Assembly: GCA_031290135.1 (NCBI GenBank)
Contig: JAITOE010000013.1
Location: 1 to 48,867 of the forward strand
DNA from: Eubacteriales Family XIII. Incertae Sedis bacterium
GTDB taxonomy: Bacteria; Bacillota; Clostridia; Peptostreptococcales; Anaerovoracaceae
Reading direction: 5' to 3'
DNA: 48,867 nucleotides
Shown here: piece after piece, positions 1 through 48,867 of the stretch
Position numbering within the stretch: position 1 is the first letter of the stretch
Layout: every line of letters begins with the position of its first letter
Program-made: the position numbers and the translations under genes
The notes under the pieces: generated by a model
Databases searched by the model: none
What the model saw: only the letters and a program-made list of their open reading frames with translations
Told to the model about the DNA's origin: nothing

Positions 1-1
1 C

Positions 2-2836
2 GTGGATTACAACCAGGGGAGCTACGTGGAATGGGGCGAATACCCGAACGCGCACCGCAGGTATCTCTCCACCATGTGCAACCATTGCGAAAACCCGCCC
101 TGCATGACTAGCTGCAAGCTCGGCGCCACCTACAAATCGCCCGAAGGGCCCGTCCTCACGCATCCGGAAAAATGCGTCGGCTGCGGCGCCTGCGTCCGGG
201 CGTGCCCCTACGGCCAGCGCTTCCTGAACAAGAAAGAGGACAGCTACTTTGACGGCGCGCCGATTCCGGGCGAAGAGGCGAGCGCCGTCCGCGTCGGGAA
301 AGCCGAAAAATGCACGCTGTGCCAGGACCGGCTCGCGCAGGGGCTGGAACCGATCTGCGTGGAACTGTGTCCGGGCAACTGCCGCATCTTCGGCGACCTG
401 CTGGATCCCGAAAGCGAAATCAACTATTACATCAAGCTCATGGGCGCCGTGAAAATAGCAGGCACGTCCCTGTACTACGTGCTGCCGGAGGGGATGGATC
501 CGGCGCTCCTGCCCCAGGGATACGAAGCCGGGACCGGCGCGCTGAAGCCGACGTCGGCGGCGAACGCGGCCGGGCCGCGCAAAACGCCGGAAGACCCGGA
601 CTACCGGGCCCTGATGGACGGCCTCATCAAAGCGCGGGACTTCGTGCGCAGGAATACGGACGCGAAACCGGACGTCGGGGGCGAATACAAATACAGCTAC
701 TGCGCCATGTGCAACCACATGGCGCGCTGCGGCGTCAAAGCCGTCGTGAAAGACGGGAAGGTGCTGCGTCTGGAGCGGCGCGAGGAATATGGCAACGAGC
801 TTCTCTGCGCCATGGGCAACGCTTCCGTGCAGGATCTCTACGCGCCGGACCGCGTTCTTTACCCGCTCAGGCGGACGAACCCGAAAGGCGAACGCAGCCA
901 GTGGAAGCGCATCACCTGGGAAGAGGCCTTAGCCGAGATCGCGGAGAAGATCGGCGGCGTCAAGGAAAAATACGGGGCGGAAAAAGTCCTGTTCATGACG
1001 GGAGACCCGAAAGAGCCGCGCTCGGTGCTGCAGCGTCTGGCCTACAGCTTCGGTTCGCCGAACTTCGGGACGGAAAGCTCCACCTGCTACACGGCGGCGG
1101 AGGTCGCGATCCGGCTCATCTACGGCGTCGGCAGCCGGCATGTCATCCCCATCGCCGGCGGCGCGATGCCGGACGTAAACGACACGAAGCTCTGCCTCGT
1201 CTGGGCGAACAACTTCGGAACTTCGCAGGGCTTTCTCTATGACAAGGTAAAGACGGCGCGGGAGTTCGGCAACGCGAAGTACATCGTCATCGACTCGCGG
1301 GTGACGGCGGTGACGGAAAATTTCGCGGACGTGCACCTGCAGATCCGGCCCGGCGCGGACGGCGCGCTGGCGCTGTTTTTCGGAAACTGGCTGATCAGCC
1401 ACGGTGCGTATGACAAGGATTTCGTCGAAAAATGGACCCATGGCTTCGAAGAATACAAGGCGCTCTGCGAGCAGTACGGGCTGGAAAAAACCGCGGATAT
1501 CTGCGGCATCCCGGCGGAACTCCTGAAAGAGGCGGCGGATATGATCGTGGCGGCGGGCGCCCCCATCGCCATCAAAAGCTCGGCGTCCTATCCGCAACAT
1601 ACGAACGGCGTGGACAATTACCGCGCGATCCAGCTCTTGGTGCCGCTGACGGGCAGCTTAGACGTGGAAGGCGGACACCTCCTCGCGAACGAACCCCTGC
1701 AGCTGGACATGTGGGGCGGCACCTTCCCGTTCGCGCGGGCGCATGAACTCCTGCCGCAGCTCAAAGACAAACGCGTGGACACGAAATATTTCCCGGTCTG
1801 GGCGGCTACGGACGTGGACGGCTGCGTCCAGATGAACAAGCTGCCGGAATACGTGCGCGACGGGGAACTGCGCGCCTGCATCGCGCTGGGCCTCAACTGC
1901 ATCATGTGGCCGCAGTCCCATGAATACCAGCAAGCCTTCCGCGACATGGAATTCGTCGTCTGCGCCGACTTCCGCGACAACCCGTGGACGCACGACTACG
2001 CGGACATGCTGCTGCCGGCGGCGATGTCCTATGAACGCGCGGCGCCGCTCTCCGTCGTCGGGCGCAGGCTGTTTCTGCGCGAGCCCATCGTGGAGCCGGC
2101 GGGCGAGGCCCGAAGCGACTACCGCATCGTCTGCGACATCGCCACCGCGCTCGGATACGGGGATCTGTTCTGGAACGGCGGCGAACAGGCGGAGGAACAC
2201 TGCCTGCGCGAGATCCTGCGCACCGTCGGCGGCGCCAAGGAAGTCACGCTGGAGGAGCTGCGGGCGGCGGTGCCGGACGGGGTCGCCATCCCGCTCCGGG
2301 GCAGGATGCAATACAAAAAGTACGAACTCGGCCTGCTGCGGCCGGACGGCAAGCCCGGTTTCATGACGCCCAGCGGCAAGGTGGAATTCGCCTCCGAAAT
2401 TCTCCGCGCGCACGGGTTCGAACCCCTGCCGGTCTACCGGGAGCCGACCTACAGCCCGCGTTCCACGCCGGAGATCGCGAAAGAATACCCGCTGGAACTC
2501 ATTACGGGGGCGCGCGTCCCGTTCTATTCCAACGCGAAGGAGCGGGAGCTCCCCTGGCTCAGGCGCTTCATGCCGGAACCCGTGGTGAAGCTCGGCAGGG
2601 CGGACGCGGACGCGCGCGGGCTGGAGGACGGCGACGCCATACGCGTCACGTCGCCCGTGAACCCGGAGGGCATCGTCGCGAAGCTTCAGATCACGAACAC
2701 GCTCCGGCCGGGGCTGACGGACATGCTGCACGGCTGGGCGGAGGCAAACGTCAACGAGCTGGTCCCGCGCGATTTCGACCCCATCAGCGGGTTTCCGCCG
2801 TATAAAGAGGGGCTCGTGCAGATAGAAAGAGCGTGA
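2..2836 (+). CDS. Fused 4Fe-4S ferredoxin-type (DmsB/PsrB/NrfC-like) domain + molybdopterin (bis-MGD) oxidoreductase catalytic subunit; 5' end runs off the window
   Basis: The N-terminal part has Cys clusters CNHCENPPC, CVGCGACVRACP and CTLCQDR...CVELCP. A linker follows, then the MopB-type FeS motif YCAMCNHMARCG...C and the long MopB/molydop-binding body, including FGSPNFGTESSTCYTAAE. The long ORF is open at position 2. Confidence 0.85.
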   Translation: MDYNQGSYVEWGEYPNAHRRYLSTMCNHCENPPCMTSCKLGATYKSPEGPVLTHPEKCVGCGACVRACPYGQRFLNKKEDSYFDGAPIPGEEASAVRVGKAEKCTLCQDRLAQGLEPICVELCPGNCRIFGDLLDPESEINYYIKLMGAVKIAGTSLYYVLPEGMDPALLPQGYEAGTGALKPTSAANAAGPRKTPEDPDYRALMDGLIKARDFVRRNTDAKPDVGGEYKYSYCAMCNHMARCGVKAVVKDGKVLRLERREEYGNELLCAMGNASVQDLYAPDRVLYPLRRTNPKGERSQWKRITWEEALAEIAEKIGGVKEKYGAEKVLFMTGDPKEPRSVLQRLAYSFGSPNFGTESSTCYTAAEVAIRLIYGVGSRHVIPIAGGAMPDVNDTKLCLVWANNFGTSQGFLYDKVKTAREFGNAKYIVIDSRVTAVTENFADVHLQIRPGADGALALFFGNWLISHGAYDKDFVEKWTHGFEEYKALCEQYGLEKTADICGIPAELLKEAADMIVAAGAPIAIKSSASYPQHTNGVDNYRAIQLLVPLTGSLDVEGGHLLANEPLQLDMWGGTFPFARAHELLPQLKDKRVDTKYFPVWAATDVDGCVQMNKLPEYVRDGELRACIALGLNCIMWPQSHEYQQAFRDMEFVVCADFRDNPWTHDYADMLLPAAMSYERAAPLSVVGRRLFLREPIVEPAGEARSDYRIVCDIATALGYGDLFWNGGEQAEEHCLREILRTVGGAKEVTLEELRAAVPDGVAIPLRGRMQYKKYELGLLRPDGKPGFMTPSGKVEFASEILRAHGFEPLPVYREPTYSPRSTPEIAKEYPLELITGARVPFYSNAKERELPWLRRFMPEPVVKLGRADADARGLEDGDAIRVTSPVNPEGIVAKLQITNTLRPGLTDMLHGWAEANVNELVPRDFDPISGFPPYKEGLVQIERA

Positions 2837-2842
2837 GCGCCA

Positions 2843-2984
2843 CGTCATTGCGAGGAGCGAAGCACCCCCGTCATTGCGAGGAGCGAAGCACCCCCGACAT
2901 TGCGAGGAGCGAAGCGACGACGCTACCCAGAGGCGCTGGATTGCTCCGCTGCGCTCGCAACGACAGACGCCCCGCCATTGCGGA
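2843..2984. repeat. Family-1 palindromic repeat cluster: three tandem 26-bp left arms CGTCATTGCGAGGAGCGAAGCACCC, one complementary right arm (..GCGCTCGCAACGAC..) and a partial extra arm
   Basis: Arms start at 2843, 2869 and 2895. The right arm CTGGATTGCTCCGCTGCGCTCGCAACGACAG lies at 2936-2966. The same arm sequences recur at 37743, 39148 and 42356. Confidence 0.85.
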
Positions 2985-3003
2985 CAACATAAAGGAGAAA
3001 AAT

Positions 3004-4752
3004 ATGCCTGCACAGGTAACTACACACAGCACGGACGTGCTGGTCGTCGGCGGGGGGATCGGCGGTCTTGCTGCCGCCATCCGCGCGCGGGAGAACGGCG
3101 CGGCGGTGACCGTCCTGGAGAAAGCAAACACGGAACGCAGCGGCTTGGCGGGTTCCGGCATCGACCACATCCAGAGCTATATCCCGGAGGTGCATGAAAA
3201 AATCGGATACACGGAAGCGGATCTGGCGAACGACCAGTTCGAATTCGGCGGCAATTTAGGCGGCTTCCGCCGCAGGGACCTGACAGATTACTACGCTTAC
3301 CATTCCGCGAAAGACGTGATAGAACTGGAAAAATATGGGTTGCGATTCCGTTTCGAAGACAGCGACCTGCCGGGCGGCTTCCGCGTCGTGCCGCAATTCC
3401 ACAACGTTCCCACGAGCTACCATTTCGAGGGGCGGGACGTGAAGCGCAAACTGACGGAGCAGGCGCTTGCCCGCGGCGCCGTGATCCTGAACCGGCAGCA
3501 CGTCCGGACCTTGCTGAAAGACGGCGGCGCGGTCACGGGCGCCGTCGCTGTCGGCACGCGGGATGAACGCATCACCGTCGTGAACGCCAAAACGACGATC
3601 CTCGCCACCTCCGGCGTGGGCTCGCGGCTCAGCAGCAGCGCGACGGGCAGCGACACCTTCGAAAACTTCGGTGCGCCGACGGCAAGCATCGGAAGCGGGA
3701 AGATCCTCGCGGCGAAAGCGGGCGCGGAAGTCGTGAACCTGGAATTTACGAACCTCGGCGAATTCGCGTACAGTTTCCTGAATTATTCGTTTACCGTCGG
3801 GCTGCCGAGCGGTTCGTGGTGGCCGGCCGGCCGCATCGTGGACGAGGAAGGGAACGTCGTGGTTGACAGGAACCGCTCCCTGCCGTGGACGGAAGCGGAT
3901 TACAAAAAAAAGTACCGCGCATTGGTCGATCACTACCATGAACAGCGAAGCCGCATCGCGCCGCTGCTGATTCAGGGAAAGGCGCTGTATTTCGACCTGC
4001 ACGAAGCGACCGACGCGGAGCTTGCTTACATATGGTGGTCGCTTGGGCATGAAGGGAAGACCGGCGTCATGAAGCGGCACCTGGAGAAGAACGGCGTGAA
4101 TCTCAGGACGGCGCGCTTTCCGCTCCGCGTCGCGGGCAGGGGGACGCCCGTGCTGGCGGGCATCTGGGTGAAAGACACGACGACGGAGACGAACGTCCGG
4201 AACCTGTACGCGTCCGGGAACGAGCCCGCGGGGACGGGCATGCCGCTCCCCGTGGCGGGCGGCGCGCTGGTGTACGGCTACCGTTCCGGCGAACAGGCGG
4301 CGCTGCGGGCGAAAACCCTCGCCCCGCCGGCAGACGTGTCCGCGCCCTATGTGGAAGCGCTGGCCGGCCAGGCGCAGGAGATCCGTTCGCGCAAAGAGGG
4401 CGATCCCTGGCGCCTTGCGGAACGCGGGCTGCAAGTGCTGATCGACAATGCCCTGGGGAAAGCGTACACGGACAAGTCCGTTGCCTTGACGCAGCAGCAG
4501 CTGCGCCGCCAACGGGAAAGCCTGCGGTTCTCCGCCGGGAACCCCCATGAACTGAGCCGCGTATTCGAGGTGCTCGACCTGTATGACCTGGCGGAGCTCG
4601 TGCTGGCGTCCATCCGGGAGCGGAAATCCAGCCTCGCGCCTTTCGTCCGCTTAGACGGGGCGGACAGCCCTTCTGAGAAATACGGGGATTCGGTCGGCGT
4701 GTACTGGGAAGGCGAAGCGCTGAAAGCGAAGCGCCTGTCCAACCTGACCTGA
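3004..4752 (+). CDS. FAD-dependent oxidoreductase of the fumarate reductase/succinate dehydrogenase/AprA flavoprotein superfamily
   Basis: AAGGAG RBS, then ATG at 3004. The dinucleotide-binding motif DVLVVGGGIGGLAAA is at the N-terminus. The upstream part of track ORF 2833 is repeat-derived. Size is about 580 aa. Confidence 0.8.
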   Translation: MPAQVTTHSTDVLVVGGGIGGLAAAIRARENGAAVTVLEKANTERSGLAGSGIDHIQSYIPEVHEKIGYTEADLANDQFEFGGNLGGFRRRDLTDYYAYHSAKDVIELEKYGLRFRFEDSDLPGGFRVVPQFHNVPTSYHFEGRDVKRKLTEQALARGAVILNRQHVRTLLKDGGAVTGAVAVGTRDERITVVNAKTTILATSGVGSRLSSSATGSDTFENFGAPTASIGSGKILAAKAGAEVVNLEFTNLGEFAYSFLNYSFTVGLPSGSWWPAGRIVDEEGNVVVDRNRSLPWTEADYKKKYRALVDHYHEQRSRIAPLLIQGKALYFDLHEATDAELAYIWWSLGHEGKTGVMKRHLEKNGVNLRTARFPLRVAGRGTPVLAGIWVKDTTTETNVRNLYASGNEPAGTGMPLPVAGGALVYGYRSGEQAALRAKTLAPPADVSAPYVEALAGQAQEIRSRKEGDPWRLAERGLQVLIDNALGKAYTDKSVALTQQQLRRQRESLRFSAGNPHELSRVFEVLDLYDLAELVLASIRERKSSLAPFVRLDGADSPSEKYGDSVGVYWEGEALKAKRLSNLT

Positions 4753-4778
4753 CCCCGCGAAATTCGAAAGGAGACGAA

Positions 4779-4991
4779 ATGGCGATCACCATCGATAAAA
4801 ACAAATGCACGGCCTGCGGGAAATGCGTCGATATTTGCCTGGAAGACGTGCTCGGCATCGAAAACGGAGCGGCGGCCGTCCTCTATCCGAGGGAATGCTG
4901 GCGGTGCGGCTCCTGTGTCTACGACTGCGCGTTCGGCGCGATCACGGTGGACCTGGACGCGGACAACAGCATCCGGTTCATAGAATTTTGA
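4779..4991 (+). CDS. Small 2x[4Fe-4S] ferredoxin (AprB N-terminal-like partner of the flavoprotein)
   Basis: CTACGKCVDIC and CWRCGSCVYDC cluster motifs; GGAG RBS; tightly coupled to the flavoprotein gene. Confidence 0.8.
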   Translation: MAITIDKNKCTACGKCVDICLEDVLGIENGAAAVLYPRECWRCGSCVYDCAFGAITVDLDADNSIRFIEF

Positions 4992-4997
4992 CCCGCG

Positions 4998-5894
4998 ATG
5001 GCTAAGCAAACCTCCATCCAAGGGGCGGCACTCGAAACAGATAAACGGATCGTGGCAAAAGACGTCGGTCTCGTTTATAAAATACGAAGCCGCAGGAAAA
5101 AAGAAAACCGGACGCTTACGGCGCTGGAACATGTGGACATCGAAGTGAACAAGGGCGAGTTCTACGCCTTGGTCGGTCCGAGCGGCTGCGGAAAATCCAC
5201 GTTCCTGTACATCCTCGCGGGGCTCATCAAAAAGACCTCCGGCGCCCTTTACATCAACGGGCACGAAATCCACGGGCCGGATCTGGACCGCGGCATCATC
5301 ATGCAGCAATACGCGCTGTTTCCGTGGCGGACGATCCGCAAGAACGTGGAGCTGGGCCTGGAAGTGAAAGGCGTCAAAAAGGAAGAACGGGAGCGGATCG
5401 CGCTGGGTTTCATCGATTTAGTCGGGCTTTCCGAGTTCGCGGACAGATATCCCTACGAACTGTCCGGAGGCATGAAACAGCGCATCGCCATCGCGCGGGC
5501 GCTCGCCTACGATCCCGACGTGCTGCTGATGGACGAACCTTTCGCGGCGGTGGATGAACAGACGCGGGAAACCCTGCACGACGAGCTGCTGCGCATCTGG
5601 GAAAAGACAAACAAGACGATCATTTTTGTCACGCACAGCATTGATGAGGCCGTATTTCTCGCAGACCGCGTCGCCGTGATGACGCCCAGCCCCGGAAGCA
5701 TCAAGGAAGTCGTGGACATCAATCTGGGCAGGCCGCGTGTGAGCGGGCACATCAAGAGCACGCAGGCGTTCTCCATGCTGCGCCACCGGGTATGGGAACT
5801 GCTGCAAAACAGCGGCGAAACGGCGGATGCAGGCGCGGGCGCGGCGGCGGATTTCGACGTTTCAGAGGTCATCTCGGAAAGCGCGGTACTGTAA
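4998..5894 (+). CDS. ABC transporter ATP-binding protein (NitT/TauT, nitrate/sulfonate/taurine type)
   Basis: Walker A GPSGCGKST, signature LSGGMKQR, Walker B LLMDEPF. The start is uncertain because there is no clear SD. Confidence 0.88.
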   Translation: MAKQTSIQGAALETDKRIVAKDVGLVYKIRSRRKKENRTLTALEHVDIEVNKGEFYALVGPSGCGKSTFLYILAGLIKKTSGALYINGHEIHGPDLDRGIIMQQYALFPWRTIRKNVELGLEVKGVKKEERERIALGFIDLVGLSEFADRYPYELSGGMKQRIAIARALAYDPDVLLMDEPFAAVDEQTRETLHDELLRIWEKTNKTIIFVTHSIDEAVFLADRVAVMTPSPGSIKEVVDINLGRPRVSGHIKSTQAFSMLRHRVWELLQNSGETADAGAGAAADFDVSEVISESAVL

Positions 5895-6673
5895 TGGAAA
5901 CAAAAGAACAGAGCCGTTTGTTCACAGCCTACCAGAAATCCGTCGTGATCATCCTGGTGCTCGCCGCATGGAGCGTTTTTCCGCACTTCATGAAGAACAA
6001 CATGTTCCTGCCGCCGTTTCTCGACATCATGCAGACCTTGTGGGAGATGGTGCGGAGCGGCGAAATGGGCAAGCATCTGCTCGCCAGCCTGCGGCGCGCG
6101 GGGATCGGTCTCGCCATTGCGGAGGCGGCCGCAATCCCGGTAGGGATCGGCCTCGGCTGGTTCGCGCGCTTTGAGAATTATCTCGACCCGCTCCTGACGG
6201 CGCTGCGCAACCTGTCCGTGCTGACGATCCTCCCGCTGTTTGTCCTTTTCCTGGGGATCGGCGAGGTGTCAAAGACGGCGATCATCGTCTGGGGCTGTTT
6301 CTTTCCGCAGCTCGTCAATACGATCAGCGGGGTAAAAAACGTCGATCCCGTCCTCATCCAGTCCGCGCGGTCCATGGGCATGTCCAACTTTTCCCTTTTC
6401 CAAAAGGTAATCCTGCCGGGCTCCATGACCTATACCCTCACGGGCTTCCGGCTCAGCGCGTCCATCGCGCTCTTGGTTCTTGTCGGCGCGGAGATGCTCG
6501 GCGCGGATTTCGGGCTCGGCCACATGATATTCCATTATCAGCAGGCGTTCCTTATCAAAAAAATGTATTGCGGCATCCTCGTGATGATCATAGTAGGCGT
6601 CGTAGTCAATACGCTGATTGCCAGGCTGGAAAGCCGCCTGACGATCTGGCAGGATAAAGGAAACGCGCATTAA
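5894..6673 (+). CDS. ABC transporter permease (BPD_transp_1, NitT/TauT type)
   Basis: ATG overlaps the upstream stop (TAATG). Multi-TM protein METKEQSRLF..., typical SsuC/TauC-like length. Confidence 0.88.
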   Translation: METKEQSRLFTAYQKSVVIILVLAAWSVFPHFMKNNMFLPPFLDIMQTLWEMVRSGEMGKHLLASLRRAGIGLAIAEAAAIPVGIGLGWFARFENYLDPLLTALRNLSVLTILPLFVLFLGIGEVSKTAIIVWGCFFPQLVNTISGVKNVDPVLIQSARSMGMSNFSLFQKVILPGSMTYTLTGFRLSASIALLVLVGAEMLGADFGLGHMIFHYQQAFLIKKMYCGILVMIIVGVVVNTLIARLESRLTIWQDKGNAH

Positions 6674-6681
6674 ATAACGTA

Positions 6682-6868
6682 GCTGCGGGACTGGCGTAAC
6701 CCTCCGGGTCTGGGCGACTGACGCCTATGCGGGCGGCGCAGAGCGCCTTGTATACGGCAGCAAAGCTGCCGTATAAGGTTCGCTTAGCTATTTCCCGCCT
6801 ACGGTGGGAAATAGAGCGAGACCATTATGCCCGCAATCCCGCCCTACGGGTTACGTCCGCCCCGCAGC
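6682..6868. repeat. Family-2 palindromic element (terminal inverted repeats GCTGCGGGACTGGCGTAACCC / GGGTTACGTCCGCCCCGCAGC) carrying a 75-bp nested insertion
   Basis: The core CTGACGCCTATGCGGGCGGCGCAGAGCGCCTTGTAT ... GCCCGCAATCCCGCC(C)TACGGGTT is shared with 40507-40616. The extra 6754-6828 forms two hairpins and is flanked by TAT/TAT. Confidence 0.85.
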
Positions 6869-6908
6869 CGCGAAAATACGAAGATTCATAAACAATGGGA
6901 GGAAGAAC

Positions 6909-7979
6909 ATGAAAAAGAACATGAAAACGAACATGAAAAAGAAGAACATCACACGCTGCTTGTCGATAGGGTTAATGGCCGCGCTGCTGGGGCTGACGAC
7001 GGCCTGCGGCGGGACGGGCGGTTCAAGCAGCGACGGCGGGAACGCCGGATCCGGGGAGACGGGAGAAGAAAGCTACGTGCTGAAATGGGCGAGCATCGGC
7101 ACCAACCCGACCTCCGTGGACGCCGTCTCGATAGGCGTTTACAAGGGCTTCTTCGCGGAAGCGGGGATCGAATTTGAAGACGTGGGCGAGGTGGCGATCC
7201 CGCAATTTGTTCCCGCGCTGCTCTCCGGCGGCGTCACCGGCGCCACGCTCATGACGTCGAACGGCATCGCGGCCATCGACAGCGGCGGCGAGATCATCGA
7301 GGTGGCGGTCAATTCCTACACGACGAAGGAACTGCCGCACATGGTTTTCGTAACGGCGGAAAACAGCCCGGTCAAGAACGGAAAGGATCTGGAAGGCAAG
7401 CGCGTCGGCGTCCCTGCCATCGACGGCTGCACGGCGGGCTTCCCCATCGAATACGCGGCGCAGGCCGGCGTCGAGGATCCGAACGCCGCCATTCAGTTTG
7501 TCGTGATGCCGGACACCAGCCTCATTGAATCGCTGCGCAAAGGCGACATTGACGTGGCCGGCCTGCATTTGCCGCCGGCGGTCGTCGAAAAACTCTATCC
7601 GGACACGGAGATCCTGTTCACGGACTATGACATTTTGGACAACAGGGGCGGCGACATTTCCTACTATTTCCCCAAGTCCTACATTGAAGAGAACGAGGAA
7701 GCCGTGCGCCGCTTTATCGGCGCCATCGCGAAGACGAACAACTGGATCAACGAGAACACGGAGGAAGCGGTCCGCATCTACCGGGAGGAGATCAACCCCA
7801 ACGCGAACGCGGACCTGCTGTATGCCGCGCACTTCGCGGAGGACGCGCTGATCGAGGAGAGCCATACGGATCTATGGATCGACATCCTGTCGGCGGGCGG
7901 TTCCATACAGCCGCTGGAAAACGAGTGGACTTTTGAGCAAGTCGCCACCAACGAATACAATCCGAATTACGTGAAATAG
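6909..7979 (+). CDS. ABC substrate-binding lipoprotein (NMT1/SsuA/TauA-like)
   Basis: GGGAGG RBS, then ATG 6909. Signal peptide plus lipobox LTTACGG and a Gly/Ser linker. Adjacent to the matching permease and ATPase. Confidence 0.85.
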   Translation: MKKNMKTNMKKKNITRCLSIGLMAALLGLTTACGGTGGSSSDGGNAGSGETGEESYVLKWASIGTNPTSVDAVSIGVYKGFFAEAGIEFEDVGEVAIPQFVPALLSGGVTGATLMTSNGIAAIDSGGEIIEVAVNSYTTKELPHMVFVTAENSPVKNGKDLEGKRVGVPAIDGCTAGFPIEYAAQAGVEDPNAAIQFVVMPDTSLIESLRKGDIDVAGLHLPPAVVEKLYPDTEILFTDYDILDNRGGDISYYFPKSYIEENEEAVRRFIGAIAKTNNWINENTEEAVRIYREEINPNANADLLYAAHFAEDALIEESHTDLWIDILSAGGSIQPLENEWTFEQVATNEYNPNYVK

Positions 7980-8086
7980 GCAAGGAGGGGAAATTGGCGG
8001 GCATCAACAATCCCGCCAACCCGCGCATCCACAAGGCGACGACGGCGGACGAAATCTGCTGATGACAACACGGAGAATAGCGCAGA

Positions 8087-8118
8087 AAAGCCGCAGTCGA
8101 AAAGATCGCGGCTTTTTG
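8087..8118 (+). terminator. Possible intrinsic terminator after the ABC operon
   Basis: AAAAGCCGC...GCGGCTTTTTG, a short imperfect stem with flanking A and T tracts. Confidence 0.35.
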
Positions 8119-8274
8119 TTGCCTATTCCTCAATTAACTCAAAAAGATGATTGCTTATATAGCTTACCACGTTTTTAAGAAAATACCAAGGGGCTTCAAC
8201 TGCGTTTTTAAGAAAAAATTCCCAAAAAATTCCCGCGATTCCTACAAATTTTGCCGCTGCAATGAAATATATGC

Positions 8275-8303
8275 TTGACCGAATGGGCGTAAAGCACTAA
8301 AAT
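8275..8303 (+). promoter_or_regulatory. Sigma-A-type promoter for the APC permease
   Basis: TTGACC (8275-8280), 17 bp, TAAAAT (8298-8303). The AT-rich upstream region has direct repeats CGTTTTTAAGAAAA (8170, 8203) and AAAAAATTCCC x2 (8213-8234). Confidence 0.5.
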
Positions 8304-8387
8304 AGAAACATAAACCACAGGCTGGAGTATAATAACCGTGAAATGCCCTCCGGCCCGGCCATATTGTCTACAGGAAGGGGGCGTTAC

Positions 8388-10034
8388 ATGTCCGGGAAGA
8401 AAAAGGGCGATAAGCCGCAAGGCGTTGCCGGCCTGAAAAAACACGACATGAAAATATCCAGCATCATTTTCATGATCTACTGCCTTGTCGCCGCGGGCGC
8501 TTTCGGGATTGAAGAAATGATTCCCGCCAGCGGGCCGGGCATCACGCTCACCATGCTGATCATTTTCCCGATCATCTGGGCATGGCCCATCAGCAACATG
8601 GTGGCCGAAGCCGGATCCGTCCTGCCTTCGGAAGGAGGCGTCTACGTGTGGGTGCGCGACGCGTTCGGCGAATTCTGGGGTTTTCAGGCGGGCTGGTGGA
8701 ACACGGTCAGCATCTATATCACGAACGGCGTTTACACGGCCTTAGTCGTCGATTATACGAGCCAGTACATCGAAATGTCCGAAACGACGGCGTTTCTTCT
8801 GAAAATCATCATGATCCTCATATTCACCGTCATCAACCTGCTGGGGATACGGGAAGTCGGCGCGGTCAGCTCCGTCCTGTCCGTCCTCATCATCCTGGCC
8901 TTCGCGGCCGTGGCGGTCGTGGGGCTCCTGAACTGGAACCACAACCCGATGGAACCCTATATCGCGGAGGACATGTCGCTGCTTGAAAGCATCGGCGGCT
9001 CCGTCGCCATCTGCGTCTGGATGTACTGCGGGTACGAATGCATCTCCACCTTGGCGGGCGAAGTGAAGAACCCGCAGGTCATTCCCAAGGGGCTGTTGCT
9101 GGCCATGCCGCTCATCGCGCTGACCTATGTCCTTCCCACGCTGGGCGGGCTGGCGTCCGTCGGGCAGTGGGACAGCTGGTCCACGGAAGGCGGCGCGGAA
9201 AGCGTCGGCTACGCGAGCGTCCTGACGGAAAACCTGGGTCCGGCCTGGGGCTACGCGTTCCTGTTCATCGCCATCATCTCCCAGTGCGCAATCTTCAACA
9301 CCTATCTGGCGTCGGGTTCCAGGGGCTTTTTCGTCCTGGCGGACGACAACCTTTGTCCGCATTTCTTAGTCAAGGTGAGCCGGAAAAGGGGCGTGCCCTA
9401 CGTGGGCGTCATCTCCCTGGCGATCGTCACCGCGCTGCTTGCGCAGTACGGTTTCAAGACCTTGGTCATGGCGGAAGTCATATTCATCCTGGCGCTTTAC
9501 ATCATCCTGCCGCTGGCGGTCATCAAGCTCAGGAAGGTCATCCCCGTCTCGGAACGGAAAGGCTGCTATGTCATGCCGGGCGGGAAGTTAGGGCTGTATT
9601 TCTTCACCGGCCTGCCGCTTGTCATTTCGTTCCTCGTGTTTTACCTCAACGGGACGGATTACTTTCTCATCGGCATCGTCGGCGCTTCCACCGGGCCCGT
9701 CTTTTACCTGATTTGCAAGTGGTTTTACGGCGGAATGACGAAAAACAATCCCCATAAATTCCCGATGAACCCCAGAACGCGGCTCGCGGTAGGCGATACG
9801 TTCCGTCTGGCCGTGTACACCCTCGTCGCGGGGGTCATGAGCGTCACGGGTTCTTTCTTCCTGACGTGGTACGAGGGCGAATGGGGCCCGGAATATTACG
9901 CAGAAGAGGGGGAAAGCGCGTTCTTCACGGATTTTTGGTGGATGATAGACGCGCTTCGTTACATAGGCGTGGCTTTGTTGGCCGTCACGCTGGCTTTATG
10001 GATCATAGGGAAGCTCGTAGAAAAGAAAAGATAA
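8388..10034 (+). CDS. APC-superfamily amino acid/polyamine permease
   Basis: AGGAAGGGGG RBS, then ATG 8388. About 12-14 TM segments, with GAFGIEE and other motifs typical of APC carriers. Confidence 0.8.
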   Translation: MSGKKKGDKPQGVAGLKKHDMKISSIIFMIYCLVAAGAFGIEEMIPASGPGITLTMLIIFPIIWAWPISNMVAEAGSVLPSEGGVYVWVRDAFGEFWGFQAGWWNTVSIYITNGVYTALVVDYTSQYIEMSETTAFLLKIIMILIFTVINLLGIREVGAVSSVLSVLIILAFAAVAVVGLLNWNHNPMEPYIAEDMSLLESIGGSVAICVWMYCGYECISTLAGEVKNPQVIPKGLLLAMPLIALTYVLPTLGGLASVGQWDSWSTEGGAESVGYASVLTENLGPAWGYAFLFIAIISQCAIFNTYLASGSRGFFVLADDNLCPHFLVKVSRKRGVPYVGVISLAIVTALLAQYGFKTLVMAEVIFILALYIILPLAVIKLRKVIPVSERKGCYVMPGGKLGLYFFTGLPLVISFLVFYLNGTDYFLIGIVGASTGPVFYLICKWFYGGMTKNNPHKFPMNPRTRLAVGDTFRLAVYTLVAGVMSVTGSFFLTWYEGEWGPEYYAEEGESAFFTDFWWMIDALRYIGVALLAVTLALWIIGKLVEKKR

Positions 10035-10049
10035 CACGGAGGATGCGCA

Positions 10050-11228
10050 GTGGAAACAGTTACGGCGGACAAGCTTGCGGAGGGCATGATCCTCGCGCGG
10101 GACGTCTATGTCTCGGAATTTGACAATTACCCGTTGGTCACGCGGAACGTGGCTTTGACAGATGCGGTGATCCACAACATCGTCACTCATGGCATTCAGA
10201 CCGTTTACATCAAAGACAAGCAGGAAATGGAGGCGGACCGGGCCAGGGAGGCGGCGGAACGGCGGGAGGCGGAGCAAGCTGCGGCGGGCCAGGCGGGAGC
10301 TTCGGCATTTCTGGACATTTTAGCCAAGTCGCGCCCCGTGCTTTCACCGAAACAGCAGGAACGCGCGCTGGATTCGCTGGAAGATTTTTACAGCATGCCG
10401 TCCATGACGGAAGCGGAAGTCCGCGCTGCCGCGCCGCAGGCGTTCCGGCAGATCGAAAAGGTCGTGAGCGGCCTGATGGACTCCTTGCTGATCTACAAGG
10501 GGACGCTGGTAAACATCAACAACCTGAAGAGCCATGACGAATTCACCTACCACCATTCGCTGAGCGTTTCGGTGCTGTCCATCGCTATCGCGCAGCAGAT
10601 GGGCTTGGACAAGGAATCGCTGCGCCTGCTGGGCATGTGCTCCATGATGCACGATGTGGGGAAGATGACCATCCCGCCCCATATCCTCCATAAACTGACG
10701 CCTTTAAGCGACGAAGAGTTTCAGATCATGAAAGGCCACGCCCTGGCGGGCTACAATTATCTGCGGCAAAACCAGATCGGCGATGAAGAGATGTGGCGCG
10801 TGATCCTTTTCCACCATGAGAAAATGGACGGCAGCGGCTACCCGACGGGCATCTCGGAGGCGCAGATCCCTTTGCTGAGCCGCATCATCTCCGTGGCGGA
10901 CGTCTACGACGCCCTCACGTCGGACCGCCCCCAAAGGAAGCCTATGTCGCCGTCGGAAGCGGTGGAATACATCATGGGCGGCGCGGGCAGCGCCTTTGAC
11001 TACGACGTGGTGACCGCGTTCGTGAAGAAGATGGATCTGTACCCGGTCGGGAGCCAGGTGGAGCTGTCCAACCACGAACGGGCGGTGGTGCTTGACAACG
11101 CGAATTCCATGCGCCCGATCGTCCGCCTGATCAGCAGCGGGCAGTCGCTGGATCTCTTCCAGGACCGCAACTGCCGCAACATGGTGATCGACCGCGTGCT
11201 TTATGACGCCGTCGCGGAACTGGCGTGA
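10050..11228 (+). CDS. HD-GYP domain cyclic-di-GMP phosphodiesterase-type protein
   Basis: HD...HDVGK...HHEKMDGSGYP motifs. GTG start 6 nt after GGAGGA. Confidence 0.88.
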   Translation: METVTADKLAEGMILARDVYVSEFDNYPLVTRNVALTDAVIHNIVTHGIQTVYIKDKQEMEADRAREAAERREAEQAAAGQAGASAFLDILAKSRPVLSPKQQERALDSLEDFYSMPSMTEAEVRAAAPQAFRQIEKVVSGLMDSLLIYKGTLVNINNLKSHDEFTYHHSLSVSVLSIAIAQQMGLDKESLRLLGMCSMMHDVGKMTIPPHILHKLTPLSDEEFQIMKGHALAGYNYLRQNQIGDEEMWRVILFHHEKMDGSGYPTGISEAQIPLLSRIISVADVYDALTSDRPQRKPMSPSEAVEYIMGGAGSAFDYDVVTAFVKKMDLYPVGSQVELSNHERAVVLDNANSMRPIVRLISSGQSLDLFQDRNCRNMVIDRVLYDAVAELA

Positions 11229-11258
11229 CCGGCAGGCAGAAGGGAGGTCTTGACAGGG

Positions 11259-12152
11259 ATGGACATCGAAAGCATCAGAACCTTCTATACGGTGGCCCAA
11301 TACAAGAGCTTTCAAAAAGCAGCGGACATTCTTGTCCTTACGCAGTCCGGGGTCAGCAGGCGGATCAGCGGCCTTGAAAACGAACTGGGCCATCTGCTTT
11401 TCGTCAGGACGCATCAGTCTGTTTCGCTCAGCAAGTATGGCGAGGAGTACTTTCCCTACGCAAAACGCATCTTAAAAATACAGGACGAGTGGGTGAACGC
11501 GCCGAACAACGTAAAAGACGACACGATCAAAGTCGCGATCCCGTTTTCCATGAATCGCTTTTTCCCCGAAATGTTCACAAAATATATTAACAGCTATAAA
11601 GTCCCCATCCGGGTGCACGGCGCGAATTCCAACGAAATTTACGAAATGCTTATTGACCGCACCATCGACGTAGGCATCACGTCGGCCGTTTTTCCAAGCC
11701 CGCAAATCACCTACGACGCGATTTATAAAGAGAAGATGGTTTGTGTCGCAAACGCTGAAGTCCAAATGAAACACATCCGCAGCGGCGTGATCGTCAAACC
11801 GCCGCTTCCTTTCGTCCTCTGTAAAATGCATAGCTTCAAAGTGCATCCATGGGACGCGATGATCGACTCAATCAATACAAATTCGTTGGTCGAAACCGTT
11901 TTCACGGTGAATTTTTTTGAATTGACAAGAACGCTCGCAAAAAAGGGCTTAGGCGCGACGGTTTTGCCTTATACGGAAGTGATACATGAATTGGAGTCCG
12001 GCGAACTGGCGGAACTCCATGTGCCGAACATGGTGCTTCCGATGCGGATCACCTATATGGCCACGAACAAACAAATTCAAAAAATCAAGAGCGTCGAGCA
12101 ATTCAAAACGGCGCTCATCGACCACTGTAAGGCGCTGCCAACGAATGCATAG
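11259..12152 (+). CDS. LysR-family transcriptional regulator
   Basis: N-terminal HTH (IRTFYTVAQYKSFQKAADILVLTQSGVSRRISGLE) plus a LysR substrate-binding domain. An alternative TTG start exists at 11250. Confidence 0.9.
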   Translation: MDIESIRTFYTVAQYKSFQKAADILVLTQSGVSRRISGLENELGHLLFVRTHQSVSLSKYGEEYFPYAKRILKIQDEWVNAPNNVKDDTIKVAIPFSMNRFFPEMFTKYINSYKVPIRVHGANSNEIYEMLIDRTIDVGITSAVFPSPQITYDAIYKEKMVCVANAEVQMKHIRSGVIVKPPLPFVLCKMHSFKVHPWDAMIDSINTNSLVETVFTVNFFELTRTLAKKGLGATVLPYTEVIHELESGELAELHVPNMVLPMRITYMATNKQIQKIKSVEQFKTALIDHCKALPTNA

Positions 12153-12250
12153 CGCCTCTTTTTTTCTTTCTTAAAAGACCTCTCGCCGTGTGCCTTCCAT
12201 TCACATAAAAAGGCGTGAGCTCCCAAATCCGACGGTTCTACATACCTAAG

Positions 12251-12286
12251 ATTCATAACATTCATAACATTCATAACATTCATAAC
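12251..12286. repeat. Tandem repeat (ATTCATAAC)x4 inside a copy of the recurrent intergenic motif
   Basis: Four perfect 9-bp units at 12251, 12260, 12269 and 12278. Other copies of the motif carry a single unit. Confidence 0.95.
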
Positions 12287-12294
12287 AGTAACTC

Positions 12295-12315
12295 ATAATG
12301 ACAATCCGTCATTAT
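12295..12315. promoter_or_regulatory. Perfect palindrome ATAATGAC-N5-GTCATTAT, candidate LysR-type operator
   Basis: An 8-bp inverted repeat with T-N11-A-compatible geometry. It lies 20 bp upstream of the predicted -35 of the M24a operon and directly downstream of the LysR gene. Confidence 0.45.
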
Positions 12316-12334
12316 GACATGCCAAAAAACCGTT

Positions 12335-12363
12335 TTACATGTGCGGTTCCATATGATTACAAT
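12335..12363 (+). promoter_or_regulatory. Sigma-A-type promoter for the M24a/DUF4392 genes
   Basis: TTACAT (12335-12340), 17 bp, TACAAT (12358-12363). Confidence 0.45.
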
Positions 12364-12469
12364 GTCATTAGAGCAGTTGAGGAAAAGGCTTCTCATACAT
12401 TTCCTGTTAAAAAACCCACTTTAGGCACGATGAAAAATGAAAAGGGAACAACGCAAAGGAGGCACAAAC

Positions 12470-13651
12470 ATGAAATATGACCGCTATGCGCCCAATCTGA
12501 CAATCACCAGCAAGGCAGAATTTGTCCGGCGCCGGGAAACTGTGCAGGCGAAAATGCAGGAGCAGGGCGTAGACTGCATTCTCCTGTATGGCAGTTACCT
12601 GCGTCAGGGCGGAGCCATTCGCTATTTTGTAGACTTCCCCACGGGAGGAACCAACGCGCTGTACGCCATTCTTCCGAAAGAAGGAGAGATCGCCCTCTTT
12701 GGTCATGGCAACAAGGGCGCGAAAGCCGTTCCTCCCGGCATCGCGGGCGATGCGGAAATCAATTTTGCTTATCCCTACGCCGCCATCGCAGGTTTTACTT
12801 TGCCTGCCCTGATGGAGGAAGTTGCCCGCTATTGCAAGAAGCATGGGTTCAGAGTTGCGGGCCTCTACCGTACAGGCATGACGCCTTACGACTTTGTCAA
12901 GGCTGCCACCGAGGCCAACCCTGGCACGGAGTTGGTCGGCGTGGACGACGTCATCGACCGGATCATGGCGGTGAAAAGCCCCGAGGAAATCGAAATTTGC
13001 AAATATGTCGCCCGCATTCACGATGATATCTATTCCTGTGTGCGCGCGCTCGTAAAGCCCGGCCAGCGTGAAAAGGATTTACGGAACAAGATCACCTATA
13101 TCTGCAACGATCTCGACTGCGAAAGCCTTAATATAATGATCGGTTCGGGCAATCCGATGGCGAAGCACAAGGGCGATTCTGCCCAAAACCGGATGCTTCA
13201 GGATGGCGACTATGTGGATTTGTTGCTTGAAATCAGCACCGTAGGCGGTTACTGGGGCGAGATCAGCCGTATCATCAGCCTCGGCGAACCTGACCCTGAG
13301 ATCGTTCATTTGAATGACCTGACCATCGAGATTCAAACCCAATTAGCTGACGCGGCGCGCCCTGGGGTTCCCGCCAAGCGGATGCTTGAAATGCTGCACG
13401 AGTTCCAGGCTGCCCATGACTGCAAGCCGGAAACCCGTTTTTTCGGTCATGGACAGGGTCTCGACCTGACGCAGCGGCCCATGTTCATTGAGGATGAGAC
13501 CATGGTATTCGAAGAGAACATGTTTGTCGCGATTCACCCGGACATGGACAATGGCCATATGCGCGCTTTCACCACGGACAATTTTCTGATCACGAAAGAT
13601 GGCGGCATCCGGCTTAACAAGTTTCCGCATGGCATTATCGTGATCGACTAA
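12470..13651 (+). CDS. Creatinase/prolidase-fold (peptidase M24 family) protein, paralog A, non-canonical active-site positions
   Basis: GGAGG RBS, then ATG 12470. About 393 aa with N-terminal creatinase_N-like plus pita-bread domains. GHGQGLD is retained, but the protein reads AIHPD and TTDN where canonical enzymes have IEPG and xED. Confidence 0.75.
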   Translation: MKYDRYAPNLTITSKAEFVRRRETVQAKMQEQGVDCILLYGSYLRQGGAIRYFVDFPTGGTNALYAILPKEGEIALFGHGNKGAKAVPPGIAGDAEINFAYPYAAIAGFTLPALMEEVARYCKKHGFRVAGLYRTGMTPYDFVKAATEANPGTELVGVDDVIDRIMAVKSPEEIEICKYVARIHDDIYSCVRALVKPGQREKDLRNKITYICNDLDCESLNIMIGSGNPMAKHKGDSAQNRMLQDGDYVDLLLEISTVGGYWGEISRIISLGEPDPEIVHLNDLTIEIQTQLADAARPGVPAKRMLEMLHEFQAAHDCKPETRFFGHGQGLDLTQRPMFIEDETMVFEENMFVAIHPDMDNGHMRAFTTDNFLITKDGGIRLNKFPHGIIVID

Positions 13652-13707
13652 ATTGGCAGCACAAGCAAGTAAATTTTCGCGGTTTTTTCTATAAGGAGGT
13701 GCTAAAA

Positions 13708-14811
13708 ATGGCTCTCGAATATGATATTGAACTGGCAGAAACTGTAGGTGAAATCGTAGACCGCCTGATCACGGTGCAGATCGCGGGCGCCGGCGGCGGC
13801 GCGGCAAAGACCGCAAAACCGATCTGCCCGCAGTTATATGACGCGGCGCGCGCGGCGCAGGGCGACAAAGCGCTCACATTCCTTGCCGCAAAGGCAATTA
13901 TGGAGAATGTGCAGCCAAGGGACACGGTTGCCTTGAGCGCCGGGCTCATGATAGCGCCCTCCATGCGCGAAGAGGTTGACGGGGTGCTTGGAATTGTCGG
14001 CCTGGCCAGGGCGGTTGCGCTTGGGTGCGGCGCTACGCCGGTCATCCTGACGGAAGACACCAACCTTCCCCGTGTCGAATGGGTCGTGAAAGCCGCCGGC
14101 CTTAATCCGCAGCCTATAGACATTGCGCTTCAATTGCCGTATGCGGTCGGCATGGTCGTTCTGCCCAGGGATCCGGAAAAAACCGTGCAGGCGATGAAGG
14201 ACCTTTATGCGAAAGCCAGGCCAAAGGTATTGGTTGTGTCTGAAAAAATGGGACCGTCAGACATCGGCATCTATCGGACCGGCCCCGGATTCGATCTTTC
14301 AAAGATCGCGGGCAAGACACAAGAAATGGTCAATACGCTGAAGGAGCTTGGCACAATCACGATTGGCATCGGCGACGGCGGCAATGAAGTCGGAATGGGG
14401 CTGATCAAGGAAGACATCCGCCGTATCTTCTCCGGCGACAGCGCGGCGGCCACCGTGACGGACATTCTGATTACAGCGGCCACCGGAAATCTTGGCGCCT
14501 ATGGAATCGAGGCTGTGCTGGCTGCGGCATATGGGCTGGAAGAAGTTCTTCATGGCGTGGAGATCGAGAAACAGATGGAACTCGGCTCAATCTTCGGCGG
14601 TCTTATCGATCCGCAAGCTGGCATTGCGAACGGCTGGACGGACACAATGGAACCGTGTGTGGCAGAAGCGATCATTTTGCTGCTGCAACATCTGGTTCGC
14701 AACAGGCTTGCAAAGAAAGATACGGAGAAAGCCGCGCGCAAGAAGGCCCGCGAGTTCACAAAAGAGCAAACCCAGGCGGTTATTGATGAATGGGAAAAAA
14801 AACTATCATGA
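13708..14811 (+). CDS. DUF4392 / D-glutamate-cyclase-like protein (tentative family call)
   Basis: AAGGAGG RBS, then ATG 13708. The IGIGDGGNEVGMG motif is recalled from DUF4392-type proteins. Lys-rich C-terminal tail. The family assignment needs an HMM check. Confidence 0.5.
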   Translation: MALEYDIELAETVGEIVDRLITVQIAGAGGGAAKTAKPICPQLYDAARAAQGDKALTFLAAKAIMENVQPRDTVALSAGLMIAPSMREEVDGVLGIVGLARAVALGCGATPVILTEDTNLPRVEWVVKAAGLNPQPIDIALQLPYAVGMVVLPRDPEKTVQAMKDLYAKARPKVLVVSEKMGPSDIGIYRTGPGFDLSKIAGKTQEMVNTLKELGTITIGIGDGGNEVGMGLIKEDIRRIFSGDSAAATVTDILITAATGNLGAYGIEAVLAAAYGLEEVLHGVEIEKQMELGSIFGGLIDPQAGIANGWTDTMEPCVAEAIILLLQHLVRNRLAKKDTEKAARKKAREFTKEQTQAVIDEWEKKLS

Positions 14812-14830
14812 TAAACAGATAGACGGAAAG

Positions 14831-14873
14831 TTCTGTAATCGAATGTCTTATTCGGTTACAGAATTTTATTTTT
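14831..14873 (+). terminator. Intrinsic terminator between the DUF4392-like gene and M24 paralog B
   Basis: TTCTGTAATCGAAT-GTCT-TATTCGGTTACAGAA stem of about 14 bp, followed by TTTTATTTTT. Confidence 0.7.
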
Positions 14874-14888
14874 GAAAGGGGGTTTGTG

Positions 14889-16070
14889 ATGAACCTTGAC
14901 AGATATGCCCCGTTGATTTCGCCGACAAGCGAAAAAGAACTCATGCGACGCCGCGGCGCGGTTCAGTCCGCGCTTCGCGAACAAGAGGTTGATTGCGTGC
15001 TTTTGTATTCGAGTTATCTCAGGGCGAGCGGCGCGATCCGGTATTTCCTTGATTTCCCGACAGCAGGGACACACGCGCTATACGGCATTTTGCCAGCTGA
15101 AGGACAGCTGAGCGTGTTCGGCCACGGACACAAGGGCGCAACGACGGTTCCAAAGAGTGTCGCGTTCGATCTCGAACTCAATTACGCGTATCCGTTTGGC
15201 ATTACGTATCCGTTCACGTTGCGTTATATCTTTGACACGGTCGCCGATTATGCAAAGAAAAAGAAATTCAAGAACATAGGCATCTATCGCCGCGGGCTTT
15301 TGCCGTATGAATTCGTCCGTTGCCTCGCTGACGATGTTGACGGTGTAACACTTACGGATGTCGATGAAATGATCGATCCGATCATGGCGGCGAAATCCCC
15401 GGAAGAGATCGAGTATCACAAGTATGCCGTTGAACTTCACGATAAGATCTACGCCGCGCTGCCAACGATTGTGCGTGCCGGGAAACGGGAAAAAGACATT
15501 GCCAATGAAATCCAAAAAATCGCGACGGATTTTGATTGTGAAGGTTTGAATATCATGATCGGCTCCGGCAACCCGCTCGCGCACCACAAGCATTATTTTT
15601 TCCAGAACAGGCTGATCGAAGAAGGTGATTATATCGATTTGCTTGTGGAAGTCAGCGGGCCCGGAAACTATTATGGCGAGCTGTCCCGCATGTGGAAGCT
15701 CGGCGGCGATCCGTCGAAGGAATTTCTGCAGTTAAATGAAGATTCGATCAAGATTCAAAGCATTCTTGCCGATGCGGCCCGTCCGGGCGTGCCTGCCTCG
15801 CGGTTGATGGAAGTGCTGCATGCGTTTCAGGCCGAGAGGGGCTATAAACTGGAGGATCGTTTTTTTGGCCATGGACAAGGCGTGGATCTCGTACAGCGTC
15901 CCTTGTTTGACACGAAGGAGACGATGACGTTACAGGAAAACATGTTTGTCTCGATTCATCCGGCATTGGAGAACGATACAATCTGGGCATTTAACACGGA
16001 CAATTACCTCATCACGAAAGACGGCGCGGTTCGCCTGAACAAAACACCGCAGGGAATATTTGTCGTCTAA
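14889..16070 (+). CDS. Creatinase/prolidase-fold (M24 family) protein, paralog B
   Basis: Collinear with paralog A by eye (NLDRYAP.., GAIRYF.DFPT.GT.ALY.ILP, GHGQGVD, SIHPA, NTDN). ATG 14889 follows AAGGGGG. Confidence 0.75.
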   Translation: MNLDRYAPLISPTSEKELMRRRGAVQSALREQEVDCVLLYSSYLRASGAIRYFLDFPTAGTHALYGILPAEGQLSVFGHGHKGATTVPKSVAFDLELNYAYPFGITYPFTLRYIFDTVADYAKKKKFKNIGIYRRGLLPYEFVRCLADDVDGVTLTDVDEMIDPIMAAKSPEEIEYHKYAVELHDKIYAALPTIVRAGKREKDIANEIQKIATDFDCEGLNIMIGSGNPLAHHKHYFFQNRLIEEGDYIDLLVEVSGPGNYYGELSRMWKLGGDPSKEFLQLNEDSIKIQSILADAARPGVPASRLMEVLHAFQAERGYKLEDRFFGHGQGVDLVQRPLFDTKETMTLQENMFVSIHPALENDTIWAFNTDNYLITKDGAVRLNKTPQGIFVV

Positions 16071-16250
16071 GCGCCGGCTAAGCGCTGATTGCCTGACGGC
16101 GGCAAGAAAAGGAGGCAAGTGTGGAAAGCGTTCCACACGCCGCCGGAGGCAGTCAAACGATAATTTGCCCCATTTGGTGCGGATTGTGTTACAACAATTA
16201 TTTCCATGAATGAATTTATGCAGCCACAGCGTGGCGGAATGGGGCAAATA

Positions 16251-17555
16251 ATGGATCCGAATATGACAATTGCCTTGGTTGGTGTAATTGTGATGGTGAT
16301 ATTGATCCTCTTGAGGGTTCCGATTGCCGTCGCAATGGGCGTTGTCGGGGTCGTTGGGTTCATCTACGTTGCAGGATTGCCGGGTGCCGTCGGTTTGCTG
16401 AAGACGGTGCCCTATACTTCCGTAAAAGACTATTCATTGAGTGTCATCCCCCTATTCATATTGATGGGAAATTTTGCGTTGTCCGCCGGGCTGAGCAGGG
16501 AATTGTATGCCTTGGGCTATAAATTGGTGGGACATTTGCCGGGCGGGCTTGCCGTGGCTACGATTCTTGCATGTGCGGGCTTCGGCGCAATTTGCGGATC
16601 GAGTCCCGCAACTGCGGCAACGATGGGAACGGTTTCGATTCCGGAGATGCGCAAATACAAATATGCGCCGTCGCTGGCATGTGGATGCGTTGCCGCCGGA
16701 GGCTGTCTGGGGATGCTCATCCCGCCAAGCGTCGGCTTCATCATCTACGGCATATTGGTCGGGGAATCGATAGGCAAACTTTTTTCGGCTGGCATAATGG
16801 CGGGTATTTTACTGATGCTGTTATACTGCATCGTGATCCTGGTTATTGCAATTAAAAATCCCGAAATGGCGCCGCGCGGCGAAAGAGCATCGTTCCGCGA
16901 AATCCTGATAGCGCTAAAAAACATTTGGGCAGTCATCTTATTGTTCGTGCTGGTCATAGGCGGCTTGCTTGCCGGTTTCTTTACGGCGACGGAATGTGCC
17001 GCAATTGGCGCTTTCTGCGCGTTAGGCATCGCGGTTCTTCGCCGCACGATGTCCTGGAAAGATTTCAAAACCGCGCTCTTCAACACCTTGAAGACCACGG
17101 CGATGATTTTCGCGATCATGATCGGAGCCTATTTGTTCGGCTATTTTCTGACGGTTACGCGGTTGCCGATGCTGATGGCAAGTCTCATCACTGAATCCGA
17201 CCTCAACCGATACGTCGTCATTATGCTGATCTTCTTTGTGTATTTGTTCCTGGGATGCATCATGGATAGCTTGGCGATGATCTTGATTACGGTTCCGATC
17301 TTCTTTCCCGGCGTGATGGCTCTCGGTTTTGATCCGATTTGGTTTGGCGTTTTCGTTATATTTGTCATCAACCAGGGGCTCCTGACGCCGCCGGTCGGCA
17401 TGAATGTCTTTGTCATCCGGGGCATCACGAAAGATGTGCCGATTCATACAATATTCAGGGGCGTCATGCCGTTCTGGCTGGCGATTCTTGCGGCGGTGCT
17501 TATTATTTTGGCAGTTCCGGATATCGTGTTGTTTTTGCCACGTTTGGCATCCTGA
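16251..17555 (+). CDS. dctM: TRAP transporter large permease (DctM family), system 1
   Basis: About 12 or more TM segments, DctM-like throughout, paralogous to 20140-21474. The start is uncertain (16206 to 16263). Confidence 0.85.
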   Translation: MDPNMTIALVGVIVMVILILLRVPIAVAMGVVGVVGFIYVAGLPGAVGLLKTVPYTSVKDYSLSVIPLFILMGNFALSAGLSRELYALGYKLVGHLPGGLAVATILACAGFGAICGSSPATAATMGTVSIPEMRKYKYAPSLACGCVAAGGCLGMLIPPSVGFIIYGILVGESIGKLFSAGIMAGILLMLLYCIVILVIAIKNPEMAPRGERASFREILIALKNIWAVILLFVLVIGGLLAGFFTATECAAIGAFCALGIAVLRRTMSWKDFKTALFNTLKTTAMIFAIMIGAYLFGYFLTVTRLPMLMASLITESDLNRYVVIMLIFFVYLFLGCIMDSLAMILITVPIFFPGVMALGFDPIWFGVFVIFVINQGLLTPPVGMNVFVIRGITKDVPIHTIFRGVMPFWLAILAAVLIILAVPDIVLFLPRLAS

Positions 17556-17664
17556 CAAAAAAAGCAAACGTGATGAAAAACGGTTATGCCCGCTCCGTAG
17601 CGACGGCTCTACATACCTGAGTTTCATAACAGTTATTTTGATAATACTGAAAAGGAGAAAATGG

Positions 17665-18750
17665 ATGAAAATGAAAGCACATGGGAGGATTTTAGCCTTG
17701 TTTTGCGTTGTTATGCTCGTTGTGGCGTCGCTTGCAGCCTGCGGCGGCAACAACAACACGGCTTCGACGCCACCGCCGGCAACTACGCCGGAACCCGAGG
17801 CGCCTGTTACCGTTACCCTGAAGCTGACGCACCATCAAAATCCGGGCACATCCGGAGATGCGGTCATCAATGAGTGGACGAAGCAGGTCGAAGATGCATC
17901 GAACGGTACCGTTAAAATTGAAGTGTACGGCGCGCAAACGCTTGGCAAGCAAGCGGATTTCTATGATATGGTCATCAATGGGACTGCGGACATCGGCTAT
18001 TGCTTCATTCCCAATTTCCCCGGGCAGTTTCCGGTAAGCGAAGGCGTGGCGTTGCCCGAGATGGGACTCACCTCAGCGCTTCAGGCCAGTCAGGTTCTGG
18101 AAGGATTCTATGAAACTTCGGAGCTGATGCAGGCCGAGTACAAAGATGTACACCCCCTGTTCTTCCATTCGCACGATCCTGCGCCGATTGGCACTGTATC
18201 AAAGAAGGTCACATCCGCGGGGGATATCAAGGGATTGAATCTGCGTGTCATAGGCGACGGACAGATCAAAATGGTGCAGGCCCTCGGCGGCGGAACCGTC
18301 GCGATTGCGTCAACGGAACTCTATACATCGCTTGAAAAAGGCGTCATCGACGGTTACGCGATTGGCTGGGAAGGCATCATGGCATTCAAACTGCCCGAAG
18401 TCGCGAAATATATCTTTGACTGCAACCTCTATTGCGGCGGTTTTATGATGATTATGAGCAACACTTCCTGGAATAGCCTTCCTCCTGAAGCACAGGCGGC
18501 GTTCGATGCGGTTAGCGGCATGAAGGCCGCGGAACTCTTCGGGAACACATGGGATGAAATGGTCAAAAAGTCGAGGGCAGAAGCCGAAGCCACGGTTGAA
18601 GTCACTGAGATCAGCGCCGAAGAACAAGCGAAGTGGGGCGAGATTGCCGGACCTATCCATGAAGAGTGGGCTGCAAATTTGCGCGCAAAAGGCATCGACG
18701 GCGATCTTGCATACCAGCAGATTCAGGAGCTTGTCAAGAAGTACGCCTAA
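17665..18750 (+). CDS. dctP: TRAP solute-binding lipoprotein (DctP family), system 1
   Basis: AAGGAG RBS, then ATG 17665. Signal peptide plus lipobox SLAACGG and a Pro/Thr linker, then a DctP-like body. Confidence 0.85.
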   Translation: MKMKAHGRILALFCVVMLVVASLAACGGNNNTASTPPPATTPEPEAPVTVTLKLTHHQNPGTSGDAVINEWTKQVEDASNGTVKIEVYGAQTLGKQADFYDMVINGTADIGYCFIPNFPGQFPVSEGVALPEMGLTSALQASQVLEGFYETSELMQAEYKDVHPLFFHSHDPAPIGTVSKKVTSAGDIKGLNLRVIGDGQIKMVQALGGGTVAIASTELYTSLEKGVIDGYAIGWEGIMAFKLPEVAKYIFDCNLYCGGFMMIMSNTSWNSLPPEAQAAFDAVSGMKAAELFGNTWDEMVKKSRAEAEATVEVTEISAEEQAKWGEIAGPIHEEWAANLRAKGIDGDLAYQQIQELVKKYA

Positions 18751-18770
18751 GAGGCCTAAGAGGTAACGAA

Positions 18771-19370
18771 ATGGAAAAGAACAACCTCTTTTCGCAGGGA
18801 GCCGGGAAAGCAGCGGACGGAATATATCGTTTTGTCGTGCCGATAAGCAAGTATTTGAGCGTTGTAGGCGTCGGCGCCACCCTCTTTGTGATGACGATGA
18901 TGGTTGTCGATGTGATCAGCCGGAAAGCGTTCCGCCACCCAATTATCGGCGCGTATGAACTCGAGGAATTTGGCATGGTATTGATGATAGTCCTCGCGTT
19001 TGCGTACTTGCAGGTATTCAAGGGCCATATTGGCGTTGAGCTTTTGGTGGAACGTTTCCCGAAAAGGGCGCGGGCGATTTTAGAGGTTTTTGCGAACCTG
19101 GTCTGCCTGTTGTTTTGGGGCGCGATTGCCTATGAGGCGTTCTTTCAGGCGATTGACCAAAAGGCGAAAGGCATAACCACCGCGAATCTTCTGATTCCGC
19201 TGTGGCCGTTCATCGTCATTCTTGGGATCGGCTGTACCTGTTTCGCGATTATGCTGGCCGCAGACGTGCTGAGGTCGATCCAGATGGCAACAGCGCCGAA
19301 AAAATATCTGGATGCCGTGCTGCCTGATGTAGGAACGTTTTCGGCGGAAGATTATGTCGCAGGAATTTGA
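18771..19370 (+). CDS. dctQ: TRAP small permease (DctQ family), system 1
   Basis: About 200 aa with 4 TM segments (VVDVISRKAFRHPIIGAYELEE motif region). ATG 18771 follows AAGAGG. Confidence 0.8.
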   Translation: MEKNNLFSQGAGKAADGIYRFVVPISKYLSVVGVGATLFVMTMMVVDVISRKAFRHPIIGAYELEEFGMVLMIVLAFAYLQVFKGHIGVELLVERFPKRARAILEVFANLVCLLFWGAIAYEAFFQAIDQKAKGITTANLLIPLWPFIVILGIGCTCFAIMLAADVLRSIQMATAPKKYLDAVLPDVGTFSAEDYVAGI

Positions 19371-19382
19371 GAGGAAATATCA

Positions 19383-20126
19383 ATGAACGGCATGAATGCT
19401 TCTTTGAAAAGCAAGCCGCGCGTGGGTTTGATCGTTCCCAGCGTGCAGTCGGTCACAGAACCGTTATTCAACAAAATCCATGGGGATTCATTTGATTTCC
19501 TGACAGCCCGTGTACGGCTGACCGGCGGCAAGATCGAGCACCTTATTGCCATGGAAAAAACGATTCCCGATGCCGTGATGTCCTTGGTGGAAGCTGACGT
19601 GGACAGGCTGGTGTATTGCTGCACGGCTTCCGGGGCAATTTCAGGCAAGGAGCACGAGATGGCGCTCAGCCATGAAATCCAAAGGGAATTTCACGTTCCC
19701 GTTCTTACGACGATGATGAGCTGCCTTGAGGCGTTCAAAAGCATTTCAGCCAATAGTGTTGCCATTGTTGCGCCCAATATCGCGCCAATAAATGATAAAG
19801 AACGAGAATACATCGAACAGAACGGGTTCCGTGTGCTTTCTGATGCCGGCTTTAACATGGAAGACGGCAGATTGTTTTCTTTTATACCGACGGAAGAGAT
19901 CGAAGCATTCGCGTTGAAGCACTGGAACGACCAGGCGGATGTTCTTTTCATGAGCTGTATGAACTGGCAAGCCACGAAAGTAATGTTTGAGGTTCAGGAT
20001 CGTATCGGAAAGCCGGTTGTAACATCCCATGCTGCTACGCTTTGGCAAATTTACTGCACTTTAAAAGAAGAAACAGGGTATCTTGATTATCTGGCTTTAA
20101 TCCAGGATAAAGTGAAAAAGAGCTGA
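19383..20126 (+). CDS. Asp/Glu/hydantoin-racemase superfamily protein of the maleate isomerase / arylmalonate decarboxylase (EutA-like) type
   Basis: About 247 aa. Two Cys motifs (VYCCTASG and FMSCMNW) sit at the spacing of the catalytic Cys pair of maleate cis-trans isomerase. Confidence 0.7.
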   Translation: MNGMNASLKSKPRVGLIVPSVQSVTEPLFNKIHGDSFDFLTARVRLTGGKIEHLIAMEKTIPDAVMSLVEADVDRLVYCCTASGAISGKEHEMALSHEIQREFHVPVLTTMMSCLEAFKSISANSVAIVAPNIAPINDKEREYIEQNGFRVLSDAGFNMEDGRLFSFIPTEEIEAFALKHWNDQADVLFMSCMNWQATKVMFEVQDRIGKPVVTSHAATLWQIYCTLKEETGYLDYLALIQDKVKKS

Positions 20127-20139
20127 CAAGCATATCTTA

Positions 20140-21474
20140 ATGCGGAGGAGGGCTTTTGATTTGAATCCTATAGCCGTGGGAATCATAGGGATGGTTATTT
20201 TGATCGCCCTCCTTTTCATGGGTTTACATGTCGGCATTACCATGATGCTCATCGGATTTTTTGGATATGCATATATCGTTCATACGCAAGGCGCAATCGG
20301 GATGTTGAAAGGCGTCCTATATTCGACGGGAAGCAATTACAGCCTTTCCGTAATACCGATGTTTGTTTTGATGGGGCATTTTGCGTATTATTCAGGGTTG
20401 AGCAAAGAGCTATATAATGTCGCGTATAAATGGCTTGGGCGGCTTCCCGGAGGGTTGGCGGTCGCGACGATTGGCGCCTGTGGTTTTTTTGCCGCGATAT
20501 GCGGTTCAAGCACGGCAACCGCCGCAACGTTTGGCACGGTCACATTGCCTGAAATGAAGCGGTATAAATACCATAATTCCCTGGCGACAGGATCTATTGC
20601 GGCCGGGGGAACGCTTGGGATTTTGATACCCCCGAGCGTCGGTTTTATTTTGTACGGCATCATATCAGGTCAATCCATAGGCCGGCTTTTCGCCGCAGGT
20701 TTCCTGCCCGGTTTTCTTCTTGCCTTTTGCTTTATTACGGTAATCATTTTTCAGGTGAAACGAAACCCGGCGCTGGCGCCCGAGATTGAAAAATCCTCAT
20801 TTAGGGAAAAAATGATTGCGCTGGGGGGCGTAGTTCCTGTTTTGGTTATTTTCATTTTTGTTATCGGAGGAATGTTCGGCGGGTTATTTACTGCCAATGA
20901 AGCTTCAGCTGTAGGGGCGATTGGCGCATTCATATATTTAATCATAAAGAAACAGGCGTCGTTTGAAAATATCAAGAAAGCGCTGGAAGCCACGGTAAAG
21001 ACGACGGCCATGATTTTTCTTATTTTAATCGGGGCTTACGCTTTTGGTTATTTTCTGGCAATTACCACCATCCCCACTGCCTTAGCTTCTTTTATTTCAG
21101 GTCTTGACGTCAACCGGTACGTGATTTTGATCGCAATTCTGATTTTTTACGCGCTCTTAGGATGCATCATGGACTCTTTGGCAATGGTTCTTCTAACCGT
21201 GCCTATTTTCTTCCCGGTGATCAGCGGTTTGGGATTTGATCCGATTTGGTATGGTGTGCTTATGGTTATGGTCATGGAAATGGGGCTGATCACTCCCCCT
21301 GTCGGCATGAATCTCTATATCATCAAGGGCGTCGCAGGCGATGAAATTGGAATCAAGGAAATCATACAAGGGGCTTTCCCCCATGTAATTGCAATGATGG
21401 TTGCCGTTATTATTGTAGTTATTTTTCCGATTATCGCATTGGCGCTGCCCAATCTTTTTTATGGGTCGGTGTGA
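20140..21474 (+). CDS. dctM: TRAP transporter large permease (DctM family), system 2
   Basis: Paralog of 16251-17555. The more likely start is TTG 20161, 8 nt after GGAGGAGGG. Confidence 0.85.
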   Translation: MRRRAFDLNPIAVGIIGMVILIALLFMGLHVGITMMLIGFFGYAYIVHTQGAIGMLKGVLYSTGSNYSLSVIPMFVLMGHFAYYSGLSKELYNVAYKWLGRLPGGLAVATIGACGFFAAICGSSTATAATFGTVTLPEMKRYKYHNSLATGSIAAGGTLGILIPPSVGFILYGIISGQSIGRLFAAGFLPGFLLAFCFITVIIFQVKRNPALAPEIEKSSFREKMIALGGVVPVLVIFIFVIGGMFGGLFTANEASAVGAIGAFIYLIIKKQASFENIKKALEATVKTTAMIFLILIGAYAFGYFLAITTIPTALASFISGLDVNRYVILIAILIFYALLGCIMDSLAMVLLTVPIFFPVISGLGFDPIWYGVLMVMVMEMGLITPPVGMNLYIIKGVAGDEIGIKEIIQGAFPHVIAMMVAVIIVVIFPIIALALPNLFYGSV

Positions 21475-21504
21475 TTGGAAAAAACGAAAGAGGGAGACCG
21501 GGGA

Positions 21505-22026
21505 ATGATACTTGTGAGAATCCTATATAAAATCAGCAATATATTGAATAAGGTCAGCATGATCACTGTTTTCGCGATGATGGCGCTCATGGTTCTTGAC
21601 GTGTGCGTTCGATTCGTTACAGGGAAACCGATTCTTGGGACGTTTGAAATCGTGGAAGTTTTAATGGTTGTCATAGTTTTTATGAGTTTAGCGAATACGC
21701 AAATAAAAAAGGGACACATCAATTTAGATATGTTTATCACATCTATGCCGAAGAAAATATCAGGAATATTGTATATCGTCATTTATGCATTGGCAGTCGT
21801 GATGAGCGCGATCATGGTGAGAGCTTCTTTCCGGGAAATGCTTGGTGTATACCACTCCCATAAAACAACAGCTACTTTGCAGTTTTCGGTGTTCCCGTTC
21901 CATATTATTTTGTTTGTCGGAGTGGTTTTCCTGTTCTTGGTTTTCATCGTTGACATGGTTCTTGCGTTCGGGAATATGCGTGCCATTTTTGGAAGAGAAG
22001 GGTCAAAGGCCGCAGAAGACGGATGA
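21505..22026 (+). CDS. dctQ: TRAP small permease (DctQ family), system 2
   Basis: GGGAG RBS, then ATG 21505. 4 TM segments, with the VLDVCVRFVTGKPILGTFEIVE region typical of DctQ. Confidence 0.8.
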   Translation: MILVRILYKISNILNKVSMITVFAMMALMVLDVCVRFVTGKPILGTFEIVEVLMVVIVFMSLANTQIKKGHINLDMFITSMPKKISGILYIVIYALAVVMSAIMVRASFREMLGVYHSHKTTATLQFSVFPFHIILFVGVVFLFLVFIVDMVLAFGNMRAIFGREGSKAAEDG

Positions 22027-22088
22027 TTTTAGCTATGGTTATTTTGCGCTGCAGCAATGGAACAATAATATTAAAGGAGGAAAGAGAA

Positions 22089-23171
22089 ATGAAGAAAAGA
22101 TCAATGCTCGTAATGGCGACGGTTCTTGCGCTTTTGATGATTCTTGCCGCTTGCGGCGGGAGCTCAAGCCCTGAAAGCAGTGACAGTTCCGGAGGCGGAT
22201 CGGAGGGAGGATATGACGGCGAAACAATAGAACTGACTCTGAGCCATTTTAATCCCCCGACTGCAATTTCAGCCATGCAGCTTGAGGCATGGGCGAAACG
22301 CGTTGAAGACAGGGCTGAAGGAAAGATTAAGATCAACATCTTCCCCGGAGGCAGTCTTGGCGCGCCGCAAGACCACTACAATATGGCAAAAGAAGGCACA
22401 GTTGACATTGCATATACGTTCGTTGGAATTAATCCCGGCGTATTCCCGATCTCGGAAGGTTTTGGATTGCCAATGATCGGATTTGAAAATGCATGGCAGT
22501 CAAGCATGGCGATGGAAGACATGTATTTGAATAACGAAGATATGCAGAAAGAGTATGCGGATGTCAAACTAATGTACATTCAGTCGTTCGATCCTGCCAT
22601 CGTAGGTACAAACGGTAAAAAAATAGAAACCATGGAAGATCTGAAAGGCCTGAAACTAAGGATTACGGCCGGACCTGTCAACTCGTTCTTCACGAAACTG
22701 GGCGCGTCTCCCGTCACGGCCCCGGTCACTGAAATTTACACAAACCTGGAAAAAAAGATATTAGACGGTTTTTATGCTGATTCAACGTCATTGGTGGACT
22801 ATAAGCTTGCTGAACTTTCGACAAACATTTTGGACGGAAAGATTTGCGCAGGGCCGTTCATCATTGTTATGAATTTGGATAAATGGAATTCGCTTCCGGA
22901 TGACCTGAAAGCTTGTTTCGATGCTGAGAACGGGTTAGTCGCCACGGATAATTGCGGGAAAATGTGGGACGAGTACACAAAAGAAGTATATGCGGATCTT
23001 GAATCACAGGGCAAAGAGATCAACAGGCTGTCTGCCGAAGAACGCGCCCGCTGGGAAGAGCTTGCCGCGCAAGTTGCGCAGGAATGGATCGCGGATATGG
23101 ATGGAAAAGGCTACGACGGCCAAGCTCTTTATGACGAGATCATTGCGTATAAAGATAAATATGTTCAGTAA
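22089..23171 (+). CDS. dctP: TRAP solute-binding lipoprotein (DctP family), system 2
   Basis: AAAGGAGG RBS, then ATG 22089. Lipobox ILAACGG and a Ser/Gly linker. Paralogous to 17665-18750. Confidence 0.85.
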   Translation: MKKRSMLVMATVLALLMILAACGGSSSPESSDSSGGGSEGGYDGETIELTLSHFNPPTAISAMQLEAWAKRVEDRAEGKIKINIFPGGSLGAPQDHYNMAKEGTVDIAYTFVGINPGVFPISEGFGLPMIGFENAWQSSMAMEDMYLNNEDMQKEYADVKLMYIQSFDPAIVGTNGKKIETMEDLKGLKLRITAGPVNSFFTKLGASPVTAPVTEIYTNLEKKILDGFYADSTSLVDYKLAELSTNILDGKICAGPFIIVMNLDKWNSLPDDLKACFDAENGLVATDNCGKMWDEYTKEVYADLESQGKEINRLSAEERARWEELAAQVAQEWIADMDGKGYDGQALYDEIIAYKDKYVQ

Positions 23172-23208
23172 ACAAACAGTAAGCAAACGCAGCAGGCAAA
23201 ACAATGAA

Positions 23209-23237
23209 TTGACATGCTTTTCCGCAGATGATATAAT
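23209..23237 (+). promoter_or_regulatory. Consensus sigma-A promoter upstream of the CitE-like gene
   Basis: TTGACA (23209-23214), 17 bp, TGaTATAAT (-10 at 23232-23237). Confidence 0.6.
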
Positions 23238-23303
23238 TTAATTGCCGAATAGTGACATGCAATTTCAAAGAATGAAATTGCGAAACGCCAAATGCATATT
23301 ACC

Positions 23304-23454
23304 CCGGCCATTAAATGTAGCTACAAAGTGGCGAGGATTTTTTCCGCCAGCCAAGGCGGCAGGTTCCGCTGATACTGGGCGGTATCAACGGGTTCTGCCA
23401 ACGCAGGATGGCGGAAAAAAGACCGGCACGAATAACGATATTTAGTGGCCGTGG
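23304..23454. repeat. Family-3 long palindromic element (about 150 bp), copy A
   Basis: The core GAGGATTTTTTCCGCCAG..GGTTCCGCTGATACTGGGCGGTATCAACGGGTTC..GGCGGAAAAAAGACCGGC is near-identical to the reverse complement of 41341-41440. Outer arms are CCGGCCATTAAAT / ATTTAGTGGCCGTGG. Confidence 0.85.
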
Positions 23455-23490
23455 TAATATCATACCCAAAACAAGAAAAGGAGAAAAATT

Positions 23491-24381
23491 ATGGCCATCA
23501 TGCGTTCCAGTTTCTACGTCCCGGCGAACAATGCCAAATTCATCGACAAGGCGCCGTCTTTCCCGGCCGACATCATCACCTTTGACATCGAGGACGCGGT
23601 CCCGCCCCAGCAAAAGGAAGTCGCGCGCAAGATGACCGCCGAAAAGCTGGCATACGCGGCATCCGGCGGCAGCGAGGTCTACGTCCGCGTCAACGGCTGG
23701 CACACGGAATTCACGAACGACGACCTTGAGGCGGTCGTTTATCCCGGCCTGCACGGCGTCACGCTGCCCAAGACGCGGGACGCGGACGACGTGAAGCGCC
23801 TCGACTGGAAGCTGGAAGAACTGGAGACCCGCCGCGGGATCCCTGTCGGTTCCGTCAAGATGAGCATCCTTCTGGAGACGGCCTCCGGCATCATGAACGC
23901 CTATGCCTGTTGCACCGCCAGCAAGCGCTTAGTTTCCGTCTTCTTCGGGGCGGTCGATTACTGTGCCGACATGCGCATCCGTCTTACGAACGAAGCAAAG
24001 GAGCAGGCTTACGCACGGACGACCGTGGCGGTGGCCGCGCGTTCCGCGGATCTCGTCGCCCTTGACGCGCCTTTCCCGGACTACAGCAACATGGACGCTT
24101 TTGAGAAGAACACCCTGGACGGTGTTTCCATGGGCTTTGAGGGCCGCATGATCATCCATCCGAGCCAGATCGAGGTCGCACACCGCCTGTATTCCCCGGC
24201 CCCGGAGGAAGCGGCGCATGCCGCCAAGGTGGTCAAGTTCTTCGAGGAAGAGGGCCTGGCCAAGGGTCTGGCATCCGTGGCGCTCGACGGCAAGATGATA
24301 GACACGCCCGTCTATGTAAACGCGCAGGGCGTACTGGCGCGGCAGGCGGAGATCCAGCAGAAGGAAGCCCGCCGGAAGTGA
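23491..24381 (+). CDS. HpcH/HpaI aldolase / citrate lyase beta (CitE)-like, malyl-CoA-lyase-type protein
   Basis: AAAGGAG RBS. The RSSFYVPANN..., DIEDAVP and LETASG regions are typical of the CitE family. No citD or citF partner is nearby. Confidence 0.8.
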   Translation: MAIMRSSFYVPANNAKFIDKAPSFPADIITFDIEDAVPPQQKEVARKMTAEKLAYAASGGSEVYVRVNGWHTEFTNDDLEAVVYPGLHGVTLPKTRDADDVKRLDWKLEELETRRGIPVGSVKMSILLETASGIMNAYACCTASKRLVSVFFGAVDYCADMRIRLTNEAKEQAYARTTVAVAARSADLVALDAPFPDYSNMDAFEKNTLDGVSMGFEGRMIIHPSQIEVAHRLYSPAPEEAAHAAKVVKFFEEEGLAKGLASVALDGKMIDTPVYVNAQGVLARQAEIQQKEARRK

Positions 24382-24535
24382 ACAACGTGCGCGAATTTAT
24401 TCACTATTCAAAGGCCGTGTCCGTCTGGGGGCAGTCCCGCTGGGATGTCTCTTCTCCGAGAAATCCCGACGTGCCACCCCTCAACCGCAAAACCGTACCC
24501 TGCGAAACCGTACCCCGCACCGCACGAAATTCCTG

Positions 24536-24565
24536 TTGACTTGCGCCCAAATAATGGGATATAAT
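24536..24565 (+). promoter_or_regulatory. Sigma-A-type promoter of pheST
   Basis: TTGACT (24536-24541), 18 bp, TATAAT (24560-24565). Confidence 0.55.
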
Positions 24566-24626
24566 AACACAGGACGGTCAAAATGCCTTTAGACTTACAC
24601 CGAAGGCATCATAACAATAAGCACAA

Positions 24627-24659
24627 CGCCCCCGTCCCTCTGGACGGGGATGTTTTTTT
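24627..24659 (+). terminator. Leader terminator (attenuator) upstream of pheS
   Basis: CCCCGTCC-CTCT-GGACGGGG (24630-24649), then ATGTTTTTTT. The upstream GGACGG (about 24572) could pair alternatively with CCGTCC. Confidence 0.6.
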
Positions 24660-24723
24660 CGGAGGTCGCCTTTACAAGGCGCGGTGTCTATGCCGCAGGC
24701 AGACCGGCGCACGGGAGGAAACA

Positions 24724-25722
24724 TTGGGCAAAAATGCTTCGGAAATAAAAAACGACCTGATTGCGCAGATCGACGCCGCCTCCGCGGCGGATGCCCTGCA
24801 GCGGATCGAATCGTCCTTTAAAAAAGCCGTCAAGGAATTGTTCTCCGAGATGAAAAGCCTGCCGCCCGAAGAGAAAAAAGACGCGGGGCAGGCGGTCAAC
24901 GACATGAAAAAAGACGTGGAAAGCAGGCTGCAGGCGGCGCGGGAGAAGCTGCTTTCCGCCGGGCGGGCCAACGTCCGGATGGATCTGTCCGTCAAGAGCC
25001 TCGATTATGTCCGGGGGAAGGTCCACCCGCTGATCCGGGTCGGGAAAATGATGGAAGACGTGTACAGGGACATGGGTTTTTCCATCGCCTACGGCCCTGA
25101 AATCGAAAACGACGCGCACAACTACGAGATGCTGAACATGCCCTACTACCATCCGGCGCGCGACATGCAGGACACATTTTACCTGAACTATCCCAAGGTG
25201 CTGCTTCGTTCCCATACCTCCTGCGTGCAGATACGGCATATGCTGGCGCACAAGCCCCCCATCATGATCATTTCCCCTGGCGTGGTGTACCGGACCGACG
25301 AGATCGACCCGCAGCACACCCCCTGCTTTTACCAGGTGGAAGGCTTGGTGGTGGGCGAGGGCATCAACCTCGCGAATTTGAAATGGGCGCTGACCGAGAG
25401 CGTGCAGCGGGTGTTCGGGCAGGCGTACAAAGTGAAATTCTCCCCGTCCTACTATCCCTACACCGAGCCGAGCGCCGCGGTGGACATGAGCTGCATCATT
25501 TGCGGGGGCGCCGGCTGCCGGACCTGCAAGGGCACGGGATGGCTGCGCATCGCGGGTTCCGGCATGGTACACCCGAACGTGTTCGAGGCCGTGGGCTACC
25601 CGCGTGACACCGCCGGATTCGCCTTCGGCTGGGGCCTGAACAAATTCCCGATGCTGTATTACAAAATCGCGGAAATGCGGAAACTTTTTGAAAACGAAAT
25701 CAAGCTTTGGGAGCAATTGTAG
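24724..25722 (+). CDS. pheS: Phenylalanine--tRNA ligase alpha subunit
   Basis: Class II motifs (HPARDMQDTF, FRTDEID.. region, GWLRIAGSGMVHPNV, GFAFGWG). The proposed start is TTG 24724, 5 nt after GGGAGG. There is no in-frame ATG in the right place. Confidence 0.9.
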   Translation: MGKNASEIKNDLIAQIDAASAADALQRIESSFKKAVKELFSEMKSLPPEEKKDAGQAVNDMKKDVESRLQAAREKLLSAGRANVRMDLSVKSLDYVRGKVHPLIRVGKMMEDVYRDMGFSIAYGPEIENDAHNYEMLNMPYYHPARDMQDTFYLNYPKVLLRSHTSCVQIRHMLAHKPPIMIISPGVVYRTDEIDPQHTPCFYQVEGLVVGEGINLANLKWALTESVQRVFGQAYKVKFSPSYYPYTEPSAAVDMSCIICGGAGCRTCKGTGWLRIAGSGMVHPNVFEAVGYPRDTAGFAFGWGLNKFPMLYYKIAEMRKLFENEIKLWEQL

Positions 25723-25739
25723 GAAGGGGTGCGGCGCGC

Positions 25740-27830
25740 ATGTTCAAATTTCCGTTCAACTGGCTCGCGGAAGAGAGCGACATAGAAGTGTCCAAAGACG
25801 GCCTCTTGGAATGGCTGGATCTCCAGGGCTTCGAAATCGCTTCCCTTGAAGACTGCGGCGACGACACCTTAATTGAAATAGAAGTAAAAGCGAACCGCCC
25901 CGACATGCTGAGCGTCGCCGGCGTGCTGCGGGAATATTACATCTCGAAATCCATGCCCGCCGCCAAAGAGTTTGACGCGGACCTGAACCTGACGGCGACC
26001 GCCGCGCCCGCGTTTTCCCACGCCATCCGCGTCCTGTCAGACGACGTGCGGCGCTACTGCGCCATTGAAATCAACGGCTTGGACAACAAGGCGCCCACGC
26101 CCCCGCACATAAAGCGGCGGCTTGAAAAACTCGGCGTCCCCAGCATCAACCCGGTGGTGGACGTGAGCAACTACGTGCTGCTGCGCATGGGCCAGCCCAC
26201 CCACATCTTCGACGCAGACAAAGTACGCGGCGCCATCACCATCGGGAATACCGAAGCGGAAACGCATTTTGTGAGCCTTGGCGACACAGACATAACGGTG
26301 CCCGCCGGCGCGCTCCTGATACGGGACGAGGAAGGCCCCATCTGCCTGGCGGGGATCATCGGCGGCCATAAAGCCGAAGTGGACGCGGACACGAAGAACA
26401 TCATCATAGAATCGGCGAATTTCGCCCAGATCGTCGAACGGACCACTTCGAAGAAAACGAAGGTCTCCACGGCGGCGTCCTACCGTTATGAGCGCGGGGT
26501 GGACATGAACCTGAGCCCGGCGGGCGCCCGCGTCGTCGCGGAAATGGTCGCCGGCATCTGCGGGGGCGTCATCCGGCCGGAGATGTTTGACCACAACCCC
26601 AGCCCTTACGTGCCGCAGACACTGGAACTGACAAGGGAACGCACAAACCGGATTTTGGGGAGCGGCCTCAGCTTGGACGAAATCGCCGCGTTCCTTGAAA
26701 AATGCTATTTCAAGACCCGGCAGACGGACGCGGGGACGCTGGTAGCCGAAGTGCCGCATTTCCGGTTAGACGTCGCGCTGGACGTGGACCTGATAGAAGA
26801 AGTGGGGCGCATGTACGGCTACCACAACATTGAGCCGCAGGAAATCAAGCTGCATGTCCCTTATGCGGAAAACCCCGTGCATAAAAACGCCGGGCTGCTG
26901 CGCGACGTCATGGTGGGCAACGGCTTCATAGAGGTGCTGACCTACGGCTTCATCCCGGCGGACGCCATGCGGATCCTGTGCCTGCACGAAAAAAACGACG
27001 GGCTTTACGCCGACATCCACATTCAGAACCCGCTGTCCGGCCAGTACGAACTGATGCGGCCGACGCTGGCGTACAACCTCATCCACACCGCGCTGCGCAA
27101 CCTGTCCATCGGCAGCGGCAGCGTCAAGATCTTCGAGATCGGCAAGACTTTCCGCAGGGATCCGGCCCTGCCCGACGACGACAGCGACGCGTACCCGGAC
27201 CGGAACATGTTCGCCATGCTCTGCTGCGGCGTGAAGCATCCCAAGGGCTTCGGCGTCGGCAAAGACGTGCCCTTCAGCATCTACGACGCGGCGGCGGTGC
27301 TGCATGGGATTTTTGACGAATACAACATAAAATATGACATAAAAAACACGGACGAAATCGGCCTGTTCGAAGAGGGCGCAGGCGCCGAAATTTTCATCGG
27401 GGGGGAACGCGCCGGCGTCATCGGCAAAATCTCCGGCCGGGCCCTTGGAAATTTCGAATACGGGAAATTAGCAAAAGAAGACATGCTGTACCTTGAATTT
27501 TGCTTTGACGGGCTTAGGGCCGCGAAGAAGAGCATCGCGTTCGAAAGCGATTTTCCCGGCATCATGCGGGAGTACAATTTCATTGTCAGAAACGGCGTCG
27601 CTTTTTCGGACTACAAAGCAATCCTGTGCGCGGAAAGCCCTTTTGTGACGAAGGCGGAAGCGGTGGACGTCTATTTCGGGAAAGGGGTTCCGGAGGGAAG
27701 CTCGGCGGTGCTGCTGCGCGTCTGGTACAACGCGGCGGAACGCACGCTTTCGGCGGAGGAAGTCGAACAGATCGAAGACGCGTTTAAAGGAAAGCTGCTC
27801 GAAAAATTCGGAATGGAACTGAAGGCGTGA
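25740..27830 (+). CDS. pheT: Phenylalanine--tRNA ligase beta subunit, short form lacking the N-terminal tRNA-binding OB (B2) domain
   Basis: B3/4, B5 and FDX-ACB-like regions are recognisable (NRPDMLSV.., GIIGG, PYRLDV-like FRLDVALDVDLIEEVGRMYGY). 696 aa. Confidence 0.9.
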   Translation: MFKFPFNWLAEESDIEVSKDGLLEWLDLQGFEIASLEDCGDDTLIEIEVKANRPDMLSVAGVLREYYISKSMPAAKEFDADLNLTATAAPAFSHAIRVLSDDVRRYCAIEINGLDNKAPTPPHIKRRLEKLGVPSINPVVDVSNYVLLRMGQPTHIFDADKVRGAITIGNTEAETHFVSLGDTDITVPAGALLIRDEEGPICLAGIIGGHKAEVDADTKNIIIESANFAQIVERTTSKKTKVSTAASYRYERGVDMNLSPAGARVVAEMVAGICGGVIRPEMFDHNPSPYVPQTLELTRERTNRILGSGLSLDEIAAFLEKCYFKTRQTDAGTLVAEVPHFRLDVALDVDLIEEVGRMYGYHNIEPQEIKLHVPYAENPVHKNAGLLRDVMVGNGFIEVLTYGFIPADAMRILCLHEKNDGLYADIHIQNPLSGQYELMRPTLAYNLIHTALRNLSIGSGSVKIFEIGKTFRRDPALPDDDSDAYPDRNMFAMLCCGVKHPKGFGVGKDVPFSIYDAAAVLHGIFDEYNIKYDIKNTDEIGLFEEGAGAEIFIGGERAGVIGKISGRALGNFEYGKLAKEDMLYLEFCFDGLRAAKKSIAFESDFPGIMREYNFIVRNGVAFSDYKAILCAESPFVTKAEAVDVYFGKGVPEGSSAVLLRVWYNAAERTLSAEEVEQIEDAFKGKLLEKFGMELKA

Positions 27831-27955
27831 CCTCCGGATCTGGGATTTTTTCCCTGAACTGGAGATGAATTCTAATGATCCGTGCCGGTTGGCGGCGGGT
27901 TTAACAAAAAGTTTAACAAAATACTCAAAATTCAACAGAAACTTTGACAAATCTA

Positions 27956-27983
27956 TTGAAATTTTCTCAATTCATGCTACAAT
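27956..27983 (+). promoter_or_regulatory. Extended -10 promoter for hppA (a second TTGACA at 27944 may form a tandem promoter)
   Basis: TTGAAA (27956-27961), 16 bp, TGcTACAAT (-10 at 27978-27983). Confidence 0.5.
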
Positions 27984-28082
27984 TAAACGTGCGTATCGCA
28001 GGAGACAAGGGGTTTCGCCGGGTCTCTGCGTTTCCGTCTTCGTTATTATTTATAAAATTTTAAGGATGAGGAGTGAAAAAGA

Positions 28083-30059
28083 ATGAATCAGTTGTTTTAT
28101 GTAATACCGTTAGTGGGCGTGGTATCGCTGCTGGCGGCGTTCGGGCTCTCTGCGTGGATCAACAAGAACGAGAAGGGAACCGAACGGATGCAGGAGATCT
28201 CACATTTCATACGCGAGGGGGCGATGGCGTTCCTGATGCGGGAATACCGCATCATCGTGATATTCGCCATTGTCTTAGCTATTATTCTATTTTTTGCGAT
28301 TGGCCTGGCGACCGCGCTTTCTTATCTGCTGGGTGCCTGTTTTTCCGTCCTCGCGGGCTTCTTCGGGATGCGCACCGCGACACAGTCCAACGTGCGCACC
28401 GCGGCGGCGGCGCAGTCAAGGGGAATGGGGCACGCGCTCAAGGTGGCGTTTCGCGGTGGCTCGGTCATGGGGCTTTGCGTCGTGGGCCTGGGCGTGCTGG
28501 GGCTTGGCGGCCTGCTGCTGATCCTCGGCTATGAAAACGCGCCGATGCTGACCGGCTTCGGGCTGGGCGCTTCATCCATCGCGCTGTTCGGGCGCGTGGG
28601 CGGCGGCATTTACACGAAGGCCGCGGACGTGGGAGCGGACCTTGTGGGCAAGGTGGAAGCCGGGATCCCGGAGGACGACCCACGCAACCCGGCGGTCATC
28701 GCGGACAACGTGGGCGACAACGTCGGCGACGTGGCGGGCATGGGCTCGGACCTGTTTGAATCCTACGTGGGTTCCATCGTCTCCGCCGCCACGCTGGCCG
28801 TGGCCATGGATGCCGTGCTGTCCCTGCAAGGCGTACTCTTCCCCCTGCTGATCGCCGGCATCGGGATTTTGGGATCCATCATCGCGGTATTCTTAGTCGG
28901 GTCAAAGAACGACGGCAACCCCGGAATGGCCCTGAACATAGGCATGTACATAAACGGCGTCATCGTGCTGGTGGCGGCGTTCTTCCTGAGCCGATGGCTG
29001 CTGGGCGGCATCGGCGCCTTTGTGGCGGTGGCGGTGGGCGTCGTCGTGGGCATCGTCATCGGGATGTTCACGGAACGTTACACCTCTGCGGATTACAAAT
29101 CGGTCAAGGGAATTGCCAGGCAGGCGGAAACGGGCGCCGCGACCACGATTATCGACGGCTTTGCCGTGGGCATGCTCTCAACGGTGGCGCCCATCATCAT
29201 GATAGTCATCGCCATATTGGCGTCCTATAAGGCCTTCGGCCTGTACGGGATCGCGCTGGCGGCCGTGGGCATGCTGTCCACCGCCGGGATCACCATCGCG
29301 GTTGACGCCTACGGCCCCATCGCGGACAACGCGGGCGGGATCGCCGAAATGGCGCACCTGCCGGAGGACGTGCGCGCCATCACGGACAGGCTGGACAGCT
29401 TGGGCAACACCACGGCCGCCATCGGCAAGGGATTTGCCATCGGTTCCGCCGCGCTGACCGCGCTGGCCCTGTTCGTTTCTTACGCGCAGATTGCCAAGCT
29501 CAGTTCCATCGACCTGCTGGATCCTTTCGTGGTCGCGGGCCTGCTGCTGGGCGGCGCGCTGCCGTTCCTGTTCTCGTCGCTGACCATGAAATCCGTCGGC
29601 AAGGCGGCGTTCCAGATGATTGAAGAGGTTCGCCGCCAGTTCCGCGAGGACGCGGGCATCATGGCGGGCACGTCCAACCCGGATTATGCCAAGTGCGTGG
29701 ACATTTCCACCATCGCCGCGCTGAAAGAGATGATCGCGCCGGGCCTGCTGGCCATCATCTGCCCCATCGCGGTGGGGCTGATCCTCGGCCCCGCCGCCCT
29801 GGGCGGACTGCTGGCCGGCGCGCTGGTGGCGGGCGTCCTTTTGGCCATCACCATGGCGAACGCGGGCGGCGCCTGGGACAACGCGAAGAAATACATCGAG
29901 GGAGGGCATCACGGCGGCAAGGGTTCCGAGGCGCACAAAGCCGCAGTCGTCGGGGACACCGTCGGCGACCCGTTCAAAGACACGTCGGGCCCGTCCATCA
30001 ACATCCTGATCAAGCTGATGACCATTGTTTCGGTGGTGTTCCTGCCCTTGTTCCTGTAA
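28083..30059 (+). CDS. hppA: Membrane-integral K+-dependent-type H+/Na+-translocating pyrophosphatase
   Basis: [50 protein letters not shown] (Ala at the K+-dependence position) and [10 protein letters not shown]. Confidence 0.93.
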
Positions 30060-30170
30060 AACAAAGGGGAAAACGTCTGTGACCTGCATTCGGGCCAACA
30101 GGGCAACAGGGTTGTTTACGGCAAATTCGAAAACCCGGAAGCGGTTGAAAAAAGGGAGGAGGGTTTATAA

Positions 30171-33100
30171 ATGAACACATACAAGACCAGACAGAGCGGC
30201 ATGTCCCGCGTTTTGGCGTGGGCGCTGACGCTGATGCTCGCGGCGGGCATGTTCGCCGCCGTGCCCCTGACAGCAAGCGCGGCATCCAACGCCGGGACAA
30301 TGCCTGACGGAGACAGCCAAGCGCCGGCCATCCCCTACCTGGACGAGGACGGCGAAGCGCGGGAACGTCCCGCCGCCATTCTCACAGAAGACACGACTGC
30401 TCTTTTCTCAGGCTGGTACGTCGCGCAGGGCGAGCTTGTTTTTCCGGAGCGGCTCACTGTCGTGGGCGATGTGCACATTATCCTCGCTGACGGCTGCCAT
30501 CTGAACGCGGAAAACGGCGGCATTGGTATCAGCAGCACCGGCAACAGTCTTGCTATCTACGCCCAATCTTCCGGAGCGCACATGGGCCGGCTTACCGCAA
30601 TAGCCTCCGGCGACGATGCGGGTATAGGCGATGACGGTAACGGAGTCACAGTCGTCATAAACGGCGGCAATGTCAACGCCGTTGGCCCGGTTGGCGCGGG
30701 TATCGGCGGAGGCTATTTTAAATTTGGCGCGGACATCATCATAAACGGCGGCATCGTCACGGCATCGGGCGGTGCCGGCGATAGCGGCTTGGACGGAAGC
30801 GGAGGTCGGAGTGTCACGCTCAACGGCGGTACGGTCACAGCAATCGGAGGCAGTGCAGGGGCGATTTCATTGGACAGCACTTTCACCATCACCGCGCCCG
30901 ATTATACATACTGGACGAACGGCGCACGGGAAGATCCGGGCGATTCGGGCTTTCACTACCCGGAAGACGGTGACTATCCTTATGCACATGCACATAGGCT
31001 AGGGTTTGTGAAGATAGACATAACACGCTCACTTACCGCCGTCACCGGGACGCTGTACCAATATTCAGGATCCGGCGCAAAGACGCCGCTAAGCAACGTT
31101 TCGCTGAAACTTTATGATAAAAGCCTGTCCTTTCTGGACACGGCGGAAACCGACCAGGACGGGAATTTCTCCTATGCCGGAGACATCGGGACTTTGTCCA
31201 ACCTGTACGTGACAACTGACAACGAGTTTGGACGCCTGATGCTTTCAGGCGAAACCGGGCTGCACACGGGGCAAATGTACCGGCTCATTACCGGGCATAA
31301 CAGCCTTACTTATCTGCCCGGCGGCCAGGACTACACCAACGGCTACCGGATCGCGGGTCACGTCTTGGATTCCGGCGGCAATCCGGTGGCGGGCGCCTCC
31401 ATCTCATATCTTAATGAACTGGCCGCCAGCGGAACCGACGGCAGCTTCTCATTTCTCATAGATGCGGACTGGCTGAAATACCATTCGCCTAGTTTTTCGG
31501 TATCTAAAGACGGATATCAATCCGGATCTTTTTACGCTGACACAATCAGTCCTTCATCCGTCTTCTCCATGCTCCAAAATGGATATATCGACGTAGGAGA
31601 CATCCGGCTGTGGGCGACGGCCACCGACTCGCCATTTACTCTGGGGAGCGTTTCCGTCTGGAAACAGATGGCACAACGCGGCGAATCGGTTCAGGTCACC
31701 GTAAGCTACGGCTCCGACCAGGACATTTCGGATGCCGTGCTGACGGTCAAGCTGCCGGCGGGCGCGTCTTTTGTGTCCGGCAGCGCCAGCAACCCGGCAG
31801 CGGTGGCCGACGGCAATGCCCTGACGCTGGACGAGCCGATTCAGGCGGGTTCTTCCAAGACGCTGCTCTTCTGGGTACGCGCGAATGAGGACTATGCGGG
31901 AAAGGATTTTACCGTCGAGGCCTTCGCAGGGCCGGCCAATGAGCCGGGGCGCTGGCGCATAGGCGGGGGCGTGGTGATTCTCACAGGCATGACGCTCAGC
32001 GTCCCTACGGAACTCAGCCTGGACGACAACGGCGACGCGCTGCCGTTCACCCTGCGTGTTGACGCGCCCACGCTGGACGGATATACCATGCGGATCACGC
32101 TTGCCGACCCGGACGGAGAGCCGGCCGATCTGAACAAAACGGCGGCGCAGCTGTCGCCTACAGGCGCGTTTGGATATTACCAGCTCTCCGGCATCCGGAT
32201 TCTGGATGCCGCCGGGAATCCGGGAATTTACACGGTAACGGCGTCCCTGATAGCTCCTGACGGCGAAACGGCGGACAGCGCCGAGGCGGAAATCTATATC
32301 GCTTCCAACGCGGTCGCAACGACTGCTTTGCGCACCTGGAGCAGCTATTTCGATCTCTCGGCCCCCCGGCCGGTCACGGAGTCCAGTTATGTGGCGGCTT
32401 GCCTGTACGCGGACACGGGCAACCGCAACCGTGATCCTGTCTATGTCCGGGTTGAGGCGGACGGCGTGGGTGATGTGACGGATGCGCGCTTTGTCGCCAT
32501 ATCCACGGCGGGTTTTTTCGTCGCCACATCATCTCAAAGCGTGAGCATTGATGCCAGCGGACATGGTGTATTTGAGGGATATTTCGCACCCGGCAGCATG
32601 GCAGGAACCATCATAAAAGTTGGTTTGCAGCTATCCTGGCAGGGCGCGGGGCTGTCCGCTCCCGGTCCCGGAAGAGACTCCGGCAGCGCGTATTGGGACG
32701 CGCCGAAATACAAGTTCTATTACACTCTTATTCAGGATCCGTCCGGATATGTCTTTGACAGTCAGACAGACGAGCGCGTCCGGGGCGCGACGGCGACCTT
32801 GCAGGCCTTAACCGGCGATGGCCTGTGGGCCGACTGGGACGCGGAAAACTATTACCAGAGCAACCCGCAGACCACCGACGAAGACGGTGCCTACGGCTGG
32901 TTCGTGCCGGAAGGACAATACCGTGTATTGGTCCGGGCGGAGGGATATGAGGATTACAGCACGGACTTGGACGAGGCATACGGCGTCATTGTTGTTTTGC
33001 CCCCGCGTGACGACATCTTTATCGGCCTGAAAGCGATCGCCGACCCCCCGGCCGGCGGCGACCTTGACGGCAACGGGCAAGTCACAGTGGCGGACGCCCT

Positions 33101-33233
33101 GCTCGCGGCGACCGCAGTTCTCGGTTCAGGGAACCTGAGCGACGCCCAGAAGCAGGCGGCCGACATAGACGGCGACGGACACATAACGATGAAGGACGTG
33201 ATTCTCATCGCCAGGAAAGCGGCGGGTTTCTAA
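30171..33233 (+). CDS. Large secreted multidomain protein with a C-terminal type-I-like dockerin
   Basis: Signal peptide ...PLTASAAS. Gly-rich INGG.V.A.GG repeats. Several CarboxypepD_reg-like segments (D.DG.F). The C-terminal duplicated Ca-binding loops are DLDGNGQVTVADAL / DIDGDGHITMKDVI. Confidence 0.8.
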   Translation: MNTYKTRQSGMSRVLAWALTLMLAAGMFAAVPLTASAASNAGTMPDGDSQAPAIPYLDEDGEARERPAAILTEDTTALFSGWYVAQGELVFPERLTVVGDVHIILADGCHLNAENGGIGISSTGNSLAIYAQSSGAHMGRLTAIASGDDAGIGDDGNGVTVVINGGNVNAVGPVGAGIGGGYFKFGADIIINGGIVTASGGAGDSGLDGSGGRSVTLNGGTVTAIGGSAGAISLDSTFTITAPDYTYWTNGAREDPGDSGFHYPEDGDYPYAHAHRLGFVKIDITRSLTAVTGTLYQYSGSGAKTPLSNVSLKLYDKSLSFLDTAETDQDGNFSYAGDIGTLSNLYVTTDNEFGRLMLSGETGLHTGQMYRLITGHNSLTYLPGGQDYTNGYRIAGHVLDSGGNPVAGASISYLNELAASGTDGSFSFLIDADWLKYHSPSFSVSKDGYQSGSFYADTISPSSVFSMLQNGYIDVGDIRLWATATDSPFTLGSVSVWKQMAQRGESVQVTVSYGSDQDISDAVLTVKLPAGASFVSGSASNPAAVADGNALTLDEPIQAGSSKTLLFWVRANEDYAGKDFTVEAFAGPANEPGRWRIGGGVVILTGMTLSVPTELSLDDNGDALPFTLRVDAPTLDGYTMRITLADPDGEPADLNKTAAQLSPTGAFGYYQLSGIRILDAAGNPGIYTVTASLIAPDGETADSAEAEIYIASNAVATTALRTWSSYFDLSAPRPVTESSYVAACLYADTGNRNRDPVYVRVEADGVGDVTDARFVAISTAGFFVATSSQSVSIDASGHGVFEGYFAPGSMAGTIIKVGLQLSWQGAGLSAPGPGRDSGSAYWDAPKYKFYYTLIQDPSGYVFDSQTDERVRGATATLQALTGDGLWADWDAENYYQSNPQTTDEDGAYGWFVPEGQYRVLVRAEGYEDYSTDLDEAYGVIVVLPPRDDIFIGLKAIADPPAGGDLDGNGQVTVADALLAATAVLGSGNLSDAQKQAADIDGDGHITMKDVILIARKAAGF

Positions 33234-33255
33234 CCGCAACGACGTATGATGCACA

Positions 33256-33287
33256 GCGCCCGCCAAAGCTTGGCGGGCGTTCTTTTC
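33256..33287 (+). terminator. Intrinsic terminator after the dockerin protein gene
   Basis: GCGCCCGCCAA-AGC-TTGGCGGGCGT stem (about 10 bp), then TCTTTTCC. Confidence 0.7.
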
Positions 33288-33309
33288 CTCCCCTTTAGGG
33301 GGTTCCGCG

Positions 33310-34045
33310 CGTCCTGTGCGCGGAACATAAAACCACCCGCTATGCGGGTGCGCGACAGATGTTATACAAAAAATCACCTATCTACGGTACAATGGAGTTG
33401 TTCAAGCCTCATTGCGACGAAGGGAAGGTGATTTTATGGCGAACAAGGCAAACAGCCTGGCCCACACGAAATGGATGTGCAAATACCACATAGTCTTCAC
33501 ACCTAAGTATAGACGAAAAATCATTTACAATCAATACAAAAAAAGCATTGGCGAGATACTGCGCCAGCTGTGTTCGTACAAGGGCGTGGAGATCATAGAA
33601 GGGCATCTGATGAAAGACCGCGTGCATATGCTCGTCAGCATACCCCCAAAAATCAGCGTGTCGAGTTTCATGGGGTATCTGAAAGGCAAAAGCGCCCTGA
33701 TGATCTTCGACAAACATGCCAACCTGAAATACAAGTTCGGCAACAGGCATTTTTGGGCGGAGGGATATTACGTAAGCACGGTCGGGCTGAACGAAGCGAC
33801 TGTCGCAAAGTACATCCAGGAGCAGGAGAAACACGACATCGCGCTGGACAAACTTAGCGTCAAAGAGTACGAGGACCCCTTTAAGGGGTAGCGGAGTGAT
33901 ACGGACGCCCCTTTAAGGGCTTGCTAAAGAGGCAAAGGCATTGAGGCTTGAACATAGTGAAAGCCAGCGCCTTTAGACGCTGGCCGGCAACAACGGCTTA
34001 TAGCCGTCGTGCAAACCACCCGTTTGACGGGTGGTCATGATTTTG
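33310..34045 (+). mobile_element. IS200/IS605-family insertion sequence (IS200 group, tnpA only); ends approximate
   Basis: Y1 transposase gene flanked by similar same-strand subterminal hairpins AACCACCCGC-TAT-GCGGGTG (33334-33350) and AACCACCCGT-TTG-ACGGGTG (34017-34033). A 17-bp inverted pair sits at 33399-33415 / 33938-33954. GC is lower than the flanks. Confidence 0.8.
33436..33891 (+). CDS. tnpA: IS200/IS605 family Y1 (HUH) transposase TnpA
   Basis: KYHIVFTPKYRRK..., HMLVSIPP (HuH) and the GYYVSTVG Tyr region. About 151 aa. Confidence 0.92.
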   Translation: MANKANSLAHTKWMCKYHIVFTPKYRRKIIYNQYKKSIGEILRQLCSYKGVEIIEGHLMKDRVHMLVSIPPKISVSSFMGYLKGKSALMIFDKHANLKYKFGNRHFWAEGYYVSTVGLNEATVAKYIQEQEKHDIALDKLSVKEYEDPFKG

Positions 34046-34189
34046 TCATAGCTCCTCGCAACGACAAAGGACGTAGCGGTGTCCCGTAGCGACGGTTCTA
34101 CATACCTACAGATTCATAACAGTAACCTTTCCTCCGTGTTTGCGTTCGCTCCATACGAAATAAAACACGCCAAAAAAAGAATTATTCGC

Positions 34190-34218
34190 TTGACATAATT
34201 ATTAGCCTATGCTAACAT
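34190..34218 (+). promoter_or_regulatory. Promoter of the FTR1-P19 iron uptake operon
   Basis: TTGACA (34190-34195), 17 bp, TGcTAACAT (-10 at 34213-34218). Confidence 0.55.
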
Positions 34219-34244
34219 ATTCGTTGGGTAGCAGCTGCTAACCC
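34202..34244. promoter_or_regulatory. Two iron-box-like palindromes (candidate DtxR-family operators)
   Basis: TTAGCCTATGCTAA (34202-34215) overlaps the spacer and the -10. GGGTAGCAGCTGCTAACCC (34226-34244) lies just downstream. The half-sites resemble the DtxR TTAGGTTAGCCTAACCTAA core. Confidence 0.45.
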
Positions 34245-34270
34245 ATATACATGGAAAGGTAGGGTAGGGT

Positions 34271-35488
34271 ATGCGAAAACGGATTGTGTTGACGACTGTC
34301 CTTTTGTTAGCAATTGCTAACATCTTGGCATCGCCGGTGTTCGCCGCTTATGAGACCTGGGGCCAGGTGGTGGATGAGATGGAAGCGGTTCTGGACGAAT
34401 CCTATGACATCTACCTGTCCGGGGACGCGAAAGCGGGAAAAGCCAAGGTGGATGAAGCCTATTTCGGCTATTATGAAAAACTGGGTTTCGAAAAGACGGT
34501 GATGGCCTATATTTCCGGCGACCGCGCCGCGCAGGTAGAATATGAATTCAGCGCCGCCAAGAAAGCCATGACAAAAGGCGAAAGCGAAAGCGCGCGGGCT
34601 TCGCTCGACAACCTGATCCGCTATCTGCGGGAGGACGCAAACAGCCTGGACGGCAGAAAAGAGAACGCGGCGGGCGTTTTCGCGGCTTCGCTTCTCATCA
34701 TTACCCGCGAGGGCTTTGAAGCCATCCTTGTGGTCGGCGCCATTGTGGCGTATCTCGTGAAGAGCGGCAACAGGCGGCAGACAAAGCCCGTTTACTGGGG
34801 ATCCCTCATAGCCTTGGCCCTCAGCGTCGTCATGGCGTTTGTCCTGAACGCCCTGGCCGGCGCGAACGCGGGCGAGAACCAGGAGCTGATAGAGGGGCTG
34901 ACCATGCTGGTCGCGGTGGCGGTGCTGTTCTATGTGAGCAACTGGATGGTTTCCAAATCGGAAGCCGCCGCCTGGACGAATTACATAGAAGGCATGGTGC
35001 AGGCGTCCATCACGCGCGGAAGCGTATTTTCGCTGGCGTTCGCGGCATTCCTGGCCGTGTTCCGGGAGGGCGCCGAGACCATCCTGTTTTACCAGGCGCT
35101 GCTGGCGGGCACGGACAAATACGCGAACATGGTGTGGCTCGGCCTCGGCATCGGCTGCGTAGTGCTGGTCGTCATCTACGTGCTGATCCGCGTGTTAAGC
35201 TTCCGGCTCCCGCTAAAGCCGTTTTTCCTGGGAACCAGCGTCCTGCTGGCGCTTATGTGCATCACGTTTCTGGGCACGGGCATCAAGGAATTGCAGGAAG
35301 GGAACCTTATCAGCGTCACGGCGTTAACCGCCGCCCCGACCGTGGACATCCTGGGCATATACCCGACCTTGGAAACCCTGATACCGCAGATCATCCTGCT
35401 GATCGTCACGGTCGTCACCTTCATCGTGCAGATGAAGCGGGCGCGGGCGCAGGCGCGCGCCGCCGCCAACGCGGCGGCGAAGCCCTGA
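34271..35488 (+). CDS. FTR1/EfeU-family high-affinity iron permease with N-terminal extracytoplasmic domain
   Basis: Two RExxE motifs (REGFEAIL and REGAETIL) in TM segments; signal-like N-terminus. Confidence 0.88.
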   Translation: MRKRIVLTTVLLLAIANILASPVFAAYETWGQVVDEMEAVLDESYDIYLSGDAKAGKAKVDEAYFGYYEKLGFEKTVMAYISGDRAAQVEYEFSAAKKAMTKGESESARASLDNLIRYLREDANSLDGRKENAAGVFAASLLIITREGFEAILVVGAIVAYLVKSGNRRQTKPVYWGSLIALALSVVMAFVLNALAGANAGENQELIEGLTMLVAVAVLFYVSNWMVSKSEAAAWTNYIEGMVQASITRGSVFSLAFAAFLAVFREGAETILFYQALLAGTDKYANMVWLGLGIGCVVLVVIYVLIRVLSFRLPLKPFFLGTSVLLALMCITFLGTGIKELQEGNLISVTALTAAPTVDILGIYPTLETLIPQIILLIVTVVTFIVQMKRARAQARAAANAAAKP

Positions 35489-35496
35489 GTCCTCGG

Positions 35497-35550
35497 CCGG
35501 GGGACGGGCATAACCCGCCGGCGCGGGGCGGCTGACGCCCGCCCCCGGCA
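35497..35550. repeat. Partial family-2 element (left half)
   Basis: GGACGGGCATAACCCGCCGGCGCGGGGCGGCTGACGCC matches the left half of 40507-40616. A copy of the recurrent motif follows directly at 35554-35583. Confidence 0.6.
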
Positions 35551-35657
35551 GAGGTCCCATGTACCTGAAACTCATAATGGCAGCGAATCAATTATCACAG
35601 GGGCGCCGGTAAAACCGGCGCAATACGAAAAACGTAACACGAAGGAGGAAGAACGAA

Positions 35658-36269
35658 ATGAAAAGCAAAAAAACACTGATCCTGGCAGCGGCGGTATCAC
35701 TCACGCTCTTTGGCTTCACGGCCTGCGGCGGAGGCGGCGGCAGCGCGACGGGCGACGGCGGGGACGCGCCTGCCGGCGACGTAGGTCCCGGCGGCGTCGC
35801 GGGCTTCACCGAGTACCCCATCGGTGACGACATCGAACTGGGCCCCCTCAACGTCGCGGGCGTCTATTTCCAGCCGGTGGACATGGAACCCGTGGGCATG
35901 GGGCTTGCCGCGGCCGATTCGGACTTCCACATCGAAGCGGATATTTCCGCCCTGGAAGGGAATGACCTGGGCTACGGCGCGGGCGACTTCGTCCCCTGGC
36001 TGACCGTGGATTATGAAATCGAAGACGCCGCCGGGAACATGGCGGCAAACGGAACTTTCATGCCCATGAGCGCCAGCGACGGCCCGCATTACGGCGCCAA
36101 TATAAAGCTGGGCGACGCCGGAACCTATACCGTGCGTTTCAGCATTGAAAATCCGGAAGTGAACGGCTACCTGCTGCACACGGACGCATTGACCGGCGTG
36201 GAGGGCCGCTTCTGGAACGGACCCCTTGTAGCGGAGTGGGAATTTGACTACGTGCCCATCGAGTGGTAA
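35658..36269 (+). CDS. P19/FetP/Tp34-family periplasmic iron-transport lipoprotein
   Basis: Lipobox GFTACGG. It aligns by eye with Campylobacter P19 (YFQPVDMEP, FHIEADI, FMPMSASDGPHYGANI). Confidence 0.88.
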   Translation: MKSKKTLILAAAVSLTLFGFTACGGGGGSATGDGGDAPAGDVGPGGVAGFTEYPIGDDIELGPLNVAGVYFQPVDMEPVGMGLAAADSDFHIEADISALEGNDLGYGAGDFVPWLTVDYEIEDAAGNMAANGTFMPMSASDGPHYGANIKLGDAGTYTVRFSIENPEVNGYLLHTDALTGVEGRFWNGPLVAEWEFDYVPIEW

Positions 36270-36324
36270 GCAGGCGCGGCCGAGAGTCCTGAGACCGCCA
36301 ATAAGCGATAGGCGATGAATCGGT

Positions 36325-36359
36325 GTAATTGCGGGCGGATCCGTTCCGCCCGCAATTAC
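36325..36359 (+). other. Perfect 14-bp-stem hairpin inside the operon (no T-tract)
   Basis: GTAATTGCGGGCGG-ATCCGTT-CCGCCCGCAATTAC. Confidence 0.6.
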
Positions 36360-36418
36360 AGGTACCCCGCCCCGCCGCGGCGGCCACGTACGCCTGAGAT
36401 CCATAATAGAAGGTTTTT

Positions 36419-37720
36419 ATGCTGAAATATCTGATTCTGGTAATTGAAAACGCACTCGGCACAGCTATTCTCGTGGCGCTGATCCTTGCCCTCGTCTATG
36501 CGGGCGGTGTCCGCGGACGGCAGAAATGGGCTGCGGCGGGAGGGCTGGCCGGCCTTGCCGCCGCAGCGGTTTTGGCTTTCATTACGCACAAAACCCTGCT
36601 GGTCGGACGGGAGTTCTTCAATTTCGGCGTTTTGCCTCTGGCAATCCTGTCGGGACTGGCGCTCCTGGTTCTGACGTGGACGTCTGCGCGGGCATCCCGC
36701 CGGACGGCGGTCCGGAATCCGGACGGCTCCCCGCCCCCGGAGGGGGAACCGGCCGCCGCCGGGGAACGCGCCCTGTGCGCGGCGGCGGCCCTGTTTTTAT
36801 GCACCCTGCTCCTATACTGCCTCTCCGCGGTGTTCCTGTATCCCACGCAATTTCTGCTGGCGGGCGAAAGCGCGCTCAGCACGGATTTTCTGTTTAAGTC
36901 CATCGGCTATCTGGCCGGCCTGCTTCTCGCGGTCCTGGCGGGGCTTGCGCTTTTCAAGGCGCACATCGGCGTCCCCGCCCGCCTGCTGCGGATTTTGTCG
37001 GCCATCGCCCTGCTCGTCAACATCATCGGCCAGCTTTCTACGATTCTGCAATTTTTGGTCGCGCGGCGCCTCATACCGATGACGAAAGCCCTGTTCGAGA
37101 TTGTAAAATTCACCGCAAACCACGATATGTGGTTTCTCTACGCCATTCTCGCGGCGGCTCTGGTCCTGCCCTGCCTGGCATGGGCGCGGAGCCTGCGGCT
37201 GAAAGGGGAATGGGCAAACCCCGCGCAGCTCCGGAAAGCAAAATCGACGGCGCGCGGCATCCGGCGCTGGAGCGCGCTGATTCTGGCCTGCTACCTCCTG
37301 TCCGTGTTCAGCCTGACCGCCGTAAAGGCGTTTGACGAGCGGGAAGTGACGCTTTCCCCCGCAGAACCGGCGCAGATCGCGGACGGCCGGATTTCCATAT
37401 CCATAGACACGGTAAACGACGGGCGGCTTCACCGTTTTGCCTACATGACGCCCGACGGCATAGAGGTGCGCTTCATCGTGATCAAGAAAAACGAATCCGC
37501 CTGGGGCGTCGGGCTTGACGCCTGCGACATCTGCGGCGCCACGGGCTATTATGAACGAGGCGAGGACGTGATCTGCAAGCTCTGCGACGTGGTCATGAAC
37601 AAAGCCACCATCGGCTTCAAAGGAGGCTGCAACCCCGTGCCGCTGGCGTACACGGTTTCCGGCGGGATCCTCGCCGTGCAGACGGCGGACCTGGAAGCCG
37701 AGCAGAAGCGGTTTAAATAA
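36419..37720 (+). CDS. DUF2318-type polytopic membrane protein with C-terminal Cys-rich (metal/FeS-binding) domain (Cj1660-like)
   Basis: About 8 TM segments, then CDICGATGYYERGEDVICKLCDVVMN...GGCNP. The position after P19 matches the Campylobacter cluster. Confidence 0.7.
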   Translation: MLKYLILVIENALGTAILVALILALVYAGGVRGRQKWAAAGGLAGLAAAAVLAFITHKTLLVGREFFNFGVLPLAILSGLALLVLTWTSARASRRTAVRNPDGSPPPEGEPAAAGERALCAAAALFLCTLLLYCLSAVFLYPTQFLLAGESALSTDFLFKSIGYLAGLLLAVLAGLALFKAHIGVPARLLRILSAIALLVNIIGQLSTILQFLVARRLIPMTKALFEIVKFTANHDMWFLYAILAAALVLPCLAWARSLRLKGEWANPAQLRKAKSTARGIRRWSALILACYLLSVFSLTAVKAFDEREVTLSPAEPAQIADGRISISIDTVNDGRLHRFAYMTPDGIEVRFIVIKKNESAWGVGLDACDICGATGYYERGEDVICKLCDVVMNKATIGFKGGCNPVPLAYTVSGGILAVQTADLEAEQKRFK

Positions 37721-37726
37721 GCTGCG

Positions 37727-37787
37727 GGGCGGGCGTACTCTCCGTCATTGCGAGGAGCTGGATTTCTTCGCTCCACTCGCAATGACG
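37727..37787. repeat. Family-1 hairpin, single copy with GGGCGGGCGTACTC flank
   Basis: CGTCATTGCGAGGAGC-TGGATTTCTTC-GCTCCACTCGCAATGACG. Confidence 0.85.
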
Positions 37788-37829
37788 AAAAACGTAACGC
37801 TGCAAAGCGCGGCGAAATAGGAGCAGAAC

Positions 37830-39137
37830 ATGTTTTGGAGACTGATCAGAGGGGCGTTGTTCCGCCAAAAAGGGAAGATGCTCATGATCGCGTTCACGAT
37901 TGCCCTGGGGGCTTCCTTGGCGACCGCCATGCTGAACGTCATGCTGGACGTGGGCGACAAAGTGAACCAGGAACTGAAAACCTACGGCGCCAACATCCAG
38001 GTCATCCCCAAAGAGGCTTCGCTGCTGGGGGACCTGTACGGGCTCGGCGAAGATTCCGGCGCGGCGGAACGCTATCTGCGCGAATCCGAGCTGGGGAGCC
38101 TGAAGACCATCTTCTGGGCGTTTAACATCGTGGATTTCGCGCCGTATCTGAACGTAAGGGCGCAGCTGCTTGACGAAAGCCCGGATGCCGCGAAGACCGG
38201 CGGGGAAGAAATCCGCCTTGTGGGCGCCTGGTTCGCCAAGCATCTGGATCTACCCACGGGCGAATCCGTGGACACGGGGATGCGCAACATGAAAAGCTGG
38301 TGGGAGGTGGACGGCGAATGGCTCACCGACGCCGATGAAGATGCGGCGATGGCAGGCAGTTTGCTGGCGGAACGGGCGGGGCTTGCCGCAGGGGACCGCA
38401 TCCGGGTCGGCGCGCAGGGCGGGACGCGGGAGCTGACGATAACCGGGATCTTCAACGCCGGCAGCGACGAGGACGAACGGCTCTATGTGCCGCTGAAAAC
38501 CGCCCAGGCGATGGCGGGGCGGGCGGGCGTGGTCAGCAGCGTCGAAGTCAGCGCCCTGACCACGCCGGACAACGAACTTTCACGCAGGGCGGCACAAAAC
38601 CCGAAAAGCCTTTCGACGAAAGAATGGGAAACCTGGTACTGCACGGCCTACGTCAGCGCCATCTGCTACCAAATAGAAGAAGCCCTGGGGGATTCCGTCG
38701 CGAAGCCCATCCGGCAGGTGGCGGAATCCGAAGGTGCCATTCTTGAAAAAACGCAGCTGCTCATGCTGCTGATCACGATATTGAGTCTGGCGGGGTCGGC
38801 CCTGGGCATCTCCAACTTGGTTACGGCGGGCGTCATGGAGCGGAGCCGGGAAATAGGTCTTTTAAAAGCCCTGGGCGCCAACAACGCGCCCGTTTCCTGG
38901 TTGGTGCTGACGGAGGTGCTTCTGACGGGCGCGGTGGGCGGCGCGGCGGGGTATTTCGCCGGCTTGGGTTTCGCGCAGATCATAGGCCATACGGTCTTCG
39001 GGTCGGCGATAAGCATCAAGCCCATGGTCATCCCGCTCGTGGGGCTGCTGGTGCTTGCCGTCATACTGGCGGGCAGCATCCCTTCCATACGCCTGCTGCT
39101 GTCGCTCAGGCCGGCGGAGGTGCTGCACGGCCGCTGA
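37830..39137 (+). CDS. FtsX-like ABC permease (MacB/LolC type), subunit 1
   Basis: N-terminal TM segment, a large extracytoplasmic domain and 3 C-terminal TM segments, with the EIGLLKALGA motif. Confidence 0.85.
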   Translation: MFWRLIRGALFRQKGKMLMIAFTIALGASLATAMLNVMLDVGDKVNQELKTYGANIQVIPKEASLLGDLYGLGEDSGAAERYLRESELGSLKTIFWAFNIVDFAPYLNVRAQLLDESPDAAKTGGEEIRLVGAWFAKHLDLPTGESVDTGMRNMKSWWEVDGEWLTDADEDAAMAGSLLAERAGLAAGDRIRVGAQGGTRELTITGIFNAGSDEDERLYVPLKTAQAMAGRAGVVSSVEVSALTTPDNELSRRAAQNPKSLSTKEWETWYCTAYVSAICYQIEEALGDSVAKPIRQVAESEGAILEKTQLLMLLITILSLAGSALGISNLVTAGVMERSREIGLLKALGANNAPVSWLVLTEVLLTGAVGGAAGYFAGLGFAQIIGHTVFGSAISIKPMVIPLVGLLVLAVILAGSIPSIRLLLSLRPAEVLHGR

Positions 39138-39147
39138 GCGGGAGGAC

Positions 39148-39292
39148 TCCGTCATTGCGAGGCGCGAAGCGCCGAAGCAACCCGGAGGCACTGGATTGCT
39201 TCGCTGCGCTCGCAACGACAGATGCCCCGCCATTGCGAGGAGCGAAGCCCCCCGTCTTTGCGAGGCGCGCAGCGCCGAAGCAATCCAGTGCC
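39148..39292. repeat. Family-1 composite: hairpin plus two additional left arms
   Basis: CCGTCATTGCGAGGCGCGAAGCGCCGAAGCAA..CTGGATTGCTTCGCTGCGCTCGCAACGACAG, then CCATTGCGAGGAGCGAAGC and GTCTTTGCGAGGCGCGCAGCGCCGAAGCAATCCAG. It lies between the two FtsX genes. Confidence 0.85.
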
Positions 39293-39317
39293 GGACACAC
39301 AGAATGGACAAAAACAC

Positions 39318-40466
39318 ATGACAAGACAAGCGATGTACGTTAAGATGATCACAAGCTCGCTGCTCCGCCGCCGGTCCAGAATGGCGGTGGCTTTGCTGGC
39401 CGTGGCCGTGGGCGCTACCATCCTGTCGGGCCTCGTGACGATCTATTACGACATTCCGCGCCAGATGGGACAGGAATTCCGCTCCTACGGGGCGAACCTC
39501 ATCTTCATCGCGCCGCCCGGCGGGGACACGTCCGGCGAGGGCGTCAGCGAGGCGGCGGCGGCAGAAGCCTTGTCGTACATCCCGGATTCCGCGGTCGTGG
39601 GCGTCGCGCCCTACCGCTACAAAAGCGCGAAGATCAACGAACAGCCCTTCATGGCGGCAGGGACGGATCTGGAGGGTGCCAGAAAAGCCAGCCCCTATTG
39701 GTTCGTTGCCGGCGAATGGCCCCAGGATGACGGATTCGTGCTGATCGGGCAGGAGGTGGCTGACACGGTCCGGCTTTTGCCCGGCAGCAGCTTCACCCTG
39801 ACCGGGACGGACGACGGCGGCGAAAGCTTCAGCAAAGACCTGCAGGTCTCCGGCGTCGTCCAGACCGGAGGCAGCGAAGAAGCGTTCATCTTCCTGTCGC
39901 TGTCGGATTTTGACGCGGCCATCGGGGGAAACGGCAACTACGACGTGGTGGAATGCAGCATTTCGGCCCCGCAGGCGGAGCTGGAGGGCATTGCGGCGCA
40001 GATCAGCGAAAACGTGTCCGGGCTTACGCCGCGCCTCGTAAAGAGAGTGACCCAGTCGGAGGGCACGGTCCTTACAAAATTACAGGCCTTGGTATTCCTT
40101 GTCACGGCGGTGGTCCTGGTGCTGACCATGATCTGCGTCGCGACCACGATGATGGCTGTGGTGACGGAGCGGCGCAAGGAAATCGGCCTGAAAAAAGCCC
40201 TCGGCGCCCCGGACAGGAGCATCATGCAGGAATTTCTCGGCGAGGGGCTGTTCTTAGGCTGCGTGGGCGGAATTTGCGGCGTCTTTCTCGGCTTCGCTTT
40301 CGCGCAGATCATTGGGATAAACGTCTTCAGCCGGAGCGTTTCTTTCCAGCCGCTGCTGATACCCCTGACGATTGCCGCGTCGGCGCTCATTACCGTGCTG
40401 GCCTGCGCCGTCCCGGTGCGGCGCGCGGTGGAGGTGGATCCGGCGATTGTGCTGCGGGGCGAGTAG
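39318..40466 (+). CDS. FtsX-like ABC permease, subunit 2
   Basis: Paralog of subunit 1 (EIGLKKALGA). The track ORF N-terminus (39222-39317) is repeat-derived. The start is uncertain (39318, 39333 or 39345). Confidence 0.8.
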   Translation: MTRQAMYVKMITSSLLRRRSRMAVALLAVAVGATILSGLVTIYYDIPRQMGQEFRSYGANLIFIAPPGGDTSGEGVSEAAAAEALSYIPDSAVVGVAPYRYKSAKINEQPFMAAGTDLEGARKASPYWFVAGEWPQDDGFVLIGQEVADTVRLLPGSSFTLTGTDDGGESFSKDLQVSGVVQTGGSEEAFIFLSLSDFDAAIGGNGNYDVVECSISAPQAELEGIAAQISENVSGLTPRLVKRVTQSEGTVLTKLQALVFLVTAVVLVLTMICVATTMMAVVTERRKEIGLKKALGAPDRSIMQEFLGEGLFLGCVGGICGVFLGFAFAQIIGINVFSRSVSFQPLLIPLTIAASALITVLACAVPVRRAVEVDPAIVLRGE

Positions 40467-40506
40467 GAGGGTTGCTGTGTATGAAGCTTAGTTACATAGG
40501 ATCGCC

Positions 40507-40616
40507 GCCAGAGGACGGGCGCAACCCTCCGCCCGGGGCGGCTGACGCCTATGCGGGCGGCGCAGAGCGCCTTGTATGCCCGCAATCCCGCCTACGGGTT
40601 GCGCCCGTCCTCTGGC
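40507..40616. repeat. Family-2 palindromic element, compact copy (110 bp)
   Basis: The 21-bp terminal inverted repeats GCCAGAGGACGGGCGCAACCC / GGGTTGCGCCCGTCCTCTGGC are perfect. The core is shared with 6682-6868. Confidence 0.9.
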
Positions 40617-40651
40617 TGGTATTGACTCGCTGACTGACATGGAGGTTCCGA

Positions 40652-41335
40652 ATGAACTTACTGGAAATAAAAGGAATATCGAAAATTTACGGAAACGTGA
40701 AAGCGCTGCAAAACGTCGATCTGGAGGTCAAACGGGGCGAATGGCTGGCGGTCATGGGGCCGTCGGGTTCCGGCAAGACGACGATGATGAACATCATAGG
40801 CTGCATGGACAAACCCACGGAAGGCGCCGTGATCTTAGACGGGAAAGACATCTCCAAAGAGAGCGCGCGGAGCCTGACGGCGACCCGGCGTGAGAAAATC
40901 GGCCTGATCTTCCAGCAATTCCACCTGATCCATTATCTGACCGCCGTGGAAAACATCATGGTCGCCCAGTATTACCACAGCATGCCGGACGAGGACGAAG
41001 CCCTGCGGGCGTTGGACAGGGTGGGTCTCCTGGAACGGGCGAAGCATCTGCCGAGCCAGCTTTCGGGCGGCGAACAGCAGCGCGTGTGCATTGCCAGGGC
41101 GCTGATCAACTATCCGATGCTGATCTTGGCCGATGAGCCGACGGGCAACTTAGACGAAGCAAACGAGGGGATCGTGATGGATCTTTTCCGGCAGCTCCAT
41201 GAAGAGGGCAGCACCATCGTCGTCGTGACCCACGACCCGGAAGTCGCGGAAGAGGCACAGCGGACCGTGGTGCTGGAACACGGGCGCGTCGCGCGGATCG
41301 CGTACAATGTTATTGCTCCACCGATTATACTTTGA
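40652..41335 (+). CDS. ABC transporter ATP-binding protein (MacB/LolD-like), partner of the FtsX permeases
   Basis: GGAGG RBS. Walker A GPSGSGKTT, LSGGEQQR, Walker B ILADEPT. The last about 9 codons lie inside family-3 repeat copy B. Confidence 0.9.
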   Translation: MNLLEIKGISKIYGNVKALQNVDLEVKRGEWLAVMGPSGSGKTTMMNIIGCMDKPTEGAVILDGKDISKESARSLTATRREKIGLIFQQFHLIHYLTAVENIMVAQYYHSMPDEDEALRALDRVGLLERAKHLPSQLSGGEQQRVCIARALINYPMLILADEPTGNLDEANEGIVMDLFRQLHEEGSTIVVVTHDPEVAEEAQRTVVLEHGRVARIAYNVIAPPIIL

Positions 41336-41472
41336 AGTCGCGCCGGTCTTTTTTCCGTCAGGCTTCGTTGGCGGAACCCGTTGATACCGCCAGTATCAGC
41401 GGAACCCGCCGCCTTGCCTGGCGGAAAAAATCCTCGCCGCTTTGTTCAATATTTAATCGGCGGAGCAATAAG
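41309..41472. repeat. Family-3 long palindromic element, copy B (inverted relative to copy A)
   Basis: The reverse complement of 41341-41440 matches 23328-23428 with few mismatches. Outer arms are GTTATTGCTCCACCGATTA / TAATCGGCGGAGCAATAAG. Confidence 0.85.
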
Positions 41473-41498
41473 TCAGCGAAACAGAAAGGGGTCCATGG

Positions 41499-41918
41499 AT
41501 GAAAACGAAGAGGATGGCGGTTCTGCTGGCAGGCGCGGCGCTATTGCTGCTGGCGCTGACGGCTTGCGGCAAACCTCCGGTCTACAGCGACGGAACCTAT
41601 ACGGGCGTGAGCAGCGAGGACGAAAAGGGTGCCTACGGCGAAGTGACGATCCGCATTGAAGACGGCGCCGTCGCCGCCTGCGAATATGTCACCTGGCAAA
41701 AGGACGGGAGCATCAAAGACGAAGAATACGGCAAATCCAGCGGAAGCCAGGAGTATTACGACAAGGCGCAGCTGGCGGTCAGGGCCATGCAACAGTACGC
41801 CGACGCCCTGGTCGAACAGCAGTCGCTGAAAAAAATAGACGCCGTGAGCGGCGCCACCAATTCCTACGACCAGTTCCGCGAGGCGGTGACCGACGCTTTG
41901 GACGAGGCGAAAGAATGA
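41499..41918 (+). CDS. FMN-binding domain lipoprotein
   Basis: Lipobox LTACGK. C-terminal DAVSGATNSY (the FMN_bind SGAT.S motif). Confidence 0.75.
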   Translation: MKTKRMAVLLAGAALLLLALTACGKPPVYSDGTYTGVSSEDEKGAYGEVTIRIEDGAVAACEYVTWQKDGSIKDEEYGKSSGSQEYYDKAQLAVRAMQQYADALVEQQSLKKIDAVSGATNSYDQFREAVTDALDEAKE

Positions 41919-42283
41919 AAAAACTCTCCCCCGCAATGGAAGACTACCTGAAAGGCATCTACCGCGTGGGCGGGGCCGGAAAAAACGTGCATGTGAGCGA
42001 GCTTGCGCTGTATATGGGCGTCAGCAAGCCCTGCGTCAGCCGCGCCATGGACAACCTGTCGGAAAAGGGCCTGATCTGCAAGAACAAATACCAGGGCGCC
42101 TATCTCACGGAGGAAGGCGTGAAACAGGCCCGCCTGCTCTCGGCGCGCTGCCTCGTGATCCGGCGTTTTTTCAGCGAAATCCTGCATGTGGACCCGCACG
42201 TCGCCGAAAAGGACGCGTGCAGCATAGAACACAGCATCAGCACGGAAAGCTACGAATCCATGCGGACGTATCTGCATGAATGA
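41915..42283 (+). CDS. DtxR/MntR-family metal-dependent transcriptional repressor (short form, no SH3-like domain)
   Basis: The MEDYLK..IY start, an HTH (VSELALYMGVSKPCVSRAMDNL) and a dimerisation helix region. ATGA overlap with the upstream gene. Confidence 0.85.
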   Translation: MKKLSPAMEDYLKGIYRVGGAGKNVHVSELALYMGVSKPCVSRAMDNLSEKGLICKNKYQGAYLTEEGVKQARLLSARCLVIRRFFSEILHVDPHVAEKDACSIEHSISTESYESMRTYLHE

Positions 42284-42331
42284 CCGCCCCACTTGTTACT
42301 GTTAGGAATCTTAGGTATGTTCCGCCACTGC

Positions 42332-42480
42332 GTGATTTGCGTAGAGGGCATATCCCCGTCGTTGCGAGGAGCGAAGCGACGAAGCAATCCAGTGCCTGTG
42401 GATTGCTTCGCTTCGCTCGCAATGACGGAGGGAGTACGCCCGCCCCCCCGGCTGGGTGATTTGCGTAGAGGGCATATCCC
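42332..42480. repeat. Family-1 hairpin (42356-42428) bracketed by 25-bp direct repeats
   Basis: GTGATTTGCGTAGAGGGCATATCCC occurs at 42332-42356 and 42456-42480. The hairpin is CCGTCGTTGCGAGGAGCGAAGCGACGAAGCAATCCAG..TGGATTGCTTCGCTTCGCTCGCAATGACGG. Confidence 0.9.
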
Positions 42481-42737
42481 GTCGTGATTGACTTCTCAGT
42501 TCGTCCTCTGTAATTTCGGGTCAAAACATGTCAAAAACAACATTATTTTTGTAAATTCAAAAATCATGTAGTGTTTTTGAGTGCGGCGTGCGTCTTATTT
42601 ATAGGCGCAAGTTTCGGTGCTGCAACGCCGCGCAACCGAAACGCATATAAGCCCGCAACCCTATACTTTTCCTACAAACCATGTTTTACCAACATGAAAC
42701 ACATCAAAACAGACACGCGACGAGAGGAGAAAAACCA

Positions 42738-44825
42738 ATGGAACGAATCACCACCGCCCCGCACGGCGCAGCCGCTTACAGCCTGAAGAAACTTTTCGGC
42801 TGCCTGCTGGTTCTGGCAATGTTAATCACGCTGCTGCCCGCGAACGCCGCCTACGCGGCGCCATCCGTAGAGATCGCCGTTCCAGATGACCCGGCGAACA
42901 CCGTGAAATACCCCGTCTATCCCAACGAAGGTTCCGTGCGCATGACGAAGAGCGCCGAATGGACGAACGCGGACGAGACGCTGGCGAAGATCACATTTGA
43001 CGTCGGGGGCGTGCCCGTCCCCATCGGCGGCAGCCTCGGCATGGACGTCGTGGTCGCGGTGGACACCAGCGGCCTCGGGGACAGCCAGCTCGGATACGGA
43101 GGTCCCTACGGCACCAACAACAACCGTTATATGTGGGACCAGCGCGCGTTCTGCCCCTACTGCGACGCGGACATGGGCGTTTCTACCCTATTAAACAAAT
43201 GGTACGGCAACAGGCTGTACTGCCCGCTGATAGGCGGATACCACACCGCCCCCGCGCGGACGGAAATCGGCTACATGAGGCGTTTCACCAATCCCTTGTT
43301 CCAGACATTTTCGCCCATCGCCTATGAGGCGCAGGCCACCAAGGAGTTCGCAAGGACGTTCCTGGCGGAATCGCTGGGCAACAGGGTGGCGCTGGTCACC
43401 TACGGCCAGAACATAGCCGACGGCGGTTCCACGGTGCGGGTCAAATCCGGGCTGACCTCCAACATAGAGGACATCCGCACGGGCCTGCGCAATGAAGACA
43501 GCTACGGCGACAACCCATACACCCTGCCGCTGCAGGAAGCCCTGAAGATCCTCAACGCCAGGGCGGACAAAACCAGGCCTGCGGCCGTGGTCTTTTTCAC
43601 CCTCACGGCTTGGAACACCGCCCCCGCCACTTACCAGACCACTGCGCTGGCAGATTACAAATTGGGCACCACCGCGGCGAAAGTGCTGCGTGACACCGGC
43701 GCCAAGATATACGCCCTCAACGTCGTCGGCACGAACCAAGACGCCATAGAGCACTACGGAAACCCCCTGCCCCAGATAACCGCCCCGATGCGCGCAGGCC
43801 TCGAAGGCCTGGTCGGCACACATATAGAGAACGGCGTGGCGGTGCCGAACACGGACCAGTACAGCTTCAGCCGCTCTTGGCCTGAGCTGCAGGAGAACGT
43901 CGCGAACGTCGCCGACAGCCTGCGGAGGGCCGGCACCGAAGCAAAGATCCGGGACGTCGTGAACGTGAACGATTTTGACATTCTGGACGTGAACGTGAGC
44001 AAGGGCACCATAGAATCCAGGAACTTGGCCACGGGAGAAATCGTATGGTCGCTGGGCGACGTGCCCTCCGAACCGTCCGAACCTCACGCCACAATGGAAA
44101 TCAGCGTAAGATACGCGGGACCGGCGGCACGGACCACCGAGCTTTACGCCACGAACGCCGGCCGCGCCAGGATTGACTACAAAAATTACCGGAATACCCA
44201 GTCCGTGCAGTACGTGGACTCCCCCAAGATCGGCTACACGGCGAGGATCGCGGACTTTTCCCTCGCGCCGGTCACGACCCTGATCGCCAACCACGCGGCG
44301 AACCTGCCGGTGACCCTGACGGGAAGCGGGCTTGCCGGTCAACACGCGGTCTTCAGTTTGGTGAACGGCGCCGGCGTGACGGTGTACACCAGTGCCCCGG
44401 TCGCCGTTTCCGATAATTTCTCCGGGAGCGTACATCTCAGCGCGGCGGATCTCAACGTCCCGGAGGGGCAGTACACGCTCAGCGCCACCATCCAGGGCAC
44501 CGGCGTCACGGCCAGCGTGCCGCTGACCATAGCGAAAGACATGGACTATCTGGCTTTCAAAATCCAGAAGGCCACGCTGAACGGCACGCCGACCCTGGCG
44601 GCGATTTTCGACCTGGGCGGTTACGACACGGTGAGAATCGCGGGTCCCGTCTATGTGGACGACGTGCCGGTCCTCCCTGCGGACTACGTCGTTGACGGCA
44701 ACACCATCTGGTTCCCGAACGGCCCGACCTCCGGCGTCGTAAGGATTAAATTCGACTCGCTGCGATACGACATTTTGCTGCCGGGCCAGGATATCACGCT
44801 GGAAAGCATAGCTCTCCTGATGTAA
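42738..44825 (+). CDS. Secreted vWA-like domain protein with degenerate MIDAS and a Cys-rich insertion
   Basis: GAGGAG RBS, then ATG 42738. Signal peptide ..ANAAYAAP. VVVAVDTSG ... RVALVTYG ... AAVVFFTLT strands of a vWA fold. Ig-like C-terminal region. Confidence 0.65.
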   Translation: MERITTAPHGAAAYSLKKLFGCLLVLAMLITLLPANAAYAAPSVEIAVPDDPANTVKYPVYPNEGSVRMTKSAEWTNADETLAKITFDVGGVPVPIGGSLGMDVVVAVDTSGLGDSQLGYGGPYGTNNNRYMWDQRAFCPYCDADMGVSTLLNKWYGNRLYCPLIGGYHTAPARTEIGYMRRFTNPLFQTFSPIAYEAQATKEFARTFLAESLGNRVALVTYGQNIADGGSTVRVKSGLTSNIEDIRTGLRNEDSYGDNPYTLPLQEALKILNARADKTRPAAVVFFTLTAWNTAPATYQTTALADYKLGTTAAKVLRDTGAKIYALNVVGTNQDAIEHYGNPLPQITAPMRAGLEGLVGTHIENGVAVPNTDQYSFSRSWPELQENVANVADSLRRAGTEAKIRDVVNVNDFDILDVNVSKGTIESRNLATGEIVWSLGDVPSEPSEPHATMEISVRYAGPAARTTELYATNAGRARIDYKNYRNTQSVQYVDSPKIGYTARIADFSLAPVTTLIANHAANLPVTLTGSGLAGQHAVFSLVNGAGVTVYTSAPVAVSDNFSGSVHLSAADLNVPEGQYTLSATIQGTGVTASVPLTIAKDMDYLAFKIQKATLNGTPTLAAIFDLGGYDTVRIAGPVYVDDVPVLPADYVVDGNTIWFPNGPTSGVVRIKFDSLRYDILLPGQDITLESIALLM

Positions 44826-44875
44826 CAGAGGCGGGCGGACGGCGGTTCCGTCCCTGACAGCCGCAAAGATAAAAA

Positions 44876-44912
44876 GCCTGCATCCTTACAAAGTAAGGGC
44901 GCAGGCTTTTTT
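44876..44912 (+). terminator. Intrinsic terminator after the vWA-like gene
   Basis: GCCTGCATCCTTA-CAAAG-TAAGGGCGCAGGC followed by TTTTTT, with AAAAA upstream. Confidence 0.75.
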
Positions 44913-45078
44913 GTCGTCAATGCGCCTGAGACTTTTTCGCTGAAAAACAATACAGAGGCTTATTTTTTTGCTATAACAGCCACAGGGCGGCTATTATACA
45001 GATTGGAGTGCCCTCCGGCTTGCGGGCGCGCCGGAGATGGCAGTAGCATAAATGAAACATTTATGCTACAATGACTAC

Positions 45079-46695
45079 ATGGGAAGAAAAACATTTTTAT
45101 CCGGCGCCGCGATCCTGGGCGCGGCGGGCTTGCTTGTCCAGATGATGGGCGCGGTTTTCCGCATCCCCCTGGCGAATATCATAGGGGAAGTCGGCATGGG
45201 CTATTTCCAGACCGCCTACCCGGTTTACATATTTTTGCTGGTGTTTTCAACCAACGGCGCGCCCGCGGCCATATCGAAGATGACCTCGGAGCGCATAGCA
45301 GAGGGGCGCCATGCGGAAGCGCGACGCGTATTCCGGCTGGCTTTTGTCATATTGTTTATCTTCGGGCTGGTCGCTTTTGGCGGGGTGGCGCTTTTGGCGC
45401 GGCCCCTTTCCGTCTTTGTGGGGAGCGAGGGTTCTTACGATTCTTTGCTTGCCATATCCCCGGCGCTTCTTTTTGTGCCGCTGATGTCCGTGTTCCGGGG
45501 TTATTTTCAGGGGATGCAGGAAATGCGCCCGACTGCCGTGTCGCAGCTTGCGGAGCAGGCCATCCGCGTTGCGACGGGGCTGAGCCTGGCGGTCGTCCTG
45601 CTGCCGAAAGGGCTTGAGGCCGCTTCGGCCGGCGCCTGTGCCGGCGCCAGCATCGGTCCGGTGGCGGGGCTTTTGATCCTGGCCGTGATTTATCTGCGGC
45701 TGGACAGGCGCAGGGACGGCGGGCATGCGTCCGGCGGACAAACCCCCTTCGCCGCCGCTCCCCCCCGCGCCAAGCGGGAAAGCGCCGGCAGCCTGATCAA
45801 AACGCTCATCGTCCTAACCGTCCCCACGACGATAGGCATTTCCATCCTGCCGATCATGAACGTGGCCGACATGCTGATCTGCCGCCTTCGCCTCTTGGAC
45901 GCCGGATTCAGCGCCCAGGAGGCGGAAGGGCTCTACGGCCTCATGGCGGGCTTCGCGGCCCCGATCATCAACATACCCATGGCGCTGGCCCTGAGCATCG
46001 CGCTCAGCATGGTTCCGGCCGTGGCCGCCGCAGGCATGCGGGACAGGGAATTCCTCCATAAGAACGTCAGCATGGGACTGCGGACGGCCATGATCATCGG
46101 CGTGCCGTGCAGCCTCGGCCTTATCGTCCTTGCGAAACCCATCATGCGCCTCATCTACCCCGCCCAGGCGGACAGTGCCGCCGGAGCCGCCGGCTGCCTG
46201 GCGATTCTGGGCGGCGGCGTGATTTTCCTGTGCGTCGCGCAGGCCATGGCGGGCATCCTGCAGGGCCTCGGCAAGCCGTCGCGCCCCGTGCTGGCGCTGC
46301 TGGCCGGCGTGGCGGTGAAGGCGGTTCTCACATGGATCCTGACAGGCATTCCGGAGATCCACGTAAACGGTGCCGCGTTCGGAAGCACGGCCGGTTACGC
46401 GGTGATCGGCGTCATGAACCTGATCTTTGTGAAACGTTTCACAGGCATCCGCTTTGACCGGGCGCTTTCCCTGATCAAACCGCTGTTGTCCGGCGTCGTC
46501 ATGGGCGCCGTCGTGCTGGCGGCCTACCGGGCATGCGGCCTGGCCGGCATCGGGGGCGCGGCGGCTCTTCCGGCCATCTGCGCGGGGGCTGTCGCCTATG
46601 GGCTGATGATCCTGCGCACAAAGGCGATCCTGCCGGATGAAATCGCGCTGCTGCCGGGCGGCCGGCGGCTGCTTCGTCTGTTCGGGAAACATTGA
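45079..46695 (+). CDS. MOP-superfamily flippase (SpoVB / MurJ-like)
   Basis: The N-terminus RKTFLSGAAILGAAGLLVQMMGAVFRIPLANIIGEVGMGYF resembles SpoVB. About 14 TM segments. There is no SD, so the mRNA may be leaderless (see findings). Confidence 0.8.
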   Translation: MGRKTFLSGAAILGAAGLLVQMMGAVFRIPLANIIGEVGMGYFQTAYPVYIFLLVFSTNGAPAAISKMTSERIAEGRHAEARRVFRLAFVILFIFGLVAFGGVALLARPLSVFVGSEGSYDSLLAISPALLFVPLMSVFRGYFQGMQEMRPTAVSQLAEQAIRVATGLSLAVVLLPKGLEAASAGACAGASIGPVAGLLILAVIYLRLDRRRDGGHASGGQTPFAAAPPRAKRESAGSLIKTLIVLTVPTTIGISILPIMNVADMLICRLRLLDAGFSAQEAEGLYGLMAGFAAPIINIPMALALSIALSMVPAVAAAGMRDREFLHKNVSMGLRTAMIIGVPCSLGLIVLAKPIMRLIYPAQADSAAGAAGCLAILGGGVIFLCVAQAMAGILQGLGKPSRPVLALLAGVAVKAVLTWILTGIPEIHVNGAAFGSTAGYAVIGVMNLIFVKRFTGIRFDRALSLIKPLLSGVVMGAVVLAAYRACGLAGIGGAAALPAICAGAVAYGLMILRTKAILPDEIALLPGGRRLLRLFGKH

Positions 46696-46776
46696 TTCGG
46701 CAAAGCTGTCATCATGTCCGGCACGTCTATTATTGCGTTTGCCAACACAGACGGCTTGACGGCTTGCGGGGACGGC

Positions 46777-46822
46777 CTGAAAAAAATAAAAATTGACAGC
46801 GCAGGTTCCAGCGTGATATGAT
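46777..46822 (+). promoter_or_regulatory. Strong promoter for a short non-coding transcript
   Basis: A-rich UP-like tract (46777-46792), TTGACA (46793-46798), 18 bp, TGaTATGAT (-10 at 46817-46822). Confidence 0.65.
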
Positions 46823-46828
46823 GGGCTT

Positions 46829-46905
46829 GGACAAGGAATCCAAGCAACGGATCCAGCAGCAAAACGCCAAACGAAAACCCGCGGGATCTGACCCCGCGGG
46901 TTTTC
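46829..46905 (+). ncRNA. Candidate antitoxin sRNA (RNA II-like) of a type I toxin-antitoxin locus
   Basis: Bounded by the promoter above and the terminator at 46874-46904, with no credible ORF. It has a 5' hairpin CTTGGA-N7-TCCAAG. Two blocks (46830-46841 and 46852-46868) are direct repeats of the convergent ORF 5' region. Confidence 0.6.
46874..46904. terminator. Bidirectional intrinsic terminator shared by the convergent sRNA and small-ORF transcripts
   Basis: AAAA-CCCGCGGG-ATCTGAC-CCCGCGGG-TTTT, an 8-bp GC stem flanked by an A4 tract (46874-46877) and a T4 tract (46901-46904). Confidence 0.8.
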
Positions 46906-46922
46906 ATTCGTGCTGGCTGCGC

Positions 46923-47015
46923 TCATCTGTCCCGGTCCAGCCACTTGCAGACGTAATGACTGACTACGCCCGCTACGACCGAGAGAAGGAATCCGACGGT
47001 CAATTCCAGCAGCAA
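46923..47015 (-). CDS. Candidate type I toxin: 30-aa hydrophobic peptide (M)LLELTVGFLLSVVAGVVSHYVCKWLDRDR
   Basis: Hand translation of the minus strand. The SD-like AAAGGGGGTG (47030-47021) precedes TTG at 47015-47013, and the stop is TGA at 46925-46923. The peptide is a single TM helix plus a charged tail. The terminator lies 18 nt downstream. It is below the 60-aa cutoff of the ORF track. Confidence 0.6.
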   Translation of the reverse strand: MLLELTVGFLLSVVAGVVSHYVCKWLDRDR

Positions 47016-47071
47016 ATCGCCACCCCCTTTCTACCGATGGAGCCTCGACGGTCAATGGACGGTGCGGAAAA

Positions 47072-47100
47072 ATAAAACGAAATGCCGGGGCGTGTGCCAA
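47072..47100 (-). promoter_or_regulatory. Possible promoter of the small-ORF (toxin) transcript
   Basis: On the minus strand: TTGGCA (47100-47095), 17 bp, TTTTAT (47077-47072). The -10 is weak. Confidence 0.3.
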
Positions 47101-47115
47101 ACAGGGAGAAACAAC

Positions 47116-48867
47116 ATGAGCCGGAGCCTAAACCCGGAACAAAAACAGGCGATAGAAGCCGAAGCGAAGCAGATCCTCGTTTCGGCGGCGGCCGGATCCG
47201 GCAAAACCACGGTTCTGATCGAACGCATCAAACGCCTGATCACGGAAAAGCGCGCGCCGCTTTCTTCCATGCTGATCGTGACCTTTACCAACGCGGCGGC
47301 GGCGGAAATGCGCCAAAGGATCGCCGGCGCCCTGACCGCCCAGCTGGAGAAAGCGGATGACGCCTTTCTGCGCGCGCAGCTTTCGGACATCTACAACGCC
47401 CATATCAGCACCTTCCACGCCTTCGCGCTGGACGTGATCCGGACCTACTATTTCAAGATCGGCCTGGCGCCGGATCTGCGGATTTGCGACGAAGCGCAGC
47501 GGACGCTTTTGCGCAACGAAACGGCGGAGGAGCTTTTCGCCGCGCGTTTTGAAGAAGAAGACCCGCGTTTTGCCGACTTTCTGGACCGTTATTCCGACGA
47601 AAAAAACGACGACGCGCTTAAAGAAGACATTCTTTTCGCCGCATATGACGCCGCGCGCGTCATGCCGGACCCCTTTGGCTGGCTGCGGGAAAAAACACAG
47701 ATGCCGGGGAAAACGCGCGAAGAAATCCTGGGCGGAGGCCTTGAAAAAGAGATCCGCCGGGACGTCGCCGCGGCGCTTTCCAAAATACGGACCCTGTGCG
47801 AACAGGCGCGCGGCATGCTGGAACGGGGCGATGCGCCCGCCCGCGCGCGCTTGTGCGGGGAAGACATCATCGGGCTGCGGGACATTCAGGAAAACGCGGA
47901 CGCGATGCCCTTAGAAAGCTTGCTGGCGCGCCTGAAAAGCTTCGATTTCAGACGTCTCGCCGGAAAAGCGGAGCAGGAAGCCTATATCCGCGTCGAAGAC
48001 GACGTGAAACGGGTGCGCGGCAAGGCGAAAAAGCTCCTGAAGGACAAGCTTCTGGCATGTTACTGCATGCAGCCGTTGGACGCCTATATAGCCGACATAA
48101 ACGCGACGGCGGGGCAGGCCGCCTATCTGTATGAACTGATTTTGGATTTCGACGCGCGCTTTTCGCGGAAAAAAACCGAAAAAGGCCTGATGGACTTCGC
48201 CGACGCGGAGCATTACGCGCTGCGCATTCTGGACGACGAAGAAGCGGCGGCGGAATACCGGGCGCGGTTTCGCTATATTTTCATAGACGAATACCAGGAC
48301 TGCAACCTGATGCAGGACAGCCTGATCCGCAGAATCAGCGGGGATGCCGACGTTTTCATGGTGGGCGACGTGAAGCAGAGCATTTACAAATTCCGCCTGG
48401 CGGAGCCGGAGCTGTTCACGGCGAAATACGAAGCGTTTCAGCGCGGGGAGACGCCGGGGGGGCTGCTGATCGATTTAAACCAAAATTACAGGAGCAAAGC
48501 CCCCGTGATCGACGCGGTAAACGCAATCTTCAGCCGGATCATGACACCTGAGACGGCGGATATCCGCTACGATGAAAACGCGGCCCTTAAAAAAGGCCTG
48601 CATTTTGACGACGAAGCGCGCCGGAACAAGGACACGGCGTTCTATGTGATAGACGACAGCCCCGCAGAGGAAGAAGCCGGCGCGCCCGAACCGGCGGAAA
48701 CGTCCGGTGAATCGCCCGGAACGCAGGATGAGGCACCCGAAACACCCGATGAAACACAGGAGGGCGGCGAAGCGGCGAAGCTGATCGCCGAAATGAAAAA
48801 AACGGAGCTTGATGCGGCGGCGGCGGCCAAAATTGTCAAGGTAACCCTGTACGCGCCCGACGGGACG
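47116..48867 (+). CDS. addA: ATP-dependent helicase/nuclease subunit A (AddA/RexA, UvrD-like); 3' end runs off the window
   Basis: Hand translation from ATG 47116 (GGGAG RBS): MSRSLNPEQKQAIEAEAKQILVSAAAGSGKTTVL..., later FIDEYQDCN, GDVKQSIYKFRLA and NYRS. The frame is open to 48867. It is not listed in the ORF track. Confidence 0.88.
   Translation, partial: MSRSLNPEQKQAIEAEAKQILVSAAAGSGKTTVLIERIKRLITEKRAPLSSMLIVTFTNAAAAEMRQRIAGALTAQLEKADDAFLRAQLSDIYNAHISTFHAFALDVIRTYYFKIGLAPDLRICDEAQRTLLRNETAEELFAARFEEEDPRFADFLDRYSDEKNDDALKEDILFAAYDAARVMPDPFGWLREKTQMPGKTREEILGGGLEKEIRRDVAAALSKIRTLCEQARGMLERGDAPARARLCGEDIIGLRDIQENADAMPLESLLARLKSFDFRRLAGKAEQEAYIRVEDDVKRVRGKAKKLLKDKLLACYCMQPLDAYIADINATAGQAAYLYELILDFDARFSRKKTEKGLMDFADAEHYALRILDDEEAAAEYRARFRYIFIDEYQDCNLMQDSLIRRISGDADVFMVGDVKQSIYKFRLAEPELFTAKYEAFQRGETPGGLLIDLNQNYRSKAPVIDAVNAIFSRIMTPETADIRYDENAALKKGLHFDDEARRNKDTAFYVIDDSPAEEEAGAPEPAETSGESPGTQDEAPETPDETQEGGEAAKLIAEMKKTELDAAAAAKIVKVTLYAPDGT

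What the first reader, a model, noticed from the sequence alone, without database searches (positions are those of the whole stretch)
2..7979. Cytoplasmic-looking redox module: FeS-fused Cys-type molybdopterin oxidoreductase + AprAB-like flavoprotein/ferredoxin, coupled to a sulfonate/nitrate-type ABC importer
The first ORF fuses a DmsB/PsrB-like poly-ferredoxin domain N-terminally to a MopB catalytic subunit; these are normally two separate polypeptides. No membrane anchor gene follows. The segment FGSPNFGTESSTCYTAAE aligns by eye with NapA GSNN..ARHCMAS and FdhF GTNN..ARVUHGPS, which puts a Cys at the Mo-ligand position, as in Psr/Phs/Nap-type enzymes. Next come a flavoprotein of about 580 aa from the AprA/fumarate-reductase superfamily and a 70-aa 2x[4Fe-4S] protein with AprB-like cluster spacing (C..C..C...C / CW.C.SC...C). 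A complete NitT/TauT-family ABC importer (SsuABC/TauABC-like) follows. Together these suggest import and reductive or oxidative processing of an organosulfur or related oxyanion substrate. No characterised operon with this composition comes to mind.
Basis: partly seen in the sequence, partly recalled or inferred. Interest (0 to 1): 0.6.

Follow-up and report, generated by a model that had tools for sequence, protein, structure and literature searches.

The report
Anaerobic sulfur-scavenging reductase and importer operon
An uncultured gut anaerobe carries a six-gene operon (an importer, a single-chain cytoplasmic molybdenum enzyme, and a flavoprotein-ferredoxin pair resembling sulfate-activating reductases) that looks built to extract sulfur from an imported compound when sulfur is scarce; no such system has been described.

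Summary
Window 2-7979 is one operon: a PsrB/DsrO-type four-cluster domain fused to a Cys-ligand bis-MGD subunit, an AprA/PAPS-reductase-like flavoprotein, a 70-aa AprB-like ferredoxin, and a NitT/TauT ABC importer. The missing N-terminus lies on contig C115 and starts directly with an Fe-S motif, without a Tat signal. The fusion is not an artefact: 35 fused homologues form one clade nested among Tat-exported two-subunit relatives.

The flavoprotein and ferredoxin are adjacent in nearly all 29 loci found in 185,579 species genomes. In termite-gut Clostridia and one Coriobacteriaceae MAG they sit with the fused Mo enzyme, the same importer type, bona fide CysK, and often nitrogenase-like sulfur genes.

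The flavoprotein has 0 Cys and 3 Met in 582 residues (0.7th percentile of its genome). Its whole close clade is equally depleted, which is the signature of sulfur-starvation proteins.

Best reading: a sulfur-starvation operon that imports an oxidised sulfur compound and reduces it in the cytoplasm for cysteine synthesis. Substrate and chemistry are unknown. AprA, formate dehydrogenase and acetylene hydratase catalytic residues are not conserved.

An earlier scan note (e1-2993565) found the same kind of fusion on other DNA.

The parts
2..2836 (+). Single-chain Mo/W-bis-MGD oxidoreductase, 5' end cut by the contig edge. About 33 codons are missing, and 25 of them lie on contig C115. Residues 1-146 are a PsrB/DsrO-type Fe-S domain (four clusters in full-length homologues). 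Residues 147-228 are a linker that replaces the Tat signal. Residues 229-944 are the MopB catalytic part, with the FS0 motif CxxCx5C...C and the ligand Cys in ESSTC.
   Evidence: Pfam and NCBIfam; PDB sequence search; full-length homologues; N-terminus on C115; tree
2840..2917 (.). Three tandem 26-nt copies of a REP-like repeat (CCxCGTCATTGCGAGGAGCGAAGCAC) in the 167-nt spacer between the Mo-enzyme gene and the flavoprotein gene. It is a genome-wide repeat family and not part of the function.
3004..4752 (+). AprA/PAPS-reductase-like flavoprotein of 582 aa with non-covalent FAD (RSG motif). It has 0 Cys and 3 Met. The family-invariant motif is GIDH.
4779..4991 (+). 70-aa 2x[4Fe-4S] ferredoxin, AprB/PAPS-reductase-beta-like core with the ECW(41)xCGSC motif. 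It is the predicted partner subunit of the flavoprotein.
   Evidence: PMC10322725 for Trp42 of the solved beta subunit
4998..5894 (+). ABC importer ATPase of the NitT/TauT family
5891..6673 (+). ABC importer permease of the NitT/TauT family. Its start overlaps the ATPase stop.
6682..6868 (.). MITE-like repeat element inserted between the permease gene and the binding-protein gene
6910..7979 (+). NMT1-type substrate-binding lipoprotein (lipobox LTTAC). The mature part is Cys/Met-poor (1.5%, 5.9th percentile of the genome).
8086..8120 (+). Terminator-like hairpin plus U-tract that ends the operon. A promoter-like site for the next gene follows at 8275-8303.
   Evidence: dG -22.4 kcal/mol, z -4.6

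Best explanation
This is a sulfur-starvation operon of a strict anaerobe.

Proposed steps:
1. A lipoprotein-anchored NitT/TauT-family ABC importer brings in an oxidised sulfur compound. Candidates are a sulfonate, sulfate ester, S-sulfonate or sulfoxide-type molecule; the identity is unknown.
2. Two ferredoxin-fed cytoplasmic reductases work on it.
3. Enzyme one is an alpha-beta flavo-iron-sulfur enzyme built like dissimilatory APS reductase and the methanogen PAPS reductase. Electrons run from the two [4Fe-4S] clusters through a conserved Trp to FAD. By analogy, reduced FAD attacks a sulfo group and releases sulfite.
4. Enzyme two is a single polypeptide in which a four-cluster ferredoxin wire is fused to a Cys-ligand Mo/W-bis-MGD catalytic subunit. 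It descends from a Tat-exported two-subunit reductase and was moved into the cytoplasm. It most likely removes an oxygen atom from, or cleaves an S-S/S-SO3 bond in, the same substrate or a related one.
5. The reduced sulfur goes to cysteine synthase.

Shown: the gene architecture, the cytoplasmic location, the conserved linkage, the alpha-beta architecture and the sulfur-economy signature.

Inferred: the direction of the reaction (reduction), the substrate class, the products, and the division of labour between the two enzymes.
For: (1) One transcription unit.
- Promoter-like site and RBS lie on C115.
- Gaps between genes are short or overlapping, apart from two repeat insertions.
- A strong hairpin plus U-tract follows the binding-protein gene.

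(2) Cytoplasmic location.
- The N-terminus begins with the first CxxCxxCxxxC motif.
- TatC was not found in the genome.
- No twin-arginine motif occurs in any of its MopB paralogues.
- Among unfused relatives, 66 of 79 carry RRxFL.

(3) The fusion is old and selected. The fused forms make one clade with support 100, nested in Tat-type forms whose genes stand in the order FeS then MopB.

(4) Linkage.
- The flavoprotein and ferredoxin are adjacent in nearly all 29 loci.
- The fused Mo enzyme, flavoprotein, ferredoxin and NMT1-type ABC genes occur together, in different orders, in the window and in L015/L033, L019, L020/L034 and L021.
- Three further Family XIII MAGs that hold the depleted flavoprotein also hold a 74-78% identical fused orthologue.
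- An Acetivibrio MAG has the split form next to the flavoprotein.

(5) Sulfur context.
- PALP neighbours pass NCBI's CysK cut-off: 446.8 vs 350.95 and 386 vs 351.
- Cys_Met_Meta_PP, PatB-type C-S lyase, GST-like and nitrogenase-like (NFL) genes recur.
- Group IV NFL genes are known to be linked to sulfur acquisition (PMC13753814, PMC13474568).
- The own genome holds five NFL modules, each with its own NitT/TauT importer plus CysK-like and/or Cys_Met_Meta_PP genes. No ATP sulfurylase was found.

(6) Sulfur economy.
- The window flavoprotein has 0.52% Met+Cys, against a genome median of 3.7% (0.7th percentile).
- All 14 close-clade members have 0.2-1.8%, against 2-5.8% in the distant clade.
- The neighbouring binding proteins and CysK are also depleted.
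- Such depletion is typical of proteins induced by sulfur starvation (PMC2940859, citing Baudouin-Cornu 2001 and Mazel & Marliere 1989).

(7) AprAB-like architecture.
- The profile hits PAPS reductase alpha at 7e-50, AprA at 3e-37 and FrdA at 1e-28.
- Foldseek ranks 8a8o_A and 1jnr_A first.
- The ferredoxin profile hits PAPS reductase beta over its full length at 4e-16.
- The complex model scores 0.92, with the best control at 0.02. That mark was reached by 58 of 80 solved complexes and 2 of 110 mismatched pairs. The runs share at least 92% of contacts and the partner pLDDT is at least 89.
- Like complexes are solved, so this pass shows likeness to AprAB rather than independent proof.
Against: - No substrate is identified.
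- The AprA/PAPS-reductase catalytic His (AprA His398, 'GGH' in 8a8o) aligns with variable residues, Arg/Lys in the close clade. AprA Asn74 aligns with Gln or variable residues. The family instead has an invariant GIDH. FAD-N5 sulfite chemistry is therefore only an analogy.
- If sulfite is the product, a sulfite reductase is needed. None is encoded in any of the neighbourhoods, and the genome has only one small NIR_SIR gene, elsewhere.
- The Mo enzyme is not clearly Met-depleted: 2.2% vs about 2.8% in unfused relatives.
- The Mo enzyme also occurs without the flavoprotein, next to amino-acid ABC importers and C-S lyases (L011, L012, L013, L016).
- The flavoprotein occurs without the Mo enzyme in six of the genomes searched.
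- No SAM riboswitch, T-box or regulator gene ties the operon to sulfur status.
- More distant flavoprotein relatives have normal Cys/Met content and other neighbours such as MttB-family methyltransferases. The family as a whole may therefore not be sulfur-specific.
- The genome is a MAG at 89% completeness, so absences (TatC, Sat) are not proven.
Confidence: 0.55

Rival explanations
1. Electron-sink or catabolic module. The importer brings in an abundant organic acceptor, and both reductases serve fermentative redox balance or energy metabolism in the cytoplasm, not sulfur assimilation.
For: - The unfused relatives look like exported respiratory reductases with TorD-like chaperones and LuxR regulators.
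- They are common in gut metagenomes.
- Distant flavoprotein homologues have normal Cys/Met content and sit beside Opp importers, MttB-type methyltransferases and aminotransferases.
Against: - The flavoprotein clade, the binding proteins and the CysK neighbours are extremely depleted in Cys and Met. This is not expected of a bulk catabolic enzyme unless sulfur is limiting.
- CysK and C-S-lyase genes are adjacent.
- The genes are interleaved with NFL sulfur modules.
Confidence: 0.15
2. One integrated complex. The Mo enzyme, the ferredoxin and the flavoprotein form a single electron-transfer machine that couples oxidation of one compound at one site to reduction of another at the other site. An example would be SoeA-like sulfite oxidation, or a formate-type donor, feeding the flavin.
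For: - The genes are adjacent in six or more loci.
- In L019 a ferredoxin gene directly follows the Mo-enzyme gene, and a second one follows the flavoprotein genes.
- The top NCBIfam hit of the MopB part is Fdh-alpha, at 289 bits.
Against: - Each enzyme occurs without the other in several genomes.
- There are 1-3 flavoprotein paralogues per single Mo enzyme.
- FdhH His141 and Arg333 align with Tyr and Leu, so it is not a formate dehydrogenase.
- Oxidising sulfite to sulfate would waste sulfur in an organism with no detectable ATP sulfurylase.
Confidence: 0.1
3. Non-sulfur oxyanion assimilation or detoxification. One possibility is nitrate assimilation, with a NasC-like cytoplasmic Cys-ligand Mo enzyme plus an NrtABC-like importer. 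Another is selenium or arsenic oxyanion handling.
For: - The ATPase's best NCBIfam hit is the nitrate ABC subfamily (239 bits, cut-off 291.8).
- NasC scores 170 bits.
- Assimilatory nitrate reductases are cytoplasmic, ferredoxin-dependent and Cys-liganded (established knowledge).
- In L012 a YgeY selenium-linked hydrolase lies nearby.
Against: - The NasC score is far below its cut-off of 1100, and below the PhsA and Fdh scores.
- No nitrite reductase is present.
- The depletion is in sulfur amino acids.
- The conserved neighbours are CysK, C-S lyases and NFL genes.
- The organism fixes N2, with a nifHDKEN cluster on C185.
Confidence: 0.07

Closest known systems
Dissimilatory APS reductase AprAB (A. 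fulgidus 1JNR) and the dissimilatory-type PAPS reductase of Methanothermococcus thermolithotrophicus (8A8O; PMC10322725)
   Same: - FAD alpha subunit of the fumarate-reductase fold with non-covalent FAD.
- Small beta subunit with two [4Fe-4S] clusters and a Trp next to a cluster Cys, facing the flavin.
- Best sequence-profile, fold and complex-model matches.
   Different: - Only about 20% identity, far below the aprA model cut-off (58.5 vs 641.75 bits).
- The catalytic His and Asn are not conserved, and the family has its own invariant GIDH motif.
- The beta subunit lacks AprB's C-terminal tail (70 aa vs 150 aa).
- No ATP sulfurylase or APS kinase is in context.
- It is encoded with an importer, so the substrate is an imported compound, not APS/PAPS.
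Polysulfide/thiosulfate reductases PsrABC/PhsABC (T. thermophilus 2VPW) and relatives (Ttr, Arr)
   Same: - Cys-ligand bis-MGD catalytic subunit with an FS0 cluster, plus a four-cluster PsrB/NrfC-type subunit.
- Full-length alignment to PhsA (224 bits) and PsrA, and of the Fe-S domain to PsrB, DsrO and ArrB.
   Different: - All scores are far below the family cut-offs.
- The two subunits are fused in one chain.
- There is no Tat signal and no NrfD-type membrane anchor.
- The enzyme is cytoplasmic.
Acetylene hydratase (Pelobacter acetylenicus, 2E7Z)
   Same: - Best single PDB sequence match (3e-52).
- It shares the GSPN...C ligand motif (Cys141) and a cytoplasmic location.
   Different: - The catalytic Asp13 is Asn here.
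- The FS0 spacing differs.
- Acetylene hydratase has no fused ferredoxin domain and is not a redox enzyme.
Sulfur-starvation operons ssuEADCB / tauABCD of E. coli (established knowledge)
   Same: - The same logic applies: a NitT/TauT-family ABC importer is encoded with the enzyme that frees sulfur from the imported compound.
- The proteins are poor in Cys and Met.
   Different: - Ssu and Tau use O2-dependent monooxygenase/dioxygenase chemistry.
- This operon uses O2-sensitive Fe-S, flavin and Mo/W reductases, suited to an anaerobe.
- The importer subunits do not reach the Ssu/Tau equivalog cut-offs.
Nitrogenase-like sulfur modules (methylthio-alkane reductase MarBHDK; isethionate reductase; PMC12552129, PMC13753814, PMC13474568)
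   Same: - They share the genomic neighbourhoods and the module design: a dedicated importer, an anaerobic reductive C-S/S-O enzyme and CysK or Cys_Met_Meta_PP.
- The window's genome has five such modules.
   Different: - The catalytic enzyme here is not nitrogenase-like.
- The papers read do not mention a molybdopterin enzyme or a flavoprotein in these clusters.

Membership tests
DMSO-reductase (MopB, bis-MGD) superfamily | Molybdopterin and Molydop_binding domains with an N-terminal FS0 Cys cluster | tested here: met
   PF00384 scores 134.9 bits and PF01568 scores 66.6 bits, both above cut-off. The CxxCx5C...C motif lies at residues 234-270.
Psr/Phs-type polysulfide/thiosulfate reductase | Score above the PhsA equivalog cut-off, a Tat signal, and a separate PsrB subunit plus an NrfD-type anchor | tested here: not met
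   PhsA scores 224 bits against a cut-off of 694. There is no Tat signal. The Fe-S subunit is fused, and no anchor gene is in the operon.
Formate dehydrogenase (FdhH/FdhF type) | Sec/Cys140-His141 pair and Arg333 | tested here: not met
   Fdh-alpha scores 289 bits against a cut-off of 666. The ligand Cys is followed by Tyr, and Arg333 aligns with Leu. Only 2 of 105 relatives have Cys-His.
Acetylene hydratase | Cys141 as W ligand and Asp13 next to the FS0 Cys12 | tested here: not met
   The Cys141 equivalent is present, but Asp13 aligns with Asn. The dipeptide is Asn-His in 100 of 117 relatives.
Assimilatory nitrate reductase NasC/NasA | Score above the equivalog cut-off | tested here: not met
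   NasC scores 170 bits vs a cut-off of 1100. NasA scores 72 bits vs 1000.
Dissimilatory APS reductase AprA / dissimilatory-type PAPS reductase alpha | FAD subunit of the fumarate-reductase fold that pairs with a 2x[4Fe-4S] beta subunit | tested here: met
   Profile hits are 8a8o_A at 7e-50 and 1jnr_A at 3e-37. The fold search agrees. The complex model scores 0.92 with the best control at 0.02. A like complex is solved, so this shows likeness.
Dissimilatory APS reductase AprA / dissimilatory-type PAPS reductase alpha | Catalytic residues (A. fulgidus Asn74, Arg265, His398; numbering from memory, positions checked against the printed alignments) | tested here: not met
   The His ('GGH' of 8a8o) aligns with Arg/Lys or variable residues. 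Asn74 aligns with Gln or variable residues. The Arg265 equivalent could not be mapped. The aprA model scores 58.5 bits against a cut-off of 641.75.
AprB / PAPS reductase beta | Eight cluster Cys and a Trp after the first Cys of the second motif, facing FAD | tested here: met
   C10, C13, C16, C20, C40, C43, C46 and C50 are invariant. W41 is present in most of the 26 sequences. It aligns 1-63 to 1-63 of 8a8o_C, and Trp42 is named in PMC10322725. The AprB C-terminal tail is absent.
APS/PAPS reduction pathway | ATP sulfurylase in the genome or in the gene context | tested here: not met
   PF01747 was not found in the own genome, which is 89% complete. It is also absent from the neighbourhoods.
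NitT/TauT-family ABC importer | ATPase, one BPD_transp_1 permease and an NMT1-type binding protein with an export/lipid signal | tested here: met
   Pfam and NCBIfam family-level hits; lipobox LTTAC
SsuABC / TauABC (sulfonate / taurine importers) | Scores above the equivalog cut-offs | tested here: not met
   SsuA_fam scores 55 bits vs a cut-off of 163.5. TauA scores 24.5 vs 304. TauB scores 232 vs 357. TauC scores 115 vs 342.

The most novel reading that the evidence does not exclude
The flavoprotein-ferredoxin pair founds a new class of anaerobic, ferredoxin-driven 'reductive desulfonating' enzymes. It would free sulfite, or a thiol, directly from imported sulfonates, sulfate esters or S-sulfonates. 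It would need no O2, no glycyl radical, no nitrogenase-like cofactor and no ATP activation. The single-chain cytoplasmic Mo/W enzyme would carry out a second reductive step on the same sulfur compound. Together they would form an undescribed route of sulfur acquisition in sulfur-poor guts such as the termite hindgut.
Probability: 0.25. Interest if true: 0.8.

Novelty: new variant of a known kind. Interest (0 to 1): 0.62.

Why it matters
Few enzymes are known for anaerobic sulfur acquisition from organic sulfur compounds: glycyl-radical desulfonases, and more recently the nitrogenase-like MAR and ISR enzymes. This operon points to a third enzyme set, an AprAB-like flavo-Fe-S enzyme plus a cytoplasmic one-chain Mo/W enzyme. 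It is wired to the same importer family and to CysK, and it occurs in the same genomes.

The near-total removal of Cys and Met from a roughly 600-residue enzyme clade is an unusually clean signal that sulfur limitation shapes these gut bacteria. One member has a single Met and no Cys.

The fusion also documents how an exported respiratory reductase was turned into a cytoplasmic enzyme in organisms that appear to lack Tat export.

A cultured carrier of the flavoprotein-ferredoxin pair exists (Lachnospiraceae bacterium NC2004), so the function can be tested.

Tried and rejected
- Riboswitch or T-box control. Rfam found nothing in the C115 leader. It found no SAM, T-box or Moco element in 27 related loci.
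- Formate dehydrogenase, acetylene hydratase and nitrate reductase identities of the MopB part were rejected on catalytic residues and model cut-offs.
- True APS/PAPS reductase identity of the flavoprotein was rejected on catalytic residues, model cut-off and the absence of Sat.
- The 'Sao' names hit by the ABC subunits belong to a selenoprotein/organometallic locus (bioRxiv 10.1101/2022.07.06.499078). All those scores are below cut-off, so they were not used.
- Contig C185 looked like the upstream neighbour because it carries four nif-type genes, as in L014. This was rejected: C185 is a true nifHDKEN cluster, and the N-terminus lies on C115.
- The genes upstream on C115 are MBOAT and polysaccharide deacetylase genes on the opposite strand, and are unrelated.
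- A Pfam tally of 147 otherwise unlabelled neighbour ORFs found no sulfite reductase and no other recurrent enzyme apart from ABC permeases.
- Met depletion of the Mo enzyme is weak, so it was not used as support.
The FastTree result was used instead.
- Literature searches for AprA-like enzymes, or for Mo enzymes in NFL clusters, found no description of this module.
- Residue-level superposition on 1JNR/8A8O could not be done, because no coordinates were available.

Full report
**What is there**

The window is the whole of contig C97 of a 2.76-Mb, 274-contig MAG that is 89% complete. Positions 2-7979 hold six + strand genes:
- a 944-aa protein whose first 146 residues are a Fer4_11 (PsrB/DsrO/NrfC-type) poly-ferredoxin domain and whose residues 230-941 are a MopB catalytic subunit;
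- a 582-aa FAD_binding_2 flavoprotein (true start ATG 3004, RBS AAGGAG);
- a 70-aa 2x[4Fe-4S] ferredoxin;
- an ABC ATPase;
- a permease;
- an NMT1-type binding lipoprotein (start 6910, lipobox LTTAC).

Two repeat elements interrupt the operon without breaking genes:
- three tandem 26-nt REP-like units at 2840-2917;

A hairpin with a U-tract at 8086-8120 (dG -22.4 kcal/mol, z -4.6) ends the unit. A promoter-like site for the next gene, an amino-acid permease, follows at 8275-8303.

**The true N-terminus**

Gene 1 runs off the contig. A tblastn search with the first 60 residues of the 87%-identical full-length homologue P0007 found residues 1-25 at the very end of contig C115. The features there are:
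- a TTGACA-17-TATAAT promoter-like site;
- a leader of about 110 nt with no Rfam match;
- GGAGG, then ATG followed by MAQYGMLIDLERCTGCYSCVTSCKQ.

About seven codons are unassembled between C115 and C97. The protein therefore starts directly with the first cluster motif and has no Tat or Sec signal. The full-length homologues start the same way. TatC was not found in the genome, and none of its nine MopB-like ORFs has a twin-arginine motif. MoeA is present. The genes upstream on C115 are unrelated and lie on the other strand.

**The fusion is real and has one origin**

Thirty-six fused homologues of 925-981 aa exist, in MAGs named Clostridiales Family XIII, Gracilibacteraceae, Oscillospiraceae and Coriobacteriaceae. 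In a FastTree of 115 MopB domains:
- 35 fused sequences, plus three N-terminally truncated records, form one clade with support 100;
- that clade is nested among unfused forms of about 750 aa, 66 of 79 of which carry RRxFL.

In the sister group (Raoultibacter) a 273-aa Fer4_11 gene stands immediately upstream of the Tat-type MopB gene. It is accompanied by a TorD-like chaperone and a LuxR regulator, and no anchor gene is present. This is the gene order that a read-through fusion would give. An earlier scan note on another genome (e1-2993565) reached the same reading for a related fusion.

**What the Mo enzyme is not**

- The best PDB sequence match is acetylene hydratase (3e-52), followed by FdhH and PsrA.
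- The best NCBIfam models are Fdh-alpha (289 bits), PhsA (224), DmsA/YnfE (180) and NasC (170). All are far below their cut-offs.
- The Cys of GSPNFGTESSTC aligns with acetylene hydratase Cys141. It is Cys in all 105 relatives where the motif was located.
- The residue after it is Tyr, not the His of formate dehydrogenases, and FdhH Arg333 aligns with Leu.
- Acetylene hydratase Asp13 aligns with Asn.

It is therefore a Cys-ligand member of the Psr/Phs/AH/Fdh part of the superfamily, with no characterised orthologue.

**The flavoprotein and ferredoxin**

The flavoprotein family is small and uncharacterised:
- about 45 clusters at 36% identity or more among 5.8 billion proteins, followed by a sharp drop;
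- 29 loci in 185,579 species genomes;
- 2 of 399 genomes in a class-level sample.

A profile of 32 members matches:
- AprA at 3e-37;
- FrdA at 1e-28.

An AlphaFold model (pLDDT 88) gives the same order by Foldseek.

The ferredoxin family keeps eight Cys and the motif ECWxCGSC. Its profile aligns end to end with the PAPS reductase beta subunit (4e-16) and with AprB (2e-11). In the solved enzyme, Trp42 of the beta subunit is proposed to pass electrons to FAD (PMC10322725). Here the equivalent residue is W41.

The complex model supports binding:
- score 0.92, best control 0.02;
- the mark was reached by 58 of 80 solved complexes and 2 of 110 mismatched pairs;
- the runs share at least 92% of contacts, and the partner pLDDT is at least 89;
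- the RSG loop of the flavoprotein lies against residues 38-49 of the ferredoxin.

Because AprAB-type complexes are solved, this shows likeness rather than independent proof.

The family is not an APS reductase:
- the aprA model scores 58.5 bits against a cut-off of 641.75;
- the catalytic His aligns with Arg/Lys or variable residues;
- Asn74 aligns with Gln or variable residues;
- the family has its own invariant GIDH motif;
- no ATP sulfurylase was found.

**Linkage**

I labelled the neighbours of 42 loci with local phmmer searches.
- The ferredoxin gene touches the flavoprotein gene in nearly every locus.
- Around the pair there is almost always an ABC importer.
  - It is NMT1-type in the termite-gut Family XIII, Gracilibacteraceae and Coriobacteriaceae MAGs.
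  - It is Opp/SBP5-type in the Lachnospiraceae, Dorea, Agathobacter and other MAGs.
- PALP, Cys_Met_Meta_PP, GST-like and nitrogenase-like genes are frequent.
- The PALP genes pass NCBI's CysK cut-off.
- The fused Mo enzyme sits with the flavoprotein, the ferredoxin and the NMT1-type importer in the window and in L015/L033, L019, L020/L034 and L021, each with a different gene order.
- In L014 the fused Mo enzyme lies inside a nitrogenase-like cluster that also holds a radical-SAM gene, NifH, CysK and two NMT1 importers.

At genome level:
- all three further Family XIII MAGs that hold the close-clade flavoprotein also hold a 74-78% identical fused orthologue;
- an Acetivibrio MAG has the split form beside the flavoprotein;
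- six genomes with Opp-type modules have no orthologue.

Conversely, fused Mo enzymes in L011, L012, L013 and L016 lack the flavoprotein. They sit by polar-amino-acid importers, a cystathionine-lyase-family gene and a PatB-type C-S lyase. The two enzymes are therefore linked in one lineage but are not obligate partners.

**Sulfur economy**

| Protein or group | Met+Cys | Source |
|---|---|---|
| Window flavoprotein (582 aa; 0 Cys, 3 Met) | 0.52% (0.7th percentile) | |
| 1,668 long ORFs of the genome, median | 3.7% | |
| Mature binding protein | 5.9th percentile | |
| 14 close-clade flavoproteins (53% identity or more) | 0.2-1.8% | |
| 18 more distant flavoproteins | 2-5.8% | |

One close-clade member has 615 residues with a single Met and no Cys. 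Cys residues that are conserved in the distant clade are replaced in the close clade.

Neighbouring CysK genes have no Cys. Two SBP5 binding proteins of about 540 aa have 2-3 sulfur residues.

Proteins induced by sulfur starvation are typically depleted in this way (PMC2940859 and the references it cites). The Mo enzyme, which needs 21 ligand Cys, shows only a slight Met reduction.

**Genome background**

- The MAG has a true nifHDKEN cluster on C185.
- It has about eight further nitrogenase-like D/K pairs.
- Five of these sit with their own NitT/TauT importer, a CysK-like gene and/or a Cys_Met_Meta_PP gene.
- Group IV nitrogenase-like enzymes are known or suspected sulfur-acquisition enzymes (PMC13753814, PMC13474568, PMC12552129).
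- The papers read do not mention a molybdopterin enzyme or a flavoprotein in such clusters.

The window's operon looks like another module of the same design, with a different catalytic core.

**Reading**

The most likely function is sulfur acquisition under sulfur limitation. An oxidised sulfur compound is imported, reduced in the cytoplasm by two ferredoxin-dependent enzymes, and the product is handed to cysteine synthase. I put this at about 0.55.

Within it, two more specific ideas are each only analogies, at roughly 0.25-0.3:
- FAD-N5 attack on a sulfo group, releasing sulfite;
- oxygen-atom abstraction or S-S/S-SO3 cleavage by the Mo enzyme.

The main gaps are the unknown substrate, the missing AprA catalytic residues, the lack of a linked sulfite reductase, and the lack of any recognisable sulfur-responsive regulator or riboswitch.

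**Novelty**

The parts belong to known superfamilies. The following are not described in anything I could find:
- the flavoprotein-ferredoxin family;
- the one-chain cytoplasmic Mo enzyme;
- their conserved combination with an importer and CysK.

I class the finding as a new variant of a known kind.

Noticed in passing
own genome contigs C205, C217, C234, C249, C266, C30, C68, C267 (not in the window): There are about eight nitrogenase-like D/K pairs in addition to a true nifHDKEN cluster on C185. Five of them sit with their own NitT/TauT ABC importer, a CysK-like gene and/or a Cys_Met_Meta_PP gene. This is an unusually large set of putative anaerobic sulfur-scavenging modules for a 2.8-Mb genome.
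   Followed up: partly
window 2840-2917: Three tandem 26-nt copies of a REP-like unit (GTCATTGCGAGGAGCGAAGCAC core) lie between two genes of the operon. Read in frame, they extend the raw flavoprotein ORF by 57 spurious codons.
   Followed up: partly
window 6682-6868: A MITE-like element lies between the permease gene and the binding-protein gene of the same operon.
   Followed up: no
L028 8707-8793 and 10638-10724 (genome G189): Two GA-cis RNA motifs (Rfam RF02987, 81-83 bits) lie in the short gaps between the two flavoprotein paralogues and the ferredoxin gene of an Opp-type module. That module also encodes three GST-like proteins and CysK.
   Followed up: no
L021 5477-7324 (protein P0134): This is a 615-residue flavoprotein with one Met (the initiator) and no Cys, the most extreme case of sulfur-amino-acid removal in the family.
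   Followed up: partly
own genome: TatC was not found, and no MopB paralogue carries a twin-arginine motif. All nine Mo/W enzymes of this organism therefore appear to be cytoplasmic. The genome is 89% complete.
   Followed up: partly
L051, L054, L055 and other distant flavoprotein loci: Among the neighbours of the distant, normally composed flavoprotein clade there are MttB-family methyltransferases (4 of 147 ORFs) and URO-D-type proteins. This hints at a different, methyl-transfer-linked role there.
   Followed up: no
L012 6564-9053: A YgeY-family 'selenium metabolism-linked' hydrolase (420 bits, above cut-off) and an ornithine-racemase-like gene lie just upstream of a fused Mo-enzyme homologue. 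A xanthine-dehydrogenase-type gene lies downstream.
   Followed up: no

What the first reader, a model, noticed from the sequence alone, without database searches (positions are those of the whole stretch)
11250..23454. Lower-GC ~12 kb catabolic island: LysR + two M24-fold proteins + DUF4392-like + maleate-isomerase-like + two TRAP importers, no characterised pathway matches
About 25 bp after the GC-rich HD-GYP gene, the composition becomes visibly more AT-rich, especially at third codon positions and most strongly from 19.4 to 23.2 kb. It returns to flank-like GC at the CitE-like gene. Eleven co-directional, tightly packed genes lie between these points. There is no integrase or tRNA. The right edge is occupied by a 150-bp palindromic repeat, and the left intergenic region holds a tandemly expanded copy of a recurrent motif. 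The island combines an M24-fold hydrolase, an Asp/Glu-racemase-superfamily (EutA/maleate isomerase-like) protein, TRAP uptake and a dedicated regulator. That set recalls ectoine/hydroxyectoine catabolic clusters (DoeA/EutD, EutA, UehABC/TeaABC). However, DoeB/C/D and EutB/C are absent, and a DUF4392 (D-glutamate-cyclase-type) protein is present instead. This points to an undescribed route for a small cyclic or amidated amino-acid-derived carboxylate. TRAP systems generally take organic acids.
Basis: partly seen in the sequence, partly recalled or inferred. Interest (0 to 1): 0.7.

Follow-up and report, generated by a model that had tools for sequence, protein, structure and literature searches.

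The report
Acquired TRAP-linked catabolic operon, unknown substrate
A 12-kb block of eleven genes with clearly foreign base composition sits in the genome of an uncultured Clostridia bacterium; it looks like a horizontally acquired operon for importing and breaking down small organic acids not yet identified, using two enzyme families whose reactions nobody has worked out.

Summary
Eleven genes (11259-23171) have GC3 of 0.50-0.66. All 20 flanking genes have 0.69-0.85, with no overlap (p=6e-6), and tetranucleotide distance doubles. Gene content is as described: LysR, two paralogous M24 proteins, DUF4392, an Asp/Glu-racemase-superfamily protein and two TRAP systems.

The ectoine analogy fails. 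All Eut/Doe equivalog models score far below cut-off. The host is a monoderm Clostridia, since both TRAP binding proteins are lipoproteins, and known ectoine degraders are Proteobacteria.

New points:
- The M24 proteins belong to a rare subfamily (94 clusters among 1.84 billion). Their canonical D-D-H-E-E metal site is replaced by a conserved E-E-H-H site.
- The DUF4392 protein keeps all six metal ligands of TON_0340.
- The racemase-like protein keeps both catalytic cysteines.
- The same cluster, equally GC-poor against GC-rich flanks, occurs in two other metagenomic genomes.
- It is built from two shuffled modules.
- A CitE-like lyase is its neighbour in two genomes.

No paper in the searched library links these families. 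Best reading: an acquired, LysR-controlled operon for two related carboxylates, substrate unknown. It is a new variant of a known kind and moderately interesting, mainly as a handle on DUF4392.

The parts
11259..12152 (+). LysR-type transcriptional regulator (ATG at 11259; the ORF opens at TTG 11250). First gene with low GC3 (0.64).
   Evidence: Pfam HTH_1 and LysR_substrate. No NCBIfam equivalog is reached. Translation. A LysR gene is also next to the cluster in L003, L006 and L087.
12230..12285 (+). Copy of a host-specific intergenic motif (GCGACGGyTCTACATACCTrAGwTTCATAACA), with its tail TTCATAACA repeated four times.
   Evidence: the repeat finder family D5 and alignment A2. Other copies lie at 17601, 34090 and 42293(-). 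It is absent from all 96 fetched loci.
12293..12317 (.). Dyad TCATAATGAC-N5-GTCATTATGA, a candidate LysR operator, centred about 65 nt upstream of the predicted transcription start.
   Evidence: Read from the sequence and listed as an 11-pair inverted repeat. The ATGAC-N5-GTCAT core recurs upstream of the M24 gene in L001. Its function is inferred.
12334..12363 (+). Promoter-like site (TTTACA-18-TACAAT) ahead of M24a.
   Evidence: Consensus scan, 10 of 12 matches. This is a pattern match only.
12470..13651 (+). M24a: pita-bread-fold enzyme of a rare M24 subfamily with an E-E-R-H-Q-H-(T/C)-D active-site signature.
   Evidence: Pfam Peptidase_M24 and Creatinase_N. Subfamily invariants E254, E264, R267, H327, Q329 and H356. 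The signature is kept in most of 172 relatives. Model pLDDT is 93.7. The fold is about equally close to prolidase, creatinase, DoeA and DddP.
13708..14811 (+). DUF4392 / TON_0340-family di-metal enzyme (stand-alone, 367 aa).
   Evidence: Pfam GLUCM-like_C, 136.6 bits. E89, D91, E179, D223, E227 and D312 are invariant and correspond to the six TON_0340 metal ligands (PMC5132392). Model pLDDT is 87.8, and only TON_0340 matches it in the PDB.
14827..14867 (+). Hairpin with a 19-pair stem followed by a T-run, between DUF4392 and M24b. Possible terminator or attenuator.
   Evidence: Terminator-like scan. Its function is not tested.
14886..16070 (+). M24b: paralog of M24a (55% identity) with the same altered site (E255, E265, H329, H358, T371).
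   Evidence: BLASTP. Residue-by-residue alignment to prolidase 1PV9. Its nearest DNA relative is the single M24 gene of L087.
16206..17555 (+). TRAP large permease DctM1.
   Evidence: Pfam DctM, 335.7 bits; TIGR00786 scores 329.7, above the 268.45 cut-off.
17601..17636 (+). Second in-island copy of the host-specific motif, in the DctM1-DctP1 spacer.
   Evidence: 86% identical to the 12230 copy.
17665..18750 (+). TRAP solute-binding protein DctP1. It is a lipoprotein: signal peptide, lipobox LAAC, then a T/P-rich linker.
   Evidence: Pfam DctP and NF037995. N-terminus read, with a GGAG seven nt before the ATG.
18771..19370 (+). TRAP small permease DctQ1.
   Evidence: Pfam DctQ, 91 bits. Start read.
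19383..20126 (+). Asp/Glu-racemase-superfamily enzyme with two cysteines (maleate-isomerase/EutA-like). First gene of the lowest-GC module.
   Evidence: Pfam Amdase. It scores below the EutA and arylmalonate decarboxylase equivalog cut-offs. The nearest solved structure is maleate isomerase 2XEC. The YCCT and SCMNW cysteines align with the catalytic pair and are kept in L001 and L006.
20140..21474 (+). TRAP large permease DctM2 (51% identical to DctM1).
21475..22026 (+). TRAP small permease DctQ2.
   Evidence: Pfam DctQ.
22086..23171 (+). TRAP solute-binding lipoprotein DctP2 (38% identical to DctP1).
   Evidence: Pfam DctP. Lipobox LAAC followed by an S/G linker. Comparison with DctP1.
23209..23237 (+). 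Perfect sigma-70 consensus (TTGACA-17-TATAAT with an upstream TG) between the island and the CitE-like gene.
   Evidence: 12 of 12 matches. This is a pattern match only.
23306..23450 (.). Palindromic repeat element at the right compositional boundary. A second copy lies at 41338-41445.
23491..24381 (+). CitE-like CoA-ester/HpcH-family lyase. Its composition is host-like (GC3 0.815), but it may be a functional partner of the cluster.
   Evidence: Pfam HpcH_HpaI. It scores below the citE and RipC equivalog cut-offs. A 73%-identical gene, together with CitF, flanks the same cluster in L001.

Best explanation
The region is a horizontally acquired, LysR-controlled catabolic operon in an uncultured monoderm Clostridia bacterium. 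It is assembled from two modules.

Module A (12470-19370) holds M24a, DUF4392, M24b and the TRAP system DctM1-P1-Q1. Module B (19383-23171) holds a two-cysteine racemase/isomerase and the TRAP system DctM2-Q2-P2.

Proposed working:
- The two lipoprotein-anchored TRAP importers take up two related small carboxylates, for example stereoisomers or close analogues.
- The module-B enzyme converts the second compound into the form that module A handles.
- The atypical M24 enzymes (E-E-H-H metal site) carry out the committed cleavage or ring-opening step.
- The DUF4392 di-metal enzyme carries out a second metal-dependent hydrolytic step.
- The resulting 2-oxo/2-hydroxy or CoA-activated acid is passed on, possibly to the adjacent CitE-like lyase.

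Shown here: the foreign composition, the gene families, the conserved active-site residues, the lipoprotein anchors, the modular synteny in other genomes and the rarity of the M24 subfamily. Inferred: the order of enzyme steps, the role of LysR and its operator, the division of labour between the two transporters, and the chemical class of the substrate. I favour a nitrogen-containing (amide, amidine or lactam) carboxylate over a plain di/tricarboxylate, but only narrowly.

The confidence of 0.55 applies to the general statement, an acquired TRAP-fed catabolic operon for small carboxylates. The specific order of enzyme steps deserves about 0.25.
For: Foreign composition is shown.

The same cluster has the same low-GC3 signature against GC-rich flanks in two independent assemblies. 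In L001 the cluster has GC3 0.52-0.64 against flanks of 0.86-0.91. In L006 the cluster GC is 0.46 against a flank of 0.55-0.60. In low-GC L003 a LysR-DUF4392-M24 core matches its surroundings. That fits a low-GC donor pool.

The host's own motif occurs inside the island at 12230 and 17601 and outside it at 34090 and 42293. The island is therefore truly resident in this genome.

The module boundary at 19383 coincides with a step in GC3. The modules are ordered differently in L001 than in the window and L006.

M24 and DUF4392 are adjacent in all six contexts of this clade: the window, L001, L003, L006, L086 and L087.

Active sites are conserved in the M24 subfamily, in DUF4392 and in the racemase-like protein.

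More distant DUF4392 relatives sit next to TRAP or TctC carboxylate importers, Amdase-like genes, asparaginase and hydantoinases. Their neighbours are enriched in RidA, PLP enzymes, amidohydrolases and racemases.

A candidate operator dyad lies at about -65 from a promoter-like site, and its core is shared with L001.
Against: - No substrate, transcript or activity data exist.
- The only biochemistry for the DUF4392 family is a Mn-dependent phosphatase activity of TON_0340 on generic phosphate compounds (PMC5132392). That does not obviously fit a TRAP-fed hydrolytic route.
- Outside this clade, the M24 subfamily is linked to 2-hydroxyacid dehydrogenases, class II aldolase, glycolate-oxidase-like genes and CitMHS/DASS/MFS/TRAP transporters, with few nitrogen enzymes. 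This weakens the C-N-cleavage reading.
- There is no integrase, tRNA or direct repeat to mark an insertion.
- No sister genome was available to show presence or absence of the island.
- A strong hairpin at 14827-14867 and gaps of 109-317 nt mean this may be more than one transcription unit.
- The CitE-like gene has host-like composition and its own consensus promoter, so its link to the cluster is uncertain.
Confidence: 0.55

Rival explanations
1. Ectoine/hydroxyectoine (or a close tetrahydropyrimidine) catabolism. The M24 protein would be the ectoine hydrolase, the racemase-like protein would be EutA, and the TRAP systems would be UehABC/TeaABC equivalents.
For: The family-level resemblance is M24, an Asp/Glu-racemase-superfamily protein and TRAP. 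The M24a model superposes on DoeA with TM about 0.75.
Against: TIGR02993 (DoeA) scores 22.9 and 19 bits against a cut-off of 613. TIGR02990 (EutA) scores 102 against 318. No EutB, EutC, EutE/DoeB, DoeC, DoeD or EnuR family occurs anywhere in the window. The M24 fold is equally close to prolidase, creatinase and DddP. The host is Clostridia, whereas ectoine consumers were found only in Proteobacteria (PMC5924519). TeaA and UehA are not among the solved binding proteins that match at E<=1e-10.
Confidence: 0.03
2. A nitrogen-free organic-acid pathway. The TRAP systems would import an unsaturated or hydroxy di/tricarboxylate, or an aromatic acid. The two-cysteine enzyme would act as a maleate-type cis-trans isomerase. 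The M24-like and DUF4392 metal enzymes would act as hydratase, lyase or esterase. The CitE-like lyase (with CitF in L001) would cleave the product.
For: The nearest solved relative of the racemase-like protein is maleate isomerase, with both cysteines kept. A CitE-like gene is adjacent in the window and in L001, where CitF is present too. The M24 subfamily is elsewhere linked to 2-hydroxyacid dehydrogenases, class II aldolase, glycolate-oxidase-like genes and CitMHS/DASS transporters. The M24 fold can act as a lyase, as in DddP.
Against: Neighbours across the DUF4392 family lean towards amide and amino-acid chemistry. The characterised non-peptidase M24 enzymes that the model matches besides DddP (creatinase and DoeA) cleave C-N bonds. 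The CitE-like gene has different composition and its own promoter.
Confidence: 0.22
3. Salvage of unusual peptides or amino-acid conjugates, for example peptidoglycan-derived D-Glu dipeptides or N-(2-hydroxyacyl) amino acids. The M24 proteins would act as dipeptidase-like hydrolases, the racemase-like enzyme as a D/L-amino-acid racemase, and DUF4392 on a D-Glu or 5-oxoproline-type product.
For: Prolidases are the closest solved relatives of the M24 proteins by sequence. DUF4392 is the C-terminal domain of mammalian D-glutamate cyclase (PMC5339696). M24-subfamily neighbours include 2-hydroxyacid dehydrogenases and an enolase-superfamily (MR_MLE) protein. Peptide-type binding proteins are frequent DUF4392 neighbours.
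Against: The canonical prolidase metal ligands are not kept. The DUF1445 half of D-glutamate cyclase is absent. Uptake is by TRAP, not by a peptide ABC or POT system. TRAP binding proteins with a peptide ligand are rare (from my own knowledge).
Confidence: 0.15
4. Not an acquisition. Either the contig is an assembly chimera joined at repeats, or the genes are native with atypical codon usage.
For: The window is a metagenomic contig. A repeated palindromic element sits exactly at the right boundary. There is no integrase, tRNA or flanking direct repeat.
Against: A motif unique to this genome occurs both inside the island (12230, 17601) and outside it (34090, 42293). The left junction is a clean 30-nt spacer with no repeat. 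Two other independent assemblies show the same cluster as a GC-poor block in GC-rich flanks. Flanking membrane and soluble genes alike have high GC3.
Confidence: 0.07

Closest known systems
Ectoine/5-hydroxyectoine catabolic clusters (uehABC-eutABCDE of Ruegeria pomeroyi; doeABCD of Halomonas elongata)
   Same: A substrate-specific TRAP importer is encoded beside an M24-fold ring-opening hydrolase and an Asp/Glu-racemase-superfamily protein, under a dedicated regulator. The logic of hydrolase followed by a second hydrolase (DoeA then DoeB) is the template for my proposed M24-then-DUF4392 sequence.
   Different: No protein reaches the Eut/Doe equivalog scores. EutB, EutC, EutE, Atf, Ssd and EnuR are absent. 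The regulator is LysR. There are two M24 paralogs with an E-E-H-H site, a DUF4392 enzyme and two TRAP systems. The host is Clostridia, not Proteobacteria.
[quoted passage not shown]
   Same: The fold matches (TM about 0.82 over the TON_0340 chain). All six acidic metal ligands and the GDGGNE motif are conserved.
   Different: The protein is about 100 residues longer, with extra N- and C-terminal helices. It is stand-alone, with no DUF1445 partner. It lies in a TRAP-linked catabolic operon next to an M24 enzyme. The only reported activity in the family is a generic Mn-dependent phosphatase activity.
M24B pita-bread enzymes: prolidase/aminopeptidase P, creatinase, ectoine hydrolase DoeA, DMSP lyase DddP
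   Same: Two-domain architecture of a creatinase-like N-domain plus a pita-bread C-domain, about 390 residues. The His of the metal site is conserved.
   Different: The five canonical ligands D, D, H, E, E are E, E, H, H, T(C) here. R267, Q329 and D370 are also conserved in the subfamily. Identity to every solved member is 15-22%. The subfamily often occurs as tandem pairs.
Maleate cis-trans isomerase / arylmalonate decarboxylase / hydantoin and Asp/Glu racemases
   Same: The Pfam Amdase fold matches. Both catalytic cysteines align with those of maleate isomerase.
   Different: The score is below the arylmalonate decarboxylase and EutA equivalog thresholds. Identity to maleate isomerases is low (E 8e-14). 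The substrate is unknown.
DctPQM-type TRAP transporters of Proteobacteria
   Same: All three components are present twice. The large permeases pass the TIGR00786 cut-off.
   Different: Both binding proteins are lipoproteins with flexible linkers, which is the monoderm arrangement. The gene orders M-P-Q and M-Q-P differ from the usual P-Q-M.

Membership tests
Ectoine/hydroxyectoine catabolic cluster (Eut/Doe) | Ectoine hydrolase EutD/DoeA (TIGR02993, cut-off 613 bits) | tested here: not met
   M24a scores 22.9 bits and M24b 19.0 bits.
Ectoine/hydroxyectoine catabolic cluster (Eut/Doe) | EutA racemase (TIGR02990, cut-off 318 bits) | tested here: not met
   102.2 bits.
Ectoine/hydroxyectoine catabolic cluster (Eut/Doe) | Companion genes EutB (PLP dehydratase), EutC (cyclodeaminase-like), EutE/DoeB (deacetylase), DoeC/DoeD and the EnuR regulator | tested here: not met
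   None of these families appears in the Pfam scans of the window's long + strand ORFs.
Ectoine/hydroxyectoine catabolic cluster (Eut/Doe) | Host among the Proteobacteria (all 539 predicted consumers in the cited survey) | tested here: not met
   The binding proteins are lipoproteins, a dockerin protein is present, and the best named PheS hits are Clostridia/Oscillospiraceae MAGs. The survey is cited in PMC5924519.
DUF4392 / TON_0340 family (PF14336) | Pfam gathering score, and the six invariant acidic metal ligands | tested here: met
   136.6 bits against a cut-off of 27.9. E89, D91, E179, D223, E227 and D312 are invariant in 24 homologs and match E59, D61, E115, D157, E161 and D246 of TON_0340.
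DUF4392 / TON_0340 family (PF14336) | TON_0340 fold | tested here: met
   Foldseek finds only TON_0340 chains at E<=1e-11, with TM 0.74-0.84 normalised to the target.
D-glutamate cyclase (DGLUCY) | DUF1445 domain fused to or encoded beside DUF4392 | tested here: not met
   No DUF1445 (PF07286) hit in the protein or in any window ORF scanned.
M24 metallopeptidases (prolidase/aminopeptidase P type) | Pita-bread fold | tested here: met
   Pfam PF00557 scores 85.5 and 81.1 bits. The model matches prolidases at E about 1e-26.
M24 metallopeptidases (prolidase/aminopeptidase P type) | Di-metal ligand set Asp, Asp, His, Glu, Glu | tested here: not met
   The aligned residues are Glu, Glu, His, His, Thr. 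These are invariant or nearly so across the subfamily.
Maleate cis-trans isomerase / two-base racemases (Asp/Glu racemase superfamily) | Two catalytic cysteines on opposite faces of the active site | tested here: met
   The cysteines of YCCT and SCMNW align with the catalytic pair of 2XEC and 4FQ7. They are conserved in L001 and L006. The second position depends on a one-residue register shift between the two template alignments.
Arylmalonate decarboxylase | NF052327 equivalog score (cut-off 225) | tested here: not met
   69.4 bits. The first cysteine is also present, whereas this enzyme has a glycine there (from my own knowledge).
TRAP transporter (DctPQM type) | P, Q and M components encoded together, with the large permease above the TIGR00786 cut-off | tested here: met
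   Two full sets are present. DctM1 scores 329.7 and DctM2 335.0 against a cut-off of 268.45.
TRAP transporter (DctPQM type) | Carboxylate-clamping arginine in the binding protein | not tested
   I did not map the residue. It would need a structure-based alignment to a liganded binding protein.
Genomic island (horizontally acquired block) | Composition deviating from the host genome with sharp borders | tested here: met
Genomic island (horizontally acquired block) | Mobility marks: integrase, tRNA target, flanking direct repeats | tested here: not met
   No tRNA, no integrase family in the island and no flanking direct repeat. An IS200 transposase gene lies 10 kb downstream.
Genomic island (horizontally acquired block) | Presence/absence polymorphism among sister genomes | not testable with these tools
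   The host lineage was not found in the genome collection scan. Only unrelated hosts carrying the cluster were recovered.
Citrate lyase beta subunit / itaconate-degradation lyase RipC (for the neighbouring gene 23491-24381) | Equivalog scores (443.4 for citE; 375 for RipC) | tested here: not met
   219.6 and 137.2 bits. It is a CitE-like lyase of unknown specificity.

The most novel reading that the evidence does not exclude
DUF4392/TON_0340 proteins are an orphan family found in archaea, bacteria and, as half of D-glutamate cyclase, in vertebrates. In this reading they are catabolic metal-dependent hydrolases or cyclases for a small imported nitrogen-containing carboxylate. Here one works in obligate tandem with a previously unrecognised E-E-H-H class of M24 enzymes. 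Together they would define a new two-enzyme degradative route that spreads by horizontal transfer among anaerobic Clostridia.
Probability: 0.3. Interest if true: 0.7.

Novelty: new variant of a known kind. Interest (0 to 1): 0.5.

Why it matters
Transporter-linked catabolic islands are common, so the island itself is ordinary. The value lies in the enzymes it brings together.

DUF4392 is conserved from archaea to humans and has a solved structure, yet it has no known physiological substrate. Here, and in its relatives, it is tied to carboxylate importers, racemase-like enzymes and a rare M24 subfamily with a remodelled, conserved metal site.

That gives a short experimental path. Find the ligands of two binding proteins, then feed them to three soluble enzymes. 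This could assign a function to two uncharacterised enzyme groups. It could also shed light on what the second domain of mammalian D-glutamate cyclase does.

Tried and rejected
- **Ectoine pathway.** Rejected on equivalog scores, missing partner genes and host taxonomy.
- **Literature.** Six searches for a characterised pathway with DUF4392, TON_0340, glutamate cyclase with TRAP, or PF14336 found only the TON_0340 structure paper and the mouse D-glutamate cyclase paper. Searching for the PDB codes of the closest binding proteins found nothing useful. I recall that 7NSW, 7NRR and 7NR2 are TarP-type aromatic-acid binders. I could not verify this, so I do not rely on it.
- **Source genome.** The genome-collection scan did not recover it. 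Presence or absence in sister genomes could therefore not be tested.
- **Non-coding features.** Rfam and tRNA scans of the window were empty.
- **Recurrent motif.** I asked whether it is an IS200/RAYT-associated repeat. The nearby Y1 transposase scores as IS200, not as a REP-associated transposase. The motif is absent from all other loci. This is unresolved.
- **Recombination junction in the CitE-like gene.** Its GC3 is uniformly high at 0.76-0.86 along its length, so I found no junction.
- **Fold searches.** They did not place M24a closer to any one characterised M24 enzyme.

Full report
**Observation.** The compositional claim is correct and strong. In 1-kb windows GC falls from 0.57-0.60 to 0.42-0.56 between about 11.0 and 23.5 kb, then returns to 0.62. 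Gene by gene, GC3 is 0.495-0.657 for the eleven genes from 11259 to 23171. It is 0.690-0.848 for twenty flanking genes. The ranges do not overlap (Mann-Whitney U=0, p=6e-6). The tetranucleotide distance to the flank profile is 26-44 inside and 14-21 outside. Flanking membrane proteins have host-like GC3, so the dip is not a membrane-protein artefact. There are two tiers: GC3 0.58-0.66 up to 19370, and 0.50-0.56 from 19383 on.

There is no tRNA, no Rfam match and no integrase in the block. The right edge carries a roughly 145-nt palindromic element (-73 kcal/mol, z -7.75), with a second copy at 41338-41445. The LysR-M24a spacer carries a recurrent motif whose tail TTCATAACA is repeated four times.

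**Host.** Both TRAP binding proteins begin with a signal peptide, a lipobox (LAAC) and a Ser/Gly/Thr/Pro-rich linker. That is the arrangement used by bacteria without an outer membrane. The window also encodes a dockerin-bearing protein and an IS200 transposase, and all the long ORFs I annotated are on one strand. The best named PheS relatives are Clostridia and Oscillospiraceae MAGs at 48-56% identity. Closer hits at 68-77% are unnamed metagenomic proteins. The host is therefore an uncultured Clostridia lineage, not a marine proteobacterium.

**Acquisition.** The same cluster was recovered in other assemblies.
- L001 (metagenome) has M24-DUF4392-racemase-like-DctM2Q2P2-DctM1P1Q1-CitF-CitE.
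- L006 (a Gracilibacteraceae MAG) has LysR(-)-M24-DUF4392-DctM1-DctP1-racemase-like-DctM2-DctQ2.
- L087 has LysR-M24-DUF4392-DctM1.
- L003 has LysR(-)-DUF4392-M24-MFS.

In L001 the cluster has GC3 0.52-0.64 against flanks of 0.86-0.91. In L006 it has GC 0.46 against 0.55-0.60. In the low-GC L003 it matches its surroundings. Three GC-rich hosts thus carry the block as a GC-poor insert, which fits transfer from a low-GC donor pool.

An assembly chimera is unlikely. A motif found only in this genome occurs twice inside the island (12230, 17601) and twice outside it (34090, 42293).

The pieces are mosaic. Protein identity to L001 ranges from 77% (M24a) to 43% (the binding proteins). M24b is closest to the single M24 gene of L087. 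The unit racemase-like+TRAP2 changes position relative to TRAP1. The GC3 step at 19383 coincides with that module boundary.

**The enzymes.**

*M24a and M24b.* They are 55% identical. Aligned to Pyrococcus prolidase, the canonical ligands D209, D220, H284, E313 and E327 are E, E, H, H and T. In 28 relatives E254, E264, R267, H327, Q329 and H356 are invariant. In 172 relatives down to about 25% identity, about three quarters carry E-E-R-H-Q-H at the first six positions; the seventh is Cys or Thr in most of these and the eighth is usually Asp. An exhaustive search of 1.84 billion representatives finds only 94 clusters at E<=1e-30. The model (pLDDT 93.7) is equally similar to prolidases, creatinases, DoeA and DddP, at 15-22% identity. 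This is a distinct, rare, uncharacterised M24 subfamily.

Elsewhere the subfamily often occurs as tandem pairs. It sits next to a 2-hydroxyacid dehydrogenase or glycolate-oxidase-like genes, a class II aldolase, and a CitMHS, DASS, MFS or TRAP carboxylate transporter. Its product is therefore probably a 2-hydroxy or 2-oxo acid.

*DUF4392.* The protein keeps all six acidic metal ligands of TON_0340 and the GDGGNE motif. Its model (pLDDT 87.8) matches only TON_0340 in the PDB. The family has no known physiological substrate. TON_0340 shows a generic Mn-dependent phosphatase activity (PMC5132392). In mammals the domain is fused to DUF1445 in D-glutamate cyclase (PMC5339696). Relatives at about 40% identity lie next to TRAP or TctC importers, Amdase-like genes, asparaginase or hydantoinase A/B. 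Across 34 loci the commonest neighbours are peptide-type binding proteins, LysR, RidA, PLP enzymes, DctP, amidohydrolases, M24 and racemases.

*Racemase-like protein.* It aligns best with maleate isomerase and retains both catalytic cysteines. It is below threshold for both EutA and arylmalonate decarboxylase.

*TRAP systems.* The two systems are paralogous: DctM 51%, DctP 38% and DctQ 26% identity.

**Regulation.** A dyad, TCATAATGAC-N5-GTCATTATGA (12293-12317), lies about 65 nt upstream of the start predicted from a promoter-like site at 12334-12363. Its core recurs upstream of the M24 gene in L001. A 19-pair hairpin with a T-run separates DUF4392 from M24b. A perfect sigma-70 consensus precedes the CitE-like gene. 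These are pattern matches, not evidence of function.

**Interpretation.** The best-supported reading is an acquired, LysR-controlled operon of two modules. Each module has its own importer for a related carboxylate. The two-cysteine enzyme would adapt the second substrate to the M24-then-DUF4392 route. The product may go to the neighbouring CitE-like lyase, which is adjacent in two genomes but has host-like composition here.

Whether the substrate contains nitrogen is open. The DUF4392 contexts favour nitrogen and the M24-subfamily contexts do not. The ectoine analogy is rejected on model scores, missing partner genes and host taxonomy.

**Novelty and score.** The kind of system, a transporter-linked catabolic island, is well known. 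The enzyme combination and both enzyme subfamilies are uncharacterised, and no paper in the searched library connects them. I rate it a new variant of a known kind, interest 0.5. The main value is a tractable route to a function for DUF4392 and for the E-E-H-H M24 subfamily.

Noticed in passing
window 2829-2982, 37739-37787, 39136-39292, 42337-42444, 45407-45426: A family of GC-rich repeats built on CCGTCATTGCGAGGAGCGAAGC... and TGGATTGCTTCGCTGCGCTCGCAA occurs at five intergenic or gene-end sites, sometimes in tandem at 26-nt spacing. It looks like a REP-like extragenic element of this genome.
   Followed up: no
window 33412-33891 and 34090-34125: An IS200-type Y1 transposase gene (152.6 bits; it scores below cut-off for a REP-associated transposase) lies in a local GC dip. 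A copy of the recurrent motif GCGACGGTTCTACATACCT...TTCATAACAGTAAC sits about 200 nt downstream. The other copies are at 12230, 17601 and 42293(-). Whether the motif is an IS200 end or an independent small element is unresolved.
   Followed up: partly
window 6712-6753 and 40536-40577; 40507-40527 / 40596-40616: A 42-nt sequence is repeated at 98% identity 34 kb apart. At the second site it is embraced by a perfect 21-nt inverted repeat with a 68-nt spacer.
   Followed up: no
window 6898-6952: A tandem 12-nt repeat (GAACATGAAAAA-like, 3-4 copies) lies near the 5' end of the NMT1/THI5-like binding-protein gene.
   Followed up: no
window 30171-33233: A 1020-aa protein carries beta-helix repeats, carboxypeptidase-regulatory-like domains and a C-terminal type I dockerin. 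This suggests a cellulosome-like or scaffold-bound surface protein in this Clostridia lineage.
   Followed up: no
window 25707-27830: The PheT ORF is only 707 aa and its B3/4 domain starts at residue 114. The usual N-terminal tRNA-binding domain may therefore be missing or the start may be miscalled.
   Followed up: no
L019, L022, L025, L030, L032, L049, L050, L068: Many alphaproteobacterial and Chloroflexota genomes carry three DUF4392 paralogs in tandem or close together (26-35% identity to the window protein).
   Followed up: no
L004 (Celeribacter indicus CP004393, 2835842-2856987): A named, complete genome has DctPQM-Amdase-like-DUF4392-DctPQM-Asp/Glu racemase next to hydantoinase A/B, an isochorismatase-family gene, IclR and LysR. 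This would be a culturable organism in which to test DUF4392 function.
   Followed up: partly
L001 18641-21107 versus window 23491-24381: The CitE-like gene next to the cluster is 73% identical between the two genomes. It has island-like GC3 (0.54, with CitF 0.53) in L001 but host-like GC3 (0.815, uniform along the gene) in the window. I have no explanation for the same neighbour having opposite compositional status.
   Followed up: partly
M24 subfamily alignment, position 369 of M24a: The residue that replaces the last canonical Glu ligand is Cys in most of the subfamily but Thr in the clade that contains the window's two proteins.
   Followed up: no
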